From Bdellovibrionales bacterium GWA1_52_35 (GTDB taxonomy: Bacteria; Bdellovibrionota; UBA1018): 64,000 nt of DNA. The first letter of the stretch is position 1. Every line of letters starts with the position of its first letter. Where the stretch lies: the NCBI GenBank assembly GCA_001769805.1, contig MEPO01000021.1, positions 64,836-128,835 on the forward strand, written 5' to 3'. This document shows, piece by piece, positions 1 to 64,000 of the stretch. A program made the translations under genes and the position numbers. Below the pieces are notes generated by a model. The model had not been told where the DNA came from. It made no database searches and saw only the letters and a list, made by a program, of their open reading frames with translations.

Positions 1-1522
1 AGATCTGGGGATGATCGCTGCCGAGTACAATCTGGTGGAACATCATACCGCCGCTTCCGAGCAACAGGCGATGAAACTACCAGCCCTGCCCGCCCCCGAA
101 GACATGGCCAGTCCAAAACGTGTCGATTTGAGGCAGGTTCCGTTCATCACGATTGACGGAGAAACCGCGCGCGATTTCGATGATGCCGTTTATGTTGAAC
201 GCGACCGCTCGGGATTCATTCTCTGGGTGGCCATTGCCGATGTCAGTCACTATGTCCAACCGGGATGTGCAATTGATAAAGACGCTCGGGAACGCGGCAC
301 CAGTGTCTACTTTCCGGAACGCGCCTTTCACATGCTCCCGCGCGCACTTTCCGAGAACCTCTGCAGCCTCAAGCCAAACGAGCCCAGACTCGCATTTGCC
401 GTGAAAATCAAATATGACCGAAATGGCGTTCCTGGTGCGACCGAGCTGTTTGAGGCGGTGATCCAAAGTCGCCGTCGCGCGACATATACCGAGATTTTTG
501 CGGAATGGGAACTGAATCGCAAAAACTCCGATTGGGAATTCGCCCAGCATTTCGGCCTATTCCTGGCTCTTCGCAAGGCTCGTCTTGAACGCGGTTCCAT
601 TGATTTTGACCTTCCCGAACCCGAACTCCGGGTAACACCCGAGGGCGAGGTCCTGTCAATCAACCAGAGGCCGCGTAACGATGCTCATCGTCTGATCGAA
701 GAGTTCATGATCGGCGCAAATGAGGCTGTCACCCGCTGGATCATGGAGCGAAGCTGGCCCTTTGTTTATCGCGTTCATGATGATCCGTCGCCCGAATCAC
801 TCGAAGGCTTCCGCGCAATCGCGGCGACCGTCGGCGTCCGGTTCTCCAGCAAAGAGGCCGGTTCACAGAAATTCATGGCCGATATTATTCGAAGGCTGGA
901 GGGACATCCTGCACAGGCACTTTTGAACATGTCCTTTCTGCGGTCCCTCAAGCAGGCAGTTTACAGCGCCGAGCACGGAACCCACTATGGTCTGGCCTCC
1001 GAAGCCTACACTCACTTCACGAGTCCTATTCGACGCTATCCGGATCTTGTGGTGCACCGGATGCTTCGAATGGCCCTGCAGACCGAGCGCGACAGACAGA
1101 AGAAGCCTAAAACTTTGGTTCTGGAAAATATCGAGAAAGACCTCGCCGAAGTCGCCGAGCATTGCAGCTACCGGGAGAGACTTGCGACTGAAGCTGAGCG
1201 GGAATCGATCCGCTTGAAGCAGGTCCGCGCGATCCTGGCTCATCTGGGTTCGGATTTTGAAGCAAAAGTGGTCGGTTTCTCTCAAAACGGCATCTTTATG
1301 CAGATTGATGAGCCCTACTGTGAAGGCATGATCCCAAAAGATTCCCTCACGGATGACATGTACGAGTTCGATGAAGAGCACATGACGTTCCGGGGAAGAC
1401 GCAAAAAGGTGCTGTACCGGGTCGGCGATCGCCTCACGATCCAGGTGGTCAAAGCGGATCTTGAACGGCGCCAGATTGAACTCAAACTTCTGCCCACAAC
1501 TAGGCAAATTTCGCCGCGTTGA
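1..1522 (+). CDS. rnr: Ribonuclease R (RNB + S1 domains), 5'-truncated by the window edge
   Basis: FITIDGETARDFDDA catalytic motif, HFTSPIRRYPDL, C-terminal S1 domain. N-terminal cold-shock domains are absent, so the true start lies upstream of the window. Confidence 0.92.
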   Translation, partial: DLGMIAAEYNLVEHHTAASEQQAMKLPALPAPEDMASPKRVDLRQVPFITIDGETARDFDDAVYVERDRSGFILWVAIADVSHYVQPGCAIDKDARERGTSVYFPERAFHMLPRALSENLCSLKPNEPRLAFAVKIKYDRNGVPGATELFEAVIQSRRRATYTEIFAEWELNRKNSDWEFAQHFGLFLALRKARLERGSIDFDLPEPELRVTPEGEVLSINQRPRNDAHRLIEEFMIGANEAVTRWIMERSWPFVYRVHDDPSPESLEGFRAIAATVGVRFSSKEAGSQKFMADIIRRLEGHPAQALLNMSFLRSLKQAVYSAEHGTHYGLASEAYTHFTSPIRRYPDLVVHRMLRMALQTERDRQKKPKTLVLENIEKDLAEVAEHCSYRERLATEAERESIRLKQVRAILAHLGSDFEAKVVGFSQNGIFMQIDEPYCEGMIPKDSLTDDMYEFDEEHMTFRGRRKKVLYRVGDRLTIQVVKADLERRQIELKLLPTTRQISPR

Positions 1523-1555
1523 CGATCTGGACGGCAACTGACATCCTAATAGTAA

Positions 1556-3256
1556 ATGCAGTGGATTAAAACCGGACGGCAGCTCGGCCAGGCAGTTAAG
1601 AACGTTTCCCGCCTGCGCCAGATCACCGCCGTCCTTGGCAAATACGGATTTGTGGATATCGTGGAGCGAATGCACCTGGGTAGATTTCTACCTACGCGAG
1701 TTGCCCAATTCGCCCAGGACCAGGCCGAGAAAACCGTCGCTGAACGCCTGCGTCTGGCTTTCGAGGAACTCGGACCCACTTTCGTCAAACTCGGACAGCT
1801 GCTGTCCACCCGCTCTGATATTTTACCCGACGCCTATATTGAGGAATTCACGAAACTGCAGGACAATGTGCAGCCACTGCCCTTCGATACGGTCAAAGGC
1901 ATCATCGAAAAGCAACTGGCCCGCCCGCTCGCGGATGCTTATGTATCCTTTACTGAAACCCCCTTGGCTGCGGCCAGCATTGGACAGGTTCACGAGGCGA
2001 CGCTGAAAACCGGCGAAACCGTGGTCGTGAAAGTCCAGCGTCCCGACATTCAGAAGATTATTGAAAACGATATTTCACTCCTCGCTTTTCTGGCTGGACT
2101 GCTCGAAAAATACATTCCGGAGACCCGCGTACTCAATCCGGGCGTGATCGTGGATGAGTTCTTCCGAACATTGACTTCGGAACTCGATTTCAAAATTGAA
2201 GCGAACAACATGGTTCGAGTCGCGGAAAATCTGAAAGGTTTTCCCGAAATAGTGATTCCCAAGGTTTACCGGCAATTCAGCACGGTAAAAATTCTGACTT
2301 TGGAAAAACTCGACGGAATCCCGGCCAATGATCTTGCAGCAATTGAGAGAGCCAACGTAGACAAGAAGCTGCTGGTCGAAGTCGGGGCTCGTGCTTTCGT
2401 TAAATCGGTCATGATTGACGGCCTCTTCCATGGAGACATGCATGGCGGCAATCTGCTGATCATTCCGGGAACCGATCCCGAGACGGGCGCACCGAAGGGG
2501 AAGCTCGGAATCATAGACTTCGGAATTGTGGGCCGGCTTTCGCAGCGCTCGCGCGATCAACTTGCCAACATGGTCATGGCCCTAATCAGCGAGGACTTCG
2601 AGAACCTCTGCTATATTTACGCGGAGCTCGGAGCGGCCGATCCCTCGATCAACTTCGAAGGCTTCCAGCGCGAAGTTCGCAATAACATCGCACCACTCAT
2701 GGGTCTTACGCTCGGCGAGATCAACGTCGGACAGGTCCTCTCGGAATCGACCCGCATTGCCGCAAAGTACAACATCCAGATTCCCGGAGAGTGGATGATT
2801 GTCTTTAAGGCTATTCTCACTATGGAAAGCCTGGGTCGCACGCTGGATCCTGAGTTCGATCTCCTGCGGCTTGGACAGGATATCGCGAAAGAACTGGTAG
2901 CCAATCAATACTCGATGCAACGGCTCTCAAAGGATCTCTTGTGGGTTGCAAAAGACATGGCATCCCTCCTTCAGGTTGTGCCCCGGCAGATCCGCTGGAT
3001 GTTCCGGAAGTTCAACAGCAACGACTTTGCTTTCGAAATCAAATCTCCCGACCTGGAGGCGATTCGCGGCGAGATCGATCAGCACGGCAGGCGCACCAGT
3101 CTCAGCGTCATCACGGCGGGACTTTTCATGGCCGGAGCGATCGGCCTGCAATATTCCGGATCACACACGCTGTTCAGCTATCCGTTTTTCTCGATCATCT
3201 TTTTCGCCGCCGGCTTTCTCTTCCTCATCACCTTGCTTCTGAAATCATTTCGATAA
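1556..3256 (+). CDS. ABC1/UbiB-family atypical protein kinase
   Basis: LGPTFVKLGQLLSTR, AAASIGQVH, VVVKVQRP, FHGDMHGGN and IIDFG motifs; two C-terminal TM helices. Confidence 0.9.
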   Translation: MQWIKTGRQLGQAVKNVSRLRQITAVLGKYGFVDIVERMHLGRFLPTRVAQFAQDQAEKTVAERLRLAFEELGPTFVKLGQLLSTRSDILPDAYIEEFTKLQDNVQPLPFDTVKGIIEKQLARPLADAYVSFTETPLAAASIGQVHEATLKTGETVVVKVQRPDIQKIIENDISLLAFLAGLLEKYIPETRVLNPGVIVDEFFRTLTSELDFKIEANNMVRVAENLKGFPEIVIPKVYRQFSTVKILTLEKLDGIPANDLAAIERANVDKKLLVEVGARAFVKSVMIDGLFHGDMHGGNLLIIPGTDPETGAPKGKLGIIDFGIVGRLSQRSRDQLANMVMALISEDFENLCYIYAELGAADPSINFEGFQREVRNNIAPLMGLTLGEINVGQVLSESTRIAAKYNIQIPGEWMIVFKAILTMESLGRTLDPEFDLLRLGQDIAKELVANQYSMQRLSKDLLWVAKDMASLLQVVPRQIRWMFRKFNSNDFAFEIKSPDLEAIRGEIDQHGRRTSLSVITAGLFMAGAIGLQYSGSHTLFSYPFFSIIFFAAGFLFLITLLLKSFR

Positions 3257-3408
3257 TCGCCGCCCGATTTTTTCTACTCGTCCGATTTAAAAAAAGCTCT
3301 TTCTTGAAATTTGCACTTGTTTGCATGTTGCAAAATGCTTTAGGGTGCACCGTATCAAACCCATTCGCAGGAGGCGGGTGATCAACAAAGCAAGAGAGAG
3401 GAATATTA

Positions 3409-4143
3409 ATGACCCCATTTCAAAAAAAATCCGCACACGCAGCCCTGGCTGTAATGGCAGTACTGGCATTCGGAGCCTGCAACACGACCCAAGGACAGGT
3501 GCTCGGCGCAGGACAAGTGGCTGGACCTTCCGCTCAGACTCCCGCCGGGAGCAGCAGTGGTGGTGGCAACGGTACGGAAACCAAAGCAGCTTTGGGAAAT
3601 GGCTGCCATAGTGGTGACAGCAGCAAATACTGCGTCGCCCTCAAATACGTAGTTATGAAAGACGCCAATGATGCTCCGGCGATCAGCCAGGCTGAGACGC
3701 TGGCCAACCTCGAGAGCATGAACAAAATCTGGTCTCAATGTGGAATCACTTTCCAGATTGACCAGTATGAAGAAGTGACCCCGAGTGGCGGCGTATCGGC
3801 CAGCCCGAGCGCAATGGGCGAGCTCGATACGATCCGCAATGCCTACGGTGACGACACCACCCTGCTGGTGGCAACGACTGCCGGCTCCTGGTCACTGTCT
3901 GCGAACGCCTGGACCTCCATGCCCGGAAGCGCACCTTACGGCGCCGTGATCGAGGGGGCGGTCGGAGCGTATGCACCGATCATCGCCCATGAAATCGGAC
4001 ATTACCTGAGTCTTGATCACGTATCGAATCAAGCCGAGCTGATGAATCCGGTGATTTACAGCACTTCGACCCAACTCTCCGAAGGCGAATGTACCGCAGC
4101 CCGTGCCTCGATCGATCAGTCCTGGGCTAAAATGGTCAGATAG
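3409..4143 (+). CDS. Lipoprotein metzincin (matrixin-like) zinc metallopeptidase
   Basis: Lipobox FGA-C; HEIGHYLSLDH (HExxHxxxxxH) followed by Met-turn LMNP; RBS GAGGA upstream. Confidence 0.75.
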   Translation: MTPFQKKSAHAALAVMAVLAFGACNTTQGQVLGAGQVAGPSAQTPAGSSSGGGNGTETKAALGNGCHSGDSSKYCVALKYVVMKDANDAPAISQAETLANLESMNKIWSQCGITFQIDQYEEVTPSGGVSASPSAMGELDTIRNAYGDDTTLLVATTAGSWSLSANAWTSMPGSAPYGAVIEGAVGAYAPIIAHEIGHYLSLDHVSNQAELMNPVIYSTSTQLSEGECTAARASIDQSWAKMVR

Positions 4144-4185
4144 TCGATTAACACTGCGCACAATAGCCGATAATCAAAGCGTTAA

Positions 4186-4216
4186 GACAAGAGCGGGGAT
4201 TCTCTCCGCTCTTGTC
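4186..4216. terminator. Strong hairpin between the peptidase gene and pruA (terminator or 5'UTR stem)
   Basis: GACAAGAGCGG-GGATTCTCT-CCGCTCTTGTC: perfect 11-bp inverted repeat; only a weak T tract follows. Confidence 0.5.
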
Positions 4217-4247
4217 CTCGTTTAGGGAATGTGCGAATTTCCCTTAC

Positions 4248-5876
4248 ATGGACGCAATCAATAAAATTCCAACCCCAGTCAATGAACCCATCCGTGCTTA
4301 CGAGCCCGGATCTTCCCATCGCGAAAGCCTGAAGCGGCAACTGAATGCGATGGTTGCAGAGCGAACCGAAGTACCGATTTTCATCGGCGGCAAAGAGATT
4401 CGCACGGGAAAGAAAAAACCCATCATCATGCCCCACTCTCACCAAGAGCTGTTGGGTGAGTATCACGTGGCGGGTGCCGCAGAAATGAAGCTCGCCGTTG
4501 AAGCATCCCTCAAAGCCAAGCCCGCATGGGAAAACATGCACTGGAAAGACCGCGCTGCGATTTTTCTGAAAGCCGGCGAACTTCTAGCAGGCCCCTATCG
4601 CGACATCCTCAATGCCGCAACGATGCTCGGCCAATCGAAGAACCCGTTCCAGGCAGAAATCGATTCGGCCTGTGAGTTGATCGACTTCTTCCGTTTCAAT
4701 ACATATTTTTATCAACGTATTCTTGAAGAGCAGCCTATCTCCCCCACTGGAACTTGGAACCAGATGGACTATCGCCCGCTCGAAGGTTTCGTCCTTGCGG
4801 TGACGCCTTTCAACTTCACTTCGATCGCTGGGAATTTGCCCTCCGCTCCGGCCATCTGCGGAAATACCGTGATCTGGAAGCCCGCGAGTTCCTCAATGCT
4901 CTCTGCGCATTTCATAATGAAGCTTTTCCGTGAAGCCGGGCTCCCCGACGGCGTCATCAACCTCGTCCCGAGCGACGGCGCGACGGTCAGCTCAACCCTG
5001 CTTCCAGACCGGCACCTGGCCGGTGTGCACTTCACGGGTTCCACCAGCACTTTCAACTCCATCTGGAGAACTGTTGGAAACAATCTGGAGCAATACGGAT
5101 CCTACCCGCGCCTGGTGGGCGAGACCGGTGGAAAGGATTTTGTTTTTGTTCATCCATCCGCTGATACCGATGCGGTTGCGGTCGCACTTCTCCGGGGAGC
5201 TTTTGAATATCAGGGGCAGAAGTGTTCTGCCGCCTCGCGATCCTATATTCCAAAAAGCCTGTGGAAGAAAATCCAAACCCGCCTGATTGATGATCTCAAA
5301 ACCCTCAAAATGGGTGATGTCCGCGACTTCAGGAACTTTGTGAATGCCGTCATTGACGAGAAAGCATTCAAAAGCATCAGCGGCTATATTGATCTCGCCC
5401 GCGACACCCCGGAAGCAAAAATCATCTCCGGTGGCAAATGCGATTCCAGCAAAGGCTACTTCATTGAGCCCACGGTCATCCAGGCGAATAACCCGAAGTT
5501 CAAGACCATGGTCGAGGAAATCTTCGGCCCGGTGCTGAGCATCTTTGTTTATGAAGACAATCGCATGGAGGAAGCTCTGAAATCCTGCGACGAAGATTCA
5601 CCCTACGGATTGACCGGTGCAGTATTCGCCCAAGACCGGCAAGCGATTGCGGCAATTAATCAGCGCCTGAGACATGCGGCGGGTAATTTCTATATCAACG
5701 ACAAGCCCACTGGCGCAGTTGTCGGTCAACAGCCCTTTGGTGGCGCCCGTGGATCAGGGACTGATGACAAGGCTGGAAGCCAGCTGAATATTTACCGCTG
5801 GATCGCCGCCCGGTCAATCAAAGAGACCTTTGTTCCGCCCAAGGATTATCGTTATCCCTTCCTGAACGCGGAATAG
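4248..5876 (+). CDS. pruA: L-glutamate gamma-semialdehyde (P5C) dehydrogenase
   Basis: ALDH motifs PFNFT, HFTGS, ETGGKDF, YQGQKCSA, EEIFGP, NDKPTGAVVGQQPFGG. ATG 4248 preferred over the track's TTG start at 4212. Confidence 0.93.
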   Translation: MDAINKIPTPVNEPIRAYEPGSSHRESLKRQLNAMVAERTEVPIFIGGKEIRTGKKKPIIMPHSHQELLGEYHVAGAAEMKLAVEASLKAKPAWENMHWKDRAAIFLKAGELLAGPYRDILNAATMLGQSKNPFQAEIDSACELIDFFRFNTYFYQRILEEQPISPTGTWNQMDYRPLEGFVLAVTPFNFTSIAGNLPSAPAICGNTVIWKPASSSMLSAHFIMKLFREAGLPDGVINLVPSDGATVSSTLLPDRHLAGVHFTGSTSTFNSIWRTVGNNLEQYGSYPRLVGETGGKDFVFVHPSADTDAVAVALLRGAFEYQGQKCSAASRSYIPKSLWKKIQTRLIDDLKTLKMGDVRDFRNFVNAVIDEKAFKSISGYIDLARDTPEAKIISGGKCDSSKGYFIEPTVIQANNPKFKTMVEEIFGPVLSIFVYEDNRMEEALKSCDEDSPYGLTGAVFAQDRQAIAAINQRLRHAAGNFYINDKPTGAVVGQQPFGGARGSGTDDKAGSQLNIYRWIAARSIKETFVPPKDYRYPFLNAE

Positions 5877-5881
5877 TGATT

Positions 5882-6943
5882 TTATACCTGAAGGTTCGCA
5901 AATCCACGACTGGCAAGCGTCAATAATGACAGCTTGTATAGCAATCGTGCGCCAACGTTTGCGTCCCATTCGTCTGCCCGGTTTTTAAGATTCGGAGCGA
6001 CTTCATTCAAGTCAAAACCAATGATTTTCTTCCCTGCATGAACGAGCATCCAAAGAATGTGGCTCGCTTCGCTATACGAAAGCCCACCCGGAACCGGGGT
6101 ACCGGTATGCGGACAAAACTGAGGATCGAGTCCATCGATATCAAAAGAAATCCAGACCTCTTCCGGCAAAGCATAAAGAACATCACGCCCGATATCCCAC
6201 CACGCTGTTCCTTCGAATTTGCGCCTTGAGAGATCCCGATCCAGAAAGATTTTTACCCGATCCTTCTGTTTACGGGTGTACTCGAATTCTTCTTCGCAAT
6301 AATCACGAATGCCGATCTGTACCAGCTTTGTCACTTCTGGAATCTTCTCGAGCACGTTGTACATGATTGAAGCATGCGACCAGGTGAAGCCCTCAAAAGC
6401 CCGGCGGGTATCCGAGTGGGCGTCAAAATGAAGAATTCCAAAGGACTGATGCTGCTCGGCGACGGCCCGAAGCGCTCCAAAAGGAACAGAATGATCTCCT
6501 CCGACTATCCCGACGATCTTGTCCTGAGAAAGAAGCTGCTTGGTTTCCCTGTATACGAATTCATTTAGTCGGACGCCCGCCTCGTTCACCAGCTTCTGTG
6601 CCGCCAAGAGCTTCTTGTTTCCTCGAGGAATGTCACCCCCGACTGCGATGATCTTCTCCGCCGCTTGCCGGGCGCGCCGGTTCAAGGTTCGGAGTTCCCG
6701 GGATTCCGGACGCATGAATATTCCAGCTTCGTAAGCCCGTGGCAGGTCGAGATCGAAGAGATCCACCTGACGACTGGCCTCCAGGATAGCGGCAGGCCCC
6801 TGAGATGTCCCCCCCCCATATGAAGTGGTTGCCTCCCAAGAAACTGGGATCAGAACCAGCTGAGATTCCGTCTCGGTAAACGGCAAACCGAAGATTCCGG
6901 AATCAGAGGCGGAGGCGGCGTTAGGATCAAATTTTTTCGTCAT
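5882..6943 (-). CDS. Ureohydrolase (agmatinase/arginase/formimidoylglutamase family)
   Basis: GGDHS, HFDAHSD, SFDIDGLDP, PHTGTPVPGG Mn-binding motifs. Confidence 0.88.
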   Translation of the reverse strand: MTKKFDPNAASASDSGIFGLPFTETESQLVLIPVSWEATTSYGGGTSQGPAAILEASRQVDLFDLDLPRAYEAGIFMRPESRELRTLNRRARQAAEKIIAVGGDIPRGNKKLLAAQKLVNEAGVRLNEFVYRETKQLLSQDKIVGIVGGDHSVPFGALRAVAEQHQSFGILHFDAHSDTRRAFEGFTWSHASIMYNVLEKIPEVTKLVQIGIRDYCEEEFEYTRKQKDRVKIFLDRDLSRRKFEGTAWWDIGRDVLYALPEEVWISFDIDGLDPQFCPHTGTPVPGGLSYSEASHILWMLVHAGKKIIGFDLNEVAPNLKNRADEWDANVGARLLYKLSLLTLASRGFANLQV

Positions 6944-7015
6944 AAAGGTTTGTCGCTATTTTCTGGTCTATCTGTCAAGCGCCTGAAGTGATATTCAATT
7001 TTCAAGGATCCATTC

Positions 7016-7393
7016 ATGATAACGCGTGGCGACGCCCAAAGACCCTCAACCTACATTCAATACCGCAAAGGTCTTTGCGATGATTGCTGGGGCGGATGCT
7101 GCACCTTACCCGTTGAGGTCAGCGCCAACGACCTGATCCGGCTCGAACTGATCACGGAAGAAGAGGCCGCCATTTCCCTGAAAAAAGTCGCCCAGAAGCT
7201 GATGAAGGTCAAAATAATCCAGGCCTATCATCAGAAATCGCAGCTTTTCGTTCTGGAGCAACGCTATGGACGCGACTGCATTTACCTGAACAAGGACCGT
7301 CGCTGCACTGTTTACCTGAAGCGCCCGGAAGTCTGCCGGGCCTTCCCCAAAATCGGACCGAAGCCCGGCTTCTGCCCTTACAGGAGAAAATAA
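7016..7393 (+). CDS. YkgJ-family cysteine-cluster protein
   Basis: CDDCWGGCC, CIYL, CTVYLKRPEVCRAFP pattern. Confidence 0.8.
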   Translation: MITRGDAQRPSTYIQYRKGLCDDCWGGCCTLPVEVSANDLIRLELITEEEAAISLKKVAQKLMKVKIIQAYHQKSQLFVLEQRYGRDCIYLNKDRRCTVYLKRPEVCRAFPKIGPKPGFCPYRRK

Positions 7394-8604
7394 TGAAATC
7401 CCATCTTACTCGAAATATCTTCGCAGGATTTTTGGGTCTAGCTTACGTCACTTCGCTGCATGCTGCAGACCGGGCAGTTTTGGCGTCGAACACTTTTGGA
7501 GAGCGACTTTTCAATGAACTCTCTCAAGGCTCGCCCGCAGGCAATATCATTTTTTCGCCGTTCAGTATTTCAACTGCGCTGGCCATGCTGGCTGGAGGGG
7601 CCTCGGGCAAGACCGCTGCTCAATTTTATCAAACTTTTGGCGTGAGATCTTCACCTGTGGAATTTCAAACAGGTTTCGGGAAACTCTCAAAGCAGCTCTC
7701 GGTACCCGGTTTTGAATCCGCCAACCGCATCTGGGTCGATCAACGTTTTTCCATTCTGCCCGGCTATGGCCAGTTTACCCGGAAGCATTACGGCGCCGAA
7801 GCTGAGAAGCTGAATTTTCAGAAAGAGGCCGAAGCCTCCCGATTGGCGATCAACAATTGGGTTGAAGACAGAACCAGGAACCGCATCAAAGACCTCTTCA
7901 AACCTGGCGACATTACCCCGACGACTCGCCTCGTTCTGGCTAATGCGGTCTATTTCAAGGCGCTCTGGGAGAAGGCGTTTAAACAACAGAAAACTGAAAA
8001 GGCCGATTTCAAAATGATGAACGCAAAGAAATCAAAAACCGTTTTGGTTCCAATGATGCAGCAGCAGTCCGTTTTTGAATACCTTGAAACTCCGAAATTC
8101 CAGGCGATCGCGTTGCCCTACAAGGACGGTGGGCTGACCGCCCTGGTTCTGCTTCCCAGAGAGGCTTCACAAAAAGCTATGTTAGCGCTCCAAAAAGAGC
8201 TGCGCCCGGCAAAGCTTGAAGAACTACTGAACTCGAGACTCTCCCCTACAGAGGTAAAAGTGTTTTTGCCCAGATTCACCTTCAGCCTGACCTCCGATTT
8301 GAATCCCCTGCTCGCAAAAATGGGGATCGTGGATGCTTTCCGACCCGGAAAGGCTGACTTCTCCAAAATCAGCGGGAACAAGGATCTGTCAGTATCCAAA
8401 GCGGTCCATAAGGCCTTCATTGAGGTGAATGAGGAGGGGACGGAGGCGGCGGCGGCAACCGGAATGTCCATGGGGATCACCTCTATGCCGACCGAAGAAG
8501 CGGTGGTTTTCCGCGCCGATCACCCTTTCTTGTTTCTGGTGATTGACCGGAATTCGGGCACTGTTCTGTTTGCTGCCCGAGTCATGAACCCCGCTGAACA
8601 TTAG
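7393..8604 (+). CDS. Secreted serpin (serine protease inhibitor)
   Basis: Signal peptide; NIIFSPFSIS, LANAVYFKALW, hinge EEGTEAAAAT, FRADHPFLF. Confidence 0.93.
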   Translation: MKSHLTRNIFAGFLGLAYVTSLHAADRAVLASNTFGERLFNELSQGSPAGNIIFSPFSISTALAMLAGGASGKTAAQFYQTFGVRSSPVEFQTGFGKLSKQLSVPGFESANRIWVDQRFSILPGYGQFTRKHYGAEAEKLNFQKEAEASRLAINNWVEDRTRNRIKDLFKPGDITPTTRLVLANAVYFKALWEKAFKQQKTEKADFKMMNAKKSKTVLVPMMQQQSVFEYLETPKFQAIALPYKDGGLTALVLLPREASQKAMLALQKELRPAKLEELLNSRLSPTEVKVFLPRFTFSLTSDLNPLLAKMGIVDAFRPGKADFSKISGNKDLSVSKAVHKAFIEVNEEGTEAAAATGMSMGITSMPTEEAVVFRADHPFLFLVIDRNSGTVLFAARVMNPAEH

Positions 8605-8687
8605 ATCGGCAGAATTCCGAAGTAAACCAATGCTGCAGTGGCCCATCCCTTTGATTTTTGGGCTCGATTTGGGTACTGTGACACGCT

Positions 8688-11600
8688 ATGGCCAACTTTC
8701 AGGAAGTCAAATCGGATATCAATATCCCCAAGCAGGAAGAAGAAATTCTAGCATTCTGGGACGAGCGCAAGATTTTCGAAAAATCCCTCACTGAACATAA
8801 AGGGAAAACTTACAGTTTTTATGACGGCCCTCCGTTTGCGACGGGACTTCCACATTATGGTCACCTGCTTGCCGGCACCTTGAAAGACATTGTTCCGCGT
8901 TACTGGACTATGAACGGCTACCAAATCCCGCGCAGATTCGGCTGGGATTGCCATGGACTTCCAGTTGAATACGAAATCAACAAAACTCACAAAATCGACA
9001 GCCGGAAGCAGATTCTGGAGATGGGCGTAGGCAAGTACAACACGCTTTGCCGCGGAATCGTGAGTCGCTACTCCCAGGAATGGAAGAAGACGGTACGCCG
9101 CACAGGCCGTTGGGTTGACATGGATAACTCCTACTTCACCATGCAACCGGAGTTCATGCAAAGTGTATGGTGGGTCTTCAAGCAGATGTGGGACAAGGGG
9201 CTCATTTATGAAGGCTATAAAGTCGTTCCCTATTCCACCGGAATTTCCACTGCCCTCTCCAATTTCGAAGCGGGCCAAAATTATAAAGACGTACAGGACC
9301 CCGCAATCACCATCGCTTTGAAGGCCGAGGGCGAACCCAACACGTTTTTCCTCGCTTGGACGACCACTCCCTGGACACTGACCAGCAATCTTGCGCTCGC
9401 AGTCCATAAAGATATTGAATATGTCCGTATTCGCTCCCGCGCAGACGGGACCCGGTACTACCTGGCCCAGGCGCTTATAAAAACCGTATTTAAGAATGCA
9501 GATATCGACTTTGAAATCGAGGCCTCCTTTAAAGGCTCCGAGTTGCTCGGAAAGCGTTACGAACCCCTCTTTGACTATTTTGCGGATCTCAAAAAAGAGG
9601 GCGCATTCAAGATCATTTCTGCCGTGCACGTTACGATCGAAACCGGCACAGGAATCGTCCACATGGCGCCGGCATTCGGTGAAGAAGATTTCTTTGCCTG
9701 TAAAGAAGCGGGAATGCCGATGGCCAACCCCGTGGATGACGACGGCCAGTTTACTTCCGAAGTTCCGGAGTATCAGGGTAAAAATGTCAAAGCAGCCGAT
9801 TCGGATATCATTAGAAGAATCAAAGACAAGAAACAACTGATCAAGCACGACACGATCGTACACAGTTACCCTTTCTGCCCGCGATCCGACACCCCGCTGA
9901 TTTATCGGGCGGTCTCGTCCTGGTTTGTCGCGGTCGAAAAAATCAAAGAACAAATCGTCGCCAGCAACAAGACGACCGCGTGGGTACCCGAAGCCCTTCG
10001 CGATGGCCGCTTCGGAAACTGGCTGGAAAACGCCCGCGACTGGGCGATCTCGCGCAACCGGTTCTGGGGAACCCCGATTCCGGTCTGGAAAAATGCCGAG
10101 GGTGAAGCAATCTGTATCGGCTCGATTGCCGAGCTTGAGCAACTGACCGGAAAAAAAATCACCGATCTGCACATGGAACATGTGGATCAGCTGGAAATTC
10201 CTTCGCCTACCGGAAAGTCTCCTCTGAAACGCGTTGGACCGGTACTCGACTGCTGGTTTGAGAGCGGCTCGATGCCCTATGCCCAGTGGGGCTATCCCTT
10301 CCATAATCAGCAGGAATTTGAAAAAGGTTTCCCAGCCGACTTCATTGCTGAAGGTCTCGATCAGACTCGAGGCTGGTTTTACACGCTGATGGTGATCGGC
10401 ACGGCACTTTTCGGCAAGGCCCCTTTCAAAAACGTACTGGTGAACGGCCTCATTCTCGCCGAAGACGGCAAGAAAATGAGCAAAAGCCTTCGGAATTATC
10501 CGGATCCAATGGAGGTTCTCGGCAAGCACGGGGCGGATGCCCTTCGGCTTTACCTGATTGACTCTCCCGTGGTGAAAGCCCAGGAACTTCGATTCCAGGA
10601 AAAAGGCGTTCACGATGTCGTTCGCAAGATCCTGCTGCGCTGGTGGAATTCCTATTCCTTTTTCGTGAACTACGCGAACATCGACGCTTTCACACCAAAA
10701 GGAGACTACTCCAAGTCCCCGAACATTCTGGACCAGTGGGTGATTTCCAGATTGAACACGTTGATCGACAATACACGAACGGAAATGAACGCGTACCGGC
10801 TGTACAATGTCGTGCCCTCGCTCCTGCAGTTCATTGAAGAGCTGACCAATACCTACATTCGCTTCAATCGCAGTCACTTCTGGCAGGAGGGAATGCCCGA
10901 GGACAAGCGCCTGGCTTATGAAACCCTTTATTACGTGCTCATCACCCTGAGCAAAGTCATGGCTCCGTTTGCGCCGTTCATGTCAGAAGTGATGTACCAG
11001 AACCTGACCCGCTCGCAGCCACCTGGCGCCGGCCATAAAGAGAGCGTGCATCTCGAGTTGTTCCCGGAGGTTCAGAACGAACTCCGGAAGCCGGCACTTG
11101 AGGAAAGCGTTCATCGCATGGAAGTGCTCGTGACACTGGGACGCAATCTGCGCGAGAAAATCGGGGTGAAAGCCAAAATTCCTTTGAAGTCCCTCAGACT
11201 GATCCACCGCGACCAGGTTGCACTGGATGGCTTGAATCCGTTGAAGCCTTACTTTCAAGACGAACTGAATATTGAAGCCATTCTTCTGGACGCGAACGAA
11301 GACAAATTCGTTCAGGTGAGTTGCAAGGCGAACTTCCCGGTCTTGGGTAAAAAGCTTGGACCAAAGATGAAGACCGTCGCAGCTGAGATTCAGAAACTTC
11401 CGATCGCAGACATTCTGAAGCTGGAGCAGGGTCAGACCCTGACCTTGGCAGGAGAATCAATTAGCCTGAGTGACGTCGAGATCCGCCGCGCAGCCCGTGG
11501 CGACAACCCGAATCTCTTGACGCACCAGCTGATCTCAATTGAAATCGATCCGACGATCACACCCGCTCAGGTTCAAGTGGGACTGGCCCGGGAAATCATT

Positions 11601-11834
11601 CGGAAGGTCCAGGCTGCCCGAAAAGCAGCGGATTTCAAATTGGATAACCGGATTCATCTCGAACTCAAATTGTCCGGAGAGCTGAAGGCTGCTGCCGAAG
11701 CACACCAGGCGATGATCAAAGAAAACACCCTGACTCTGGAACTGGTTTTCACCGACAATCCTCAAGGTCAGCATGTTGAAACTGCGGAGACGGATGAAGG
11801 ACCGGTAACGATTGGATTACGAGTCCTGAAGTGA
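8688..11834 (+). CDS. ileS: Isoleucine--tRNA ligase, type 2 (eukaryote-like)
   Basis: DGPPFATGLPHYGH, GWDCHGLP, WTTTPWT, GTGIVH, KMSKS; long C-terminus with no type-1 Zn finger. Confidence 0.95.
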   Translation: MANFQEVKSDINIPKQEEEILAFWDERKIFEKSLTEHKGKTYSFYDGPPFATGLPHYGHLLAGTLKDIVPRYWTMNGYQIPRRFGWDCHGLPVEYEINKTHKIDSRKQILEMGVGKYNTLCRGIVSRYSQEWKKTVRRTGRWVDMDNSYFTMQPEFMQSVWWVFKQMWDKGLIYEGYKVVPYSTGISTALSNFEAGQNYKDVQDPAITIALKAEGEPNTFFLAWTTTPWTLTSNLALAVHKDIEYVRIRSRADGTRYYLAQALIKTVFKNADIDFEIEASFKGSELLGKRYEPLFDYFADLKKEGAFKIISAVHVTIETGTGIVHMAPAFGEEDFFACKEAGMPMANPVDDDGQFTSEVPEYQGKNVKAADSDIIRRIKDKKQLIKHDTIVHSYPFCPRSDTPLIYRAVSSWFVAVEKIKEQIVASNKTTAWVPEALRDGRFGNWLENARDWAISRNRFWGTPIPVWKNAEGEAICIGSIAELEQLTGKKITDLHMEHVDQLEIPSPTGKSPLKRVGPVLDCWFESGSMPYAQWGYPFHNQQEFEKGFPADFIAEGLDQTRGWFYTLMVIGTALFGKAPFKNVLVNGLILAEDGKKMSKSLRNYPDPMEVLGKHGADALRLYLIDSPVVKAQELRFQEKGVHDVVRKILLRWWNSYSFFVNYANIDAFTPKGDYSKSPNILDQWVISRLNTLIDNTRTEMNAYRLYNVVPSLLQFIEELTNTYIRFNRSHFWQEGMPEDKRLAYETLYYVLITLSKVMAPFAPFMSEVMYQNLTRSQPPGAGHKESVHLELFPEVQNELRKPALEESVHRMEVLVTLGRNLREKIGVKAKIPLKSLRLIHRDQVALDGLNPLKPYFQDELNIEAILLDANEDKFVQVSCKANFPVLGKKLGPKMKTVAAEIQKLPIADILKLEQGQTLTLAGESISLSDVEIRRAARGDNPNLLTHQLISIEIDPTITPAQVQVGLAREIIRKVQAARKAADFKLDNRIHLELKLSGELKAAAEAHQAMIKENTLTLELVFTDNPQGQHVETAETDEGPVTIGLRVLK

Positions 11835-12595
11835 GCGCTCCCGCACCCGACGCAAGCTGGACTTTTGAGCCCATTGCAGTCGTACGCTCGTGTTTCAAAG
11901 AGAAGTTCGGGATTCCAAGGCAGCCGGGTCTTGCACCCCACGCCATGGGGACACTCAAATTCAAGAAAAGCACGGGTTATTCCCAGGCTCTGAAGTCGCT
12001 TGAGGGTTTCAGTCATCTCTGGGTTATTTTCGTTTTCCACGAGCACGGGGCCAAAAACTGGAAACCCACCATTCGTCCGCCTCGACTTGGCGGCGCCAAG
12101 CGTGTGGGAGTTTTTGCCTCTCGCACACCGCATCGCCCCAACCCGATTGGAATCAGTGTAGTGAAAATCCTGGACATTCGACCGAACGCCAAAGGCGGCG
12201 CTGAAATCGATGTCGAAGGAGTCGATTTGCTGGACGGAACTCCGGTTCTGGATATCAAACCCTACGTTGCTTACTGTGACTCGGTTCCTGAAGCCAAATC
12301 GAGCTGGGCCACCGATCCGCTGGTCGACCGGGTGGAATTGAAGTACTCGGCTTTAGCTCTTAAAAAAATCAAGACCGTGGCCGTGAAGATTCCAAACTTC
12401 GCGAAACTCGTTGACGAGCTGATGAGCCTCGATCCGCGTCCCGCTTTTCAGCGAAAAGATCCCCCGGGCGGGCACTATGGCTTCAGGATCATGGATTGGG
12501 ATGTGAAGTTCACTGCTCAAAAAGGTTATTTAGCTATTGAGGACCTTCTGCCTTTTGAGAAGCTGAATGCGGTCAAGAAGCAGAATAGTAAATAG
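11831..12595 (+). CDS. trmO: tRNA m6t6A37 methyltransferase TrmO/TsaA
   Basis: KEKFGIPRQ, RPPRLGG, GVFASRTPHRPNPIG, DLLDGTPVLDIKPY. Confidence 0.9.
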   Translation: MSAPAPDASWTFEPIAVVRSCFKEKFGIPRQPGLAPHAMGTLKFKKSTGYSQALKSLEGFSHLWVIFVFHEHGAKNWKPTIRPPRLGGAKRVGVFASRTPHRPNPIGISVVKILDIRPNAKGGAEIDVEGVDLLDGTPVLDIKPYVAYCDSVPEAKSSWATDPLVDRVELKYSALALKKIKTVAVKIPNFAKLVDELMSLDPRPAFQRKDPPGGHYGFRIMDWDVKFTAQKGYLAIEDLLPFEKLNAVKKQNSK

Positions 12596-12596
12596 C

Positions 12597-13361
12597 TCAG
12601 CTTTCTTTCTCACTGCGAACATCAGACGGCCGGACTCCCCAGGAACGGAGAATCGCCGCTTCGTCTTCTTCAGACATGGCTTTTTTGAATTTTGCACCCG
12701 AACGACCTTTGACCCGGGCTTCGCAACTTGCCCAGGTTTTATGCCTCACAGCGATTCCGCCGATGAGGCTCAGGTAACCATAGGCCGCAGGCTTGGGGCC
12801 CTTGGCGCGATCCTGCATTTCAGGAAGCGGCACATCTTCTGGAAGATCAAAGATCGGTAAGTCATATTTCAGAAGAGGTCCAAGATAGAGTCTGGGCCGG
12901 TTGCCTTTTGAAAAGGCCACGGCAATTTCATCCACCCGCTCGTTTCCGGGAACTCCGGAATGACCTCTAACGTATTTCCATTTCACTTTTTTGCCAGCGA
13001 CCGCGCTCATCAGCTTCTTCCAGAGATCCTGGTTCGAAACTTCAAGTCCTCCGGCTGTTTTCCAATCCCGCTTGCGCCAGCCGAAAACCCATTGCGTGAT
13101 CCCGCGAATGACATAAGTCGAATCGGTATAGAGATGAATCGGCGTTTTCACTCCGTGCAAACGCTCCAGCGCCCGAATAGCAGCCATCAATTCCATACGG
13201 TTGTTCGTCGTTTCAGGATCGCCGCCACCCAGTTCTTCAACTATGCCCTCGGGTGTGGCAATGATCGAGCCCCAGCCGCCCGGTCCGGGATTTCCGGAAC
13301 TGGCGCCATCGGCAAAAACAACGATCGGCATTCTGTCGGGAAGCTCGGCACGTTCAGGCAT
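12597..13361 (-). CDS. rnhA: Ribonuclease HI with a C-terminal hybrid-binding (Cauli_VI-like) domain
   Basis: ADGASSGNPGPGG, TTNNRMEL, TDS, GHSGVPGNERVD; C-terminal TWASCEARVKGRSGAKFKK. The start could be 13361 or 13331. Confidence 0.88.
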   Translation of the reverse strand: MPERAELPDRMPIVVFADGASSGNPGPGGWGSIIATPEGIVEELGGGDPETTNNRMELMAAIRALERLHGVKTPIHLYTDSTYVIRGITQWVFGWRKRDWKTAGGLEVSNQDLWKKLMSAVAGKKVKWKYVRGHSGVPGNERVDEIAVAFSKGNRPRLYLGPLLKYDLPIFDLPEDVPLPEMQDRAKGPKPAAYGYLSLIGGIAVRHKTWASCEARVKGRSGAKFKKAMSEEDEAAILRSWGVRPSDVRSEKES

Positions 13362-13422
13362 GGATGAATTCTGAATAGGAAACTTCAGCAACTCTGTCCA
13401 TGATTATTTCAAAACTGCGCCG

Positions 13423-13438
13423 TGGCCATTGACTTGCA
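13423..13438 (+). promoter_or_regulatory. Candidate sigma54 -24/-12 promoter of ftsH
   Basis: TGGCCATTGACTTGCA = TGGC-N7-TTGCA, 25 nt before ATG 13464 (RBS AAGGA in between). Confidence 0.5.
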
Positions 13439-13463
13439 CAGCTGTATGGCAAGGAACCAGATT

Positions 13464-15344
13464 ATGGCGCTTGAACCCGAACGGAGGGAAGGCCCTCCAC
13501 CTATTCGCTTTGGTCTGCTATACGCGATTCTGGCAGCTTGGCTGGTCCTGCTTGTCGTTGATTTCGCTCGGATGCAGCGCAACTTCGAAGCAATCCCCTA
13601 CAGCCAATTCATCACCTACCTGAATCAAAATAAATTAGCCGAGGTGACCGTCGGAAGCGAGCGGATCGAGGGAACCCTCAAGGACCCGGCTCCCGGGCAA
13701 AAGAAAGACTTCCTCACCAATAAAGTTGAGGATCCGACTCTCACGCAAGCCTTAAAGGATGCGAAAGTGAAATTTACCGGCATCAAAGATACCTCTCCGT
13801 TGGGTGGCATCTTCGCCTGGTTGCTGCCACTTATCGTGTTTTTCGCGCTTTTTCAGTATTTGTCAAAACGTATGGGCGCAGGTGGTGGCGCTCGTGGTGG
13901 GGGAATTCTCTCATTGGGTAAATCGCGCGCCAAAATTTTTGTCGAGACTGATTTGAGAACCCGCTTCGATGACGTGGCAGGCGTGGACGAAGCCAAAGCC
14001 GAGCTGAAGGAAATCGTCGAATTTCTAAAAGACCCCACGTTGTACTCTCGTCTGGGCGGAAGAATGCCCAAAGGCGTTTTGCTGGTCGGCCCCCCCGGCA
14101 CGGGCAAGACCATGATCGCGCGCGCGGTGGCCGGCGAGGCGGGCGTCCCGTTCTTCTCCATCAACGGATCCGAGTTCGTCGAACTTTTTGTGGGGTTGGG
14201 TGCGGCCCGTGTTCGCGACCTATTTGAACAGGCACGAGGGAAAGCTCCTTGTATCATTTTCATCGATGAGCTCGACGCCTTGGGCAAGGCACGCGGAGCC
14301 AATATCCTCTCGGGCTCCGGTGGCGACGAAAAAGAACAGACTCTAAATCAACTCTTAGCCGAAATGGACGGCTTTGACCCCTCCAAGGGTGTCGTGCTTC
14401 TGGCCGCAACCAATCGTCCGGAAGTTCTCGATCCGGCCCTCTTGCGGGCAGGGCGCTTTGATCGGCAGGTAGTCTTCGACAAACCCGATAAGGGCGGCAG
14501 GAAATTAATTTTGGAGATTCACCTGAAGCACATCAAATTTGCGAAGGACGTGGATACAGAGATACTCGCATCCATGACCACCGGCTTCTCCGGCGCGGAC
14601 CTCGCGAATCTAGTGAATGAAGCGGCCTTGATTGCCACCCGAAGAAAAGGTGATTCCGTGACACTCAAGGATTGCACCGAGGCTATCGAGCGGATTGTTG
14701 CGGGTCTTGAACGAAAAAACCGCGTATTAAGTGCTGACGAAAAACGACGTGTTGCGTACCACGAGATGGGCCATGCAGTGGTGGCCCTGGCTCGGGGTGC
14801 TCACGAATCGGTGCATAAAGTCAGTGTTATTCCGCGAGGCATTGCTGCTTTGGGCTATACCCTCCGAAGACCGACAGAAGACCGTTACATGATGAGCAGT
14901 CAAGAGCTTAAGGACAAGCTTGCAATCCTGCTCGGTGGCCGGGCTTCCGAGACAATTTTCCTGCAGGATATTTCAACCGGAGCCGCCGATGATCTGGATA
15001 AAGCAACCGAGGTGGCGCGCGCTATGGCTATGCGCTACGGGATGAGCCGCAAACTCGGACTTGCAACCTTCGAGCGAGAACAAGCTCCCTTGCTCGGAGG
15101 ACAGCCGCCAATGAAGCTGCACGAATACAGCGAGGAGACGGCCCAGCTTATTGATAAGGAAGTCACACGATTTCTGGCGGATTCTGCTCAGACTGCACAC
15201 GAGCTGATCACAGAATACCGCGAACTGGTAGAGGAGGGCGTGATGATCCTTCTCACCCGGGAAACGCTCAACGAGGAAGAATTAAAAACTCTCTGGAACC
15301 GCTATCAACTCAGACCCAAATCTGCTGAAGGGCTTGCTTCCTGA
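13464..15344 (+). CDS. ftsH: ATP-dependent zinc metalloprotease FtsH
   Basis: Two TM helices, [38 protein letters not shown]. Confidence 0.95.
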
Positions 15345-15354
15345 TTTTCTGTTT

Positions 15355-16116
15355 TTATTCGCATTGCTGGAGCTGGGTGCTGGCAAAAAAATAGCAACTT
15401 TGCGGAACTCCACATTTTGGTCCAGACGGGGCCCCCGCGGAAGGTGCCATCAGGAACATTTCGATCGGCCTTGTTGGCCTTGGATTCGGTACGACCACCG
15501 TGGGACGCGTTGTCGGCACCACCGTTGGAACGGAGGTGGGAACTGCGGTAGGTAGATAAGTCGGTGCCGAACTCGGAATCGCGCTCGGATTCGCTGTGGG
15601 TTTGGGAGCGAGGCGGTCGAGCCACCAAACGCTTTCAACTGAAATTTTGACTTTATCGCGATCCGCACAATCCAGACTTCCAGAAAGTTCAGCCGTCAAT
15701 GGAACAGAGCAGTTCGCATTTCCCCTGCCGTCATTTCTGAGGGTCGCATAACCCCCATCGATTGAGAAAGAGAACGTACCGTTGGGCAGGACCTCCCACG
15801 AGGTATCCAAGGCGCCATCCAACGTACGGGCAACAATGATTTTCTTTTTGCAGTCCGCCTGCAATACGATCGGCCTGAGGGGCTGCACCAAATCAACCGT
15901 GTCGAGCCCCAGCGGACAGTCCCAAAGATACAATTTTGATGCAAAGGGCTTTGATAATGACCCATAAGGACACTGGCTGCCAAATACTGCGTTTCCATTC
16001 ACATCTGTCAAGCCTTCCACATCATCGGGCGATCCGCAGCCCGCCCAAAACAGGATGATCCCAGCCAAACCCAGAGTTGTTATCAGAATTGTCGCAGCGT
16101 TGACGTCGGTTTTCAT
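15355..16116 (-). CDS. Cys-rich lipoprotein with a Pro/Thr-rich repeat linker, function unknown
   Basis: Lipobox WAG-C; multiple Cys; PTANPSAIPSSAPTYLPTAVPTSVPTVVPTTRPTVV tetrapeptide repeats. Confidence 0.7.
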   Translation of the reverse strand: MKTDVNAATILITTLGLAGIILFWAGCGSPDDVEGLTDVNGNAVFGSQCPYGSLSKPFASKLYLWDCPLGLDTVDLVQPLRPIVLQADCKKKIIVARTLDGALDTSWEVLPNGTFSFSIDGGYATLRNDGRGNANCSVPLTAELSGSLDCADRDKVKISVESVWWLDRLAPKPTANPSAIPSSAPTYLPTAVPTSVPTVVPTTRPTVVVPNPRPTRPIEMFLMAPSAGAPSGPKCGVPQSCYFFASTQLQQCE

Positions 16117-16128
16117 GGCCAGCTTTGG

Positions 16129-16144
16129 TGCAAACGGGAAGCCA
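16129..16144 (-). promoter_or_regulatory. Candidate sigma54 promoter of the Pro/Thr lipoprotein gene
   Basis: Minus strand reads TGGCTTCCCGTTTGCA (TGGC-N7-TTGCA), ending 12 nt before ATG 16116. Confidence 0.45.
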
Positions 16145-16196
16145 GCAGCGATTGGCCTTGACCTTTCTTTGACGCAGCACTAGTTCAAGCGGTCAA

Positions 16197-16703
16197 ATGC
16201 TTAAGTTTGCACTTATCCTGTTCTTTGCGACCACATCCGTTCTGGCTCAAGAAGCTGATCCTCTCTTCGGCCATATGGCCGGGCACTGGCGGGGAGAGGG
16301 GAGGCGGGTTTTTCTGATTTCGGGACGCGAAGTTTTGCTGCAAGCAGAGGTATTCTCCTCTGTGGAAGGAAGCAGTCTGGTTTCTGAGAACCTCTGGACC
16401 GAGACAACCACTGGAAGCAAACCCTTTACCTACAAGCGGGCTTACTGGATCCGAGCAACTCATCAAGACGGTCTTTACGCGATGGGATATAACAATCAAA
16501 CTCATAATCCCGCCGCTTATGGACACTACAGTCACGACGAGGGTCAGTTTTCTGTAAAACAGACGGTCGGAGACATTTCCGTCGAATCAACCACCCTGTT
16601 TTCGACAGGCCAGAGCCTGTATCTGGAAACCACTTGGAAGGGCGGGATAAAAATTTCCGAAGCGTCTGTCCAATATACCCAAATCGGGCATCCAGCCGAC
16701 TAA
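16197..16703 (+). CDS. Secreted hypothetical protein (likely small beta-barrel)
   Basis: Signal peptide ending VLA-Q; GHWRGEG N-terminal motif; beta-strand pattern. Confidence 0.6.
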   Translation: MLKFALILFFATTSVLAQEADPLFGHMAGHWRGEGRRVFLISGREVLLQAEVFSSVEGSSLVSENLWTETTTGSKPFTYKRAYWIRATHQDGLYAMGYNNQTHNPAAYGHYSHDEGQFSVKQTVGDISVESTTLFSTGQSLYLETTWKGGIKISEASVQYTQIGHPAD

Positions 16704-16857
16704 GGGCCGACCGCCGGTCATTCCCAAACAATAATAAGCATGATTCGATGCGTTAATGCTGTGGAGGGGGTGCATCTAACTTCATTTTACGGTATGAATA
16801 GAGGGCTACTCAAGGAGCTAAAAGCTTGGCTCAGAATGTCCACGGATTAGGAGAGTT

Positions 16858-17430
16858 ATGGCCCGTTTGAGAAAACCTCAACCCACACTGGATTCCATTT
16901 TTTTTGCGACTCCCGAACAGAAGGTAATGCGTCTCCTTCTTTCGGAGCCCACGACATCATTTACGCCCCGAGTAATCTCTTCAAAGCTGAAGGGTGTGCG
17001 CGGTCTCGGTGGCAGTGATGGAATTATGAAGATCCTGACTGAACTCCAGGAACTCGGTCTTGTCGATTTCGTTGACAATCACCGTGCAGTTCGACTTCAC
17101 GATGACGCGACTCCCGTTCAAGTTCAAAAAATATTTCTGGCAATTTGCGATCTGGAGGGCCTGACCAGCCTGCTTCAACCTATTTCAACCAAAGGCATTT
17201 TATTTGGCAGCCGCGCAAAAGGCAGGGCGAGATCCGATAGTGATTACGATCTATTCATCGTTTCCGACAATCCCGAAGAGGCCAAAAAAATTGCTGCCCG
17301 CCATCCGCTTGGAAAGCTGGTCGAAGTTCTTGCCATGACTGCAGATAAATTTTCTGAGATGGAAAAAGACGATCCGAGCCTTTTTGAAAAGCTGGATGCC
17401 GGAATTGTTTTGTGGGGTTCCACCTGGTGA
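16858..17430 (+). CDS. Winged-HTH + minimal nucleotidyltransferase (MNT) fusion protein
   Basis: N-terminal wHTH-like segment; LFGSRAKGRARSDSDYDLFIV (GS-x10-DxD); RBS AGGAG. Confidence 0.8.
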   Translation: MARLRKPQPTLDSIFFATPEQKVMRLLLSEPTTSFTPRVISSKLKGVRGLGGSDGIMKILTELQELGLVDFVDNHRAVRLHDDATPVQVQKIFLAICDLEGLTSLLQPISTKGILFGSRAKGRARSDSDYDLFIVSDNPEEAKKIAARHPLGKLVEVLAMTADKFSEMEKDDPSLFEKLDAGIVLWGSTW

Positions 17431-17954
17431 AGCGTAAATACTGGGTTCTCATCCTCCTGACCGCAGTAATCATCCTCCTGGATCAATGGACGAAAGCGCT
17501 TGTTCTGAATCGTTTTCATCTGGGTGAGTCGATTGCGGTGATTCCCGGATTTTTCAATTTCACTTTTGTGAAAAATCCCGGTGCTGCTTTTGGTTTGCTG
17601 GCCACCGCCGACCCGGCTTTCCGAATTCCGTTCTTTCTGCTGGTCCCCCTGATCGCCCTGGGTGCGATCGGCTATGTTTTCCATAAGCTCGACGGCGATG
17701 ACATCCGGATGTCCACCGCCCTGTCGTTGGTCATTGGTGGCGCCATCGGAAACCTGATCGACCGGGCCATGCTCAGTTACGTTGTCGATTTTCTCGATTT
17801 TCACTGGAAGAACATCTATCATTTCCCTGCTTTCAATATTGCAGATTCCACAATCTGCGTCGGCGTGGCCATGCTGATGTTCGATATGCTCCTTCAGGAG
17901 AAGGCTGTAAGAAAAAACCAAGGATCGGAACGCAATGCATCCCCTGCTCGCTAA
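17427..17954 (+). CDS. lspA: Lipoprotein signal peptidase II
   Basis: LDQWTK, NPGAAFG, GAIGNLIDR, VVDF, FNIAD. The GTG start overlaps the upstream stop (GTGA). Confidence 0.95.
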   Translation: MKRKYWVLILLTAVIILLDQWTKALVLNRFHLGESIAVIPGFFNFTFVKNPGAAFGLLATADPAFRIPFFLLVPLIALGAIGYVFHKLDGDDIRMSTALSLVIGGAIGNLIDRAMLSYVVDFLDFHWKNIYHFPAFNIADSTICVGVAMLMFDMLLQEKAVRKNQGSERNASPAR

Positions 17955-18762
17955 TGTCGGCCCCATCCCGATTCACACTTATGGATTTCTGATCGCGATT
18001 GGCTTTCTTTTGGGCATGTACACGATCAAACGTCTTGCCATCGCCGCGAAAATGGATGCGGAGCGTATCCTCGACTTCAGCTTCTGGTCAATCCTGGTGG
18101 GATTCCTGGGGGCACGCCTCCTTTTTATTCTCACCCGTTTTGGCGATTTTTCGGCTGATCCCCTGGCAATGTTCAAAGTGTGGGAGGGTGGGCTGGTTTT
18201 TTTCGGAGGCCCCATGGCGGTGCTTCCTTTCTCAATCTGGTATTTCAAAAAACATAGTATTCCCTGGTGGAAGGGTGCCGATGTCACGATGCCGGGACTT
18301 GTTATTGCCCACGTTCTCGGCCGCTTTGGATGCCTGGCTGCCGGTTGCTGTTATGGCAAGCCGACCGGGACTGATTTCGGGGTGAGACTCACCTCCAGTC
18401 TGGTTGACTTCAATTTGAGGGGAATTCCACTTCATCCTACGCAGCTCTATGAAGCCTCCGCTCTTTTCATTCTTTTTCTGGGATTGCTTTGGGTGTTCAA
18501 GAGGCGCTCTTTCGATGGCCAGGTTGCTTTGACTTATTATGTCGCATACCCGATCATCCGCAGCATTGTTGAAATTTTCCGTGGCGACCTCGTACGGGGT
18601 TTTGTCATTGAGGACTGGCTCTCCACAAGCCAATTTATTTCGCTCATCGCTTTTATCGCAGCAGCCACGGCCTTGGTTTTGCGTTTAAAGGCCGTTCCCG
18701 CGGCGCCTTTACTGGCGGAACAGGGGCCCAGACGGCGGAATGGAAAGCGCGGCCGTGTCTAG
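17935..18762 (+). CDS. lgt: Prolipoprotein diacylglyceryl transferase
   Basis: YG, GARL, WEGGLVFFGG, GRFGC, HPTQLYE, RSIVEIFRGD. Confidence 0.93.
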   Translation: MHPLLANVGPIPIHTYGFLIAIGFLLGMYTIKRLAIAAKMDAERILDFSFWSILVGFLGARLLFILTRFGDFSADPLAMFKVWEGGLVFFGGPMAVLPFSIWYFKKHSIPWWKGADVTMPGLVIAHVLGRFGCLAAGCCYGKPTGTDFGVRLTSSLVDFNLRGIPLHPTQLYEASALFILFLGLLWVFKRRSFDGQVALTYYVAYPIIRSIVEIFRGDLVRGFVIEDWLSTSQFISLIAFIAAATALVLRLKAVPAAPLLAEQGPRRRNGKRGRV

Positions 18763-19633
18763 ATTCGGCCTCGCCGGAATTCTTCTGCTCCTCCCGCTTT
18801 GCTCCTTCGCCCGCGACATCACTGATTCCATAGGTGAACAGGTCAGGATCAACGACCAGCCCCAACGCGTCGTGGCCTTGATTCCGTCTTTAGCCGAGCT
18901 GACAGCGGACCTTCTCGATCACTCGCTCGAAAAAATTGTTGGCGTGAGTGAATTCAGCGATTATCCACCTGCTTTGAAAAAATTCGCTTCAGTCGGACCT
19001 TATAACCGGGTCAGCATCGAGAAAATTGTCTCGCTCCGCCCCGACCTGGTTCTGGCCAGCTTCAACGGGAACGCCAAAGAACAGGTCGCACACCTTCGTG
19101 AACTGAAGATCCCCGTCGTGGTAGTCAAGACTGACACTTTTGATGAGGTGGAAGAATCAATGCGCCTAATCGGTGCCGCGTTGGGGCGAAAAGAACAGGG
19201 CGCGGCGATGGCACAGGCATTTCGCACGGGGATCTCGAAAATTAAAGCACGCGGAAAAACCCGGACCAGTGTTCCGAAAGTCATGCTTCAGGTGGGTGAT
19301 TCCCCTTTGGTTGTTGCCGGCGGCGAAAATATCCTGAATGAGTGTCTGGGTGCGGTTGGCGCAGAGAACATCTATTCCGATTCGCGCTTGTCCTATCCCA
19401 GACCCTCGGTTGAAGACGTACTTCACCGCCGCCCCGATGCAATTTTGGTCCTCCAGCTTTCGGATTCGGCCAGCTCCCGCGCAAGCGCAGCCCGTTGGGA
19501 TGAGTTCAAAAAAATTCCAGCCGTTGCCAACAGCAAGGTGGCTATCATCGCTGATCAGGGACTCCTTCGCCCGACCTTGAGAATGATTGAAGGGCTACTC
19601 CTTCTTGAGAAACGGATCTGGGGGGAACAATGA
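18740..19633 (+). CDS. BtuF-like cobalamin/iron-chelate periplasmic binding protein
   Basis: PQRVVALIPSLAE, VGVSEFSDYP, EKIVSLRPDLV, RPT motif. Confidence 0.8.
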   Translation: MESAAVSRFGLAGILLLLPLCSFARDITDSIGEQVRINDQPQRVVALIPSLAELTADLLDHSLEKIVGVSEFSDYPPALKKFASVGPYNRVSIEKIVSLRPDLVLASFNGNAKEQVAHLRELKIPVVVVKTDTFDEVEESMRLIGAALGRKEQGAAMAQAFRTGISKIKARGKTRTSVPKVMLQVGDSPLVVAGGENILNECLGAVGAENIYSDSRLSYPRPSVEDVLHRRPDAILVLQLSDSASSRASAARWDEFKKIPAVANSKVAIIADQGLLRPTLRMIEGLLLLEKRIWGEQ

Positions 19634-20574
19634 ACGCGCGGCTCTGGCGACTCTACTTCCTAGGGCTGTGCACCTGGATTATCGCTTTCGTGTTTGCCTT
19701 GAATTTCGGAATACCGGCGGATTCTCCACGAGACCTGATCTCGCAGCTCAGATTTCCCCGCGCTTTGTTAGCTTCTGCCGTCGGGATTGGGCTCTCGGTG
19801 GCAGGTGCTGTTCTGCAAGCCCTGTTCTCCAACCCTCTTTGCGAGCCTTATACCCTGGGAATCTCTTCGGGCGCTGCCCTCGGCGCCGTCCTTGCTGCCG
19901 CACTTGGAATCAATTTTATATTTTTTGGAATTACGGGCAGTGCTTTTGTGGGAGCACTTTTGTTCGGAGTTATTCTTTATTTCATCTCCCGGCACCGGGA
20001 CACGAATAACCTCGGTCTGCTGATGGCTGGCGTCATGCTCGGATTTCTCGGATCCAGTCTGGTCGCGCTCTGGATGGCTCTGGCCGATCCTAATGGAATC
20101 CAAAGTGCACTTTTCTGGCTGCTGGGCGATCTTTCCCGCGCACGCCCGAGGGGCGCGTTTTTTTCATTATTTGCAGTACTGAGTCTGACCCTCGCAGCCT
20201 GGGGAAGCTGGCGGAAGCTCGACGGGCTTCTCATGGGCGAGCAGGATGCACTGACTCTGGGGATTCCCGTCCCCCGCGTTCGGACCAAGATGTTGATTCT
20301 GGTTTCGCTGCTGATTGCCGTTTGCGTCAGTGCCGCCGGCATGATCGGCTTCATTGGTCTCGTGATTCCCCATTTTGCACGGCGAGCCGTGGGCTCTCTT
20401 CATCAGAAACTGATCCCGCTTTGCGCAATCTGGGGAGCAGCATTTCTGACTTTCAGCGATGCACTCAGTCGGTCTCTTTTCCGGCCCTATGAGTTACCGG
20501 TCGGCGTTTTGACTGCTTTGCTTGGAGCGCCCCTGTTTCTGTTGGTGATGTTTAAAAGACAGGGGGTAAAATGA
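19630..20574 (+). CDS. FecCD/BtuC-type ABC permease
   Basis: LRFPR, NPLCEPYTLGISSGA, IGFIGLVIPH, ELPVG. Confidence 0.9.
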   Translation: MNARLWRLYFLGLCTWIIAFVFALNFGIPADSPRDLISQLRFPRALLASAVGIGLSVAGAVLQALFSNPLCEPYTLGISSGAALGAVLAAALGINFIFFGITGSAFVGALLFGVILYFISRHRDTNNLGLLMAGVMLGFLGSSLVALWMALADPNGIQSALFWLLGDLSRARPRGAFFSLFAVLSLTLAAWGSWRKLDGLLMGEQDALTLGIPVPRVRTKMLILVSLLIAVCVSAAGMIGFIGLVIPHFARRAVGSLHQKLIPLCAIWGAAFLTFSDALSRSLFRPYELPVGVLTALLGAPLFLLVMFKRQGVK

Positions 20575-21377
20575 CCGAGAAATCCCTTTTTGGCGTCTAC
20601 GGCATGTCCTACAGCTACGGCTCCGAGCTGGTACTGAATGAAGTCTCGTTCGAAATTGAAGCCGGCGAGATTCTTTCTCTATTGGGTCCCAACGGATCAG
20701 GAAAATCCACCCTGCTCAAAGCCGCCGCAGGCGTGCTCCGGCTGGACAGAAAGCAATGCTCCGGCATTATCCGGTATCGTGGGCATGATTTTTTGAAAAT
20801 GGACCACAAACTCCGTGCAAGGAGCGTGGCCTACGTTCCCCCAGCCATTCGCGCCGAGTTTCCGCTGACTGCCTTCGAAACTGTTTTGATGGGACGCAGC
20901 TGCCAGGCTACCACGATGCGCTCTCCTCATTATGAAAAAGACCGGGACGCGGTTCGTGAAGCGATGGAACTCTGTCTGTGCTGGAGCTGGCGCGATCAGG
21001 ACCTCCACACTCTCAGCGGAGGAGAGCGTCAGCTGGTGGCACTCGCCCGCGGAATCGCCCAGCAAGCGAAAGTATTTTTACTGGACGAGGCCCTGTCCAA
21101 TATGGATTTGAATCACCAGGCCGCCATGGGTCGGGTCTTGAAAACGCTTGCAGGCAAGGGCTGCGCGATTATGCTTGTTTCCCATGACGTGAATCTCGCA
21201 ACGGAATGGGCGCAAACTTGCCTGCTTCTGAATAAAGGGAAGCGCCTCGCTTATGGAAAAATTCGCGAAGTTTTCACGGAAGAAAACATCCGAAAGCTCT
21301 ATCCAGAGTCGAGTCTGGTTGTGGCTCCCAGTCCGACTACCGGGGTTCCGAAAATATTTTTTGGAAACCAGGGCTGA
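20571..21377 (+). CDS. ABC ATP-binding protein (BtuD/FhuC-like)
   Basis: GPNGSGKST, LSGGERQ, LLDE, SHDVNLA. Confidence 0.9.
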   Translation: MTEKSLFGVYGMSYSYGSELVLNEVSFEIEAGEILSLLGPNGSGKSTLLKAAAGVLRLDRKQCSGIIRYRGHDFLKMDHKLRARSVAYVPPAIRAEFPLTAFETVLMGRSCQATTMRSPHYEKDRDAVREAMELCLCWSWRDQDLHTLSGGERQLVALARGIAQQAKVFLLDEALSNMDLNHQAAMGRVLKTLAGKGCAIMLVSHDVNLATEWAQTCLLLNKGKRLAYGKIREVFTEENIRKLYPESSLVVAPSPTTGVPKIFFGNQG

Positions 21378-21389
21378 TTCTCGAGACGG

Positions 21390-22256
21390 CTAAAAGTACA
21401 TCGTCATTCCGAAGACCTGCGACGTTGCAGGAATCGGGGCAATTACCCTCGAAATTGCAAAATCCATCGAAAGCCTGGGGGCGATCCATCCAAACCCAGC
21501 TCCGTAACCGCGTCCCAGTATCTGCTGGAAGGGGGCCTTGGAATTTCTGAAAGCCCCAAGCCTCAGGAACAAATCGGACATGATCGTAAACTCCAGGCCC
21601 GCTTCCTGCCCGTAGATCCCGGTTCCGGAAGCGTCACCCGTGAAATGAGGATCAAAGTAAATCATCGCGATGCTCTGAAGATTGAGCTTTGTACCCAAAA
21701 TATATTCTCGGTATAAACCGCGTTCCTTGCCCGCGGCCGATTGGAGCAGATTATCAATAATGAAAACCGCCTGAAAAGCCCCACTGATGATTCCGGTCGT
21801 TGAAAACGTGAGATCCTGAATTCGATCGTTGGAGTTGTTGGGGAGGATGAATTTTGCGCCCAACCCGAACCCCAATTGCTTAATCGCTGTTTTAGAAGCG
21901 CCCACATGAACCATCCGGGAGTCTTCCTGCCTGGTGAATCCCATTCCGGCCTGAAACACCTCGGTTCGACCATCTTGGATCGAAACATTCTGATAATGGC
22001 CGTGATAAAAACTGGATCCATCCGGCTCGGTCGCGGGTCCCTTGAATCGCAAATAATTCAGAGAGATGCTGTAAGTCTGCAAAAATGAGGCGTAGGACGG
22101 ATTCAGATAAATTGAATCATTCAACATCGGACCGGCATGCCCCGCCCCCCCCAAAGCTGCCGTTCGCGGCGATTGAAAGTCAGAGGCACTCGCAAATGAA
22201 CCGGTCAAAAGAGCCAATAAAGCAGCACCTGTGATCGAGCTATTATTCACCTTCAC
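21390..22256 (-). CDS. Putative outer-membrane beta-barrel protein
   Basis: Signal peptide; RTAALGGA and YLNP motifs like FadL/PorV-type N-termini; amphipathic strands; ends in YF. Confidence 0.6.
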   Translation of the reverse strand: MKVNNSSITGAALLALLTGSFASASDFQSPRTAALGGAGHAGPMLNDSIYLNPSYASFLQTYSISLNYLRFKGPATEPDGSSFYHGHYQNVSIQDGRTEVFQAGMGFTRQEDSRMVHVGASKTAIKQLGFGLGAKFILPNNSNDRIQDLTFSTTGIISGAFQAVFIIDNLLQSAAGKERGLYREYILGTKLNLQSIAMIYFDPHFTGDASGTGIYGQEAGLEFTIMSDLFLRLGAFRNSKAPFQQILGRGYGAGFGWIAPRLSMDFAISRVIAPIPATSQVFGMTMYF

Positions 22257-22350
22257 TCACATTCTTGATTCGTGGCGCACCGGCCGCAGTTGCATAGCGT
22301 CATTTTTTTCTTTACTAAAATATTAGAAGTAGCTTAGTCTTGCTCTGACC

Positions 22351-22725
22351 ATGACTATAAGCAAGGAAAAGCTGGAAATCTTCAGAAAACAACTGCTTGC
22401 CCGCCGTGATGCTCTCCGCAAGGAATTGAGCATCAAGACTGCACAGCTCCTGGACGACGAAGATACATTTGCCGACGCTGTGGACCAGGCCTCGGCAGAA
22501 ACGGACAAAGCAATCTCCGTAAGCATGAAAAATCGTGACGAGGGGCTCCTCACTCAGCTCGACGAGGCCTTGCGCCGGATTGATGCGGGCGCTTTTGGAA
22601 GCTGCCGGGAATGTGGTGAGTCAATTTCCGAGGGACGGCTGCAAGCATTTCCCATGACCACTCTTTGCATCGATTGCAAGGCTGAGTTAGAGTCCGAAAA
22701 GCAACGCTTTCCGGGCCGAAGCTGA
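22351..22725 (+). CDS. dksA: DksA/TraR C4 zinc-finger transcription factor
   Basis: DAVDQAS coiled-coil tip; CRECG...RL...LCIDC. Confidence 0.85.
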   Translation: MTISKEKLEIFRKQLLARRDALRKELSIKTAQLLDDEDTFADAVDQASAETDKAISVSMKNRDEGLLTQLDEALRRIDAGAFGSCRECGESISEGRLQAFPMTTLCIDCKAELESEKQRFPGRS

Positions 22726-22758
22726 TTCAAACCCCCGGAAAGTTTCCAAGGGGGAATC

Positions 22759-23640
22759 ATGAGCAAACAAATTGTCAGAAAAGCCGTCATCCCGGCCGCC
22801 GGACTCGGTACCCGTTTTCTTCCTGCAACCAAAGCAATCCCAAAAGAAATGATTCCCATCGTTGATGTTCCGATGATCCAGCACATCGTCGAAGAGGCTG
22901 TCCGCTCGGGCATCACGGATATTGTTCTCATCACCGCGCGCAACAAGGAAGCCATCGAGAATCATTTTGATTTCAGTTACGAGCTTGAAGACACGCTTGA
23001 AAAAAAAGAAAAAAAGGATCTGCTCGAGATCTCCCGCTCAATCGGAAAAATGTGCAATTTGATCTCCGTGCGCCAGAAGATGCCACTGGGCTTGGGCCAC
23101 GCGGTTCTCTGTGCCGCACCTGTGATCGGGAATGAACCTTTTGCAGTTTTGTTGGGCGATGATCTGATTGATTCCAAAGTGCCTTGCACGCAGCAGCTCT
23201 GCGAGATTTACGCACGCGAAAACGCCTCCGTCGTAGGCGTTATGGAAGTGCCCGCTGCGGAGGTCTCCAAATATGGCATTGTCGGCGGAGACATGCTCCG
23301 TGCAGGACTCATGCACGTCAAAAGACTGGTTGAAAAACCGGCCATGGCCGACGCCCCCTCTCGTTATGCAATTCCAGGGCGCTACGTGCTTTCCCCCTCT
23401 ATCTTTGAATGTCTGCGCAACACCAAGCCGGGAAAAGGCGGGGAAATCCAGCTCACCGATGCGCTTCAGCTGCTGGCTGAACGCGAGAAGCTGCTGGCTT
23501 TTCAGTTTGAAGGCACCCGTTATGATACGGGAGATCGCCTGGGCTTCATAGATGCCACACTGGCCTTCGCACTTCGGAGGCCGGATCTGGCGGCCGGCGT
23601 CCGCGAAATCATGAAAAGGCATTTGGAGATCCGCGGATGA
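22759..23640 (+). CDS. galU: UTP--glucose-1-phosphate uridylyltransferase
   Basis: KAVIPAAGLGTRFLPATKAIPKEM, GLGHAV, VEKP, GEIQLTDA. Confidence 0.95.
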   Translation: MSKQIVRKAVIPAAGLGTRFLPATKAIPKEMIPIVDVPMIQHIVEEAVRSGITDIVLITARNKEAIENHFDFSYELEDTLEKKEKKDLLEISRSIGKMCNLISVRQKMPLGLGHAVLCAAPVIGNEPFAVLLGDDLIDSKVPCTQQLCEIYARENASVVGVMEVPAAEVSKYGIVGGDMLRAGLMHVKRLVEKPAMADAPSRYAIPGRYVLSPSIFECLRNTKPGKGGEIQLTDALQLLAEREKLLAFQFEGTRYDTGDRLGFIDATLAFALRRPDLAAGVREIMKRHLEIRG

Positions 23641-24434
23641 AGCTACTGGTATCGGGCTTTTTGACGCTCCTCCTTCCCGTTTCCGCTCAAGCCTATATTC
23701 CGCCTTCCGCCTATATTGTTAAAAATATTGCGGCAAAACATTCCATCCTGAAGTCCGGGACACGGGTCAAGATGGACGTGATATCGCTGAACCCGGATCA
23801 GGCGGAACTGCGCTTCAAAGCCGTTCTGGCTTTCGATGCAGGCTCTCGCACCTTGCGTGCCTGGGCAATGGACGCGGCAGACCGCAAGCTTTATCAGCTT
23901 GAGAGAAAAGCCCCGGATTTCACCCTGGCAGATGTACTTGCTTTCGAATCCCGCGCCGCCGAAATCGAACGTGTTCTTAAAAATTCAGGTGTTCCTGTCA
24001 AAACGGAAGAGGAACTTCTCGCTTTGCCTGACGAACCGCAGAGACTTCTTGCCGAATCACTTTCGCTGAAACGCTACCGGGGCACGCAGTGCTGGGTGAT
24101 TGGCAAAGAAGCCCAAGGCCATTCGACGCTTTGGATTGAGAAAGACAGTTTTTACCCTCTGAAGTTCGTTTTCGCCAAGGCTTCTGAGAACAAAATCGCC
24201 GAGCTGTTGTTTGATTCCTATCGGTTCCAGTATGGCTTCGGCTTTCCTTCGAGCACTACCGTGATAGACAATGAAGCCGCACCCCTTTTTCGGGAAGAAA
24301 CCCGGGGCCTTTATGTCGGGTCCGTTGCCGCTGATTTCAAGGGCACGATTCTTACCGGCTTCACCGAAGAGGGTGCTAAGGCCGGAGACTCCCTCAAGGG
24401 ACTGATTGAGCAGTATTTCAAATATCTACGATGA
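23637..24434 (+). CDS. Exported hypothetical protein (possibly LolA-like fold)
   Basis: Signal peptide ending AQA; [12 protein letters not shown] motif; translationally coupled at both ends. Confidence 0.6.
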
Positions 24435-26467
24435 GCCAAAGCAACTCCTCAAGTGGTCACATTCTGTCTGTCGCGGTACCGAGACCTCTGGAGGGGCTTT
24501 TCACCTACCGAGTTCCGGACGAGCTGCTCTCTTCGATTCAGGTTGGCGGCTGGGTTCGTGTTCCATTTGGCAGATCCGAAATACACGCCTTCATTGTGGA
24601 GCCACCCAAAAATATTTCCGAGCTGCAGGAGGGTCTTGATCCGAAGACACTCAAGAGCGTGATTGAAGTTGGCCATCAGGGGATGATTTTGACGCCGGAT
24701 GTCCTGGAACTCTGCCGCTGGGCTCACGATTATTATGCAGCCCCATTGGGAGAGGTTCTTCATTGTGCCGTTCCCCCAGCTGCTCTTGGCCTGAAGAATG
24801 CCAAAAAAGAAGTTCGGGAGCTCAAGTTCGTCCCGATTGAAATGAAGTCACATCCCTTGACGGACGATCAGAAAGCCGCAGTCCGGGAGCTTGAGACAAT
24901 CAAGACGAAGACGGGTTCCCGTATCGGAGTTCTTCACGGGGTCACCGGGAGTGGAAAAACGGAGGTTTATCTCGAAATCGCCCGAAACACGTTAGCGGAA
25001 GGAAAAGGCGTACTTCTCCTTGTCCCGGAAATCGCGTTGACTTCCCAGTTACACCAGAGATTGGAAGAGGGCCTCGGAGTTGCGGTGGGGCTCTGGCATT
25101 CGGCAGTTGCCGATGGCAAGAGAAGGGATTTGAGCGCTGCTTTGCGCAAACGATCTTTGAGGGTCGTCGTGGGAGCTCGCTCTGCTGTATTTGCGCCGAT
25201 TCCGGACCTGGGTCTGATCGTCATTGATGAAGAACACGACCCTACCTACAAACAGGAGGATCGCTTCAGGTATCACGCCCGGGATCTGGCAATTGTCCGG
25301 TCCAAGATCAGCGGAGCCCTTGTTGTCCTCGGCTCTGCAACTCCGAGTCTCGAAACGAGAGAGAGAGTTCGCGATGGGCGCTACCAGGAATCTCGCCTCG
25401 AAAAACGGATTGGGGCCGGCGGCCTCCCCACGATTGAAACCGTAAATCTCGCAGAAGAGGAACGCGTTGAAGGAATGCAAGCCGTGCTGGCCAAAAAAAC
25501 CCTGACTGCCATTCAAGAGACCATTGCTGCCGGCGAGCAAGTCATGGTCTTTTTGAATCGCCGCGGTTTTGCCGCTTTCCTGATTTGTCAGGACTGCGGC
25601 GATGTTCCCGGATGCCCGAATTGCTCCATTTCCCTGACCGTTCACAAAAAGCGGGTACAGCTCCGATGCCACGTCTGCGGCTATCACGCGACCATTCCTG
25701 ATTTCTGTCCCAAGTGCCAAGGGCTGAATCTCGAAGCTCTCGGAGCCGGCACGGAAAGTCTCGAAGCCGAGCTCCCGAAGCTTGTACCCGGAATGATTGC
25801 CCAGCGGTTGGACCGCGACCAGATCACCAGCACGAGCCGTCTTGAGGCCGTGCTGGAGGAGTTCCGCTCCGGCAAAACAAACGCACTTTTGGGTACCCAA
25901 ATGCTCGTCAAAGGTCATGATTTCCCGGGCGTTACACTCGTAGTTGTCATACTCGCGGACGGTCTTTTCCGCTGGCCGGATTTTCGCGGCCCCGAGCGGG
26001 CTTATCAGATATTGAGGCAGGTGGCCGGTAGGGCCGGTCGGCGTGAGCGCCCCGGAAGAGTCTTGATTCAGACGTTCGCCCCGGATCACCCCGTTTTGGG
26101 AGCAATCATGGGTACAATCTCCGAAGCGGACTTCTTGGGGTCTGAACGCCAGTTGCGGCTCGATCTGGGCTACCCTCCCTTTGGAAGACTCGCCCGCCTG
26201 CGATTTGAGACCGCAACCCAGGATGAATCCACATTTCGCGCGACCTCGATCCATCAGGCGCTGATGAAATTTTGCGATGCCAATACCCAGCTCCTCGGAC
26301 CCAGTGAGGCCTTTTTGGAGCGGGCGAAAGGAATTTACCGTTGGGATATCTTAGTCAAAGCAAAGGACATTCAAGGTCTGCGCAAAGCCGTCTTTGGAGC
26401 GCGGCAGGTCTGTTTTTCTAAAAAATGGAATTTTCTGATCGACGTTGACCCCTATGGAGTAGGATAA
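24431..26467 (+). CDS. priA: Primosomal protein N'
   Basis: [20 protein letters not shown], CxxC Zn clusters, [20 protein letters not shown]. Confidence 0.95.
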
Positions 26468-26481
26468 TCAACTCACTCCAA

Positions 26482-27312
26482 ATGGCGACCAAACCGACCC
26501 CCACCAAGACTCCGGCCGCTGGCCCGGGCTCTCCACAAAAAGAGCGCCGCGAAGATGACGTCATTACTCGCGCGCGTCGCAAGGTCCAAAGGGCTATCGA
26601 GGATGCCGAACGGGAACACCGGAACAAGCTGCTGCGTCGCAGGATTGAGCTCGCCACTGCCGGCGTTCATGCTTATGAGAACGGGAAATGGGCAGAAGCG
26701 GCCCGCGATTACCTCGGTTACTTGAATATCCTTGAAGACTGGAAGGGGGTGGCCCACGGCGGCCTTTCCCCGTCTCTTTTTGACGCTAAAAAAGACATTT
26801 ACGAAATGTTGCTGATTGCTGCTGTTTACTGGGATTTGTGCAAGCTTTTCGACAAGACCCAGACCAACGACAAGCAACGTGACTTCCGTATGTTTTTGGA
26901 GAAATTTGTTATTTTCTCGAAAGGCAGCCCCTTTCAGCCTTTGTCCGCTGAAACCCTTCGAAAATATATCGCGAAAAACAAATGCTCCCACAAAACGGAA
27001 TTCAAAAATGCCTATAAGCTGCTGGGTGGAGCAAAGTGCTTCATCGCGAGTTCGCTCATAGATGTGACAGAACCCGACACCCTGAACCGGCTCCGACGTT
27101 TCCGCGATAAAACGCTTGCACAGCATGGAGCAGGCCGGGCGTTCATTTCCTGGTATTATCGCTATGGACCGGGATTAGCCGACCGGGTTGACAGACTTCC
27201 CGATCCTATTCGCAGGACTCTTGGCAACGCCCTCGATAAAGTCGCTCTGCTCAGTGAAGGATGGTCCCTATCCGCTCCGGTCGAAAAACAAATTGGCTGT
27301 CGGAGAAACTGA
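26482..27312 (+). CDS. CFI-box-CTERM domain protein
   Basis: C-terminal KCFIAS...LRRFRDKTL...GRAFISWYYRYGP; helical N-terminus; no signal peptide. Confidence 0.75.
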   Translation: MATKPTPTKTPAAGPGSPQKERREDDVITRARRKVQRAIEDAEREHRNKLLRRRIELATAGVHAYENGKWAEAARDYLGYLNILEDWKGVAHGGLSPSLFDAKKDIYEMLLIAAVYWDLCKLFDKTQTNDKQRDFRMFLEKFVIFSKGSPFQPLSAETLRKYIAKNKCSHKTEFKNAYKLLGGAKCFIASSLIDVTEPDTLNRLRRFRDKTLAQHGAGRAFISWYYRYGPGLADRVDRLPDPIRRTLGNALDKVALLSEGWSLSAPVEKQIGCRRN

Positions 27313-28030
27313 CCCAAAGAGACAGCCAGATCACCATAGCCTTGCCCTTGACGTTATTGAACGGAACAAACCCCCAGAACCGGCTATCGTTTGAAAAATC
27401 CCGGTTATCGCCCATTACAAAAAGGCTCTCGGGTGGAACCGTTATCGGACCGAAACTCTCGTTCAAGAAGCTGTTTTTATCCAACATGATGAAGTGGTCA
27501 TCCGAATCGATATTTTCTTTAAAGAGGTCCAGATTGGTTGAGCTGTATTTTGGATCATCCAGAGATTTGAAAATTTTTGCTGCCGGCCCAGCCGCAGCCG
27601 GCTCCCGCGCCACGATTTTTTGATTGATGTACAGCTCTTTGTCCCTGATTTCCACGGAATCACCCGGGATGCCTATGACCCGTTTAATGTAATAGAGAGT
27701 CTGGGTATCGTCTTTGGGGAACCGGAAGACAATGACATCGCCACGTTTCGGGGGCTCGCGCTTGACTACATAGACGGGGGTATCAGCCAATAAATCTGAA
27801 AACGGAATTTTGAAACCGTAGGCAAACTTATTGACGAAAATATGGTCACCGATCAGCAGGGTCGGGATCATCGAACCCGAGGGGATTTTGAACGCCTCAA
27901 CGACGCTCGAGCGCACCATAAACACAATGAGAAGTGCGAGGCCGAGCGATAAAACGTTCTCAATAATCCATTTTCTGGTCGATTTAGGATTTTTATTGCT
28001 GGGTGTAATCTCTTGGGGTGTGTCGACCAT
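27251..28030 (-). CDS. lepB: Signal peptidase I
   Basis: IPSGSMIPTL, YIKRVIG, GDNRDFSNDSRFWG. ATG 28030 chosen as start. Confidence 0.93.
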   Translation of the reverse strand: MVDTPQEITPSNKNPKSTRKWIIENVLSLGLALLIVFMVRSSVVEAFKIPSGSMIPTLLIGDHIFVNKFAYGFKIPFSDLLADTPVYVVKREPPKRGDVIVFRFPKDDTQTLYYIKRVIGIPGDSVEIRDKELYINQKIVAREPAAAGPAAKIFKSLDDPKYSSTNLDLFKENIDSDDHFIMLDKNSFLNESFGPITVPPESLFVMGDNRDFSNDSRFWGFVPFNNVKGKAMVIWLSLWVSFSDSQFVFRPERIGTILH

Positions 28031-28099
28031 AAAAATTGCTGCTCCTGAGTTGATCCTACGATACCCCTGAACCAGGATAAATGCTAGACTGGCTTGGAG

Positions 28100-29173
28100 A
28101 TGAAAACCTTGGACCGATACATCGCCGGCGTGTTCATCAGGAACTTCCTGGTTGCACTCGGGTCGCTCGCGACGATTTTCCTGTTTCAGGCGATCATCGG
28201 TGAGACTCTGGACCAGCCGTATCCAGCTGAGCAGATCATTTATCATAATTTCCTCGACCTCCCGAGAATTCTTGTCCAAATGGCGCCTCCCGCCGTACTG
28301 CTCGCGACCGTTCTGTCCCTTGCTGGTCTGGCTCGGACAAATGAGTTGACGGCCATTTTTTCAATCGGCGTCAGTCTTCGACGTCTGGTTTTGCTTTTGA
28401 TCACACTCGTCTTCATGATCTCGTGCATGATTTTGGTCCTAGAGGACCGCATTCTCCCTCTCATGTATAAGAAAAGGACCAACTATCATTGGCACGTGAT
28501 GCGGAACCGGCCGGATTTCTTTCTCGACATCAAGCAGGACAAGATCTGGTACCGCTCCAAAAATCTGATTTATAACCTGCGGCTCTTCGATCAAAACACA
28601 AAAACTATCCATGGAATGGCTGTTTACTCGTTCGATGAAGATTTCAATCTTGTGGAAGTTGTGGAAGCCGAGCGAGCGGAATTCACCAAAACCGGCTGGA
28701 AACTCCGGACGGGTACTGTAACCGTATTTTCGCAGGAAGATCCTTTTCCTCTGACTCAGAAATTCAAAGAGAAGGAACTGGTCATCACCGAGACACCGAA
28801 GGACTTCCAGGAGATTGAAAAAGAGGTGGAAGGCCTGCGACTCAAGGAACTCTACCGGTATATCGAGAGGACGGGCCAAGCCGGCGCCGATACCAAAAGC
28901 TATCTTGTGAAATTTCACTCCAAGATCAGTCTGGCTTTCATTCCCATCGTGATGTGCTTTCTGGGAATTCCGTTTTCAATCAAAAGCAGACGTGAAGGAG
29001 GGATGGCAAAGGATCTCGGACTATGCCTGGCCGTCACATTTTTCTATTGGCTTTTCTATTCAATCGGTTTATCTCTGGGGACCAATGGTGCGCTGCCGCC
29101 GTGGCTCGCTGCATGGCTTCCGAGTTTAATCTTCGCAGCTGCAGCGGCAGCGCTCATTGCTCGCCGAACATAA
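28100..29173 (+). CDS. lptG: LPS export ABC permease LptG
   Basis: MKTLDRYI, NELTA..S.G.S, periplasmic jellyroll region, LPPWLAAWLP. Confidence 0.85.
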   Translation: MKTLDRYIAGVFIRNFLVALGSLATIFLFQAIIGETLDQPYPAEQIIYHNFLDLPRILVQMAPPAVLLATVLSLAGLARTNELTAIFSIGVSLRRLVLLLITLVFMISCMILVLEDRILPLMYKKRTNYHWHVMRNRPDFFLDIKQDKIWYRSKNLIYNLRLFDQNTKTIHGMAVYSFDEDFNLVEVVEAERAEFTKTGWKLRTGTVTVFSQEDPFPLTQKFKEKELVITETPKDFQEIEKEVEGLRLKELYRYIERTGQAGADTKSYLVKFHSKISLAFIPIVMCFLGIPFSIKSRREGGMAKDLGLCLAVTFFYWLFYSIGLSLGTNGALPPWLAAWLPSLIFAAAAAALIARRT

Positions 29174-29179
29174 ATTCGC

Positions 29180-29815
29180 ATGGCAAAGCTTAAAATTTAC
29201 ACATTTCCTGATCTGGTCCTCACGAAGAAAGCCGCTCCCATTGTCCACGTGGACAAATCCAAATGGAAGCTGGCTGATGATATGCTTGAGACGATGTATT
29301 ACGCGCCTGGTGTCGGCCTCGCCGCCAATCAAGTCGGGATTCTTGAGAGAATCCTCGTCATCGATACGGAATATGATGTCGAAGAGATCCCCGAGGGCGA
29401 AACCGCTCCCGAGGGCGCGGAAGTGGTCGATGGCGGTATTCTGAAAAACAAGAAACCCCTGGTCGTAATCAACCCGAAAATTATTCACCACGAAGGCAGC
29501 ACACTTTTCAAAGAGGGCTGTCTCTCCGTCCCCGAGTACAATGCTGAAGTTAAACGCTTCGAGAAGGTCCAGGTCGAGTTCCTGGATCTTGACGGTCGGT
29601 CCCGAACGATTTCCGCTGAGGGGTTGCTGGCGGTTGCGCTTCAGCATGAGATGGATCACCTCGACGGCAAACTTTTCATTGATCGTTTGAATCCCCTTAA
29701 AAAAGAAATGATCCGGAAAAAACTGCGCCAGGAACGCGCTGAACGTGAAGCCGAAGAGGCAGAGTTCGGCGAGGCGGCTCTGGTTGAAAGCGAAAAACGA
29801 AAGAAAGGGCTCTAG
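29180..29815 (+). CDS. def: Peptide deformylase
   Basis: GVGLAANQVG, EGCLS, QHEMDHLDG. Confidence 0.95.
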   Translation: MAKLKIYTFPDLVLTKKAAPIVHVDKSKWKLADDMLETMYYAPGVGLAANQVGILERILVIDTEYDVEEIPEGETAPEGAEVVDGGILKNKKPLVVINPKIIHHEGSTLFKEGCLSVPEYNAEVKRFEKVQVEFLDLDGRSRTISAEGLLAVALQHEMDHLDGKLFIDRLNPLKKEMIRKKLRQERAEREAEEAEFGEAALVESEKRKKGL

Positions 29816-29818
29816 CTC

Positions 29819-30775
29819 ATGCTTCGGGTTGTTTTCATGGGAACGCCCGATTTTGCGGTTCCGAGCCTGGAACGACTTCATCCACTGCATCAGATCGTTG
29901 GTGTTTACACGCAACCCGATCGCCCGGTTGGACGAGGGCTCGACCTGCGGGCATCCCCGGTCAAAACAACCGCTGAACGCCTGGGTATTCCGGTTTTCCA
30001 ACCCGAAAGGCTTTCGGCTCCCGGCGAGTTTGAGCGCCTTCAGGAGTTACGCCCCGACCTCATTGTAGTGGTCGCCTTCGGCCAGATCTTGAAGCAGAAC
30101 GTTTTGGATATTCCCCGCCTGGGCTGCGTGAATATTCACTCTTCACTCCTCCCTCGTTGGCGCGGTGCCGCACCGATTCAGCGTGCAATCATTGCCGGAG
30201 ATGCCTTTACGGGTGTCACAACGATGAAGCTCGTCCTGAAGCTCGATGCCGGTGATATTCTCCTCCAGGAGAAAACCCCGATATCCCCCGACGACACGGC
30301 AGGCACGCTTCATGACCGCTTGGCCCGGCTCGGCTCTGACCTCATTGTCAAAACTTTGGAGAGGCTGGATATAGGCACTCTTCTGGGCGAAAAACAGGAC
30401 GAGACAAAGGTCACTTATGCTGAGAAATTGGCCAAAAGCGAAGAATGGATTGATCCCTCCTTGACGGCCGAGGTTTTGGACCGGCGCATCAGAGCGCTCA
30501 ATCCCTGGCCTGGTACCAGTATCCGAGTGGAAGACCCGGCAAAGCCGGGTACCTTTCAGCGCTTGAAGATAAAACAGACCCGGCTCTGGCCGAGTCTTGT
30601 GGGTCCCACAAGCAGTTTGTTTGAACGGAACGGAATGATCCTTCTGGGGACCCCGTCGGGATGCCTGGAGCTGCTTCGGGTTCAGTGGGAAGGTAAAAAG
30701 GAAGTCGATGCCGCCGGTTTTCTGAACGGCTTGCACGGACGTGGCCATAAGCTCCCACTTAAGGTATCAGTATAA
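29819..30775 (+). CDS. fmt: Methionyl-tRNA formyltransferase
   Basis: FMGTPDFA, TQPDRP.GRG, NIHSSLLPRWRGAAP, LDAGD. Confidence 0.95.
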   Translation: MLRVVFMGTPDFAVPSLERLHPLHQIVGVYTQPDRPVGRGLDLRASPVKTTAERLGIPVFQPERLSAPGEFERLQELRPDLIVVVAFGQILKQNVLDIPRLGCVNIHSSLLPRWRGAAPIQRAIIAGDAFTGVTTMKLVLKLDAGDILLQEKTPISPDDTAGTLHDRLARLGSDLIVKTLERLDIGTLLGEKQDETKVTYAEKLAKSEEWIDPSLTAEVLDRRIRALNPWPGTSIRVEDPAKPGTFQRLKIKQTRLWPSLVGPTSSLFERNGMILLGTPSGCLELLRVQWEGKKEVDAAGFLNGLHGRGHKLPLKVSV

Positions 30776-30790
30776 GTCAGGAGATCCCTG

Positions 30791-31465
30791 ATGAGTTCAC
30801 CTTTGATCGCCCCCTCTCTCTTATCTGCCGACTTCGCCCATCTGGCTGATGAAGTTCGCGAGGTTGAAAAAGCGGGTGCCGACTGGCTGCACTTGGACAT
30901 CATGGACGGCCACTTCGTCCCAAATATAACGATCGGTCCTATACTCGTTCAGGCACTCCGTCCCCTGACCCGCCTCCCCCTCGACTGCCATCTGATGGTT
31001 TCTGAACCTGGAAAGTGGATCGAGCCGTTTGCAAAAGCGGGCGCAGATTTCATCACCGTTCATGCCGAAGCGGCCCGGAATCTTCCAGCATTATTCACCA
31101 GGATTCGCAAACTCGGCTGCAAGGTAGGCGTTTCAATCAATCCGGGAACCCCCCCGGCCACAATTTGGCGAATTCTGCCGAAGGTGGATCTGGTGCTGGT
31201 CATGAGCGTCCACCCGGGTTTCGGTGGGCAGAAGTTCATCGAAAGCTCCCTGAAGAAAATCCAGCAATTGGCCGCGCTGCGGGCCTCCGCAAAACTAAAT
31301 TTCCTGATCGAAGTCGATGGCGGCGTCAATGCTTCTAATATCGGTTCGTTAAAGAGGGCTGGCGTTGATGTTTTTGTTGCCGGAAACGCAGTTTTTGGAG
31401 AGAAAAACAGAGCGAAAGCGATGAAACAACTCCGCAAGGAACTCACCCAGAGGAAAGCCAGATGA
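30791..31465 (+). CDS. rpe: Ribulose-phosphate 3-epimerase
   Basis: PSLLSADF, HLDIMDGHFVPN, DCHLM, MSVHPGFGGQ, VDGG. Confidence 0.95.
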   Translation: MSSPLIAPSLLSADFAHLADEVREVEKAGADWLHLDIMDGHFVPNITIGPILVQALRPLTRLPLDCHLMVSEPGKWIEPFAKAGADFITVHAEAARNLPALFTRIRKLGCKVGVSINPGTPPATIWRILPKVDLVLVMSVHPGFGGQKFIESSLKKIQQLAALRASAKLNFLIEVDGGVNASNIGSLKRAGVDVFVAGNAVFGEKNRAKAMKQLRKELTQRKAR

Positions 31466-33003
31466 AATCCAACGTGCTCTTGTTAGGCGCCCGTCCGTTG
31501 ACCCTAGAAGATATTCGCGAAGTTGCCATCAACAAGCGCAAAGTGGGCCTGTCCCCGAAGGCGATTCAGAGGATTCAGAAGGCACATAAGTTCCTCATCT
31601 CTGAAATCAAAAAAGGAAAAAACCTGTACGGCGTGAATACCGGCTTCGGTCTTCTTTCTGACGTCAGAATTCCCGAGGGAGAAATCGAATCGCTTCAATA
31701 TAATTTGCTGCGCTCTCATGCGTGCGGCATGGGGGCTCATCTTCCTGATGAAATTTCGCGCGCCATGGTTCTGCTTCGGGCAAGCGCGCTTTCGATCGGA
31801 CATTCGGGTGTCAGCCTCGGGCTGGTCAATCAGATCCTGGCAATCCTGAACAAGGACGTTTGCCCCTTGATTCCAGAGCAAGGCTCCGTCGGCGCTAGCG
31901 GAGATCTTGCGCCGCTTTCCCACCTCGCTCTTGTTCTGATCGGAGAAGGTTACGCCCGTTATCGTGGACGTGAAATGACCGGTGCCAAAGCGCTGAAAGC
32001 GGCGGGAATCAAGCCCATCCGGCTCGGGCCCAAAGAAGGATTGGCCCTGATCAACGGCACGCAATTCATGACGGCGATCGGGAGCCTGGCCGTTCTCAAT
32101 GCCGAACACCTCGCCGATGTCGCGGACTTCTTTGGAGCTATGACTGTTGAAGCACTCAAAGGAACTGAAACCGCATTCGAACCCGAAATCCACGCCGTCC
32201 GCCCGCATCCGGGACAGATCCTGGTAGCCGAGCACGTGCGGCGGGTCCTGGTTCCAAACGGCAAGAAGAGTGAAATCGCCCTGAGTCACGAAAACTGTGG
32301 AAAGGTCCAGGATCCTTACAGTCTGCGTTGCATTCCCCAGGTTCATGGCGCAACTCGTGATGCCATTCGCTTTGTGCGCGAGACGCTGGAACGCGAAATC
32401 AATTCGGTAACCGATAACCCGCTCGTCTTCCCGGATTCGGGTCGCATCATGAGCGGCGGCAATTTCCACGGACAGTATGTTGCAATCGGAATGGACCTTC
32501 TTTCAATTGCTGTCGCCGAACTGGGCAGCATTTCGGAACAGCGTCTGGAGAAAATGATCAACCCCGCTATTTCAGGATTACCAGCCTTCCTGACCCGGGA
32601 GGGTGGCCTTAACAGCGGCTTTATGATCGTCCAGGTTGCCGCAGCGAGTATCGTTTCCGAAAACAAAACGCTTTGCCATCCAGCCAGTGTCGACACGATT
32701 CCAACCTCGGCGGACAAGGAAGATCACGTTAGTATGGGGGCCTGGGCTGCACGCAAAGCCGCGCTCGTTATCCAGAATACCCGCCGTGTTCTGGCGATGG
32801 AAATGCTGGCCTCCGCGCAGGGAATTGACCTGCTGAGGCCTTTAAAGAGTTCCGCACCGATTGAAAAAATTCACCAGATTATCCGGAAAAAAGTTCGCCG
32901 GCTGGATGCCGATCGGACCTTCCACGAAGACATGAAAACCCTCGAGCAACTCATTGAATCCCGGGTACTCGAGCCCATTTTAAAAGAGACCTTCAAAAGC
33001 TAA
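31462..33003 (+). CDS. hutH: Histidine ammonia-lyase
   Basis: [24 protein letters not shown] (MIO), [17 protein letters not shown]. Confidence 0.95.
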
Positions 33004-33017
33004 AACAGGAGAAGCCC

Positions 33018-34700
33018 ATGCCCCTGAATCATGATCCACTCAGGCCCCCGTTCAAAGCACCGACCGGAACCCAACTGAATTGCCGCGGATGGCAGCAGGA
33101 AGCCGCGCTTCGAATGCTCATGAACAACCTCGATCCGGATGTCGCCGAACGCCCAGGAGATCTCGTTGTCTATGGCGGGAGCGGGAAGGCAGCCCGGAAC
33201 TGGGAGTGCTTCGACTCCATTGTCGCGGAACTGAAGGACCTCAAAGACGACCAGACGCTCCTCATTCAAAGCGGCAAACCGGTCGCAGTCATTCCCACTC
33301 ACCCACTGGCCCCGCGTGTTCTGATTTCCAACAGCATGCTGGTACCGAAATGGGCTACCTGGGACTATTTCCGCGAACTCGAAGACAAAGGCCTCATGAT
33401 GTACGGCCAGATGACGGCGGGCTCCTGGATCTACATCGGAACCCAAGGCATTGTTCAGGGCACTTACGAAACCTTCGCCGAAGCAGGTCGACAGCATTAT
33501 GGAGCCGATCTGGGCGGCAAAGTAGTCCTCACTGCCGGACTCGGCGGAATGGGCGGCGCGCAGCCCCTTGCCGCTTCGATGGCCGGGGCCGTTTCGCTGA
33601 ATATCGAAATCGATCCGACGAGAGTCCAGAGAAGACTCGAGACCCGCTACCTGGATGAAGTTGCCACCTCTCTGGATGACGCTCTCGTGCGGGTCCAAAG
33701 GGCAAAGAATGCCAGAAAAGGCGTCAGTATCGGCCTTGTCGGAAATGCGGCGGAAGTGCACTGGGAATTATTGAAACGCGGCTTCGCACCCGATCTTGTC
33801 ACCGACCAGACGAGCGCTCATGATGAGTTGAACGGCTACATCCCCGCGGGCCTGACGCTGGAAGAGGCCGCAGAACTTCGCAAGATCAACCCCCAAAATT
33901 ATATCGCCCGCTCGATCGCAAGCATGGGCCGTCACGTGGAAGCCATGCTTGAATTCCAGAAACGCGGTTCTCACGTATTTGACTATGGCAATAATATCCG
34001 CGCTCAGGCCGTAAAAGCGGGAGTGGTGAATGCCTTCGCGTTCCCCGGCTTTGTTCCTGCTTACATTCGTCCGCAATTCTGCGAAGGTCGAGGACCCTTC
34101 CGCTGGGCTGCGCTCTCGGGCGATCCTGCCGATATCAAAGTCACGGACCAGGCATTGCTACAGCTCTTCCCCGAAGACAAGGGTCTTGCCCGCTGGCTGG
34201 CAATGGCCGAAGAGAGAATCCAGTTTCAAGGACTCCCCGCCCGCATTTGCTGGTTGGGATACGGACAAAGGGAGAAGGCCGGTCTTCTTTTCAACGAACT
34301 CGTCCGCACGGGTCGCGTCAAGGCGCCGATTGTCATTGGGCGCGATCACCTCGACTGTGGTTCCGTAGCCTCCCCCAATCGCGAAACTGAAGGCATGAAA
34401 GACGGCTCTGATGCCGTGGCAGACTGGCCGATTCTGAACGCGCTGATCAATTCCGTGAACGGCGCCTCCTGGGTCAGCGTTCATCATGGCGGCGGAGTGG
34501 GAATCGGTTATTCGATCCACGCCGGAATGGTCGTTGTCGCAGACGGGACCGAAGATGCGGACTGGCGTATCACCCGGGTTTTGAACTCCGATCCTGGAAT
34601 GGGAATCATTCGGCACGCGGATGCAGGCTACGAACGCTCCCGCGAAATCGGCCGCGGTCAGTTCGCTGCACGTGGCGGTAAAATTCCCATGCTGAAATAG
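33018..34700 (+). CDS. hutU: Urocanate hydratase
   Basis: [41 protein letters not shown]. Confidence 0.97.
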
Positions 34701-34702
34701 TC

Positions 34703-35941
34703 ATGAAAACTTATCGCGCGATCACTCATGCGAGCGAAGTTCTCACTGGAGAGGGCATTTCCGCCAAGGACGGGCGCCACCCCGAGGAAGCGGATCTAGG
34801 GAGAATCCGCGACGGAGCCCTTGTTTATTCACTAAAACGCGTGGGATCCAGAAGCATTCCTGCCAAGGTTGAGTGGGTCGGGCCGAGCGCAGACCTACCC
34901 AAACGTTTCCACAAAATTCCGAAACAGAGCCTGAAAGGACAATACGCGATTATTCCCGGAATGGTCGACTGCCACACGCATTTGATTTTTGCCGGTGACC
35001 GCTCGACCGAATTCGCCGCACGCTGCGGCGGAGCAACTTACCAGGAAATCGCAGCTCAGGGCGGCGGCATTGCTTCAACCGTTCGGGCCACCCGCGAGGC
35101 CTCGGCAGCGGAGCTGGAGAAGCTTGCGATATTGAGACTCAAGGAAATTCAAAGTTACGGGGTGAAAACCGTCGAAATCAAAAGCGGTTATGGTCTTTCG
35201 ACGGAAGCCGAATTGAAGGTTCTCAGAATCATTCCAAGGCTTCGGAAGCGCTTTCCGGAACTTACGCTGACGGCGACTTTTCTGGGCGCTCACGCATTCC
35301 CCACCGGTTGCTCGCGAGAGGTTTACGTGCGGGAACTTGTTGAAGTGATGTTGCCGCAGGTTGTGAAACAGAAACTTGCTGACAGCTGCGATATTTTCAT
35401 CGACGAAGGTTACTTCACCGTTCAAGAGGGCCGGGCTCTGCTCGAAAAAGCAAAGGCTCTTGGCCTGAAGGTCAAAGTCCATGCCGATGAGCTGGTGAAC
35501 ACCGAAAGCGCGGCCTTCGCGGCAGAAGTCGGCGCGCTCTCTGCTGATCACCTTCTGAAAATATCGGATGCCGGAATTCAGGCGCTGGCCCGCTCCAACA
35601 CTGTTGCCGTTCTGCTGCCGGGCACTGCTTTTTATCTGAAAGCACGGCATGCTCCTGCGCGCAAGCTGGTCGATGCCGGGGCGCGAGTCGCCATTTCCAC
35701 CGACTTTAATCCTGGAACCTGCATGTGTCTGTCTTTGCCCGCGGTCATGACAGCGGCAGCCCTGTATCTAGGCCTGACCCGAGCAGAATTGTTTGCTGCC
35801 GTGACTTACAACGCCGCCAGGGCACTCGGTCTTCAAAAACGGAAGGGCTCCCTTGAAAAGGGGAAAGATGCTGATTTTTCCATTCTTCCCTTTGAGCGCT
35901 TTGAGGAACTCTATTACCGGTTCGCCTGGGCGCCACGATAG
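34703..35941 (+). CDS. hutI: Imidazolonepropionase
   Basis: DCHTH, GGGI..TV, EIKSGYGL, GAH, HADEL, SADHL, STDFNPG. Confidence 0.95.
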   Translation: MKTYRAITHASEVLTGEGISAKDGRHPEEADLGRIRDGALVYSLKRVGSRSIPAKVEWVGPSADLPKRFHKIPKQSLKGQYAIIPGMVDCHTHLIFAGDRSTEFAARCGGATYQEIAAQGGGIASTVRATREASAAELEKLAILRLKEIQSYGVKTVEIKSGYGLSTEAELKVLRIIPRLRKRFPELTLTATFLGAHAFPTGCSREVYVRELVEVMLPQVVKQKLADSCDIFIDEGYFTVQEGRALLEKAKALGLKVKVHADELVNTESAAFAAEVGALSADHLLKISDAGIQALARSNTVAVLLPGTAFYLKARHAPARKLVDAGARVAISTDFNPGTCMCLSLPAVMTAAALYLGLTRAELFAAVTYNAARALGLQKRKGSLEKGKDADFSILPFERFEELYYRFAWAPR

Positions 35942-36600
35942 GAAATATACCGGTGGAAAATCTGATAAAAGATGACCGCCATCCCGAAGCCCGTTACGAC
36001 GTCGATCAAATAGTGCTGTTTGGTCGTCAGGGTCGAAAGGGCAATCAATGTGGCCCAGGCAAAAAAGATTGGAAATTTCTTTTTCTGATCATCCAGATAG
36101 ACGAAGGCGGATAAATAAACGCTGCTGACATGCAAACTCGGGCAGCAATTGATGGGAGTATCCGTACTCCTGAGATAATTAAAAACGTAATAGGTCCAGG
36201 AATCGAGGGTGGCCGGGTCCAGCGGAAACAATTCGCGCGGATAGGTCGTGGGCCATAGAACAAAAATCAGCACACTGGTGGTTTGAAGCGCCAGGAACGA
36301 ATAGATGTATTTATTCGCATTGACCATGTCCTTGCAGACAACAAATATCGTCGCGAAAAAGAAATATTCGCTCAAATAAATCCAGACCGTCTCAGGAACA
36401 AAAGGCGTGACCCGGTCAATCCAACCCATCGGGAGCTGTTGCGGGGTAAAGACTGGGAAGTGATTGGACATCAGATAGAGAAAAGACGAAGTCGCAAACA
36501 TCAGACCGGCATAGAGATATTTATTCTGCCGGTTCAAAAACAGGGGCAGTGCCCATTTCCTCAAGTAAAGTTGTGCGTCCAGCATTCGTGCGCGAATCAT
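35914..36600 (-). CDS. PAP2-superfamily membrane phosphatase/phosphotransferase (PAP2_3/IPC-synthase-like)
   Basis: PTTYPR, D.P.NCCPSLHV, QHYLIDV; several TM helices; ATGA overlap with the tlpA-like stop. Confidence 0.8.
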   Translation of the reverse strand: MIRARMLDAQLYLRKWALPLFLNRQNKYLYAGLMFATSSFLYLMSNHFPVFTPQQLPMGWIDRVTPFVPETVWIYLSEYFFFATIFVVCKDMVNANKYIYSFLALQTTSVLIFVLWPTTYPRELFPLDPATLDSWTYYVFNYLRSTDTPINCCPSLHVSSVYLSAFVYLDDQKKKFPIFFAWATLIALSTLTTKQHYLIDVVTGFGMAVIFYQIFHRYISYRGAQANR

Positions 36601-37190
36601 TTGGACCCACTTAACCAATGTTCAAGGCGATTCCGCATTTCTTCAGTGTTCCAGTCTCGTTCCCCACCCTGGACCATCAGAATCTTTCGACTCTCTACGG
36701 CTACAAGCAAAGTGAGGGGGATTCCGTGGACATCAAAAGTCTGGCTGAGGCTCCCGTCTGAATCGAGATACACCGGAAAATCAATTTTCAGCCGTTTAAG
36801 GAAGCCGGGCAAAACAGCTTCCGGTTCTTCATCAACATTAATGGCTAAAACCTCAAAGCCTCTGGTCGCATAGTTTCTTCTCAATTCAATAATCGAGGGG
36901 AGCTCCGAAACGCAGCCATCACACCAGGTTGCCCAGAAGTTCACCATGACGACCTTGGCTGGAATCGCCGAAAGTTGGGTTTCGCCGCCGCCAAACCGTT
37001 TCAAAAGGACGTCCGGCACCATGGCGCCTTCCTGCAGCTCCACAGAGTCATGTCCGTTTGACGCGCCATTTGGACCATGCCCCGCTTTTCCCACAAAATG
37101 CTTCACGACGGAAAGACCGATCACCGCGCCCGCTACAATCAGCAGGGCAGGAATGAGGACTTTCCATAGGTTATGCCGGGGAGTTGTCAT
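36597..37190 (-). CDS. TlpA-family thiol:disulfide oxidoreductase
   Basis: N-terminal membrane anchor; NFWATWCDGC; GIP. Confidence 0.88.
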   Translation of the reverse strand: MTTPRHNLWKVLIPALLIVAGAVIGLSVVKHFVGKAGHGPNGASNGHDSVELQEGAMVPDVLLKRFGGGETQLSAIPAKVVMVNFWATWCDGCVSELPSIIELRRNYATRGFEVLAINVDEEPEAVLPGFLKRLKIDFPVYLDSDGSLSQTFDVHGIPLTLLVAVESRKILMVQGGERDWNTEEMRNRLEHWLSGSK

Positions 37191-37220
37191 TGCTCCCCAT
37201 CATACATTACAATATTGGGT

Positions 37221-37430
37221 ATGAGTCAAATCTTACGTCGATTATCCAGGGAGCAAAATGGGCAGGCCGTTGTTGAATACGTCCTGATGATCTCCTTCGC
37301 TTTAATGGTCGTAACGGCGCTCGGAATCGGATTTCGAAAGATACTTTTCAGGGTTTGGGAGGATATCACACAGAAAACGGTAGGTGGCAGCCCCTTGCAG
37401 CCGAGTCAGCCCAAATATAATATTCGTTAA
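37221..37430 (+). CDS. Flp/Tad-type (type IVb/c) prepilin
   Basis: 69 aa; REQNG|QAVVEY cleavage motif followed by a hydrophobic helix. Confidence 0.75.
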   Translation: MSQILRRLSREQNGQAVVEYVLMISFALMVVTALGIGFRKILFRVWEDITQKTVGGSPLQPSQPKYNIR

Positions 37431-37443
37431 ATCACGCGGCGGG

Positions 37444-38103
37444 TCAGGCCTTCTTCCCGCTTGCCAGGTAGACCAGATAGAGTTCGTCACCGAGTTTTTT
37501 AAAGCTGCTCAGCTTGAAATTTCTGACCTCTCCGGGCGAAAACCCTTTGCCGTCCACCAGAGTGGGCGCACTGCTCCCCCCTAAAATCCTAGGAGTGATC
37601 GTCAGGTTGATTTCCTCGATCAGGTCCTGGCTGATGAAATCCCACATCACGCTCCCTCCCCCTTCGACCAGAAGATTCCTAATCCCCCTTCGACCCAGCT
37701 CGGCGACAATTTGCGTCGCTATAGGCCGGCCCTTTTTCAGAAGAACAATCTCGGAAGATTTTTCAAATTTATTCCGGCGTGCTTCCGGCAGGGGCTTCGT
37801 TATGAAGAGCAGCCGGGTTGTGCGCTGTTCTTTGAAAAATGGCCAGCTGGGACTGATCCCTTCAAGACCGGAACTGATAATCACATTCAAAATCTGCCGG
37901 GGTCCCGGCTTTCCGTTTTTACGGATCAACAAAGGTCGACGAAAACTTCTCAGGCTGGATGCCCCCATCAGAACTGCATCCGCGCGCCGCCGGAGACGCC
38001 GCATCTGCTCACGATCGGCCGGAGTGCCCAGAGGGAAGTGCGCCCGGCTCGCGGTCGCAATTTTTCCATCAATACTGGTCGCCAGATTTGAAAAGATGTA
38101 CAC
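37444..38103 (-). CDS. RibD C-terminal-type reductase
   Basis: ATSIDGKI, ADAVLMGA, LLVEGGG, ITPRILGG. Confidence 0.85.
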   Translation of the reverse strand: MYIFSNLATSIDGKIATASRAHFPLGTPADREQMRRLRRRADAVLMGASSLRSFRRPLLIRKNGKPGPRQILNVIISSGLEGISPSWPFFKEQRTTRLLFITKPLPEARRNKFEKSSEIVLLKKGRPIATQIVAELGRRGIRNLLVEGGGSVMWDFISQDLIEEINLTITPRILGGSSAPTLVDGKGFSPGEVRNFKLSSFKKLGDELYLVYLASGKKA

Positions 38104-38106
38104 GAC

Positions 38107-38727
38107 TCAGCACCCCTCGGACTTCTTCGGTGTCAGGGGATTGTATTGAAGAGCTATGAAAAATATTTCTTTGCTCTCTTTTCGCGTGCTTTTTGGCCGC
38201 AGTACCTCGACCCGCCCAAACCTTTTGCGCAGATCATCCCGGAAGCTTCCGAAATCATCGCCATGAAAAAATTTCGCAATGAAGCTGCCCCGGGGGCGCA
38301 GATATTTTTCGGCGGTTTCCAAGGCGAGGACACAGAGTTCAAGCGAGCGCGTTTGGTCGGTGATGCGAATTCCTGTCGTATTCGGCGCCATATCCGAAAG
38401 CACCACATCAAAGGGCGGCACGATTCCGTGCGTCGCCATGACTTCCTCAAAATTCACGTCGCGAAAGTCACTGGTGATGAACACCGCATTCGGAAGAGAC
38501 AGCTTCACAGGTTGCAGATCAACGCCTAAAATCCGACCCTGCGGCCCCACTTTCTTGGAAACATATTGGGACCAGGATCCGGGAGCAGCACCGAGGTCGA
38601 GGACCTTGTATCCGGGCCTGATGATTTTATAGCGTTCATCAATTTCCTGGAGCTTGAAAATGGACCGGGCTGCGTAGTTCTCGGTCTTGGCTTTTTGAAA
38701 ATAATAATCTTTTAAATTATAGGCCAC
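38107..38727 (-). CDS. rlmE: 23S rRNA U2552 2'-O-methyltransferase
   Basis: RS.FKL, DLGAAPGSW, SDMAP, K, KSTRKESKE. GTG 38727 has RBS CAGGAG. Confidence 0.92.
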   Translation of the reverse strand: MAYNLKDYYFQKAKTENYAARSIFKLQEIDERYKIIRPGYKVLDLGAAPGSWSQYVSKKVGPQGRILGVDLQPVKLSLPNAVFITSDFRDVNFEEVMATHGIVPPFDVVLSDMAPNTTGIRITDQTRSLELCVLALETAEKYLRPRGSFIAKFFHGDDFGSFRDDLRKRFGRVEVLRPKSTRKESKEIFFIALQYNPLTPKKSEGC

Positions 38728-38740
38728 TGCTTTGCTCCTG

Positions 38741-40538
<1,798 letters not shown>

Positions 40539-40639
40539 TTATATTGTTGCACACTCGAGCTTACATTTTGGACGGGCATGAAACAAGCCCGTAAAACATC
40601 ACCCTCAACTTTTCCGCGCGCTGTGTTATAGGATGGGTC

Positions 40640-41422
40640 ATGTTGCGTATTTCGGCACTCTTAATTACAGGGCTCTTGCTCCTGTCCGGCTGCTCCGGGA
40701 CTGATGTTTCAAAGCTCAAGAACTCGTACCCGGTTGTTCATTACCGGGGCAAAACGGTTCCGGCCAGAATTACGCTCCAGAAGTCGGCTCCGCCCGATTG
40801 GACGAGTGTTGGCCAGGTCTCCAGGGTCGCCATTGGTGCTATCGTGGTCAGTGAAGACTGGGCGTTTTATCAGCACGGCGGCTTTGATGCCAACCAGATG
40901 AAGCTTGCCTTGGAACAGGACATCGAGGAACGGCGATTTGCCCGGGGAGCGAGCACAATCACGCAGCAGGTGGCCAAGAACATCTTCCTGGAGTCGGACA
41001 AAAACATCGTGAGAAAAATCAAGGAGCTGATCATCGCCGTCCAGCTGGAGAAGATGTTCAAGAAGAACAAGATTCTCGAAATCTATCTGAATATCGCCGA
41101 GTGGGGTGAAGGGATTTACGGAATCAGGGCAGCGGCCCGACACTACTTCGGGAAACCCCCCTCAGAGCTTTCTCCAAAAGAAGGGGCTTTCCTGGCGATG
41201 CTCCTCCCCAGCCCCAAGCGGTACAGTCAATCGTTCAGGGATAAAAGGCTGACCCGCTTCGCCGCCCGCACGGTCGACTCCATTCTGGAGAAGATGGTCC
41301 AGGCGAAATATCTTGCAGAAGAGGACGAGATGACCGAAAAGCTCAAGCCTCTCTCGTTTGAGGTCCTTTCGAACGAACCGCAGCCCCAAACTAACCCGGA
41401 TCCGGAAGAAGATTCGATATAA
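40640..41422 (+). CDS. mtgA: Monofunctional peptidoglycan transglycosylase (GT51), predicted lipoprotein
   Basis: SEDWAFYQHGG, GASTITQQVAKN, RK.KE, LEIYLN; lipobox LSG-C. Confidence 0.85.
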   Translation: MLRISALLITGLLLLSGCSGTDVSKLKNSYPVVHYRGKTVPARITLQKSAPPDWTSVGQVSRVAIGAIVVSEDWAFYQHGGFDANQMKLALEQDIEERRFARGASTITQQVAKNIFLESDKNIVRKIKELIIAVQLEKMFKKNKILEIYLNIAEWGEGIYGIRAAARHYFGKPPSELSPKEGAFLAMLLPSPKRYSQSFRDKRLTRFAARTVDSILEKMVQAKYLAEEDEMTEKLKPLSFEVLSNEPQPQTNPDPEEDSI

Positions 41423-41436
41423 ACAAATTTTGCGCA

Positions 41437-42741
41437 ATGCTTGACCAGAGACGACGGTTTAGACAAACTTGCAGAATGATACGTCCTCGTGCCCTAAGGA
41501 AGGGGTTCTGGTTCATCGGTTTGGCTCTGATAGGCGCTTTTGGCCTGGGTTCTTACCACTGGTACATGGGCACTGGCCCGTTTTCCCCACCAAAACAACT
41601 TCTTACCAAAGACCAATTGGCAATGGTTCTAAGTGATTCGGCGTCTTTCTACCGGTTTCCGGGAGAACTTGAGCTACCGCTCCTGAACCAGGAGCCTATT
41701 CAAGCCGTGGTGCAGTACGCTTTCGACCCTCGGCTTCAGGACGAAATGGAAAACCTTTTTCGCTCCTATCGGCCCGATTTCGGTGCTTTCGTTGCCATTG
41801 ATGCGACGACGGGGCGGGTTCTCTCGATGGTCAGTTTTTCCGAAAAAAACAAACTGCAGGACAACCTGGCCCTGCGTGCGACCTTCCCGTCGGCTTCGAT
41901 CTTTAAAGTCGTTACGGCGGCAGCGGCGATCGAAAAGGCAAAGTACTCCGCTGATACTATTATTTCGTTCAATGGCTCGAATCACACTCTTTATAAAAGC
42001 AATGTCCTGAAAACAAGCCACACGCGCTGGACCCGATCGATGACGCTGCGGGAAGCGTTTGGGAAATCAGTGAATACTGTCTTCGGAAAGATCGGGGCAA
42101 CACTCGGACCAACGGAGCTGAAGCTTTATGCCGATCGCTTTGGTTTCAACCGCCGGATCGGGGCTGACTTCCCGCTTCAGGAAGGTCGCGCGGCAATTCC
42201 AAACGATCCCTTGGACCATTTCGAGCTGGCGGAAAGTGCTTCGGGTTTCACCCGGGATAATACAATGAGCCCTTTGCAGGGGGCACTCATTGCGGCGGCA
42301 ATCGCGAATGACGGCCGCATGATGGAGCCGTATGTGGTTCAGTCGGTATTCACGCAGGACGGCGCGAAAATCTATTCTGCAGAACCTGCAATTGCGATGC
42401 AGGCGGTGGACGAGGAAACTGCTCTGGAGATCCGGGAGCTGATGAAACAGACGATCACGCGCGGCACCTCGCGCAAAGCATTTCATAATTTTTTTAAGAA
42501 AAAATACGCCGCTCTGGATGTCGGTGGCAAGACAGGCACCCTGAGCGGAAATGATCCCAAAGGCAAGTACGACTGGTTTGTCGGATATGCGAATGGCGGA
42601 ACCCACAAAGTCGCTTTTGCGGCTCTGGCGATCAACGAGAAATTCTGGCGAGTGAAAGCGTCCTATCTCGCACGTAAGGGCATGGAAATCTATTTTGCAG
42701 ATAAATTGGGTGAACAGCAGATCGCGAAGCTGGAGCCTTAA
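41437..42741 (+). CDS. Stand-alone penicillin-binding transpeptidase-domain protein
   Basis: N-terminal TM; SIFK (SxxK), SVN (SxN), KTGT. The start may be 41476. Confidence 0.85.
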   Translation: MLDQRRRFRQTCRMIRPRALRKGFWFIGLALIGAFGLGSYHWYMGTGPFSPPKQLLTKDQLAMVLSDSASFYRFPGELELPLLNQEPIQAVVQYAFDPRLQDEMENLFRSYRPDFGAFVAIDATTGRVLSMVSFSEKNKLQDNLALRATFPSASIFKVVTAAAAIEKAKYSADTIISFNGSNHTLYKSNVLKTSHTRWTRSMTLREAFGKSVNTVFGKIGATLGPTELKLYADRFGFNRRIGADFPLQEGRAAIPNDPLDHFELAESASGFTRDNTMSPLQGALIAAAIANDGRMMEPYVVQSVFTQDGAKIYSAEPAIAMQAVDEETALEIRELMKQTITRGTSRKAFHNFFKKKYAALDVGGKTGTLSGNDPKGKYDWFVGYANGGTHKVAFAALAINEKFWRVKASYLARKGMEIYFADKLGEQQIAKLEP

Positions 42742-42839
42742 TTTAATCAAGTTCGTTTATTCCTATTTGAATAATTCTCTTGCCGGGACGGGTCGGTTTC
42801 GGTAGCTTTTTATTACACGAAAAGTTCGTTTGGAAAAAA

Positions 42840-44474
42840 ATGACACTGCTGCATAAACTTCTTGCCATGCGGTTGAATCAATCGAAGTTCGCCATTTTTG
42901 TTAAGGCGCTGGCCTTCGGGCTCAGCTTTGGTGGGCTTTATTATTTTGTCCATCTTCTGGCACATTCGGGTGAGTTGCCCACAACCGCTGCCGACCATTG
43001 GATCATCATTTTCGTTACGGCCAGTGCCGCGCTTTTCGCAAAATTTCTTCTGCAAGCCCGATCTGCAAAATATCGACTCAGATTACTTGAAAAAGCAATC
43101 GAAGCGGCACCTGACGGCATCCAGGTCATGGACCTGCGGGGAAACACTCTTTACTCGAACAAAGCGATTCAAAAGATCTTTGGCTATTTACCCCAAGACT
43201 TTAATGGAAAGCATCTTAATGAAATGGAACCGGGTTGGTCGGGTGAATTGCTGGTGCGGCACGCGGATGGAACGACTTTCCCTATCTGGTTGACGACCTC
43301 GGTTCTCAGGGGATTATCTGATACACCGATCGCGACAGTGGGGATCGTTCGCGATATTACGAAAAGAAAGAACACATCGGAAGCGCTCAGACGAAGCGAG
43401 GAACACCTTCTGCTGGCCCATGATGTCGCGCAAATCGGGACTTGGGATTGGGATTTGTTAACAGGTGAAACCGTAATGTCTGATCGCGCCCGGGACTTTC
43501 TTGCTTTACCCCGCGATACCCCTGTTTCATATGAACTCGCTTTAGGCGCAATACATCCAGACGACAGGGGGACGGTGGACCGCGCAGTGAAGGCTGCTTT
43601 AAGGCGCAAGGTCGATTTCAGCGTTGAAATGCGCATACCCTTAAGCGACAACACCTTGCGCTGGATTTTGGCAAAGGGGCGCGGGTATTACAACGACGAA
43701 GGGAAGCCCAATCGCCTGATTGGCATAGTCCGGAATCTGACGGACCGCAAGCAACTGGAACTTGACTTGCGTTCTGCAGTTGATGCCCGCGACGAATTCC
43801 TGTCTATTGCTTCTCATGAGCTGAAAACACCGCTCACTGCCCTTACGCTCCAATTGGAATTGATGAAGCACGAGATGGACAAGCACGCTCTTTCTGAGCA
43901 CGAGGTCGCCGGGGCCTGCCTTTTGAAACAAGCGCTGATTCAAGTCTCCAGACTATCAAAACTCCTGAATGACCTCATGAATGTGACGAGGATCCGAGCC
44001 GGTAAATTCTTTTTGGAGAAAAGTAGAATGGATCTGGTTGCTTCGGCGCAGGAGGCGGCTGCGGCGCTAAGAGAGCAAGCCACCTCCGCGGGAAGCAATA
44101 TTTTGCTGCTTGCACCGGGCCCGATCATGGGCCACTGGGATCAGGAGCGGATCTGTCAGGTGTTTACAAATTTGCTTTCAAACGCGATAAAGTACGGCAA
44201 CGGCAGCCGGATCGAAGTTGAATTGGAAGAAGCGACAGGGGTTGCGCGGTTCAGGGTCCGGGATTATGGTCTGGGAATTCCGGCCGGGATGCAGAAGAAA
44301 ATTTTCAAGAGGTTTGAACGCGCGATCACCGGTGGAAAAATCACGGGACTTGGACTGGGTCTCTATATCGTTCGGCAAATAGTCGATGCCCACGGCGGAT
44401 CGATTCAGGTTGAAAGTGAGTTTGGAAAAGGGTCGACTTTCATTTGTGAGTTGCCGATTCAGTCCGGAGAATGA
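42840..44474 (+). CDS. Membrane-anchored PAS-PAS sensor histidine kinase
   Basis: Two TM helices, two PAS/PAC domains, SHELKTPL, NLLSNAIKY, DYGLGI, GLGLGL. Start uncertain. Confidence 0.9.
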   Translation: MTLLHKLLAMRLNQSKFAIFVKALAFGLSFGGLYYFVHLLAHSGELPTTAADHWIIIFVTASAALFAKFLLQARSAKYRLRLLEKAIEAAPDGIQVMDLRGNTLYSNKAIQKIFGYLPQDFNGKHLNEMEPGWSGELLVRHADGTTFPIWLTTSVLRGLSDTPIATVGIVRDITKRKNTSEALRRSEEHLLLAHDVAQIGTWDWDLLTGETVMSDRARDFLALPRDTPVSYELALGAIHPDDRGTVDRAVKAALRRKVDFSVEMRIPLSDNTLRWILAKGRGYYNDEGKPNRLIGIVRNLTDRKQLELDLRSAVDARDEFLSIASHELKTPLTALTLQLELMKHEMDKHALSEHEVAGACLLKQALIQVSRLSKLLNDLMNVTRIRAGKFFLEKSRMDLVASAQEAAAALREQATSAGSNILLLAPGPIMGHWDQERICQVFTNLLSNAIKYGNGSRIEVELEEATGVARFRVRDYGLGIPAGMQKKIFKRFERAITGGKITGLGLGLYIVRQIVDAHGGSIQVESEFGKGSTFICELPIQSGE

Positions 44475-44478
44475 CTCT

Positions 44479-45423
44479 TTACTCCGTCGTCGCCGCCGTT
44501 ACGGTGATTTGATCGGAGTATGAGCCCGCCACCCGTCCAGAGCCGACAAAAGCGCCAATTCTGACGTTAATCGGATAAGCGCTTCCAGTCTGCAAAGTCG
44601 TTCCATTGGACGATAACCCAAGCACGGGAACAGCCAGGCTATTACTCATATTGAGCTGTACGCCGTTGACGTAGAAGAGATACGGCACAAGCGCCGCGCC
44701 GGCAGTATGTTTCATACTTCCATTATTTGCTGAAGAGAACCTGACCTCATAGCCCGCGTTGCTCCGCATGCGAATATCCATCGAGGAATTCTGTCCTGGA
44801 GCAAGCGTTCCGAAATTGATGTTCTTCGTGGTTTTTGATTCGTCAAATGCCCCACCCCCGTCCAGTAGCGACAATGCAATGATCTTCGGTATGTTTATCG
44901 TCAGCGTTACTGTTGTCGTGGCAACCGGTGTGACCCAGGTCAGTGGATCGGCACCTTCGTATACATTCAGGGTAAAAGAATCCGTGAATGAGCCCGAGTG
45001 ATACAAGGTAGCAGAATAGGGTACTTCGATAAAAAACTGAAGCTGATGCTGAGTCGTGTCGCCCTCCAGGTATGTGTCCAATATAACGTCAGTTGGTGCG
45101 GCGATATCCGGTACATCCTTCAAGGCAAATGTTTTAGTGGTGTCACCATAGATCTGGTAACGCGCCGAATTCGCGCCAACTGTTGCACGCCGAGTGGCAT
45201 AACTTGCTGCGCCACCTTTGGTAAACGCGATTCCATAACTGCATGCGGTCGAATTGCCCTTGGTGATCGTTAAGGTGAAGCTCTTGTAATCGAACGCCAT
45301 CGTCCAATCAATGCTTGGATTCCCGGCGGCGATACCAAGTCCACAGGCGGCGTTTGCGGTCGAAGTTCCGATCAAAGCAATTACAAACCACCCCACCGAA
45401 AACAGCAGATTCCGATAAATCAT
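44479..45423 (-). CDS. Two-domain spore-coat-U/CsuE-like pilus tip protein
   Basis: Signal peptide; N-terminal Cys pair, YGIAFTKG, RYQIY; INFGTL; C-terminal AGSYSDQITVT. Confidence 0.75.
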   Translation of the reverse strand: MIYRNLLFSVGWFVIALIGTSTANAACGLGIAAGNPSIDWTMAFDYKSFTLTITKGNSTACSYGIAFTKGGAASYATRRATVGANSARYQIYGDTTKTFALKDVPDIAAPTDVILDTYLEGDTTQHQLQFFIEVPYSATLYHSGSFTDSFTLNVYEGADPLTWVTPVATTTVTLTINIPKIIALSLLDGGGAFDESKTTKNINFGTLAPGQNSSMDIRMRSNAGYEVRFSSANNGSMKHTAGAALVPYLFYVNGVQLNMSNSLAVPVLGLSSNGTTLQTGSAYPINVRIGAFVGSGRVAGSYSDQITVTAATTE

Positions 45424-48053
45424 TGCTTGATCCTCTTGAGTCTGATTTTTCCCAAATCGATATATTCCGGACCATCCTCAGGAATGGTAAATGTGTACTT
45501 GTCCGCCGAGCCGTCCGACAGGTGAATTTCATACTGGCCCGGCTTGAAGCCTTCGATTCGCGTGCGTCCGCTGCGGGTTGTAAAAAACTGGACGTCCTTG
45601 AACTCCGCATCAGAGGCCGACGTGATTTTGCCAGGTTTGGTTACAACGGGAGAAGAATCGTCATCATACAGCAGATTGGCTCCAATGCTCATATACAAAT
45701 CGGTGCCCATTTTGACGAGGTATCCGCTCTTGTAGGGAGGCAGAAACCTGAAGGTATCTTTATCAAATCCCGCCTTGACCGCACTTTTGGCATTATCCGG
45801 CGTCACCTGGAGTACAAATGGCGAATAAGATGAAATTTCTGACATGACCGCGCCTCCTAAGTAGGAGGATTTGGCAAAGTACGCGGTGCTATCCGGCTTC
45901 CGGTTTAAGTATAATGTTTCGTCTTTCAGGTTTTTTTCCGCCGAGGCGAGGGCAAAGGTGTCCAATACCGGCCGCCCAATACCAAGGCGCCCCCCCGCGT
46001 AAACTAGCGCCGTTTGCGCCTGAATGCTGAAGTGATTCTGGGGTCCTGCAACCTGGCGAACCAACTGTCGCTGTCCCGTTGAATCTGAGACAGGCAGCTC
46101 CTGCGGTGGAAGCCATTTGGCGGAGTGATTCAGACCCACTACTCCTCTATTTCCGGTGTAGTTTCCACTTGCAGTGAATTCGCGATCATCTCGCGCCTTC
46201 TTGAGTCCGAGACGAACGTCATGCTTTCCAACTCCCGGTTCAGGTGAGGAATACGTCCAACCCAAAGCGGTTCCATCGTCTTTGGCATTATAACTTCCGC
46301 TGATGGATTGATGCTCTTCAGAGAAGTTCCAATTAAGGAAAATCGCGGCCGAGGTTTCCATCTGACCCGCGCTATTGCGATCCTCTCGCAAGGACAACGA
46401 GGCACTGGGGCCCTTTCGCCAGTTGCGCGAAACGCCGACACTTACACCAAAAGCATCATACGGAGTATTCACGGAGGGGCGCATCAGCGCATAATTGATT
46501 CCAAGACTCAACGTGCCGAAATCTCCGAGCGCCTGCCCGTACGATCCCGTCAAGGAATGAGCGACCGGTTGAAAATCCGAGAGCGTCCCAAATTGCGAGA
46601 AGCCCGGACTCGCTGATATCAAACCGAAAGCGTAACTTCGCTGTGATTTTTTGTGCCCTTCGTAGTCAATGGTGGAAAAACGACTGCGCAACGCAACGCC
46701 CGTACGCTTGCCGACGCCCGTATTGATCACGGGCTCAAAACCGAGCGAACCGAAGGGAGCAGTCAAAGCGGCCGCTCCCCCAACCAGCAGATCGCCTGAT
46801 CTGACCTGGATATTTGCACCCAAGGTGAGCACGTCGGAGTAGCCGTAACGATGGAAGAACGATCCGGTTATCTTGGTCTTGTCGTAATTCCGACTGAACC
46901 CGTTTTGCAGATAGGGTGCCCCGATAAAGTACCCCATGTCATGGACTCCGAGCCCCAATAGCTCCGAAGACGAGAAGAACGAATAACTCAGCTCCTCCTT
47001 CCGGCCCAAATCATCGATGATTTCAAATTTCAGGTCATTGGGACCAGCCATGAATGAGAAATCGGTCAAATCGTGGCGGCCGGCCGGAAGATCAATGGTT
47101 CTTATCGGAATGCCGTTGAGAATTGCTGTTACTTTTGAGGGCCGTTCCAAAAACATTTGGTACCGACCCACCTGCGTCGTCCGTCGAGAAGGGTTGAGCC
47201 CCGGCTTGTTCACCATACCGATCCCGCCCATTGGAATCGCAGACTGAAAACCTTGTAGCGCCAACGGCAGGTCTCCAGCATAGGCTCTGATTTGCTGCTT
47301 GGGAAAGTCCTTGATCAGCCGGAAATCCTGCCGGGCAAAGGTATTCCAATTTTCGAGTTTATATTTATTTTCGTATACTGAGACTGATCCTTCAAAGACA
47401 AGATCCGCAATACGGGTTCCGTTCTCAATCATTCCACGCATGGGCTGCCGGCCGCTTGTTGACGGATCAGCACCGAACTCATAATCCTGCGATGAACTTA
47501 TATTGAAAAAGGAACTGAACCAGGCAGGATCAGTGTCGGGTTGCTCAAGGCCAAAATCACCACTCCCCCCAAAAGACACCGAACCCTTGCGCCTGATCTG
47601 CGGAGGAATAGCCAGATGCAGTTCCAATTTCTTTTCGTTGTAGGTGAGCTGGTATGGCTTCCCGCTAAAATACGAGAGAGGAACCCAGCGCCCTCCCTGT
47701 TTCACTTCTTTCAGCTCGCTGCCGCTGATTTCAAGCGGGTCAAACTGAGCAGAGGGATCGAGCAAGCGGTCTAAAACTTTCTTCAGTTCGTCGCCGTCAA
47801 CCGAAATATCTTCCGGGTAGCTGCCGACCATGACAGGGATTTGTCCCTGCGGCTGCGGGTTACTCTCATAGAGCACTGGCATGACGATCGGAGCTTTCAG
47901 TTCGTCTTTCTTCTTTGTTCCAAATACCTTCTGAAATATTTCTTCATCCGAAGGCTCCGGTGGTGCTGCCAGTGCCTGCTGGGCACAGAACCCGCCAAGA
48001 TAAAAAAGCAATGCCAAGAGAGCATTGCCATTACTTCTCTTCGGGCAACTCAA
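45420..48053 (-). CDS. Fimbrial outer-membrane usher
   Basis: 877 aa; signal peptide; AGD, plug region PSKVTAILNG...LPAG...L.D...G.N, HRYGYSDVLTLG; barrel strands; coupled to chaperone and tip genes. Confidence 0.85.
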   Translation of the reverse strand: MSCPKRSNGNALLALLFYLGGFCAQQALAAPPEPSDEEIFQKVFGTKKKDELKAPIVMPVLYESNPQPQGQIPVMVGSYPEDISVDGDELKKVLDRLLDPSAQFDPLEISGSELKEVKQGGRWVPLSYFSGKPYQLTYNEKKLELHLAIPPQIRRKGSVSFGGSGDFGLEQPDTDPAWFSSFFNISSSQDYEFGADPSTSGRQPMRGMIENGTRIADLVFEGSVSVYENKYKLENWNTFARQDFRLIKDFPKQQIRAYAGDLPLALQGFQSAIPMGGIGMVNKPGLNPSRRTTQVGRYQMFLERPSKVTAILNGIPIRTIDLPAGRHDLTDFSFMAGPNDLKFEIIDDLGRKEELSYSFFSSSELLGLGVHDMGYFIGAPYLQNGFSRNYDKTKITGSFFHRYGYSDVLTLGANIQVRSGDLLVGGAAALTAPFGSLGFEPVINTGVGKRTGVALRSRFSTIDYEGHKKSQRSYAFGLISASPGFSQFGTLSDFQPVAHSLTGSYGQALGDFGTLSLGINYALMRPSVNTPYDAFGVSVGVSRNWRKGPSASLSLREDRNSAGQMETSAAIFLNWNFSEEHQSISGSYNAKDDGTALGWTYSSPEPGVGKHDVRLGLKKARDDREFTASGNYTGNRGVVGLNHSAKWLPPQELPVSDSTGQRQLVRQVAGPQNHFSIQAQTALVYAGGRLGIGRPVLDTFALASAEKNLKDETLYLNRKPDSTAYFAKSSYLGGAVMSEISSYSPFVLQVTPDNAKSAVKAGFDKDTFRFLPPYKSGYLVKMGTDLYMSIGANLLYDDDSSPVVTKPGKITSASDAEFKDVQFFTTRSGRTRIEGFKPGQYEIHLSDGSADKYTFTIPEDGPEYIDLGKIRLKRIKQ

Positions 48054-48798
48054 AAGTCACCTTGTAGGGCCCCGGTGGCAGTTGTGCAGGAGCAGTCAGG
48101 AAATGCCTTCTCATTTTCCCGGCCAAGACATTATCCCCCGCGAGTTTCTTGAACTCGTCCGCTCGCAATTCGATCGGAGCACCACTGGCGCCTGCTATTT
48201 TCAATACCAATTTTCTGGGTATGACATGTTTGGTGCCGGTATTTGTGATCTCCAGCTGAATTTTTCCTTGTTGATCCTTGAACTCCGGATCCGCCATTTT
48301 GGCGATGATTTGCAATTCGGGCTTTGCTTCGGGTGGTGTTATGTAAACAGATCCGACGTACTTGGTGGCAATAAGGATTTTGGCGCGAGTACGCATATCG
48401 CTTGACTCAGGTTCCATTGAAAAGGGTAGTTCTTCCGCAATCAAACGGAAGCTCAATTCGGAAGTCACCTTCGGTTGCCCAATCCACGAAACGCGAACCG
48501 TGCGAAGGTCATTGGCGTTCAAAATTAATTGCGAGGGGTAGATTTGGAAAAGATCATCGATTTCAGGGGTTTCTTTATATTCCTCTGATCCGTCAGGTTT
48601 GGGTTCACGATGCACGATATAGAGCATCACGGGAACCTTTTGATCTGTCGGATTGCGAACGGTAATTGCGACGCTTGATCTTGGTCCAGATGGCGCAAGC
48701 TCGTTGATCACGGGTCCAAAAGTAAAGCCGGCGAAGGCGGCGGTTCCAGTGATGCTGCCCATAACAGACACTGCTGCCAAAATGATAAAGTGCCTCAT
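48031..48798 (-). CDS. Periplasmic pilus chaperone (PapD/CsuC-like)
   Basis: Signal peptide; YPSQLIL, VRV, ELSFRLIAEELP, VYITP, NTGTKH; RBS AAGGAGG. Confidence 0.85.
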   Translation of the reverse strand: MRHFIILAAVSVMGSITGTAAFAGFTFGPVINELAPSGPRSSVAITVRNPTDQKVPVMLYIVHREPKPDGSEEYKETPEIDDLFQIYPSQLILNANDLRTVRVSWIGQPKVTSELSFRLIAEELPFSMEPESSDMRTRAKILIATKYVGSVYITPPEAKPELQIIAKMADPEFKDQQGKIQLEITNTGTKHVIPRKLVLKIAGASGAPIELRADEFKKLAGDNVLAGKMRRHFLTAPAQLPPGPYKVTFELPEEK

Positions 48799-48850
48799 GA
48801 AACCTCCTTTTTTCGGTGAGCACGTAGAATTTATCATCCTTTTCAGTTTT

Positions 48851-48894
48851 ACAAAAGAAAAAGGGCGCTGCAACTCCGAAGAGTTGCAGCGCCC
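48851..48894 (-). terminator. Rho-independent terminator after pilin 1
   Basis: Minus strand GGGCGCTGCAACTC-TTCG-GAGTTGCAGCGCCC (14-bp perfect stem, cUUCGg loop), then TTTTTCTTTT. Confidence 0.92.
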
Positions 48895-48899
48895 GCATC

Positions 48900-48918
48900 A
48901 CAAGAACCGTTTCTAAAC
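48900..48918. repeat. Inverted repeat arm downstream of pilin 1 (partner at 49534-49554)
   Basis: ACAAGAACCG-TTT-CTAAAC on + here; ACAAGAACCG-CGGTC-CTAAAC on - at 49554-49534. Confidence 0.65.
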
Positions 48919-48928
48919 GTTGAGTAAC

Positions 48929-49516
48929 TTATTCAGACGTCATGGTGAAGGTCAGGACGTCCTTATAGACACCGGCCAGAGGAAGGGCCACATCCGGAGC
49001 ATCCCAGGTGCCGGTGAAAGAGCAATCTTCTTCAAGACCGCTGCTGACCGTACCAGCCAGATCCGCCGCAGTTACTGAATGAAGGTCTTTACCAGCACCA
49101 CCCGAAACGATGTCAGCGGCAGCTATTGATACTACCGTTCCAGCGCCGCCGGCCGTTGTCGTTCCGATGGTTTTACAGGTTGCCGCATCACCCATCGCTT
49201 CATAAGTCATTACACCCGTCCAGTCGACACCTGCATTCTGAAGTTTACCGGATGCCGTGGATGATTTTACAATCAAGGACGCGATGTCTTGATTATATTT
49301 CACGTGCAAGATGCCGAGCAAACGGTCATTGACGTCATTGAATCCGCTCAAGTCCAAATCACCGGGCACGCCACGCACCCAGAGTTCGAAGAACACCGGA
49401 ACGTTGCCGCTTAGGTTGATCTGTCCTTGTACCACGTCAGTTGGCGCAGCAAATACGTTGGAAGTAACTCCCACAATCATAAAAGTCGCTAAAGCCACCA
49501 GTTTCTTGAAACTCAT
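48929..49516 (-). CDS. Pilin 1, putative major subunit of the chaperone-usher pilus
   Basis: 195 aa; signal peptide; GQINLSGNV donor-strand-like N-terminus; 2 Cys; C-terminal LAGVYKDVLTFT; RBS GAGGAG. Confidence 0.75.
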   Translation of the reverse strand: MSFKKLVALATFMIVGVTSNVFAAPTDVVQGQINLSGNVPVFFELWVRGVPGDLDLSGFNDVNDRLLGILHVKYNQDIASLIVKSSTASGKLQNAGVDWTGVMTYEAMGDAATCKTIGTTTAGGAGTVVSIAAADIVSGGAGKDLHSVTAADLAGTVSSGLEEDCSFTGTWDAPDVALPLAGVYKDVLTFTMTSE

Positions 49517-49571
49517 ATATTTTAATCTCCTCTGTTTAGGACCGCGGTTCTTGTAAGCAGTCTCAGTTTTC

Positions 49572-49598
49572 ATATCGGTGTAATTCCAAAATGGTTGA
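49572..49598 (-). promoter_or_regulatory. sigma28 (FliA)-like promoter of pilin 1
   Basis: Minus strand TCAA-N15-ACCGATAT. Confidence 0.6.
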
Positions 49599-49667
49599 GG
49601 GGTTCCGGATAGTTTCATTCGCTGCAAATGAGCTGAATTGGAAAATGCGTTGTCACACATAGACATG

Positions 49668-49750
49668 ATGCGTTGCGCATTTTTCAAATTATTTTTATTT
49701 CTTTGTTAACTAAGCTCGTTTTATCCATGCGCACCGCACTGCGTCGCGCA
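49668..49750. promoter_or_regulatory. Three TGCG-N3-CGCA palindromes (candidate operators)
   Basis: 49669-49679, 49728-49738 and 49740-49750, flanking an AT-rich spacer. Confidence 0.5.
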
Positions 49751-49828
49751 GGTTTTTACCCAGAACCGTCAAAAAATCCCCTCATTTCAAACGAATTTCT
49801 GCATGAGACACTATTGACTGGTGCACGG

Positions 49829-50602
49829 ATGAAACCAAACCAGACCCCGGGGAATAATAGCCACTTGGACGATCCTTCACGAGTCGCAGAGATTCGTGAA
49901 AAAATTCGGAAGAAGGAATTCCTTCGCGCCCTCTACCTCGAGACGTATTCCAAGTACTCCGCCTGTCTTAAGCGTTGCCCTGCCTCCGGCCAAATTCTCG
50001 AACTCGGCTCAGGCGGCGGATTTTCCAAAGAAGTGATTCCCCAGCTCATCACCTCCGACATCATTCCGTACGAAGGTGTTGACCGTATTGTGGACGCCAC
50101 TCAGATCCCTTTCCCGGACCGCTCCCTCCGTGCCATCTTTTTATTCAACGTCTTTCATCACATTCCCGACGTCAGAGCATTTTTCCGCGAAGCCATGCGC
50201 TGCCTCGTTCCCGGAGGGCGAATATTGATTATTGATCCGTACTTTGGGTGGATCAGCAGCCCCATTTACAACTATCTCCATCATGAGCCGAGCTCCAAAT
50301 CCGTTGAGAAATGGGAATTTGAATCCAGCGGTCCTCTTTCAGATGCGAACATCGCGCTGGCCTGGATAGTCTTTCAAAGAGACCGCGCTATTTTCGAGAG
50401 CGAATTCGCCAAGCTCAACCTTGTGAGCTATAAGCCCCACTCGCCGCTTCGCTATTGGATTTCTGGTGGGCTCAAAAACTGGTCGCTTGCCTCGGGATCA
50501 CAATTTGAAACCTGGTCCAAAATTGACAACGCCCTGATCTCGCTCTCGGAGAAATTTGCGAGCTTCGTCGATATTGAACTCGTCAAACAAACAGACCAAT
50601 AG
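49829..50602 (+). CDS. Class I SAM-dependent methyltransferase
   Basis: ILELGSGGG, DA..IPF, VFHHI, LVPGGR. Its stop abuts the stop of the TMTC-like gene. Confidence 0.85.
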   Translation: MKPNQTPGNNSHLDDPSRVAEIREKIRKKEFLRALYLETYSKYSACLKRCPASGQILELGSGGGFSKEVIPQLITSDIIPYEGVDRIVDATQIPFPDRSLRAIFLFNVFHHIPDVRAFFREAMRCLVPGGRILIIDPYFGWISSPIYNYLHHEPSSKSVEKWEFESSGPLSDANIALAWIVFQRDRAIFESEFAKLNLVSYKPHSPLRYWISGGLKNWSLASGSQFETWSKIDNALISLSEKFASFVDIELVKQTDQ

Positions 50603-52609
50603 CTATCTCGAGTCTGGCTGCGCCTTCTTCTGCGCCATCCTGACGACTTCGAGATTGGCGCGGCTCCGTGAATCCTCAGGGTTCAACCTCAAGGCTTCCG
50701 TAAACTGTTCTATGGATTCTTCAAATCGTCCTGCAGAAAACAGTGCGATACCGAAATTGGCGCGTGCCTTGGCCAATTCAGGACTGATCTCAATCGCACG
50801 CTGAAAGTGACTGATCGCTTTATTGAGTTCTTTTTGCATCGCCAGTGCAATCCCCAGGTTGACATAAGCTTCAGCCCACTTGGGCTTCAGTCGCAAAGCC
50901 TCTTCATAGTGTCCTTGCGCCTCCCTGGGCTGCTGCATTGCCGCGAGAACAATCCCAAGATTATTGTGAGCCTCCGGGTAATAAGGGTCAAGCTGCAAGG
51001 CCTTCTGGAGGTATTCCTTCGCTTGCTCATGCTTGTTCTGGCTCATTAATACGTGTCCTAAATTATTATAGGCTGGGGCATATTCCGCGTTCAGTCTCAT
51101 GGCTTTTTGATGATTTGTGATCGCCTCATCGACCAAGCCCTTCGCCGCGAGAGCAACTCCGAGATTACTTAGAGTTTCAGGGAAATCCGGCTTCAACTCC
51201 AAGGCCGCCCGATAACTCACGATCGCCTCGTCAATACGCCCTTCTTGAGCCAGTGCGATTCCTTGATTGCTGTAAGCCTCGTAGTACACCGGCCTGATCT
51301 TCACCGCCTCACGATAGTGTTCGATTGCTGCTGTTGTATTTCCCTCCGAAGCCAGCGCAACACCCAGGTTATTATGAGCTACGTAATTCCGACTGGTCGA
51401 GGCAAGCGCATGAGCAAAAAGACTGCGACTATCTTTCCAGTAATGCACTTCCGTATATGCCACCGTGCCAAGTGCAAGCAGCACAACTGAACCTGCTATG
51501 CCCAGCACCCTTTGATTTTTGACCCAGTCCGCAACGCCCCAGGTCACCATTATGAAAAGTCCAACAAGCGGAATATAGGTATAGCGATCGGCCATTGCTT
51601 GATTGCCTGCTTGAATAATTCCGATCACGGGCAAAAGAGTTCCGAGAAACCAAAACCACCCGGTGAGGAGAGCGGAAGACTTCTGAGATCGAAAACTTGC
51701 GCGAAGAACAGCGCTTGTCACCAGCAAAAGACTAAGACTCGCGACAATGACGGATGCTGGCGATATCGTCTCCGGATACGGGTAAAATACAGACAAATTG
51801 CTTGGCCAAAACATCTTGGCGATATATTGCCCATAAGAAATAATCGCATTTGCCAGCCGCGAACCAAAAGAGATGTACCCGAGAGACGCCACCGACCCGC
51901 CCTCGTGTACGACCACGAACGTGATGACACTCAGAACGAGCGCCAAAGCAAACAATGGCATCTTTTCCATGATGCGCGTTTTAAAACTTTCGCGAGTGAA
52001 GCTCAGCCGGTTCAACGGCCAGTAATCCATCAAGAGCAGTACTGCGGGCAGGGTGACCGCCATGGGCTTGGACATCAGCGCCCCGGCGACAGCGAGCATC
52101 ACTGCCCAGTACCTTTGCTTGCCTGAATTTTCGGCGTATCGGGCATACAGCCATAAGGTCAGCATCCAGAAGAACCCACTCATGACATCCTTGCGCTCGG
52201 CAATCCAGGCTACAGATTCTACATGGAGCGGGTGTATGGCAAAAAGCGCGGCCACAAAGCCACTGCGCCAGGGCGCCGCGGTCATTCGCTGAAGCGCCGC
52301 AAAGAGCAATACAGTGGCTAAAAGATGCAGAAGCAGATTGGTCATGTGGTGGCCCGCAGGATTGAGCCCAAAGAGCTGGACATCGACCATGTGGGAGATC
52401 ATGGACAGTGGCCGCCAATAGTCGACATCCTTTGTGGTCAATGCCCAAATGACTCCGCCCACCGTCAAGCCGGCCCTCACCTGTGGATTTTCAGTTACAA
52501 AAATGTTGTCGTCGTAATTGATAAAGTCATGGTTCTTGACCTGAAAGAACACAGCGCTCGTAATCAATACCAGGAAAAGAACAATCCAGCGGGTCGTATA
52601 ATGCTTCAC
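50603..52609 (-). CDS. TMTC-like GT-C glycosyltransferase with C-terminal TPR array (copy B)
   Basis: FINYDD, YWRPL, HPLHVESVAWIAERKD, SKPM, ADRYTYIP, WKDS; about 11 TM helices; about 7 TPRs (AHNNLG). Confidence 0.85.
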   Translation of the reverse strand: MKHYTTRWIVLFLVLITSAVFFQVKNHDFINYDDNIFVTENPQVRAGLTVGGVIWALTTKDVDYWRPLSMISHMVDVQLFGLNPAGHHMTNLLLHLLATVLLFAALQRMTAAPWRSGFVAALFAIHPLHVESVAWIAERKDVMSGFFWMLTLWLYARYAENSGKQRYWAVMLAVAGALMSKPMAVTLPAVLLLMDYWPLNRLSFTRESFKTRIMEKMPLFALALVLSVITFVVVHEGGSVASLGYISFGSRLANAIISYGQYIAKMFWPSNLSVFYPYPETISPASVIVASLSLLLVTSAVLRASFRSQKSSALLTGWFWFLGTLLPVIGIIQAGNQAMADRYTYIPLVGLFIMVTWGVADWVKNQRVLGIAGSVVLLALGTVAYTEVHYWKDSRSLFAHALASTSRNYVAHNNLGVALASEGNTTAAIEHYREAVKIRPVYYEAYSNQGIALAQEGRIDEAIVSYRAALELKPDFPETLSNLGVALAAKGLVDEAITNHQKAMRLNAEYAPAYNNLGHVLMSQNKHEQAKEYLQKALQLDPYYPEAHNNLGIVLAAMQQPREAQGHYEEALRLKPKWAEAYVNLGIALAMQKELNKAISHFQRAIEISPELAKARANFGIALFSAGRFEESIEQFTEALRLNPEDSRSRANLEVVRMAQKKAQPDSR

Positions 52610-54393
52610 TTTGTTTCGTGCTCCTTGCCTGAACCGGTGATCGCTTGATTAAGTGTCTCGGCCAGCTTCCAGTTCATCGTTTTCAACTTTTCATATTCGA
52701 GGATAGCTGCCTTCCGGTCGCCCTTCATCAAATAAACCAAGCCAAGTGAAAAATGAGCCTTGTGGAAGGAAGGATCAAGTTGCAGTGCCCGGCTGAAGTG
52801 TTCAATCGCCTCATCCAGTCGACCTTGGGAGACCAGCGCGGTACCCAGCAGGCCTTCTGATCTTGCCGATAGCAGTCCAGACTTCGCCTGTTCCAGAAGT
52901 GCACTTTCGAGGTTCTTGTGGGCTTTCAAAAAACCAGGCCGGATTTTGAGGGCCTCAACAAAATGATTGATCGCCTCCTCTATTTGCCCCTTGCCCTTCA
53001 ACGCGACACCAAGATTGTTGTGAGCCGCAGGATTTGCGGGTCTGATGCGCAAAGACTCCCGATAATGCACCATCGCTTCATCCACCTTGCCATCTTCGGC
53101 CAAGGCCACACCCAAATTGTCATGGGCCAGCCAATTATCTGTGGTGATTTCAAGCGCACGACTAAATAATGAAATACTGTCCTTCCAGTAACGTGCCTGG
53201 ACATGACTTGTGACCCCCAATGAAACCAGAATCACGGCAGCTGAAGCGGCCAGCGCTTTCGCAGAAATCCGGGAGGGGATACTCCAGGCAAGCATGATGA
53301 AGAGCCCGATGAACGGAAGATAGGTATAGCGGTCTGCCAAAGCTTGCGGTCCCGTTTGCACAAATCCAATTACGGGAACCAACATGATGAGGAACAACGA
53401 CCAACCCACAACAAAATATGGCCGCGACTTCCGCGCTCGAGCTGCGAGAAATGAAATCGCAACCAGCAAAATAGTGCTGATAATGATCTTCAGAAGGGGA
53501 ATGTCTCTCAAATATGGGTAGATGACCGAAAGATTGGCGGGCCAGAACACCTTTTCAACATAAACCGCGTAGGCCACAAGCGCGTTCGCAAGTTTTTCTT
53601 GGGCAGAAATCGGCCCCATTGCCTCTTCGATCCCAAGCTTCGACACCACTAAATACGTAACCGCGCTGACAATCAGCGCTGCCGCGATAAACGGCAGCTT
53701 TTCGACTATTAACCGCTTGATGGAATGGTCAAAACGGAGCCGTTTTAACGGCCAGTAATCAAAGAGCAGGAGAGCCAGAGGCAGGGTGACCACCATCGGT
53801 TTGGACATCAAGGCACAGACATAAAGCAGAAAGGTGACCAAATATGTTTTTAGGCCCGGTTTGACGGTGTACTGAACATAGGCTCCGATTGTCAGAATCC
53901 AGAACAGTCCCGCTAAGAGATCTTTTCTCTCTGCAACCCAGGTGACCGATTCCACATGAGCCGGATGGAGCGCAAACAATGCGGCGACAAAGGCACTTCT
54001 CCAGATTGTATCGTTTTGTATGCCGTTCTGTATCCCGTTCTGCATGCCTTCCCTCACACCGGTGAGGCGCATCAGGACCAGAAAGAGCAAAAGGGAGTTC
54101 ATGATATGGAGAATGACATTCGTAAGGTGATGCCCGCCCGGGTCAAGACCGAACAGTTCACAATCAAGCATGTGAGAAATCATCGTAAGGGGGTGCCAGT
54201 AATCCACATTCGTCGAAACGAACGCCCAGCGAATTCCCTCCCATGTCAGACCCGCCTGGACCCGCTCGTTATGAGTTACAAATACAGTATCGTCGTAATT
54301 GATGAAATCGTGGCCGCCCAGCTGCCAATAGATCGCGCCGGTCGCGACGCACAGGCAAATCCCGATCAGTACCGCTATTTTGTTTTTCACCAT
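52606..54393 (-). CDS. TMTC-like GT-C glycosyltransferase with TPRs (copy A)
   Basis: Same motifs (FINYDD, YWHPL, HPAHVESVTWVAERKD, ADRYTYLP, WKDS); fewer TPRs; ATG 54393 lies 5 nt after the pilin 2 stop. Confidence 0.85.
   Translation of the reverse strand: MVKNKIAVLIGICLCVATGAIYWQLGGHDFINYDDTVFVTHNERVQAGLTWEGIRWAFVSTNVDYWHPLTMISHMLDCELFGLDPGGHHLTNVILHIMNSLLLFLVLMRLTGVREGMQNGIQNGIQNDTIWRSAFVAALFALHPAHVESVTWVAERKDLLAGLFWILTIGAYVQYTVKPGLKTYLVTFLLYVCALMSKPMVVTLPLALLLFDYWPLKRLRFDHSIKRLIVEKLPFIAAALIVSAVTYLVVSKLGIEEAMGPISAQEKLANALVAYAVYVEKVFWPANLSVIYPYLRDIPLLKIIISTILLVAISFLAARARKSRPYFVVGWSLFLIMLVPVIGFVQTGPQALADRYTYLPFIGLFIMLAWSIPSRISAKALAASAAVILVSLGVTSHVQARYWKDSISLFSRALEITTDNWLAHDNLGVALAEDGKVDEAMVHYRESLRIRPANPAAHNNLGVALKGKGQIEEAINHFVEALKIRPGFLKAHKNLESALLEQAKSGLLSARSEGLLGTALVSQGRLDEAIEHFSRALQLDPSFHKAHFSLGLVYLMKGDRKAAILEYEKLKTMNWKLAETLNQAITGSGKEHETK
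54013..54048. repeat. Three imperfect in-frame 12-nt tandem repeats in TMTC-like A
   Basis: GTTTTGTATGCC / GTTCTGTATCCC / GTTCTGCATGCC, encoding GMQN-GIQN-GIQN. Confidence 0.75.
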
Positions 54394-54398
54394 AGGAG

Positions 54399-54974
54399 TT
54401 ATTGAGAAACCATCGTTGCGGTAATTTTCATTGAGTAAGTGCCTGCCAACGGTAGATCCTTGGCAACACCTGTCCAGCTGGCTGTAACCGGACAATCCTC
54501 CTCAAGACCCGAGCTGAAGTTGGCTGCCAGATCCTCAACATGCGCATGATGAACATCCATTCCGCCGCCCATGGTTGTGCCCGCTGCATTGCCCGAGGGA
54601 ATGGTTACACTCGCAACAGCACCCGCTGAACCTCCGACGGTTTTACAAGCCGCTCCGCCCCAAACTTTGTAACTGATTGCTCCACCCCAGTCTTCGGCAC
54701 CGTTCATCGGTTTCCCATTTGCTTCAGTCGACTGCAGCGTGAGGCTTGCCATATCTATGTTGTATTTGAGGTGCAAAAGTCCCAGTGTCCGGTCATTCAC
54801 GATCGCGCGCGGGCTCAAGTCCAAGTCTCCGGGCACTCCGCGCACCCATAATTCAAAATATGCGGGCACGGTACCCGTTAGATTGATGTATCCAGTGACC
54901 GTGTCGGCGCGCGCAGACACAAGCCACGCAGCAGCCAGCACAAAAGTCAGGATCGCTAATTTTTGGAAACCCAT
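54399..54974 (-). CDS. Pilin 2 (paralog of pilin 1)
   Basis: 191 aa; signal peptide; GYINLTGTVP, ELWVRGVPGDLDL, GLEEDC, LPLAGTY; RBS GAGGTG. Confidence 0.75.
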   Translation of the reverse strand: MGFQKLAILTFVLAAAWLVSARADTVTGYINLTGTVPAYFELWVRGVPGDLDLSPRAIVNDRTLGLLHLKYNIDMASLTLQSTEANGKPMNGAEDWGGAISYKVWGGAACKTVGGSAGAVASVTIPSGNAAGTTMGGGMDVHHAHVEDLAANFSSGLEEDCPVTASWTGVAKDLPLAGTYSMKITATMVSQ

Positions 54975-55026
54975 TAAATACACCTCATGTGTAAACATGA
55001 TTCCCTACAGTTCCATCTTGACTGAT

Positions 55027-55054
55027 TATTCGGCCAAAGTGGCAGTGAAATTTA
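55027..55054 (-). promoter_or_regulatory. sigma28-like promoter of pilin 2-TMTC-TMTC
   Basis: Minus strand TAAA-N16-GCCGAATA. Confidence 0.6.
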
Positions 55055-55153
55055 AAAAATGTGCAAATTCTTCGAGAAATTCGCGATTTTATCGGAATTT
55101 TTATCCCGTCGGAATTTTTGATCCGGCAAGATTTGCCGGATGCGGCAAAATGA

Positions 55154-55732
55154 TTATAGCGAAACCATCGTAATCGTAATCTTCATCATGAAGACGCCGG
55201 CAAGCGGTAAATCCTGATTCACGCCCGACCACGAAGCCATCACCGGACAATCTTCCTCGAGCCCGTATCCGAAGTTTGTGGCCAGATCCTGTACATCGGG
55301 ATGATGAACGTCAGCACCGCCGCCCAGCTGGCCAACTGCTGGCCCCGAAGGAATCAGTTGACTGGCAACGCCGCCTGCAGCACCGCCCACAGTCATGCAA
55401 GTTGCTCCGCCACCTACTTTGAAAGTCATGGTTCCACCCCAAACGCTCGCGCCATTGTGGAGTTTTCCGTCCAGCGTATCGGATTTGAATGTCAAACTCT
55501 GCAAATTGAGGTTGTACTTCAAATGCATGATTCCGAGTAACCTGTCATTCACGATAATTCTCGGTCCAAGGTCCAGATCACCCGGCACACCTCTGACCCA
55601 GATTTCAAAAAATGCGGGCACATTTCCGCTCAGGTTGATATAGGCTTCGGCCTGATCCGCGCCACTGGGTGTGGGCGGGCTTGAGAGAAACAGAACCAAA
55701 ACAGCTACAGCAATCAGCCGCCTGATTTTCAT
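55154..55732 (-). CDS. Pilin 3 (paralog of pilins 1 and 2)
   Basis: 192 aa; signal peptide; YINLSGNVP, EIWVRGVPGDLDL, GLEEDC, LPLAGVF. Confidence 0.75.
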   Translation of the reverse strand: MKIRRLIAVAVLVLFLSSPPTPSGADQAEAYINLSGNVPAFFEIWVRGVPGDLDLGPRIIVNDRLLGIMHLKYNLNLQSLTFKSDTLDGKLHNGASVWGGTMTFKVGGGATCMTVGGAAGGVASQLIPSGPAVGQLGGGADVHHPDVQDLATNFGYGLEEDCPVMASWSGVNQDLPLAGVFMMKITITMVSL

Positions 55733-55805
55733 AAAGGTCTGCCTTTCGCGGACGGACCCATGGCGTCCTCAGTGGGACTGGTGGCCACGGTTACGTCTCA
55801 TCCTC

Positions 55806-55833
55806 TTATCGGCGTATTTTTTTCAGGAATTGA
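55806..55833 (-). promoter_or_regulatory. sigma28-like promoter of pilin 3
   Basis: Minus strand TCAA-N16-GCCGATAA (perfect -10 box). Confidence 0.65.
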
Positions 55834-55945
55834 TCACTTTATGCGCGCTGCATTATACGCAGTGCGACACGAATATATGCTTGATACTTAAGCAACTATT
55901 TAGTTTAGAATTGTTAACATTTCTAAATAATTATTGCCGCGCGAC

Positions 55946-57295
55946 CTATCGTTTTGGTGAAGACCCCACCCGAATTCTGAACAGTCCCACCAGAGTCATT
56001 CTAAGCAAGGTCAGACCGTCCCGGAATCTCCGGATATTGGTTGTACCGTAGGTCCTCGCGCGGTAGCGCACTGGAACGTCTACCACCCCCAAGCCCAAAA
56101 TCGCTGCGGGGAAAAGAAGTTCAAAATCCCCGAATGGATCGAAATCACCAAAATCTTTGCGCCATTCGACAATGCGCGCGTAATCGCGCCGGGAAAGCAA
56201 TTTGGTTCCGCAGAGTGAGTCGCCCAATCGCTGCTCAAGCACACTGCTAAGCGCTTTGGCGAAAAAGACGTTTCCAAGCTTGTTCAAAAAGCGCATCGCC
56301 TCACCCTCCATTGGATAAACGAGGCGGCTACCGTTGACGAAGTCCGCATGCCCCTGGACATAAGCTTCATAAAACCTGCCCAGCAGTTCCGGTGGCATCG
56401 TCAGATCGGCGTCCAAAATGGTAAGTACCTCTCCGCTCGCCTGTGAAAAGCCGAGCCGGACAGCATCTGCCTTTCCTTTTCCGGTTTGCTGAAAAGCTTT
56501 GATGCGTACCCTGCCTATATGCGCTTTTACAACACGTTCGATTTCCTCCCAGGTACCATCCGAAGAGTGCCCTTCGACAAATATCATTTCTATTTCACAC
56601 CCCAGGTCAGGTAGGCGCTCAATAGCAGAGGCAATATTTCCTTTTTCATTCCGTGCGGGAATCACAATCGAAAGACTGGGGCGCTCTTTGGAGTGAATGA
56701 CTGGTCTCAAAACGACGACCTCAGCAAGTGAGAACCAACGAATAATCGGCGTCGCCGCAAGCACGCGGTTGATCCAAGTCCCCACCCCGAGCAGTTCCCA
56801 TGGAAGGAAGATGCAGGATCGCTCACGGACAACTTCATAGCCCGAAATGCGAGCGAGATTAGTAATATCAACTCGCGTGAAAAAAGAGGTCGGAGCTCTC
56901 GCCTTGCGAATGCGAAAGCGCGAAGCCAAATTGTAAAACCACTGCATGTAAGAGCTATATAAAACGGCAATGACCCTGCTATGTCTCGAAAGCCTGGGAA
57001 GCGCCGTCATAAGTTCAGCCTGGATATCAAAACAGTAATTGAAATTCCCATTGATCAGCAGAGCACCGCGGTGCTCTGCTTTTTTTGACCAGTCTGGAAA
57101 ATCTTGGAGCGACGTAACAAACGCCTTCTGACGGGCGTCAATCAAATTGACCAAAATTGACTCGCTTGGGTCCTTGCCCTCAGACGGCGTCTCACTCACG
57201 GCAATCGCCCGAACACATACCAAATCATCGCAGTAGCGGGTAATTCTCGATATTTCCGCTGCCAGCAATCCATATACAGATTTTCGCCAGGACAT
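55946..57295 (-). CDS. GT2 glycosyltransferase (DPM1/polyprenol-P-sugar synthase-like) with a degenerate N-terminal domain
   Basis: SIVIPARNE, VEGHSSDGT, GKADAVR.GF, ILDADL (DxD), GSRL, DSLCGTK, DPFGDF. Confidence 0.85.
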   Translation of the reverse strand: MSWRKSVYGLLAAEISRITRYCDDLVCVRAIAVSETPSEGKDPSESILVNLIDARQKAFVTSLQDFPDWSKKAEHRGALLINGNFNYCFDIQAELMTALPRLSRHSRVIAVLYSSYMQWFYNLASRFRIRKARAPTSFFTRVDITNLARISGYEVVRERSCIFLPWELLGVGTWINRVLAATPIIRWFSLAEVVVLRPVIHSKERPSLSIVIPARNEKGNIASAIERLPDLGCEIEMIFVEGHSSDGTWEEIERVVKAHIGRVRIKAFQQTGKGKADAVRLGFSQASGEVLTILDADLTMPPELLGRFYEAYVQGHADFVNGSRLVYPMEGEAMRFLNKLGNVFFAKALSSVLEQRLGDSLCGTKLLSRRDYARIVEWRKDFGDFDPFGDFELLFPAAILGLGVVDVPVRYRARTYGTTNIRRFRDGLTLLRMTLVGLFRIRVGSSPKR

Positions 57296-57306
57296 CTGGT
57301 ATTTCC

Positions 57307-58158
57307 TCAGAAATTGTGGGTCAAAACCATATTACGGGAGGATCCGACAGGAATCCCGAGCCTGAGCAACGCCGCATCGCGAGGCCATTCCCTTGTCTTT
57401 CCGACTTCCCTGAAACGGTAACCCGCCTTGCTTAAAAAATTCACGAAATCTTCAAAGCTCTCGCCCTTTTTGTCGAACTGATACGGCGAAAACTCTAGAA
57501 CGAGAACAGGGTGATATTTTTCGATGACGCCCCGGGCGCCCGAGATCACCTCTCCCTCGAACCCATCAACGTCGATTTTCATCAAGTCAATCTTCACTCC
57601 CGGATGATTCTTTTCAAGAAATTCATCCAGAGCATAAACGGCAGCATCGCCGACTGGCATGGGTTTCCCGCAAACCTCGGCATCGGTTCCTGATTGATCA
57701 TCCAGCGGCCAGCTGGACCAAAGCTCCCCGGGCGCCTTCTGCTGCGAGGATGACAGGAGAAGAGCACGGTGCGGCTCGATGCGCGACTTCAATTCCGGAT
57801 TCAGTCCAATGTTCACGGAAAGCTTTTCAAAAGCGTATGCAGTGGGCTCAAAAGCGAGAACACGCCCAGTGGAACCAACACACCTGGCCAGCGGTAGCGT
57901 GTGTGCCCCGATATTCGCTCCTACATCGACCACCGTGCTGCCTGGACTGATATATTTTTTGTATGCTCGGATCGTTGACCACTCAAACCGGCCAAAGACA
58001 TAGATCGTCAGGTCAATCGCCTCGTCAAGATCCAGGCTCCAGCAAATTCCAAACCGTTGAGTTACAGCCTTCCTCGGTAATCGCGCGATCTTTCGAACGG
58101 CGCTCAAGCCCAAATACCCCATGCGGGCCAGGAATATCTTTTGGCGAGTGGCTAACAT
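57307..58158 (-). CDS. FkbM-family methyltransferase
   Basis: VDVGANIG, AFEP, MKIDVDGFE, G, P.L.LE. Confidence 0.9.
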   Translation of the reverse strand: MLATRQKIFLARMGYLGLSAVRKIARLPRKAVTQRFGICWSLDLDEAIDLTIYVFGRFEWSTIRAYKKYISPGSTVVDVGANIGAHTLPLARCVGSTGRVLAFEPTAYAFEKLSVNIGLNPELKSRIEPHRALLLSSSQQKAPGELWSSWPLDDQSGTDAEVCGKPMPVGDAAVYALDEFLEKNHPGVKIDLMKIDVDGFEGEVISGARGVIEKYHPVLVLEFSPYQFDKKGESFEDFVNFLSKAGYRFREVGKTREWPRDAALLRLGIPVGSSRNMVLTHNF

Positions 58159-58291
58159 AATTAAAAAATAGTACCACCCCCGCGAACAGGCAGTCCAATG
58201 CTTTCCCTGACGCAACGCACGACTTTCAAAGGTTCATTAACACCCGAACCCGGTGATTTTTTCCGAGAAACTGTTAAGCTGTAAAATGTAA

Positions 58292-58693
58292 ATGTCTTTT
58301 AAAACGGGTGTTCTTAATATTGCCTTGGTCCTGCTGCTGACTTGCTTCGGCTGTGGCAAAGCCGTTTCCACTTCGCCGAACGATGCGGCGCCGGTGGGAG
58401 GAACCATTGTCGCCACAGGCGCGTTCAGCGGCGCTGTTACAGGAACCGTAAGCGTCTACAGCATGGGATCGAATTCTTATATAATCCGGCTTGTTGGCCT
58501 GTCGGCTCCCGCCGAAGCCGGAATCCAGATGATCCCCTGGGTGAACAGTGCCGCGGCGACCACGTTCACGTTGCGTGCCGCTACCGGAAACCAAAACTAT
58601 AATCTCACAGCCTCCGGAACTCTCGTCTGGAACAAGATCGTCATCCGCTCGTCAAGTCAGGCCCGCGATCTGGATGAAGCCCCTCTGCGGTGA
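58292..58693 (+). CDS. Lipoprotein with a DM13-like domain
   Basis: Lipobox FG-C; G.F...GTV.V, LRAATGNQNY, KIVI pattern. Confidence 0.5.
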   Translation: MSFKTGVLNIALVLLLTCFGCGKAVSTSPNDAAPVGGTIVATGAFSGAVTGTVSVYSMGSNSYIIRLVGLSAPAEAGIQMIPWVNSAAATTFTLRAATGNQNYNLTASGTLVWNKIVIRSSSQARDLDEAPLR

Positions 58694-59170
58694 TCAGGGC
58701 AGTGACATCTCCATGCCTTCGGAATACTCGACCAATTCTTTGATATTCCGCACGTCTTTGATGAACCAGGCGCCTTGCTCTTGGACAAGAGTGCAAAGCT
58801 TTTTATTCGTGATTTTCGCCCCCGAACCCTTCGATTTGTCTATGTAGGTCAGCTCGTACGTAATGTTGGTTTCAGTGGCAGAAGACTTCTTGGTTTCATT
58901 GAAGACCAGCTTCACAAATTCTCTTTTGGTCTCGAGGAAAGCCTGCCGGAACTGATCATCACTCCAAACTGCCAGACGCGACTTGGCGCTTCCAGTGAGA
59001 TAGGTCATCAGGACCGCGCGATCCTCGATGCCCTTGAGATTGAAGGTACGCGAAATGTAGTCATTCAGCCGCCGCTTGGGATCTCCCTCCGTCGAGGGGC
59101 GGTTTGTACATGCCGACAGCATCGATACAAGAAGCAGCATTGCAAGCAGGCTTGAATTTTTAATCGACAT
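58694..59170 (-). CDS. Hypothetical lipoprotein (possibly NTF2-like)
   Basis: Lipobox LSA-C; C-terminal LVQEQGAWFI. Confidence 0.65.
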   Translation of the reverse strand: MSIKNSSLLAMLLLVSMLSACTNRPSTEGDPKRRLNDYISRTFNLKGIEDRAVLMTYLTGSAKSRLAVWSDDQFRQAFLETKREFVKLVFNETKKSSATETNITYELTYIDKSKGSGAKITNKKLCTLVQEQGAWFIKDVRNIKELVEYSEGMEMSLP

Positions 59171-59915
59171 ATCCTTTTCCTCGTAATCTCTCGACCCAGT
59201 CGCCGAGTTCCTTGCTGATATCGGGTGTCAGTCCAGTGAAACGGATTCCGACGCCCTGATTCTGGTGCAACAATCGAATAGGCTTTCCCTGGCATCGGAG
59301 TTGACGCTCCTTATGGGAGAAGATCATTTCCACTTTGGCTGATTTTCGGAGCACAGGCAATGAATCCCGCCCGAAAACCGCCTGCTCGCAAAAAACAAAC
59401 GCGCCCTCATCGTCCATCCGGGCGACACGGCATTGCTTCCAAAACTGTTCGGTTTCAGAACCGCCTGCAATCCCTCCAAAGCCGATTTTACAGGAAATCT
59501 CCGGAATCGACTCAGGAAGTCCCTGGAACCACTCTGCTCCGGGGTTGAAATAGGAGCGATTCATTTCCTTTGAAATCCAAAACAGGACCGTCGTGGCGAA
59601 GGAAATCAGGAAAACAGTGAAGAAACCCAAAGCCGGATTACGGGCTTCTATGGCCAGCACACCAGAAAGCGCGATCCATATGCCACTCAGAATGACCGTG
59701 GTGTGCAATGCCCATTGCCGACCCCTGCTCATCAGGAACGTGATCGGCAAAAGCAGCAGAAATACCACCCCGCCCGCAATCCCCATATCCTCAAGAGGAA
59801 GGCGCCACCAGGGCGCGCGCTGCACCAGGGCGACATGGAAAGCCACGAGAGGAACCGCAAGCAAGAGCAGACCAGCTCCAATTTGCAGTCGTAAAGGAAC
59901 GCTCACCACTTTCAT
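59160..59915 (-). CDS. 4-TM membrane protein with a degenerate C-terminal PilZ-like barrel
   Basis: Four hydrophobic helices; MDDEGAF and GVGIRF; no RxxxR motif. Confidence 0.6.
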   Translation of the reverse strand: MKVVSVPLRLQIGAGLLLLAVPLVAFHVALVQRAPWWRLPLEDMGIAGGVVFLLLLPITFLMSRGRQWALHTTVILSGIWIALSGVLAIEARNPALGFFTVFLISFATTVLFWISKEMNRSYFNPGAEWFQGLPESIPEISCKIGFGGIAGGSETEQFWKQCRVARMDDEGAFVFCEQAVFGRDSLPVLRKSAKVEMIFSHKERQLRCQGKPIRLLHQNQGVGIRFTGLTPDISKELGDWVERLRGKGYVD

Positions 59916-59980
59916 CCATATAAAATCTCACGCGGATCGAGCGCTTGTCAACGAACCATCATTGAACGTAAACTATACCC

Positions 59981-60220
59981 ATGTCACATATGATCAGCAA
60001 AGCCTGTACGAAGTGTGGTGCCTGTATTACCGAGTGCCCAACAGGATCGATTGTTGAGGGTAAAAATCAATATTACATTGATGCCGACACTTGCGCAGAT
60101 CATGCCGCATGCCTGAACGTCTGCCCCGTTGAAGCAATCTCACCCCGCCCCATTCCGTCTTTCATTGCCGCGAAAGAACGCCTGAACAAGCGAGACGAAG
60201 AGGAAGAAGAAGAGGAATAG
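59981..60220 (+). CDS. Small 4Fe-4S dicluster-type ferredoxin with an acidic tail
   Basis: CTKCGACITECP and CADHAACLNVCP; C-terminal DEEEEEEE. Confidence 0.85.
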   Translation: MSHMISKACTKCGACITECPTGSIVEGKNQYYIDADTCADHAACLNVCPVEAISPRPIPSFIAAKERLNKRDEEEEEEE

Positions 60221-60222
60221 AT

Positions 60223-61383
60223 ATGGCTTCGCAGACACTCCACATACTGGGAGTGATGACCGGGACCTCCTGTGATGGACTGGATGCCGCCTGCATTTCG
60301 ATTTCCAAGGATGGCTGGACTCCCCTTTGGTCGGCCGCCCGCCCCTACCCCTCGCACCTGCGCAAGGAAGTCCTTGATTTTCAACGCCCGAAAAGCCGGG
60401 TAAGCGCCCAGGAGTGGCTCGATCTGCACCGGCGGCTGGGAGAATGGTATGGCCGGGAACTGAAAAGGATCATTTCGAAAAATGGAGTTCCCGATGCGAT
60501 TGCCAATCACGGGCAAACCATCGCGCATTATCCTGCCAAAGGTCATCGCGGCATCACGCTCCAGATGGGTGAACCCACACGCATTGCCCACGCAACAGGA
60601 ATTACCGTCGTTTCCAATTTCCGCGATGGCGATATGGCCGCCGGCGGACAAGGGGCGCCGCTGACCCCCTTATTCCACCGTTTACTGGCCCAAGGGATTG
60701 ACAAGAGTTCGCGCGGAATTTCAATCCATAACCTGGGAGGGATCAGCAATCTCACCTACATCGGACCGGAAGATTTTCTGCTCGCGTTTGATACCGGCCC
60801 TGCGAATATCTGGATTGACGCCGCAACTGAACGTGCCACGAAAGGCAAACGCAAATTCGATAAAGGTGGCAAGCTCGCCCTTACCGGCGAGATTGACTGG
60901 CCCGCAATGGATCGCCTTTTGAAGCATCCTTACTTTTCAAAGTCCGCTCCCAAGTCCACGGGACGCGATGATTTCCCGGTTGAGTACTTTTTCAAAAACA
61001 CCAAAGCCAAAGGCGCCAATCTGGTCGCGACAGCCACAGCCCTGACCGTGGAGTCAATCGCCCAAGCTTATGAAAAAGTGATTTTGGCCCGCAAACTTCC
61101 ACTATCGACGATTTACTTCTGCGGCGGAGGAGCGCAAAATCCTGCAATTCTTGCGGCCCTCAGTGAACGCCTACCCGCCGTTAAAATTACCACTCTCGCG
61201 CAAGTCGGCCTGGACGGTCAGCTCATCGAAGCCCAGGCTTTTGCGTTTTACGGATTCCTTTCACTGCTCGGCCAGCCTCTGGGTGGAAGCTGGACGGGTG
61301 CCGCCAGCTTCGGGCCGCCGGGCCACATTGTTCCCGGAAAAAACTGGCTGGCACTCGCACGCAAAATCCAGGAAGTTTCTTAA
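60223..61383 (+). CDS. anmK: Anhydro-N-acetylmuramic acid kinase
   Basis: GVMTGTSCDGLD, HGQT, GGQGAPL, NLGGISN, FDTGPAN, PKSTGR, CGGG. Confidence 0.93.
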   Translation: MASQTLHILGVMTGTSCDGLDAACISISKDGWTPLWSAARPYPSHLRKEVLDFQRPKSRVSAQEWLDLHRRLGEWYGRELKRIISKNGVPDAIANHGQTIAHYPAKGHRGITLQMGEPTRIAHATGITVVSNFRDGDMAAGGQGAPLTPLFHRLLAQGIDKSSRGISIHNLGGISNLTYIGPEDFLLAFDTGPANIWIDAATERATKGKRKFDKGGKLALTGEIDWPAMDRLLKHPYFSKSAPKSTGRDDFPVEYFFKNTKAKGANLVATATALTVESIAQAYEKVILARKLPLSTIYFCGGGAQNPAILAALSERLPAVKITTLAQVGLDGQLIEAQAFAFYGFLSLLGQPLGGSWTGAASFGPPGHIVPGKNWLALARKIQEVS

Positions 61384-62366
61384 ACGCCGCTCATCGGCAG
61401 CCAGTGTCCAAAAGCTCCGATGCCGGGGCCATGGGCTTGCGCATTGCAACCATAAAGAAAAGCTCTCGGGCCAAATTCACGGGGAAGTTCCTGCACTCCT
61501 GCCGCCGCGCCAAAATAGCAAGGACCTGCCCAGCCCGACCGGTCAAATACCAGGGGAAGTGAGCGATCAACCCAGATTCTCTCTCCGATTCGATGATTCA
61601 GGGTCTCCAGCCGAATCCGAAGTGGCTCAGCCAAAGAGCCAGTCTCGATTCCATCGAGTAATGCCATATGTGCATCAAACCAGAGCTCGGGTGTACCCAC
61701 ATCCTTCCAAAGGCAGTTAGCGGAATACGCACACGCTCTGCCCGCGCGAACTGCGGGAGCAAGAATTTGCGGTACAAATTCTGATGGACCCGGAGCCAAA
61801 TGCGTTAACGCTTCGGGCTCGAGAACGGCAGCACCCATGAAATACGGCTTACCAGTAACGACCTGGCCGAGACGTGTGATCAATCCAGTGATCGGATCGG
61901 AAACGATCTCCCGATACGCACCCGCTCGTCCCGGAAGTATCGCCAATGTCACGAGTACGCCAAACTTCCGGTGCATCATCTGATGATATTCACCGAGATC
62001 TTTGAGACTGAGATCACTAAGGACGTCTGCATTGACAAGGAAAAACGCTTCGCCCTCAAAGAGAGGCAAGGCCTGGCGAATCCCCCCGCCACTCCCGAGA
62101 AGCTGAGAACTTTCATCGCTGATGATCAGACGTGTTTGAGGCGGGCCGGCCAGATCCAACGAACGCAGGCCGGCTTCTGCCTGCTTTGGATGATGATGGA
62201 TGTTTGCGACAATTTCGGTCACGCCCGCGCGAATCAGCGCGTCGACCGCGAACTGAGCCATGGGAACGCCCAGGAGCGGCACGAGCGCCTTTGGAAAATC
62301 AAGAGTAATGGGCTGCAGTCGCGTCCCAAGCCCTGCCGCCATCAACATGGCTCGATGGATTCTCAT
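61380..62366 (-). CDS. murU: MurU-like sugar-1-phosphate nucleotidyltransferase
   Basis: AMLMAAGLGTRL.P.T...PKAL, LLGSGGGI, NAD, WKDVGTPE; directly downstream of the amgK-like gene. Confidence 0.7.
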   Translation of the reverse strand: MRIHRAMLMAAGLGTRLQPITLDFPKALVPLLGVPMAQFAVDALIRAGVTEIVANIHHHPKQAEAGLRSLDLAGPPQTRLIISDESSQLLGSGGGIRQALPLFEGEAFFLVNADVLSDLSLKDLGEYHQMMHRKFGVLVTLAILPGRAGAYREIVSDPITGLITRLGQVVTGKPYFMGAAVLEPEALTHLAPGPSEFVPQILAPAVRAGRACAYSANCLWKDVGTPELWFDAHMALLDGIETGSLAEPLRIRLETLNHRIGERIWVDRSLPLVFDRSGWAGPCYFGAAAGVQELPREFGPRAFLYGCNAQAHGPGIGAFGHWLPMSGV

Positions 62367-62368
62367 GA

Positions 62369-63475
62369 TCAGAAATAGTAATAATGAAACAACGCTTCGC
62401 GAAGTCGCGAGTACTTCGGGTATTTCAGAAGTGTGCGCCGGATGTTCTCAAAAGTATTTCCAATGTATTTCAGATAAGTCGCATCCCCACGCCGGTTCAA
62501 GAACGACGCGAAGCTCCCGATTGCCTTGAAATTACGCTGCACGGACATCATGTCAAATTCGTACTGGAACTGAGCCCGGCTCAAGCGCTCTCCTGTGAGA
62601 GCTTCCCAGCGCGCGACGTAATAATCGAGCAAATGTGACACCTGGTCTTCTTCCAGTTGATAGTAGCTATCCTTCAGGATTGAGGCTAAGTCGTAGGTCA
62701 CGGGCCCCAATCGGGCGTCCTGGAAATCAATCATGACCAGACGGTTGGCTGTCACTGAGGGGTGTCCCACGGCGGGCGAAACCACCATGATGTTACGACT
62801 ATGAAAATCGCGATGGGCCAGAACCGTCGGAAGCCCCGCCAGGAAACCACAGATTTCACTAAATCCATCCAGCATGATCTTGCGATCAGCATCCCGGATC
62901 TGGCGTTTAAGGTGTTTTTCGTAAAAATGTTCGATCGTATTAGTCATTTCCCAGAAGAGCTTCTCCTGGTCAAATTTGAGACGGAAGGCCTCGAGATCCG
63001 CACCGGCGTTTGCTGGATTTCGTGGTGAGGAATTCAGCTGCAGATCGATCAAATCGCTCAGCACACGCTCATAAAGATGTCTCTCGACGTCAGCATTCGA
63101 AACATCCTGAAGACAGCGCAAAAGAGTGTCATCTCCGAGGTCTTCGAGAAGAATCAGGCCATTCTTCGGATCGACATCATAGATTTCCGGAACCTTGACT
63201 CCGTTTTGCTTCAGGTGCTGCTGCATGATCAGGAAAGGCAGCGACTGGCCCTGTTGTTCAAATGATTCCATGCGCATGACAATGAATGTCTGCTCGCCAC
63301 AAACAACACGATAATATTTCCGGGCACTCGCATCACCTGGCAGCTTGGTGATCGAATCAACGACTTTGGAGGATTTAACCCAACTTGTAATGTCCTCTTC
63401 CCCTTGCATGAGCGGTTCAAACATCCTCTTCACCTCCGTTATCGTCGTCTTGGAGACGCCCCGGCTTGCAGTCAC
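62369..63475 (-). CDS. amgK: AmgK-like anomeric MurNAc/GlcNAc kinase (APH fold)
   Basis: GDASARKYYR, LEDLGD, HRDFHSRN, IDFQDA, YDLAS, QRNFKAIG.F. Confidence 0.8.
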   Translation of the reverse strand: MTASRGVSKTTITEVKRMFEPLMQGEEDITSWVKSSKVVDSITKLPGDASARKYYRVVCGEQTFIVMRMESFEQQGQSLPFLIMQQHLKQNGVKVPEIYDVDPKNGLILLEDLGDDTLLRCLQDVSNADVERHLYERVLSDLIDLQLNSSPRNPANAGADLEAFRLKFDQEKLFWEMTNTIEHFYEKHLKRQIRDADRKIMLDGFSEICGFLAGLPTVLAHRDFHSRNIMVVSPAVGHPSVTANRLVMIDFQDARLGPVTYDLASILKDSYYQLEEDQVSHLLDYYVARWEALTGERLSRAQFQYEFDMMSVQRNFKAIGSFASFLNRRGDATYLKYIGNTFENIRRTLLKYPKYSRLREALFHYYYF

Positions 63476-64000
63476 AGCTTCTTGATCCTCTTCTGGATTT
63501 CCAAAAACTCTGGAGACCTTACTACAGGATTACGCAAAGGAGCACTCTCTGCAATGACCCGTCGCGTTTTTTGAATTAATTTTCCTAGAACGGCCTGTTC
63601 ATAAGGTGAGTGTTCCGGTCGGGCCCGATATAAATCCAGGAGAGCCGAAACACCCCGGGGGTCATATCCCGCACGGTAAAGAATCCCGACGGCATCCGAT
63701 GCCGCCGCAAGTAGTGTCTCTTGATTGAAATTGAAAACTCCACGCGGCCCAAAGTACTCAACTGCCTTCAGTTGGCCGGGTTCAGGTAAAAGCAGGTGGT
63801 CAAATGAGTTGGCATCCTGGGCAAGAGTTGGTCCAAGGGCCCCAAGAGCCCTGGATTCGGCATCCATGTGTTGACGCACCCGCCAGAGAACACTTTTTCG
63901 CATCAAATGGCCCAACTCAATCGCAATTACAGCCGCCAGTTGGTTTTCATATTCTACTTTTTTCAAAAGACCTGCCGCAATGTAAATCCTGTTCCCGGGA
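63472..64000 (-). CDS. M48-family peptidase-like protein with a degenerate Zn motif, 5'-truncated by the window edge
   Basis: The frame stays open to the edge: PGNRIYIAAGLL...LAAVIAIELGH...AGYDP. Confidence 0.75.
   Translation of the reverse strand, partial: PGNRIYIAAGLLKKVEYENQLAAVIAIELGHLMRKSVLWRVRQHMDAESRALGALGPTLAQDANSFDHLLLPEPGQLKAVEYFGPRGVFNFNQETLLAAASDAVGILYRAGYDPRGVSALLDLYRARPEHSPYEQAVLGKLIQKTRRVIAESAPLRNPVVRSPEFLEIQKRIKKL

Follow-up and report, generated by a model that had tools for sequence, protein, structure and literature searches.

The window analyzed here, a stretch of 64,000 nucleotides from the genome of Bdellovibrionales bacterium GWA1_52_35 (contig MEPO01000021.1), contains pilus genes adjoined by genes for candidate glycosylation enzymes. 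The host is an uncultured, predatory-type groundwater bacterium, and its genome, a draft assembled from metagenomic data, comprises 35 contigs and is 92.6% complete. The open reading frames bear out the gene content and spacing originally predicted for this locus, which includes the following genes and features:

44479-45423, minus strand: two-domain SCPU-type subunit, putative tip or adhesin, the last gene of the pilus operon (Pfam SCPU, 3.3e-08, 2 stretches)
45420-48053, minus strand: outer-membrane usher, 877 aa (ortholog profile and predicted fold)
48031-48798, minus strand: periplasmic chaperone, start uncertain, ORF open to 48873 (ortholog profile and complex model)
48863-48894, minus strand: strong terminator-like hairpin in the gap between pilin 1 and the chaperone (14-bp stem with 10 G-C pairs, then a T run)
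48929-49516, minus strand: pilin 1, candidate major subunit of the core operon (signal peptide, two conserved Cys, conserved C-terminal strand)
49673-50602, plus strand: class I SAM methyltransferase (Pfam Methyltransf_11, 6.3e-11)
50603-52609, minus strand: TMTC-B, 668 aa, GT-C-like membrane domain and about 7 TPR repeats (PMT_2, TPR_1)
52606-54393, minus strand: TMTC-A, 595 aa, GT-C-like membrane domain and TPR repeats (TPR families)
54399-54998, minus strand: pilin 2, probable start 54974 (paralog of pilins 1 and 3)
55154-55732, minus strand: pilin 3 (61-62% identity to pilin 2)
55946-57295, minus strand: GT2, candidate polyprenol-phosphate sugar synthase, extended at the N-terminus by about 200 aa (Pfam Glycos_transf_2, 1.3e-24)
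57307-58215, minus strand: FkbM-family methyltransferase, probable start 58158 (Pfam Methyltransf_21, 1.3e-21; TIGR01444, 5.1e-22)

The window carries an archaic (Csu/CupE-like) chaperone-usher pilus operon, in the order pilin 1, chaperone, usher and two-domain SCPU subunit, an identification that follows from profile and fold matches along with a structural model of the chaperone in complex with pilin 2 (see below). The profile of 48 chaperone orthologs matches CsuC (2.7e-14) as well as CfaA and EcpB, and that of 39 usher orthologs matches FimD (3e-18) and PapC (3.6e-12); the AlphaFold2 model of the usher (mean pLDDT 85.4) was matched by Foldseek to full-length FimD (E 1e-33, TM by target 0.66-0.71). 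The profile built from 35 orthologs of the two-domain subunit matches the CsuE pilin domain (4.6e-05) and, weakly, CsuA/B; among the 47 related pilus loci, 38 have the gene for this subunit after that for the usher. Pilin 1 is located upstream of the chaperone, the same placement as in 7 related loci, and the hairpin between the two might act as an attenuator that sets the pilin:chaperone ratio. The chaperone, tip and usher thus resemble the components of Acinetobacter Csu and Pseudomonas CupE, in agreement with the original prediction of a chaperone-usher locus; the differences are that the major pilins produced no sequence matches to SCPU or to solved pilins, and that the chaperone and usher escape the Pfam models. 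The family and structure searches proposed with that prediction recovered SCPU on the tip and the FimD fold on the usher, but not a Pfam match for the chaperone, for the usher (which matched nothing in Pfam or NCBIfam even at E = 10) or for TMTC_DUF1736. Archaic chaperone-usher operons of this type are common in Bdellovibrionota.

Pilins 1-3 are paralogs, with identity of 61-62% between pilins 2 and 3 and 47-49% otherwise; in the phylogenetic tree, the three are monophyletic (support 100/97), with pilin 3 being the sister of pilin 2 (95/90). The conserved features of the family, namely the signal peptide, both cysteines, an N-terminal segment and a C-terminal strand, are all retained in pilins 2 and 3. 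The AlphaFold2 model of pilin 2 (pLDDT 69.4) matched, in Foldseek, nearly exclusively chaperone-usher pilins among the top hits, with weak E-values (1e-3 to 0.1). In the model of the complex, pilin 2 docks on the chaperone as in donor-strand complementation, with the pilin C-terminal strand set against a chaperone strand (residues 135-150), at least 89% of the contacts shared between runs and partner pLDDT of at least 79. The ipSAE of this model, 0.68 compared to 0.06 for the best control, passes a mark for which the tool states pass counts of 58 among 80 solved complexes and 2 among 110 mismatched pairs, although, given that solved chaperone-subunit complexes exist, the pass may reflect likeness to these. 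The pilins had been described as Ser/Thr-rich, which does not hold: they contain no Ser/Thr-rich tracts, and their combined Ser and Thr content, 11.5-17.4%, is below that of 12 homologs whose loci lack TMTC neighbors (14.9-22.6%). What the three window pilins have in common is a Gly/Ala-rich loop past the first Cys; at 32-33 residues, it exceeds that of the 12 homologs (18-25) by about 10.

Because the class I methyltransferase is encoded on the plus strand, convergent with TMTC-B (tail to tail, with zero gap), the locus consists of two minus-strand units, pilin 1-chaperone-usher-tip and FkbM-GT2-pilin 3-pilin 2-TMTC-A-TMTC-B. Of the glycosylation genes, all of which were thought to be enclosed by pilin genes, the class I methyltransferase, TMTC-A and TMTC-B are so enclosed, whereas GT2 and FkbM lie outside. 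The tight junctions reported originally are confirmed by direct reading of the sequence, with the TAA of pilin 2 followed by five bases and the ATG of TMTC-A, and by the coordinates, which give a 4-nt overlap between TMTC-A and TMTC-B. A hairpin search of the locus detected nothing terminator-like in the gap from pilin 2 to TMTC-A, which, together with the 5-nt spacing, argues for obligatory co-expression of the two; the tight coupling of pilin 2 to TMTC-A is supported, and the pilus and glycosylation genes are probably co-transcribed in part.

TMTC-A and TMTC-B are tandem paralogs (50% identity in the membrane domain); in each, a multi-pass membrane domain with a DD pair behind its first helix is followed by TPR repeats at the C-terminus. 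As predicted, both keep the DD pair in the first loop, within HDFINYDD directly past the first hydrophobic helix (residues 33-34 in TMTC-B, right after TM1, and 34-35 in TMTC-A). TMTC-B matches PMT_2 just above the cut-off (26.8 against 26.1 bits) and TPR_1 at 1e-56; among the 30 named Atlas clusters nearest to TMTC-A, 22 carry PMT_2 and one, at rank 17, is a eukaryotic DUF1736 cluster. The GT-C+TPR pair in the locus is real. That it belongs to the eukaryotic TMTC family in the strict sense was not borne out: Pfam PMT_2 matched 2 of the 11 domains and TMTC_DUF1736 none, TMTC-A and TMTC-B included, in contrast to the human TMTCs, all of which match the latter at E<1e-30 (PMC7801869). The likeness to the eukaryotic O-mannosyltransferases TMTC1-4 extends to the multi-pass GT-C domain, the presumably non-cytoplasmic TPR domain and the first-loop DD pair and, judged by eye, to RKD (similar to M3, RxD), DRYTY (similar to M7, ERxxY) and an LFAxHPxH stretch that resembles a TMTC3 segment quoted in PMC7801869; motifs M2, M4, M5 and M6 have no clear counterpart. 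Apart from a distant 504-aa GT-C encoded elsewhere, these are the only two GT-C+TPR genes in the host genome at its 92.6% completeness.

The GT2 most closely resembles, by sequence, the polyprenol-phosphate sugar synthases, as the original prediction had it. Its top solved relatives, Pyrococcus furiosus Dol-P-Man synthase (1.5e-14), ArnC and GtrB, are all polyprenol-phosphate glycosyltransferases, and its best NCBIfam resemblances, all below the cut-offs, are AglJ, PgfS (2.5e-14) and Dol-P-hexose transferase.

The linkage of pilus and TMTC genes is not conserved and is seen in one lineage only. The 47 related pilus loci, which span some 4-20 kb apiece, gave no match at E<=1e-3 to TMTC-A/B, to the GT2 or to FkbM, nor to the class I methyltransferase (the best E-value was 0.008, for the class I methyltransferase, and 0.29 for a TMTC). 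At the family level, then, the pilin and chaperone homologs lack such neighbors in 47 of 47 loci, the very outcome that the original prediction had named as counting against it. In a sample of 401 genomes of the phylum, the chaperone is present in 94 and a TMTC-like gene in 58, with 15 genomes encoding both compared to 13.6 expected by chance; no linkage of a TMTC-like gene to the chaperone gene was seen in any of the other 93 genomes that carry the chaperone, and the 14 of them that also carry a TMTC-like gene have the two on separate contigs or separated by at least 309 kb. Conversely, pilus genes are absent from all 8 nearest TMTC loci (best E 0.56). At the loci of the five nearest TMTC homologs, the TMTC gene is, in four cases, located 1-4 kb from a gene for a secreted Ephrin_rec_like repeat protein that accounts for every PF07699 match in the respective genome, so a dedicated secreted protein appears to accompany the module. 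The host genome (G000) yields no PF07699 matches, and the pilins appear to take that place here.

There are precedents, as far as the available texts describe them, for a substrate gene beside GT-C genes, namely tfpW/pilA and the cnm-pgf operon, and for a possible glycan on an archaic pilin. The statement that bacterial TMTC-like proteins have no established substrates overlooks Pseudomonas aeruginosa TfpW, a GT-C whose TPR domain is periplasmic; its gene directly follows pilA, and its loss abolishes pilin glycosylation (bioRxiv 10.1101/2020.04.19.049825). By description, this group IV type IV pilin arabinosyltransferase is similar to TMTC-A in both architecture and gene position; it differs in that the substrate is a type IV pilin and the donor, polyprenol-P-D-Araf, comes from a separate cluster. 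In Streptococcus mutans, cnm-pgfS-pgfM1-pgfE-pgfM2 are co-transcribed, joining an adhesin substrate to a GT-A and two paralogous GT-Cs for extracytoplasmic sugar transfer, much as the window combines pilins, a PgfS-like GT2 and two GT-Cs. That system, however, is Gram-positive, modifies Ser/Thr-rich disordered regions of wall-anchored adhesins and includes an epimerase rather than methyltransferases, with no TPR domain described for PgfM1/2 in the text available. The three-component GtrB/GtrA/GT-C and the GtrB-PgtC2 systems likewise pair a GT2 polyprenol-P-sugar synthase with a GT-C transferase (PMC11127046, in its available part), but no GtrA-like flippase gene was seen in the window locus, and the putative acceptor here is a folded Ig-like pilin. 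In the archaic pilin CupE1, additional density at a Ser/Thr loop was interpreted by the authors of the structure as a possible O-glycan; the available text of that report (bioRxiv 10.1101/2022.04.14.488289) names no glycosylation enzyme.

Glycosylation of the pilins by the neighboring GT2/TMTC module is a reasonable hypothesis, and a sugar-decorated pilus is plausible. A lineage-specific unit, with two recent pilin duplicates embedded in a putative lipid-linked-sugar glycosylation module, adjoins the pilus operon. In the best overall explanation, to which we give a chance slightly short of even, the GT2 would place a sugar on polyprenol phosphate at the cytoplasmic face, and a flippase would move the lipid-sugar across the membrane; TMTC-A and TMTC-B, with the DD site and TPR domain presumably facing the periplasm, would pass it to the co-expressed pilins before or during chaperone capture, the usher would build the decorated fiber, and the two methyltransferases might methylate the sugar. 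The tight junctions, the relatives of the GT2, the secreted neighbors of other TMTC genes, the long Gly/Ala-rich loop of the pilins and the precedents speak for this reading; the single occurrence of the link, the low Ser/Thr content and the missing GtrA-like gene speak against it. It is above all the role of the pilins as acceptors that we infer, from the gene order of one lineage.

A distinctly possible alternative, to which we assign a somewhat lower probability, is that these neighbors have no common function: the TMTC pair, GT2 and methyltransferases would modify another periplasmic or outer-membrane protein, a glycolipid or a polysaccharide, the pilin duplicates having landed among them by lineage-specific rearrangement. 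The restriction of the association to one lineage and the lack of Ser/Thr-rich tracts speak for this scenario, as do the scattered extra pilin paralogs that are normal in relatives without glycosylation genes (L045-L047) and the sheer size of the bacterial GT-C+TPR family (E<=1e-5 for 7999 of 8000 scored candidates), most members of which are not adjacent to pili. It does not readily account for the terminator-free 5-nt junction between pilin 2 and TMTC-A, the dedicated secreted neighbor kept by the nearest TMTC homologs or the absence of that partner from the host genome. Alternatively, pilins 2 and 3 could be TMTC substrates outside the pilus that diverged from pilin 1, as secreted or periplasmic glycoproteins or as regulators or terminators of assembly. 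Their separation from the chaperone-usher transcription unit, and the occupation of the canonical slot upstream of the chaperone by pilin 1 alone, fit this possibility, but the retained pilin features and the modeled docking of pilin 2 on the chaperone make it unlikely. Finally, in a draft metagenomic assembly, a pilus cluster and glycosylation genes of different origins might have been joined by the assembler, which we consider extremely improbable. Contigs from separate runs bridge the junctions, from the methyltransferase through TMTC-B (run X4, 49152-51030), from TMTC-B through pilin 3 (X4, 51025-56296), and from pilin 2 to FkbM (a single X6 contig, 54166-57571); run X7, from a different study, yields only short contigs but provides depth in 30 of 30 bins with 10 single-base differences, and the G+C content is even across the region (0.48-0.54). 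The gene arrangement is not an assembly artifact.

Pilus genes and two tandem genes, TMTC-A and TMTC-B, which encode a GT-C-like membrane domain followed by TPR repeats, lie together on contig C21 of a draft genome (G000; 3.7 Mb in 35 contigs, 92.6% complete).

Genes of the locus in the window (positions from the ORF listing; + Pfam/NCBIfam, also assigned by these families)
44479-45423, minus strand: tip, 314 aa, two SCPU stretches (+ Pfam/NCBIfam)
45420-48053, minus strand: usher, 877 aa
48031-48798, minus strand: chaperone, ~255 aa
48929-49516, minus strand: pilin 1
49673-50602, plus strand: class I methyltransferase (+ Pfam/NCBIfam)
50603-52609, minus strand: TMTC-B (+ Pfam/NCBIfam)
52606-54393, minus strand: TMTC-A (+ Pfam/NCBIfam)
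54399-54974, minus strand: pilin 2
55154-55732, minus strand: pilin 3
55946-57295, minus strand: GT2, 449 aa (+ Pfam/NCBIfam)
57307-58158/58215, minus strand: FkbM methyltransferase (+ Pfam/NCBIfam)

Direct reading of the sequence at the junction of the co-oriented pilin 2 and TMTC-A genes gave TAA, five bases and ATG, and the coordinates yield a 4-nt overlap between TMTC-A and TMTC-B; together with the gene order, these junctions confirm the layout. The gene content, order and spacing of the original prediction thus stand, whereas its single unit has to be divided into two minus-strand units because it is interrupted by the plus-strand class I methyltransferase, which abuts TMTC-B tail to tail. 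The arrangement is genuine DNA: contigs from other sequencing runs bridge the locus junctions, and a run of another study provides depth in 30 of the 30 bins of the locus, with 10 base differences, which makes an assembly artefact hardly credible as the origin of the locus. The pilin-chaperone gap is the usual attenuator site in pilus operons; here, the interval from pilin 1 to the chaperone gene contains a 14-bp terminator-like hairpin, rich in G+C and followed by a T run (48863-48894, minus strand), which is possibly an attenuator. Promoter scanning produced no excess of sites (11 vs a mean of 12.1 in shuffled sequence), and no GtrA-like flippase was found among the locus ORFs, which were searched by eye and, for the larger ones, with Pfam. 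A 133-aa plus-strand ORF (58292-58693) with a lipoprotein-like signal separates FkbM from the following minus-strand gene.

The usher and the chaperone produced no Pfam or NCBIfam match even at E=10, Pfam Usher and PapD_N included. Among the family assignments to be expected under the original prediction, SCPU was recovered for the tip (3.3e-08), whereas Usher, PapD_N and TMTC_DUF1736 were not. Profiles built from orthologs were more sensitive when compared with solved structures: the chaperone profile (48 ortholog rows) matched CsuC (2.7e-14) as well as CfaA and EcpB, the usher profile (39 rows) matched FimD (3e-18) and PapC (3.6e-12), and the tip profile matched CsuE (4.6e-05). The AlphaFold2 model of the usher (pLDDT 85.4) corresponds to full-length FimD in a Foldseek search (E 1e-33). 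By these profile and model comparisons, the window holds an archaic (Csu/CupE-like) chaperone-usher system. The chaperone profile detects the system in 94 of the 401 sampled genomes of the phylum, about a quarter, and the named relatives found in the chaperone search are MAGs of Bdellovibrionota under the labels Oligoflexia, Bdellovibrionales and Bacteriovoracaceae; more distant copies come from Wenzhouxiangella and one Rickettsiales MAG. Csu-like systems are widespread in Bdellovibrionota, and the copies in the window, which escape Pfam Usher and PapD, are revealed only by profiles and structure prediction. In one relative, Bdellovibrionales GWB1_55_8 (L009, 1995-5438), the usher and the two-domain subunit form one frame of 1147 aa, which could be a gene fusion or a sequencing error; another pilus locus, L047, also contains an over-long usher frame (1115 aa).

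The three pilins lack Pfam matches, SCPU included, and their profile has no match among solved structures in the PDB; alignment of the pilin and tip profiles with hhalign gave a probability of only 9.5%. The leads from the ESM Atlas are one DUF4402-named cluster and one cluster with 14% SCPU. The AlphaFold2 model of pilin 2 has medium confidence (pLDDT 69.4); in Foldseek, it finds almost exclusively chaperone-usher pilins among its top matches (CS20, CfaB, Caf1, PapE, FimA, CsuA/B), although these matches are weak (E 1e-3 to 0.1). The modelled complex of the chaperone with pilin 2 scored an ipSAE of 0.68 vs 0.06 for the best control, where the mark set for this score is attained by 58 of the 80 solved complexes and by 2 of the 110 mismatched pairs; at least 89% of the contacts agree among the runs, the partner pLDDT is at least 79, and the interface places chaperone residues 135-150 against the C-terminal strand of pilin 2 (residues 175-191). 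This score may partly reflect memory because solved chaperone-subunit complexes exist. We consider it improbable that the pilin paralogs are glycoproteins but not fibre subunits.

In the tree, the window pilins form one clade (support 100/97), within which pilins 2 and 3 are sisters (95/90), which implies duplication within this lineage. In all three, a Gly/Ala-rich loop follows the first Cys and exceeds its counterpart in 12 homologs by about 10 residues. The assertion that the pilins are Ser/Thr-rich was not borne out: their S+T content is 11.5-17.4% vs 14.9-22.6% in homologs (n=12). The family is patchy, being present in 4 of 61 relatives, the window's own genome included. Scanning genome contigs with the pilin alignment detected no relative, and the chaperone alignment then gave 7 loci; the pilin scan of metagenome contigs yielded one 2.3-kb contig (L093) with a pilin and a partial chaperone, too short for neighbours.

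Each of TMTC-A and TMTC-B combines a multi-pass membrane domain, in which HDFINYDD immediately follows the first helix, with C-terminal TPR repeats (TPR_1, 1e-56 for TMTC-B and 1.9e-27 for TMTC-A). The DD pair of the first loop (FINYDD), originally pointed out in both proteins, is invariant in all 11 aligned membrane domains (TMTC-A, TMTC-B and 9 homologs), right after TM1. The two membrane domains are 50% identical, and the pair comprises the sole GT-C+TPR genes of the genome, apart from one distant GT-C. [quoted passage not shown] All human TMTCs, according to a paper that lists motifs M1-M7 of the family (PMC7801869), match this domain at E<1e-30. By eye, M1 (DD), RKD resembling M3 (RxD) and DRYTY resembling M7 (ERxxY) can be discerned in TMTC-A and TMTC-B, whereas M2, M4, M5 and M6 cannot be clearly recognised. 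Because TMTC_DUF1736 is missing and these four motifs are unclear, we file both proteins, by sequence, as putative bacterial GT-C+TPR proteins of TMTC-like architecture outside the TMTC family. PMT_2 is matched by 2 of the 11 aligned domains, with TMTC-B at 26.8 bits (cut-off 26.1) and TMTC-A without a match. Among the 30 nearest named clusters of the ESM Atlas, 22 contain members with PMT_2 (21-30% in each), and one eukaryotic DUF1736 cluster occupies rank 17; over residues 1-400, the model supplied by the Atlas (pTM 0.85) matches many clusters of bacterial TPR proteins (TM 0.93-0.94). The membrane-domain profile found nothing among solved structures, and the crude hydropathy count of 8-9 helices per protein is too coarse for topology. 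A protein database search, saturated with 8000 candidates scored, gave at least 7999 matches at E≤1e-5; among those listed, the best non-self matches are 44-51% identical and are named "TPR repeat protein", "protein O-mannosyl-transferase" or "PilF/TadD", and many homologs of TMTC-A carry PF13231. Bacterial GT-C+TPR proteins are therefore extremely numerous and mostly annotated only as "TPR repeat protein".

The GT2 belongs to Pfam Glycos_transf_2 (1.3e-24), with all NCBIfam equivalog scores below their cut-offs, and its best solved relatives in the PDB are Dol-P-Man synthase (1.5e-14), ArnC and GtrB, and hence it fits the role of a candidate polyprenol-P-sugar synthase. Its N-terminal ~200 aa (window 55946-56560) have no family match and include one hydrophobic segment (residues 178-196).

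Extracytoplasmic glycosylation by a GT2 and a GT-C is an established mechanism in streptococcal GtrB/PgtC2 and Pgf; cnm-pgfS-pgfM1-pgfE-pgfM2 is co-transcribed, with pgfS downstream of cnm (PMC5856776, PMC12041528). TfpW of P. aeruginosa is a GT-C with a periplasmic TPR domain whose gene directly follows pilA (bioRxiv 10.1101/2020.04.19.049825); likewise, TMTC-A is directly downstream of pilin 2. For chaperone-usher fibres, the cryo-EM study of CupE1 reports extra density on a Ser/Thr loop, which its authors read as a possible O-glycan, and names no enzyme in the part consulted (bioRxiv 10.1101/2022.04.14.488289). Our literature search, which covered mostly sources outside subscription journals, retrieved no paper that describes a glycosyltransferase dedicated to chaperone-usher pilins, a bacterial TMTC-like protein, chaperone-usher pili in Bdellovibrio, or a pairing of bacterial Ephrin_rec_like proteins with glycosyltransferases.

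The pairing of pilus and TMTC genes is a single-lineage arrangement. We examined 47 pilus loci, several of them truncated at contig ends, namely 40 chaperone-centred loci of 4-20 kb, along with the 7 found earlier. Tblastn detected the usher in 43 of the 47 and the two-domain subunit in 38; no locus gave a match at E≤1e-3 to TMTC-A, TMTC-B, GT2, FkbM or the class I methyltransferase, and the strongest match beyond that threshold (0.008) was a generic methyltransferase stretch. In one fully inspected pilus locus, L008, the flanks are a TetR-efflux cluster and a PD40 protein. Conversely, none of the 8 nearest TMTC loci contains a pilus gene. At E≤1e-10, 58 of the 401 genomes contain TMTC-like membrane domains; the best of these, from other families, show only 36-40% identity. 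Both a chaperone and a TMTC-like gene are present in 15 genomes, vs 13.6 expected if the two were independent, and in those other than G000 the genes are either located on separate contigs or separated by 309 kb or more. A family-wide association of pilins with TMTC genes is thereby refuted by the original prediction's own test, pilin homologs usually lacking such neighbours.

The nearest TMTC homologs have other neighbours. In four of the five nearest loci, the TMTC gene is 1-4 kb from a gene for a secreted protein or lipoprotein of Cys-rich Ephrin_rec_like (PF07699) repeats.

Features in the five nearest TMTC-homolog loci (in the first four, TMTC homologs at ~9.3-11.2 kb)
L085, 5268-7148: Ephrin_rec_like gene
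L086, 12723-13388: Ephrin_rec_like gene
L088, 7887-9224: Ephrin_rec_like gene
L089, 7947-9437: Ephrin_rec_like gene
L087, 6163-7155 and 11208-13475: TMTC convergent with N_methyl pilin-like genes and divergent from a YfhO-like membrane protein

In three of the four Ephrin_rec_like loci, a small GT2 and an NAD-dependent epimerase are also beside the TMTC gene, and whole-genome searches of the four genomes placed all PF07699 matches within that single TMTC-neighbouring gene; the whole genome G000 has no PF07699 match. It therefore seems that one dedicated secreted protein accompanies this TMTC subfamily, and the Ephrin_rec_like protein and its TMTC are a candidate conserved enzyme-client pair of bacterial GT-C+TPR proteins. 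In the fifth locus (L087, genome G240), the TMTC homolog is accompanied by type IV pilin-like N_methyl genes, which recalls the pilA-tfpW arrangement, and by a YfhO-like gene. In the window, the place of the dedicated secreted protein seems to be taken by the pilins.

Under the scheme originally proposed, the GT2 would make a polyprenol-P-sugar and the TMTC pair would transfer the sugar; that the pair glycosylates pilins 2 and 3, and perhaps pilin 1, appears to us close to an even prospect, if slightly short of it. The gene placement and the client-like neighbours of the homologs are consistent with such a role. The hypothesis is appealing and easy to test, but its basis is a single uncultured lineage, and the synteny survey was negative. 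Functional independence of the TMTC pair and the pilins, despite their adjacency, is a serious if rather doubtful possibility. As to origin, it is possible, although somewhat doubtful, that a GT-C+TPR O-glycosylation module was co-opted in this lineage for the periplasmic decoration of chaperone-usher pilins. In that case, the module would be the first dedicated glycosylation system of a chaperone-usher pilus, and periplasmic O-glycosylation, known for type IV pili, would, if confirmed, extend to chaperone-usher fibres, for which CupE1 was the only prior hint; this would apply a known principle, the dedicated GT-C system, to chaperone-usher pilins, without a new principle. Together with the Ephrin_rec_like neighbours, the pilins would then provide the first concrete substrates for the very large bacterial TMTC-like family, each member with its own secreted client. 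In the window, these enzymes lie translationally close to secreted proteins that are small and easy to express, which offers a simple testable enzyme-substrate pair.

Elsewhere in the window (60223-63475), AnmK adjoins an NTP-transferase and an APH-type kinase, a layout that we take to resemble the AmgK/MurU pair of peptidoglycan recycling.
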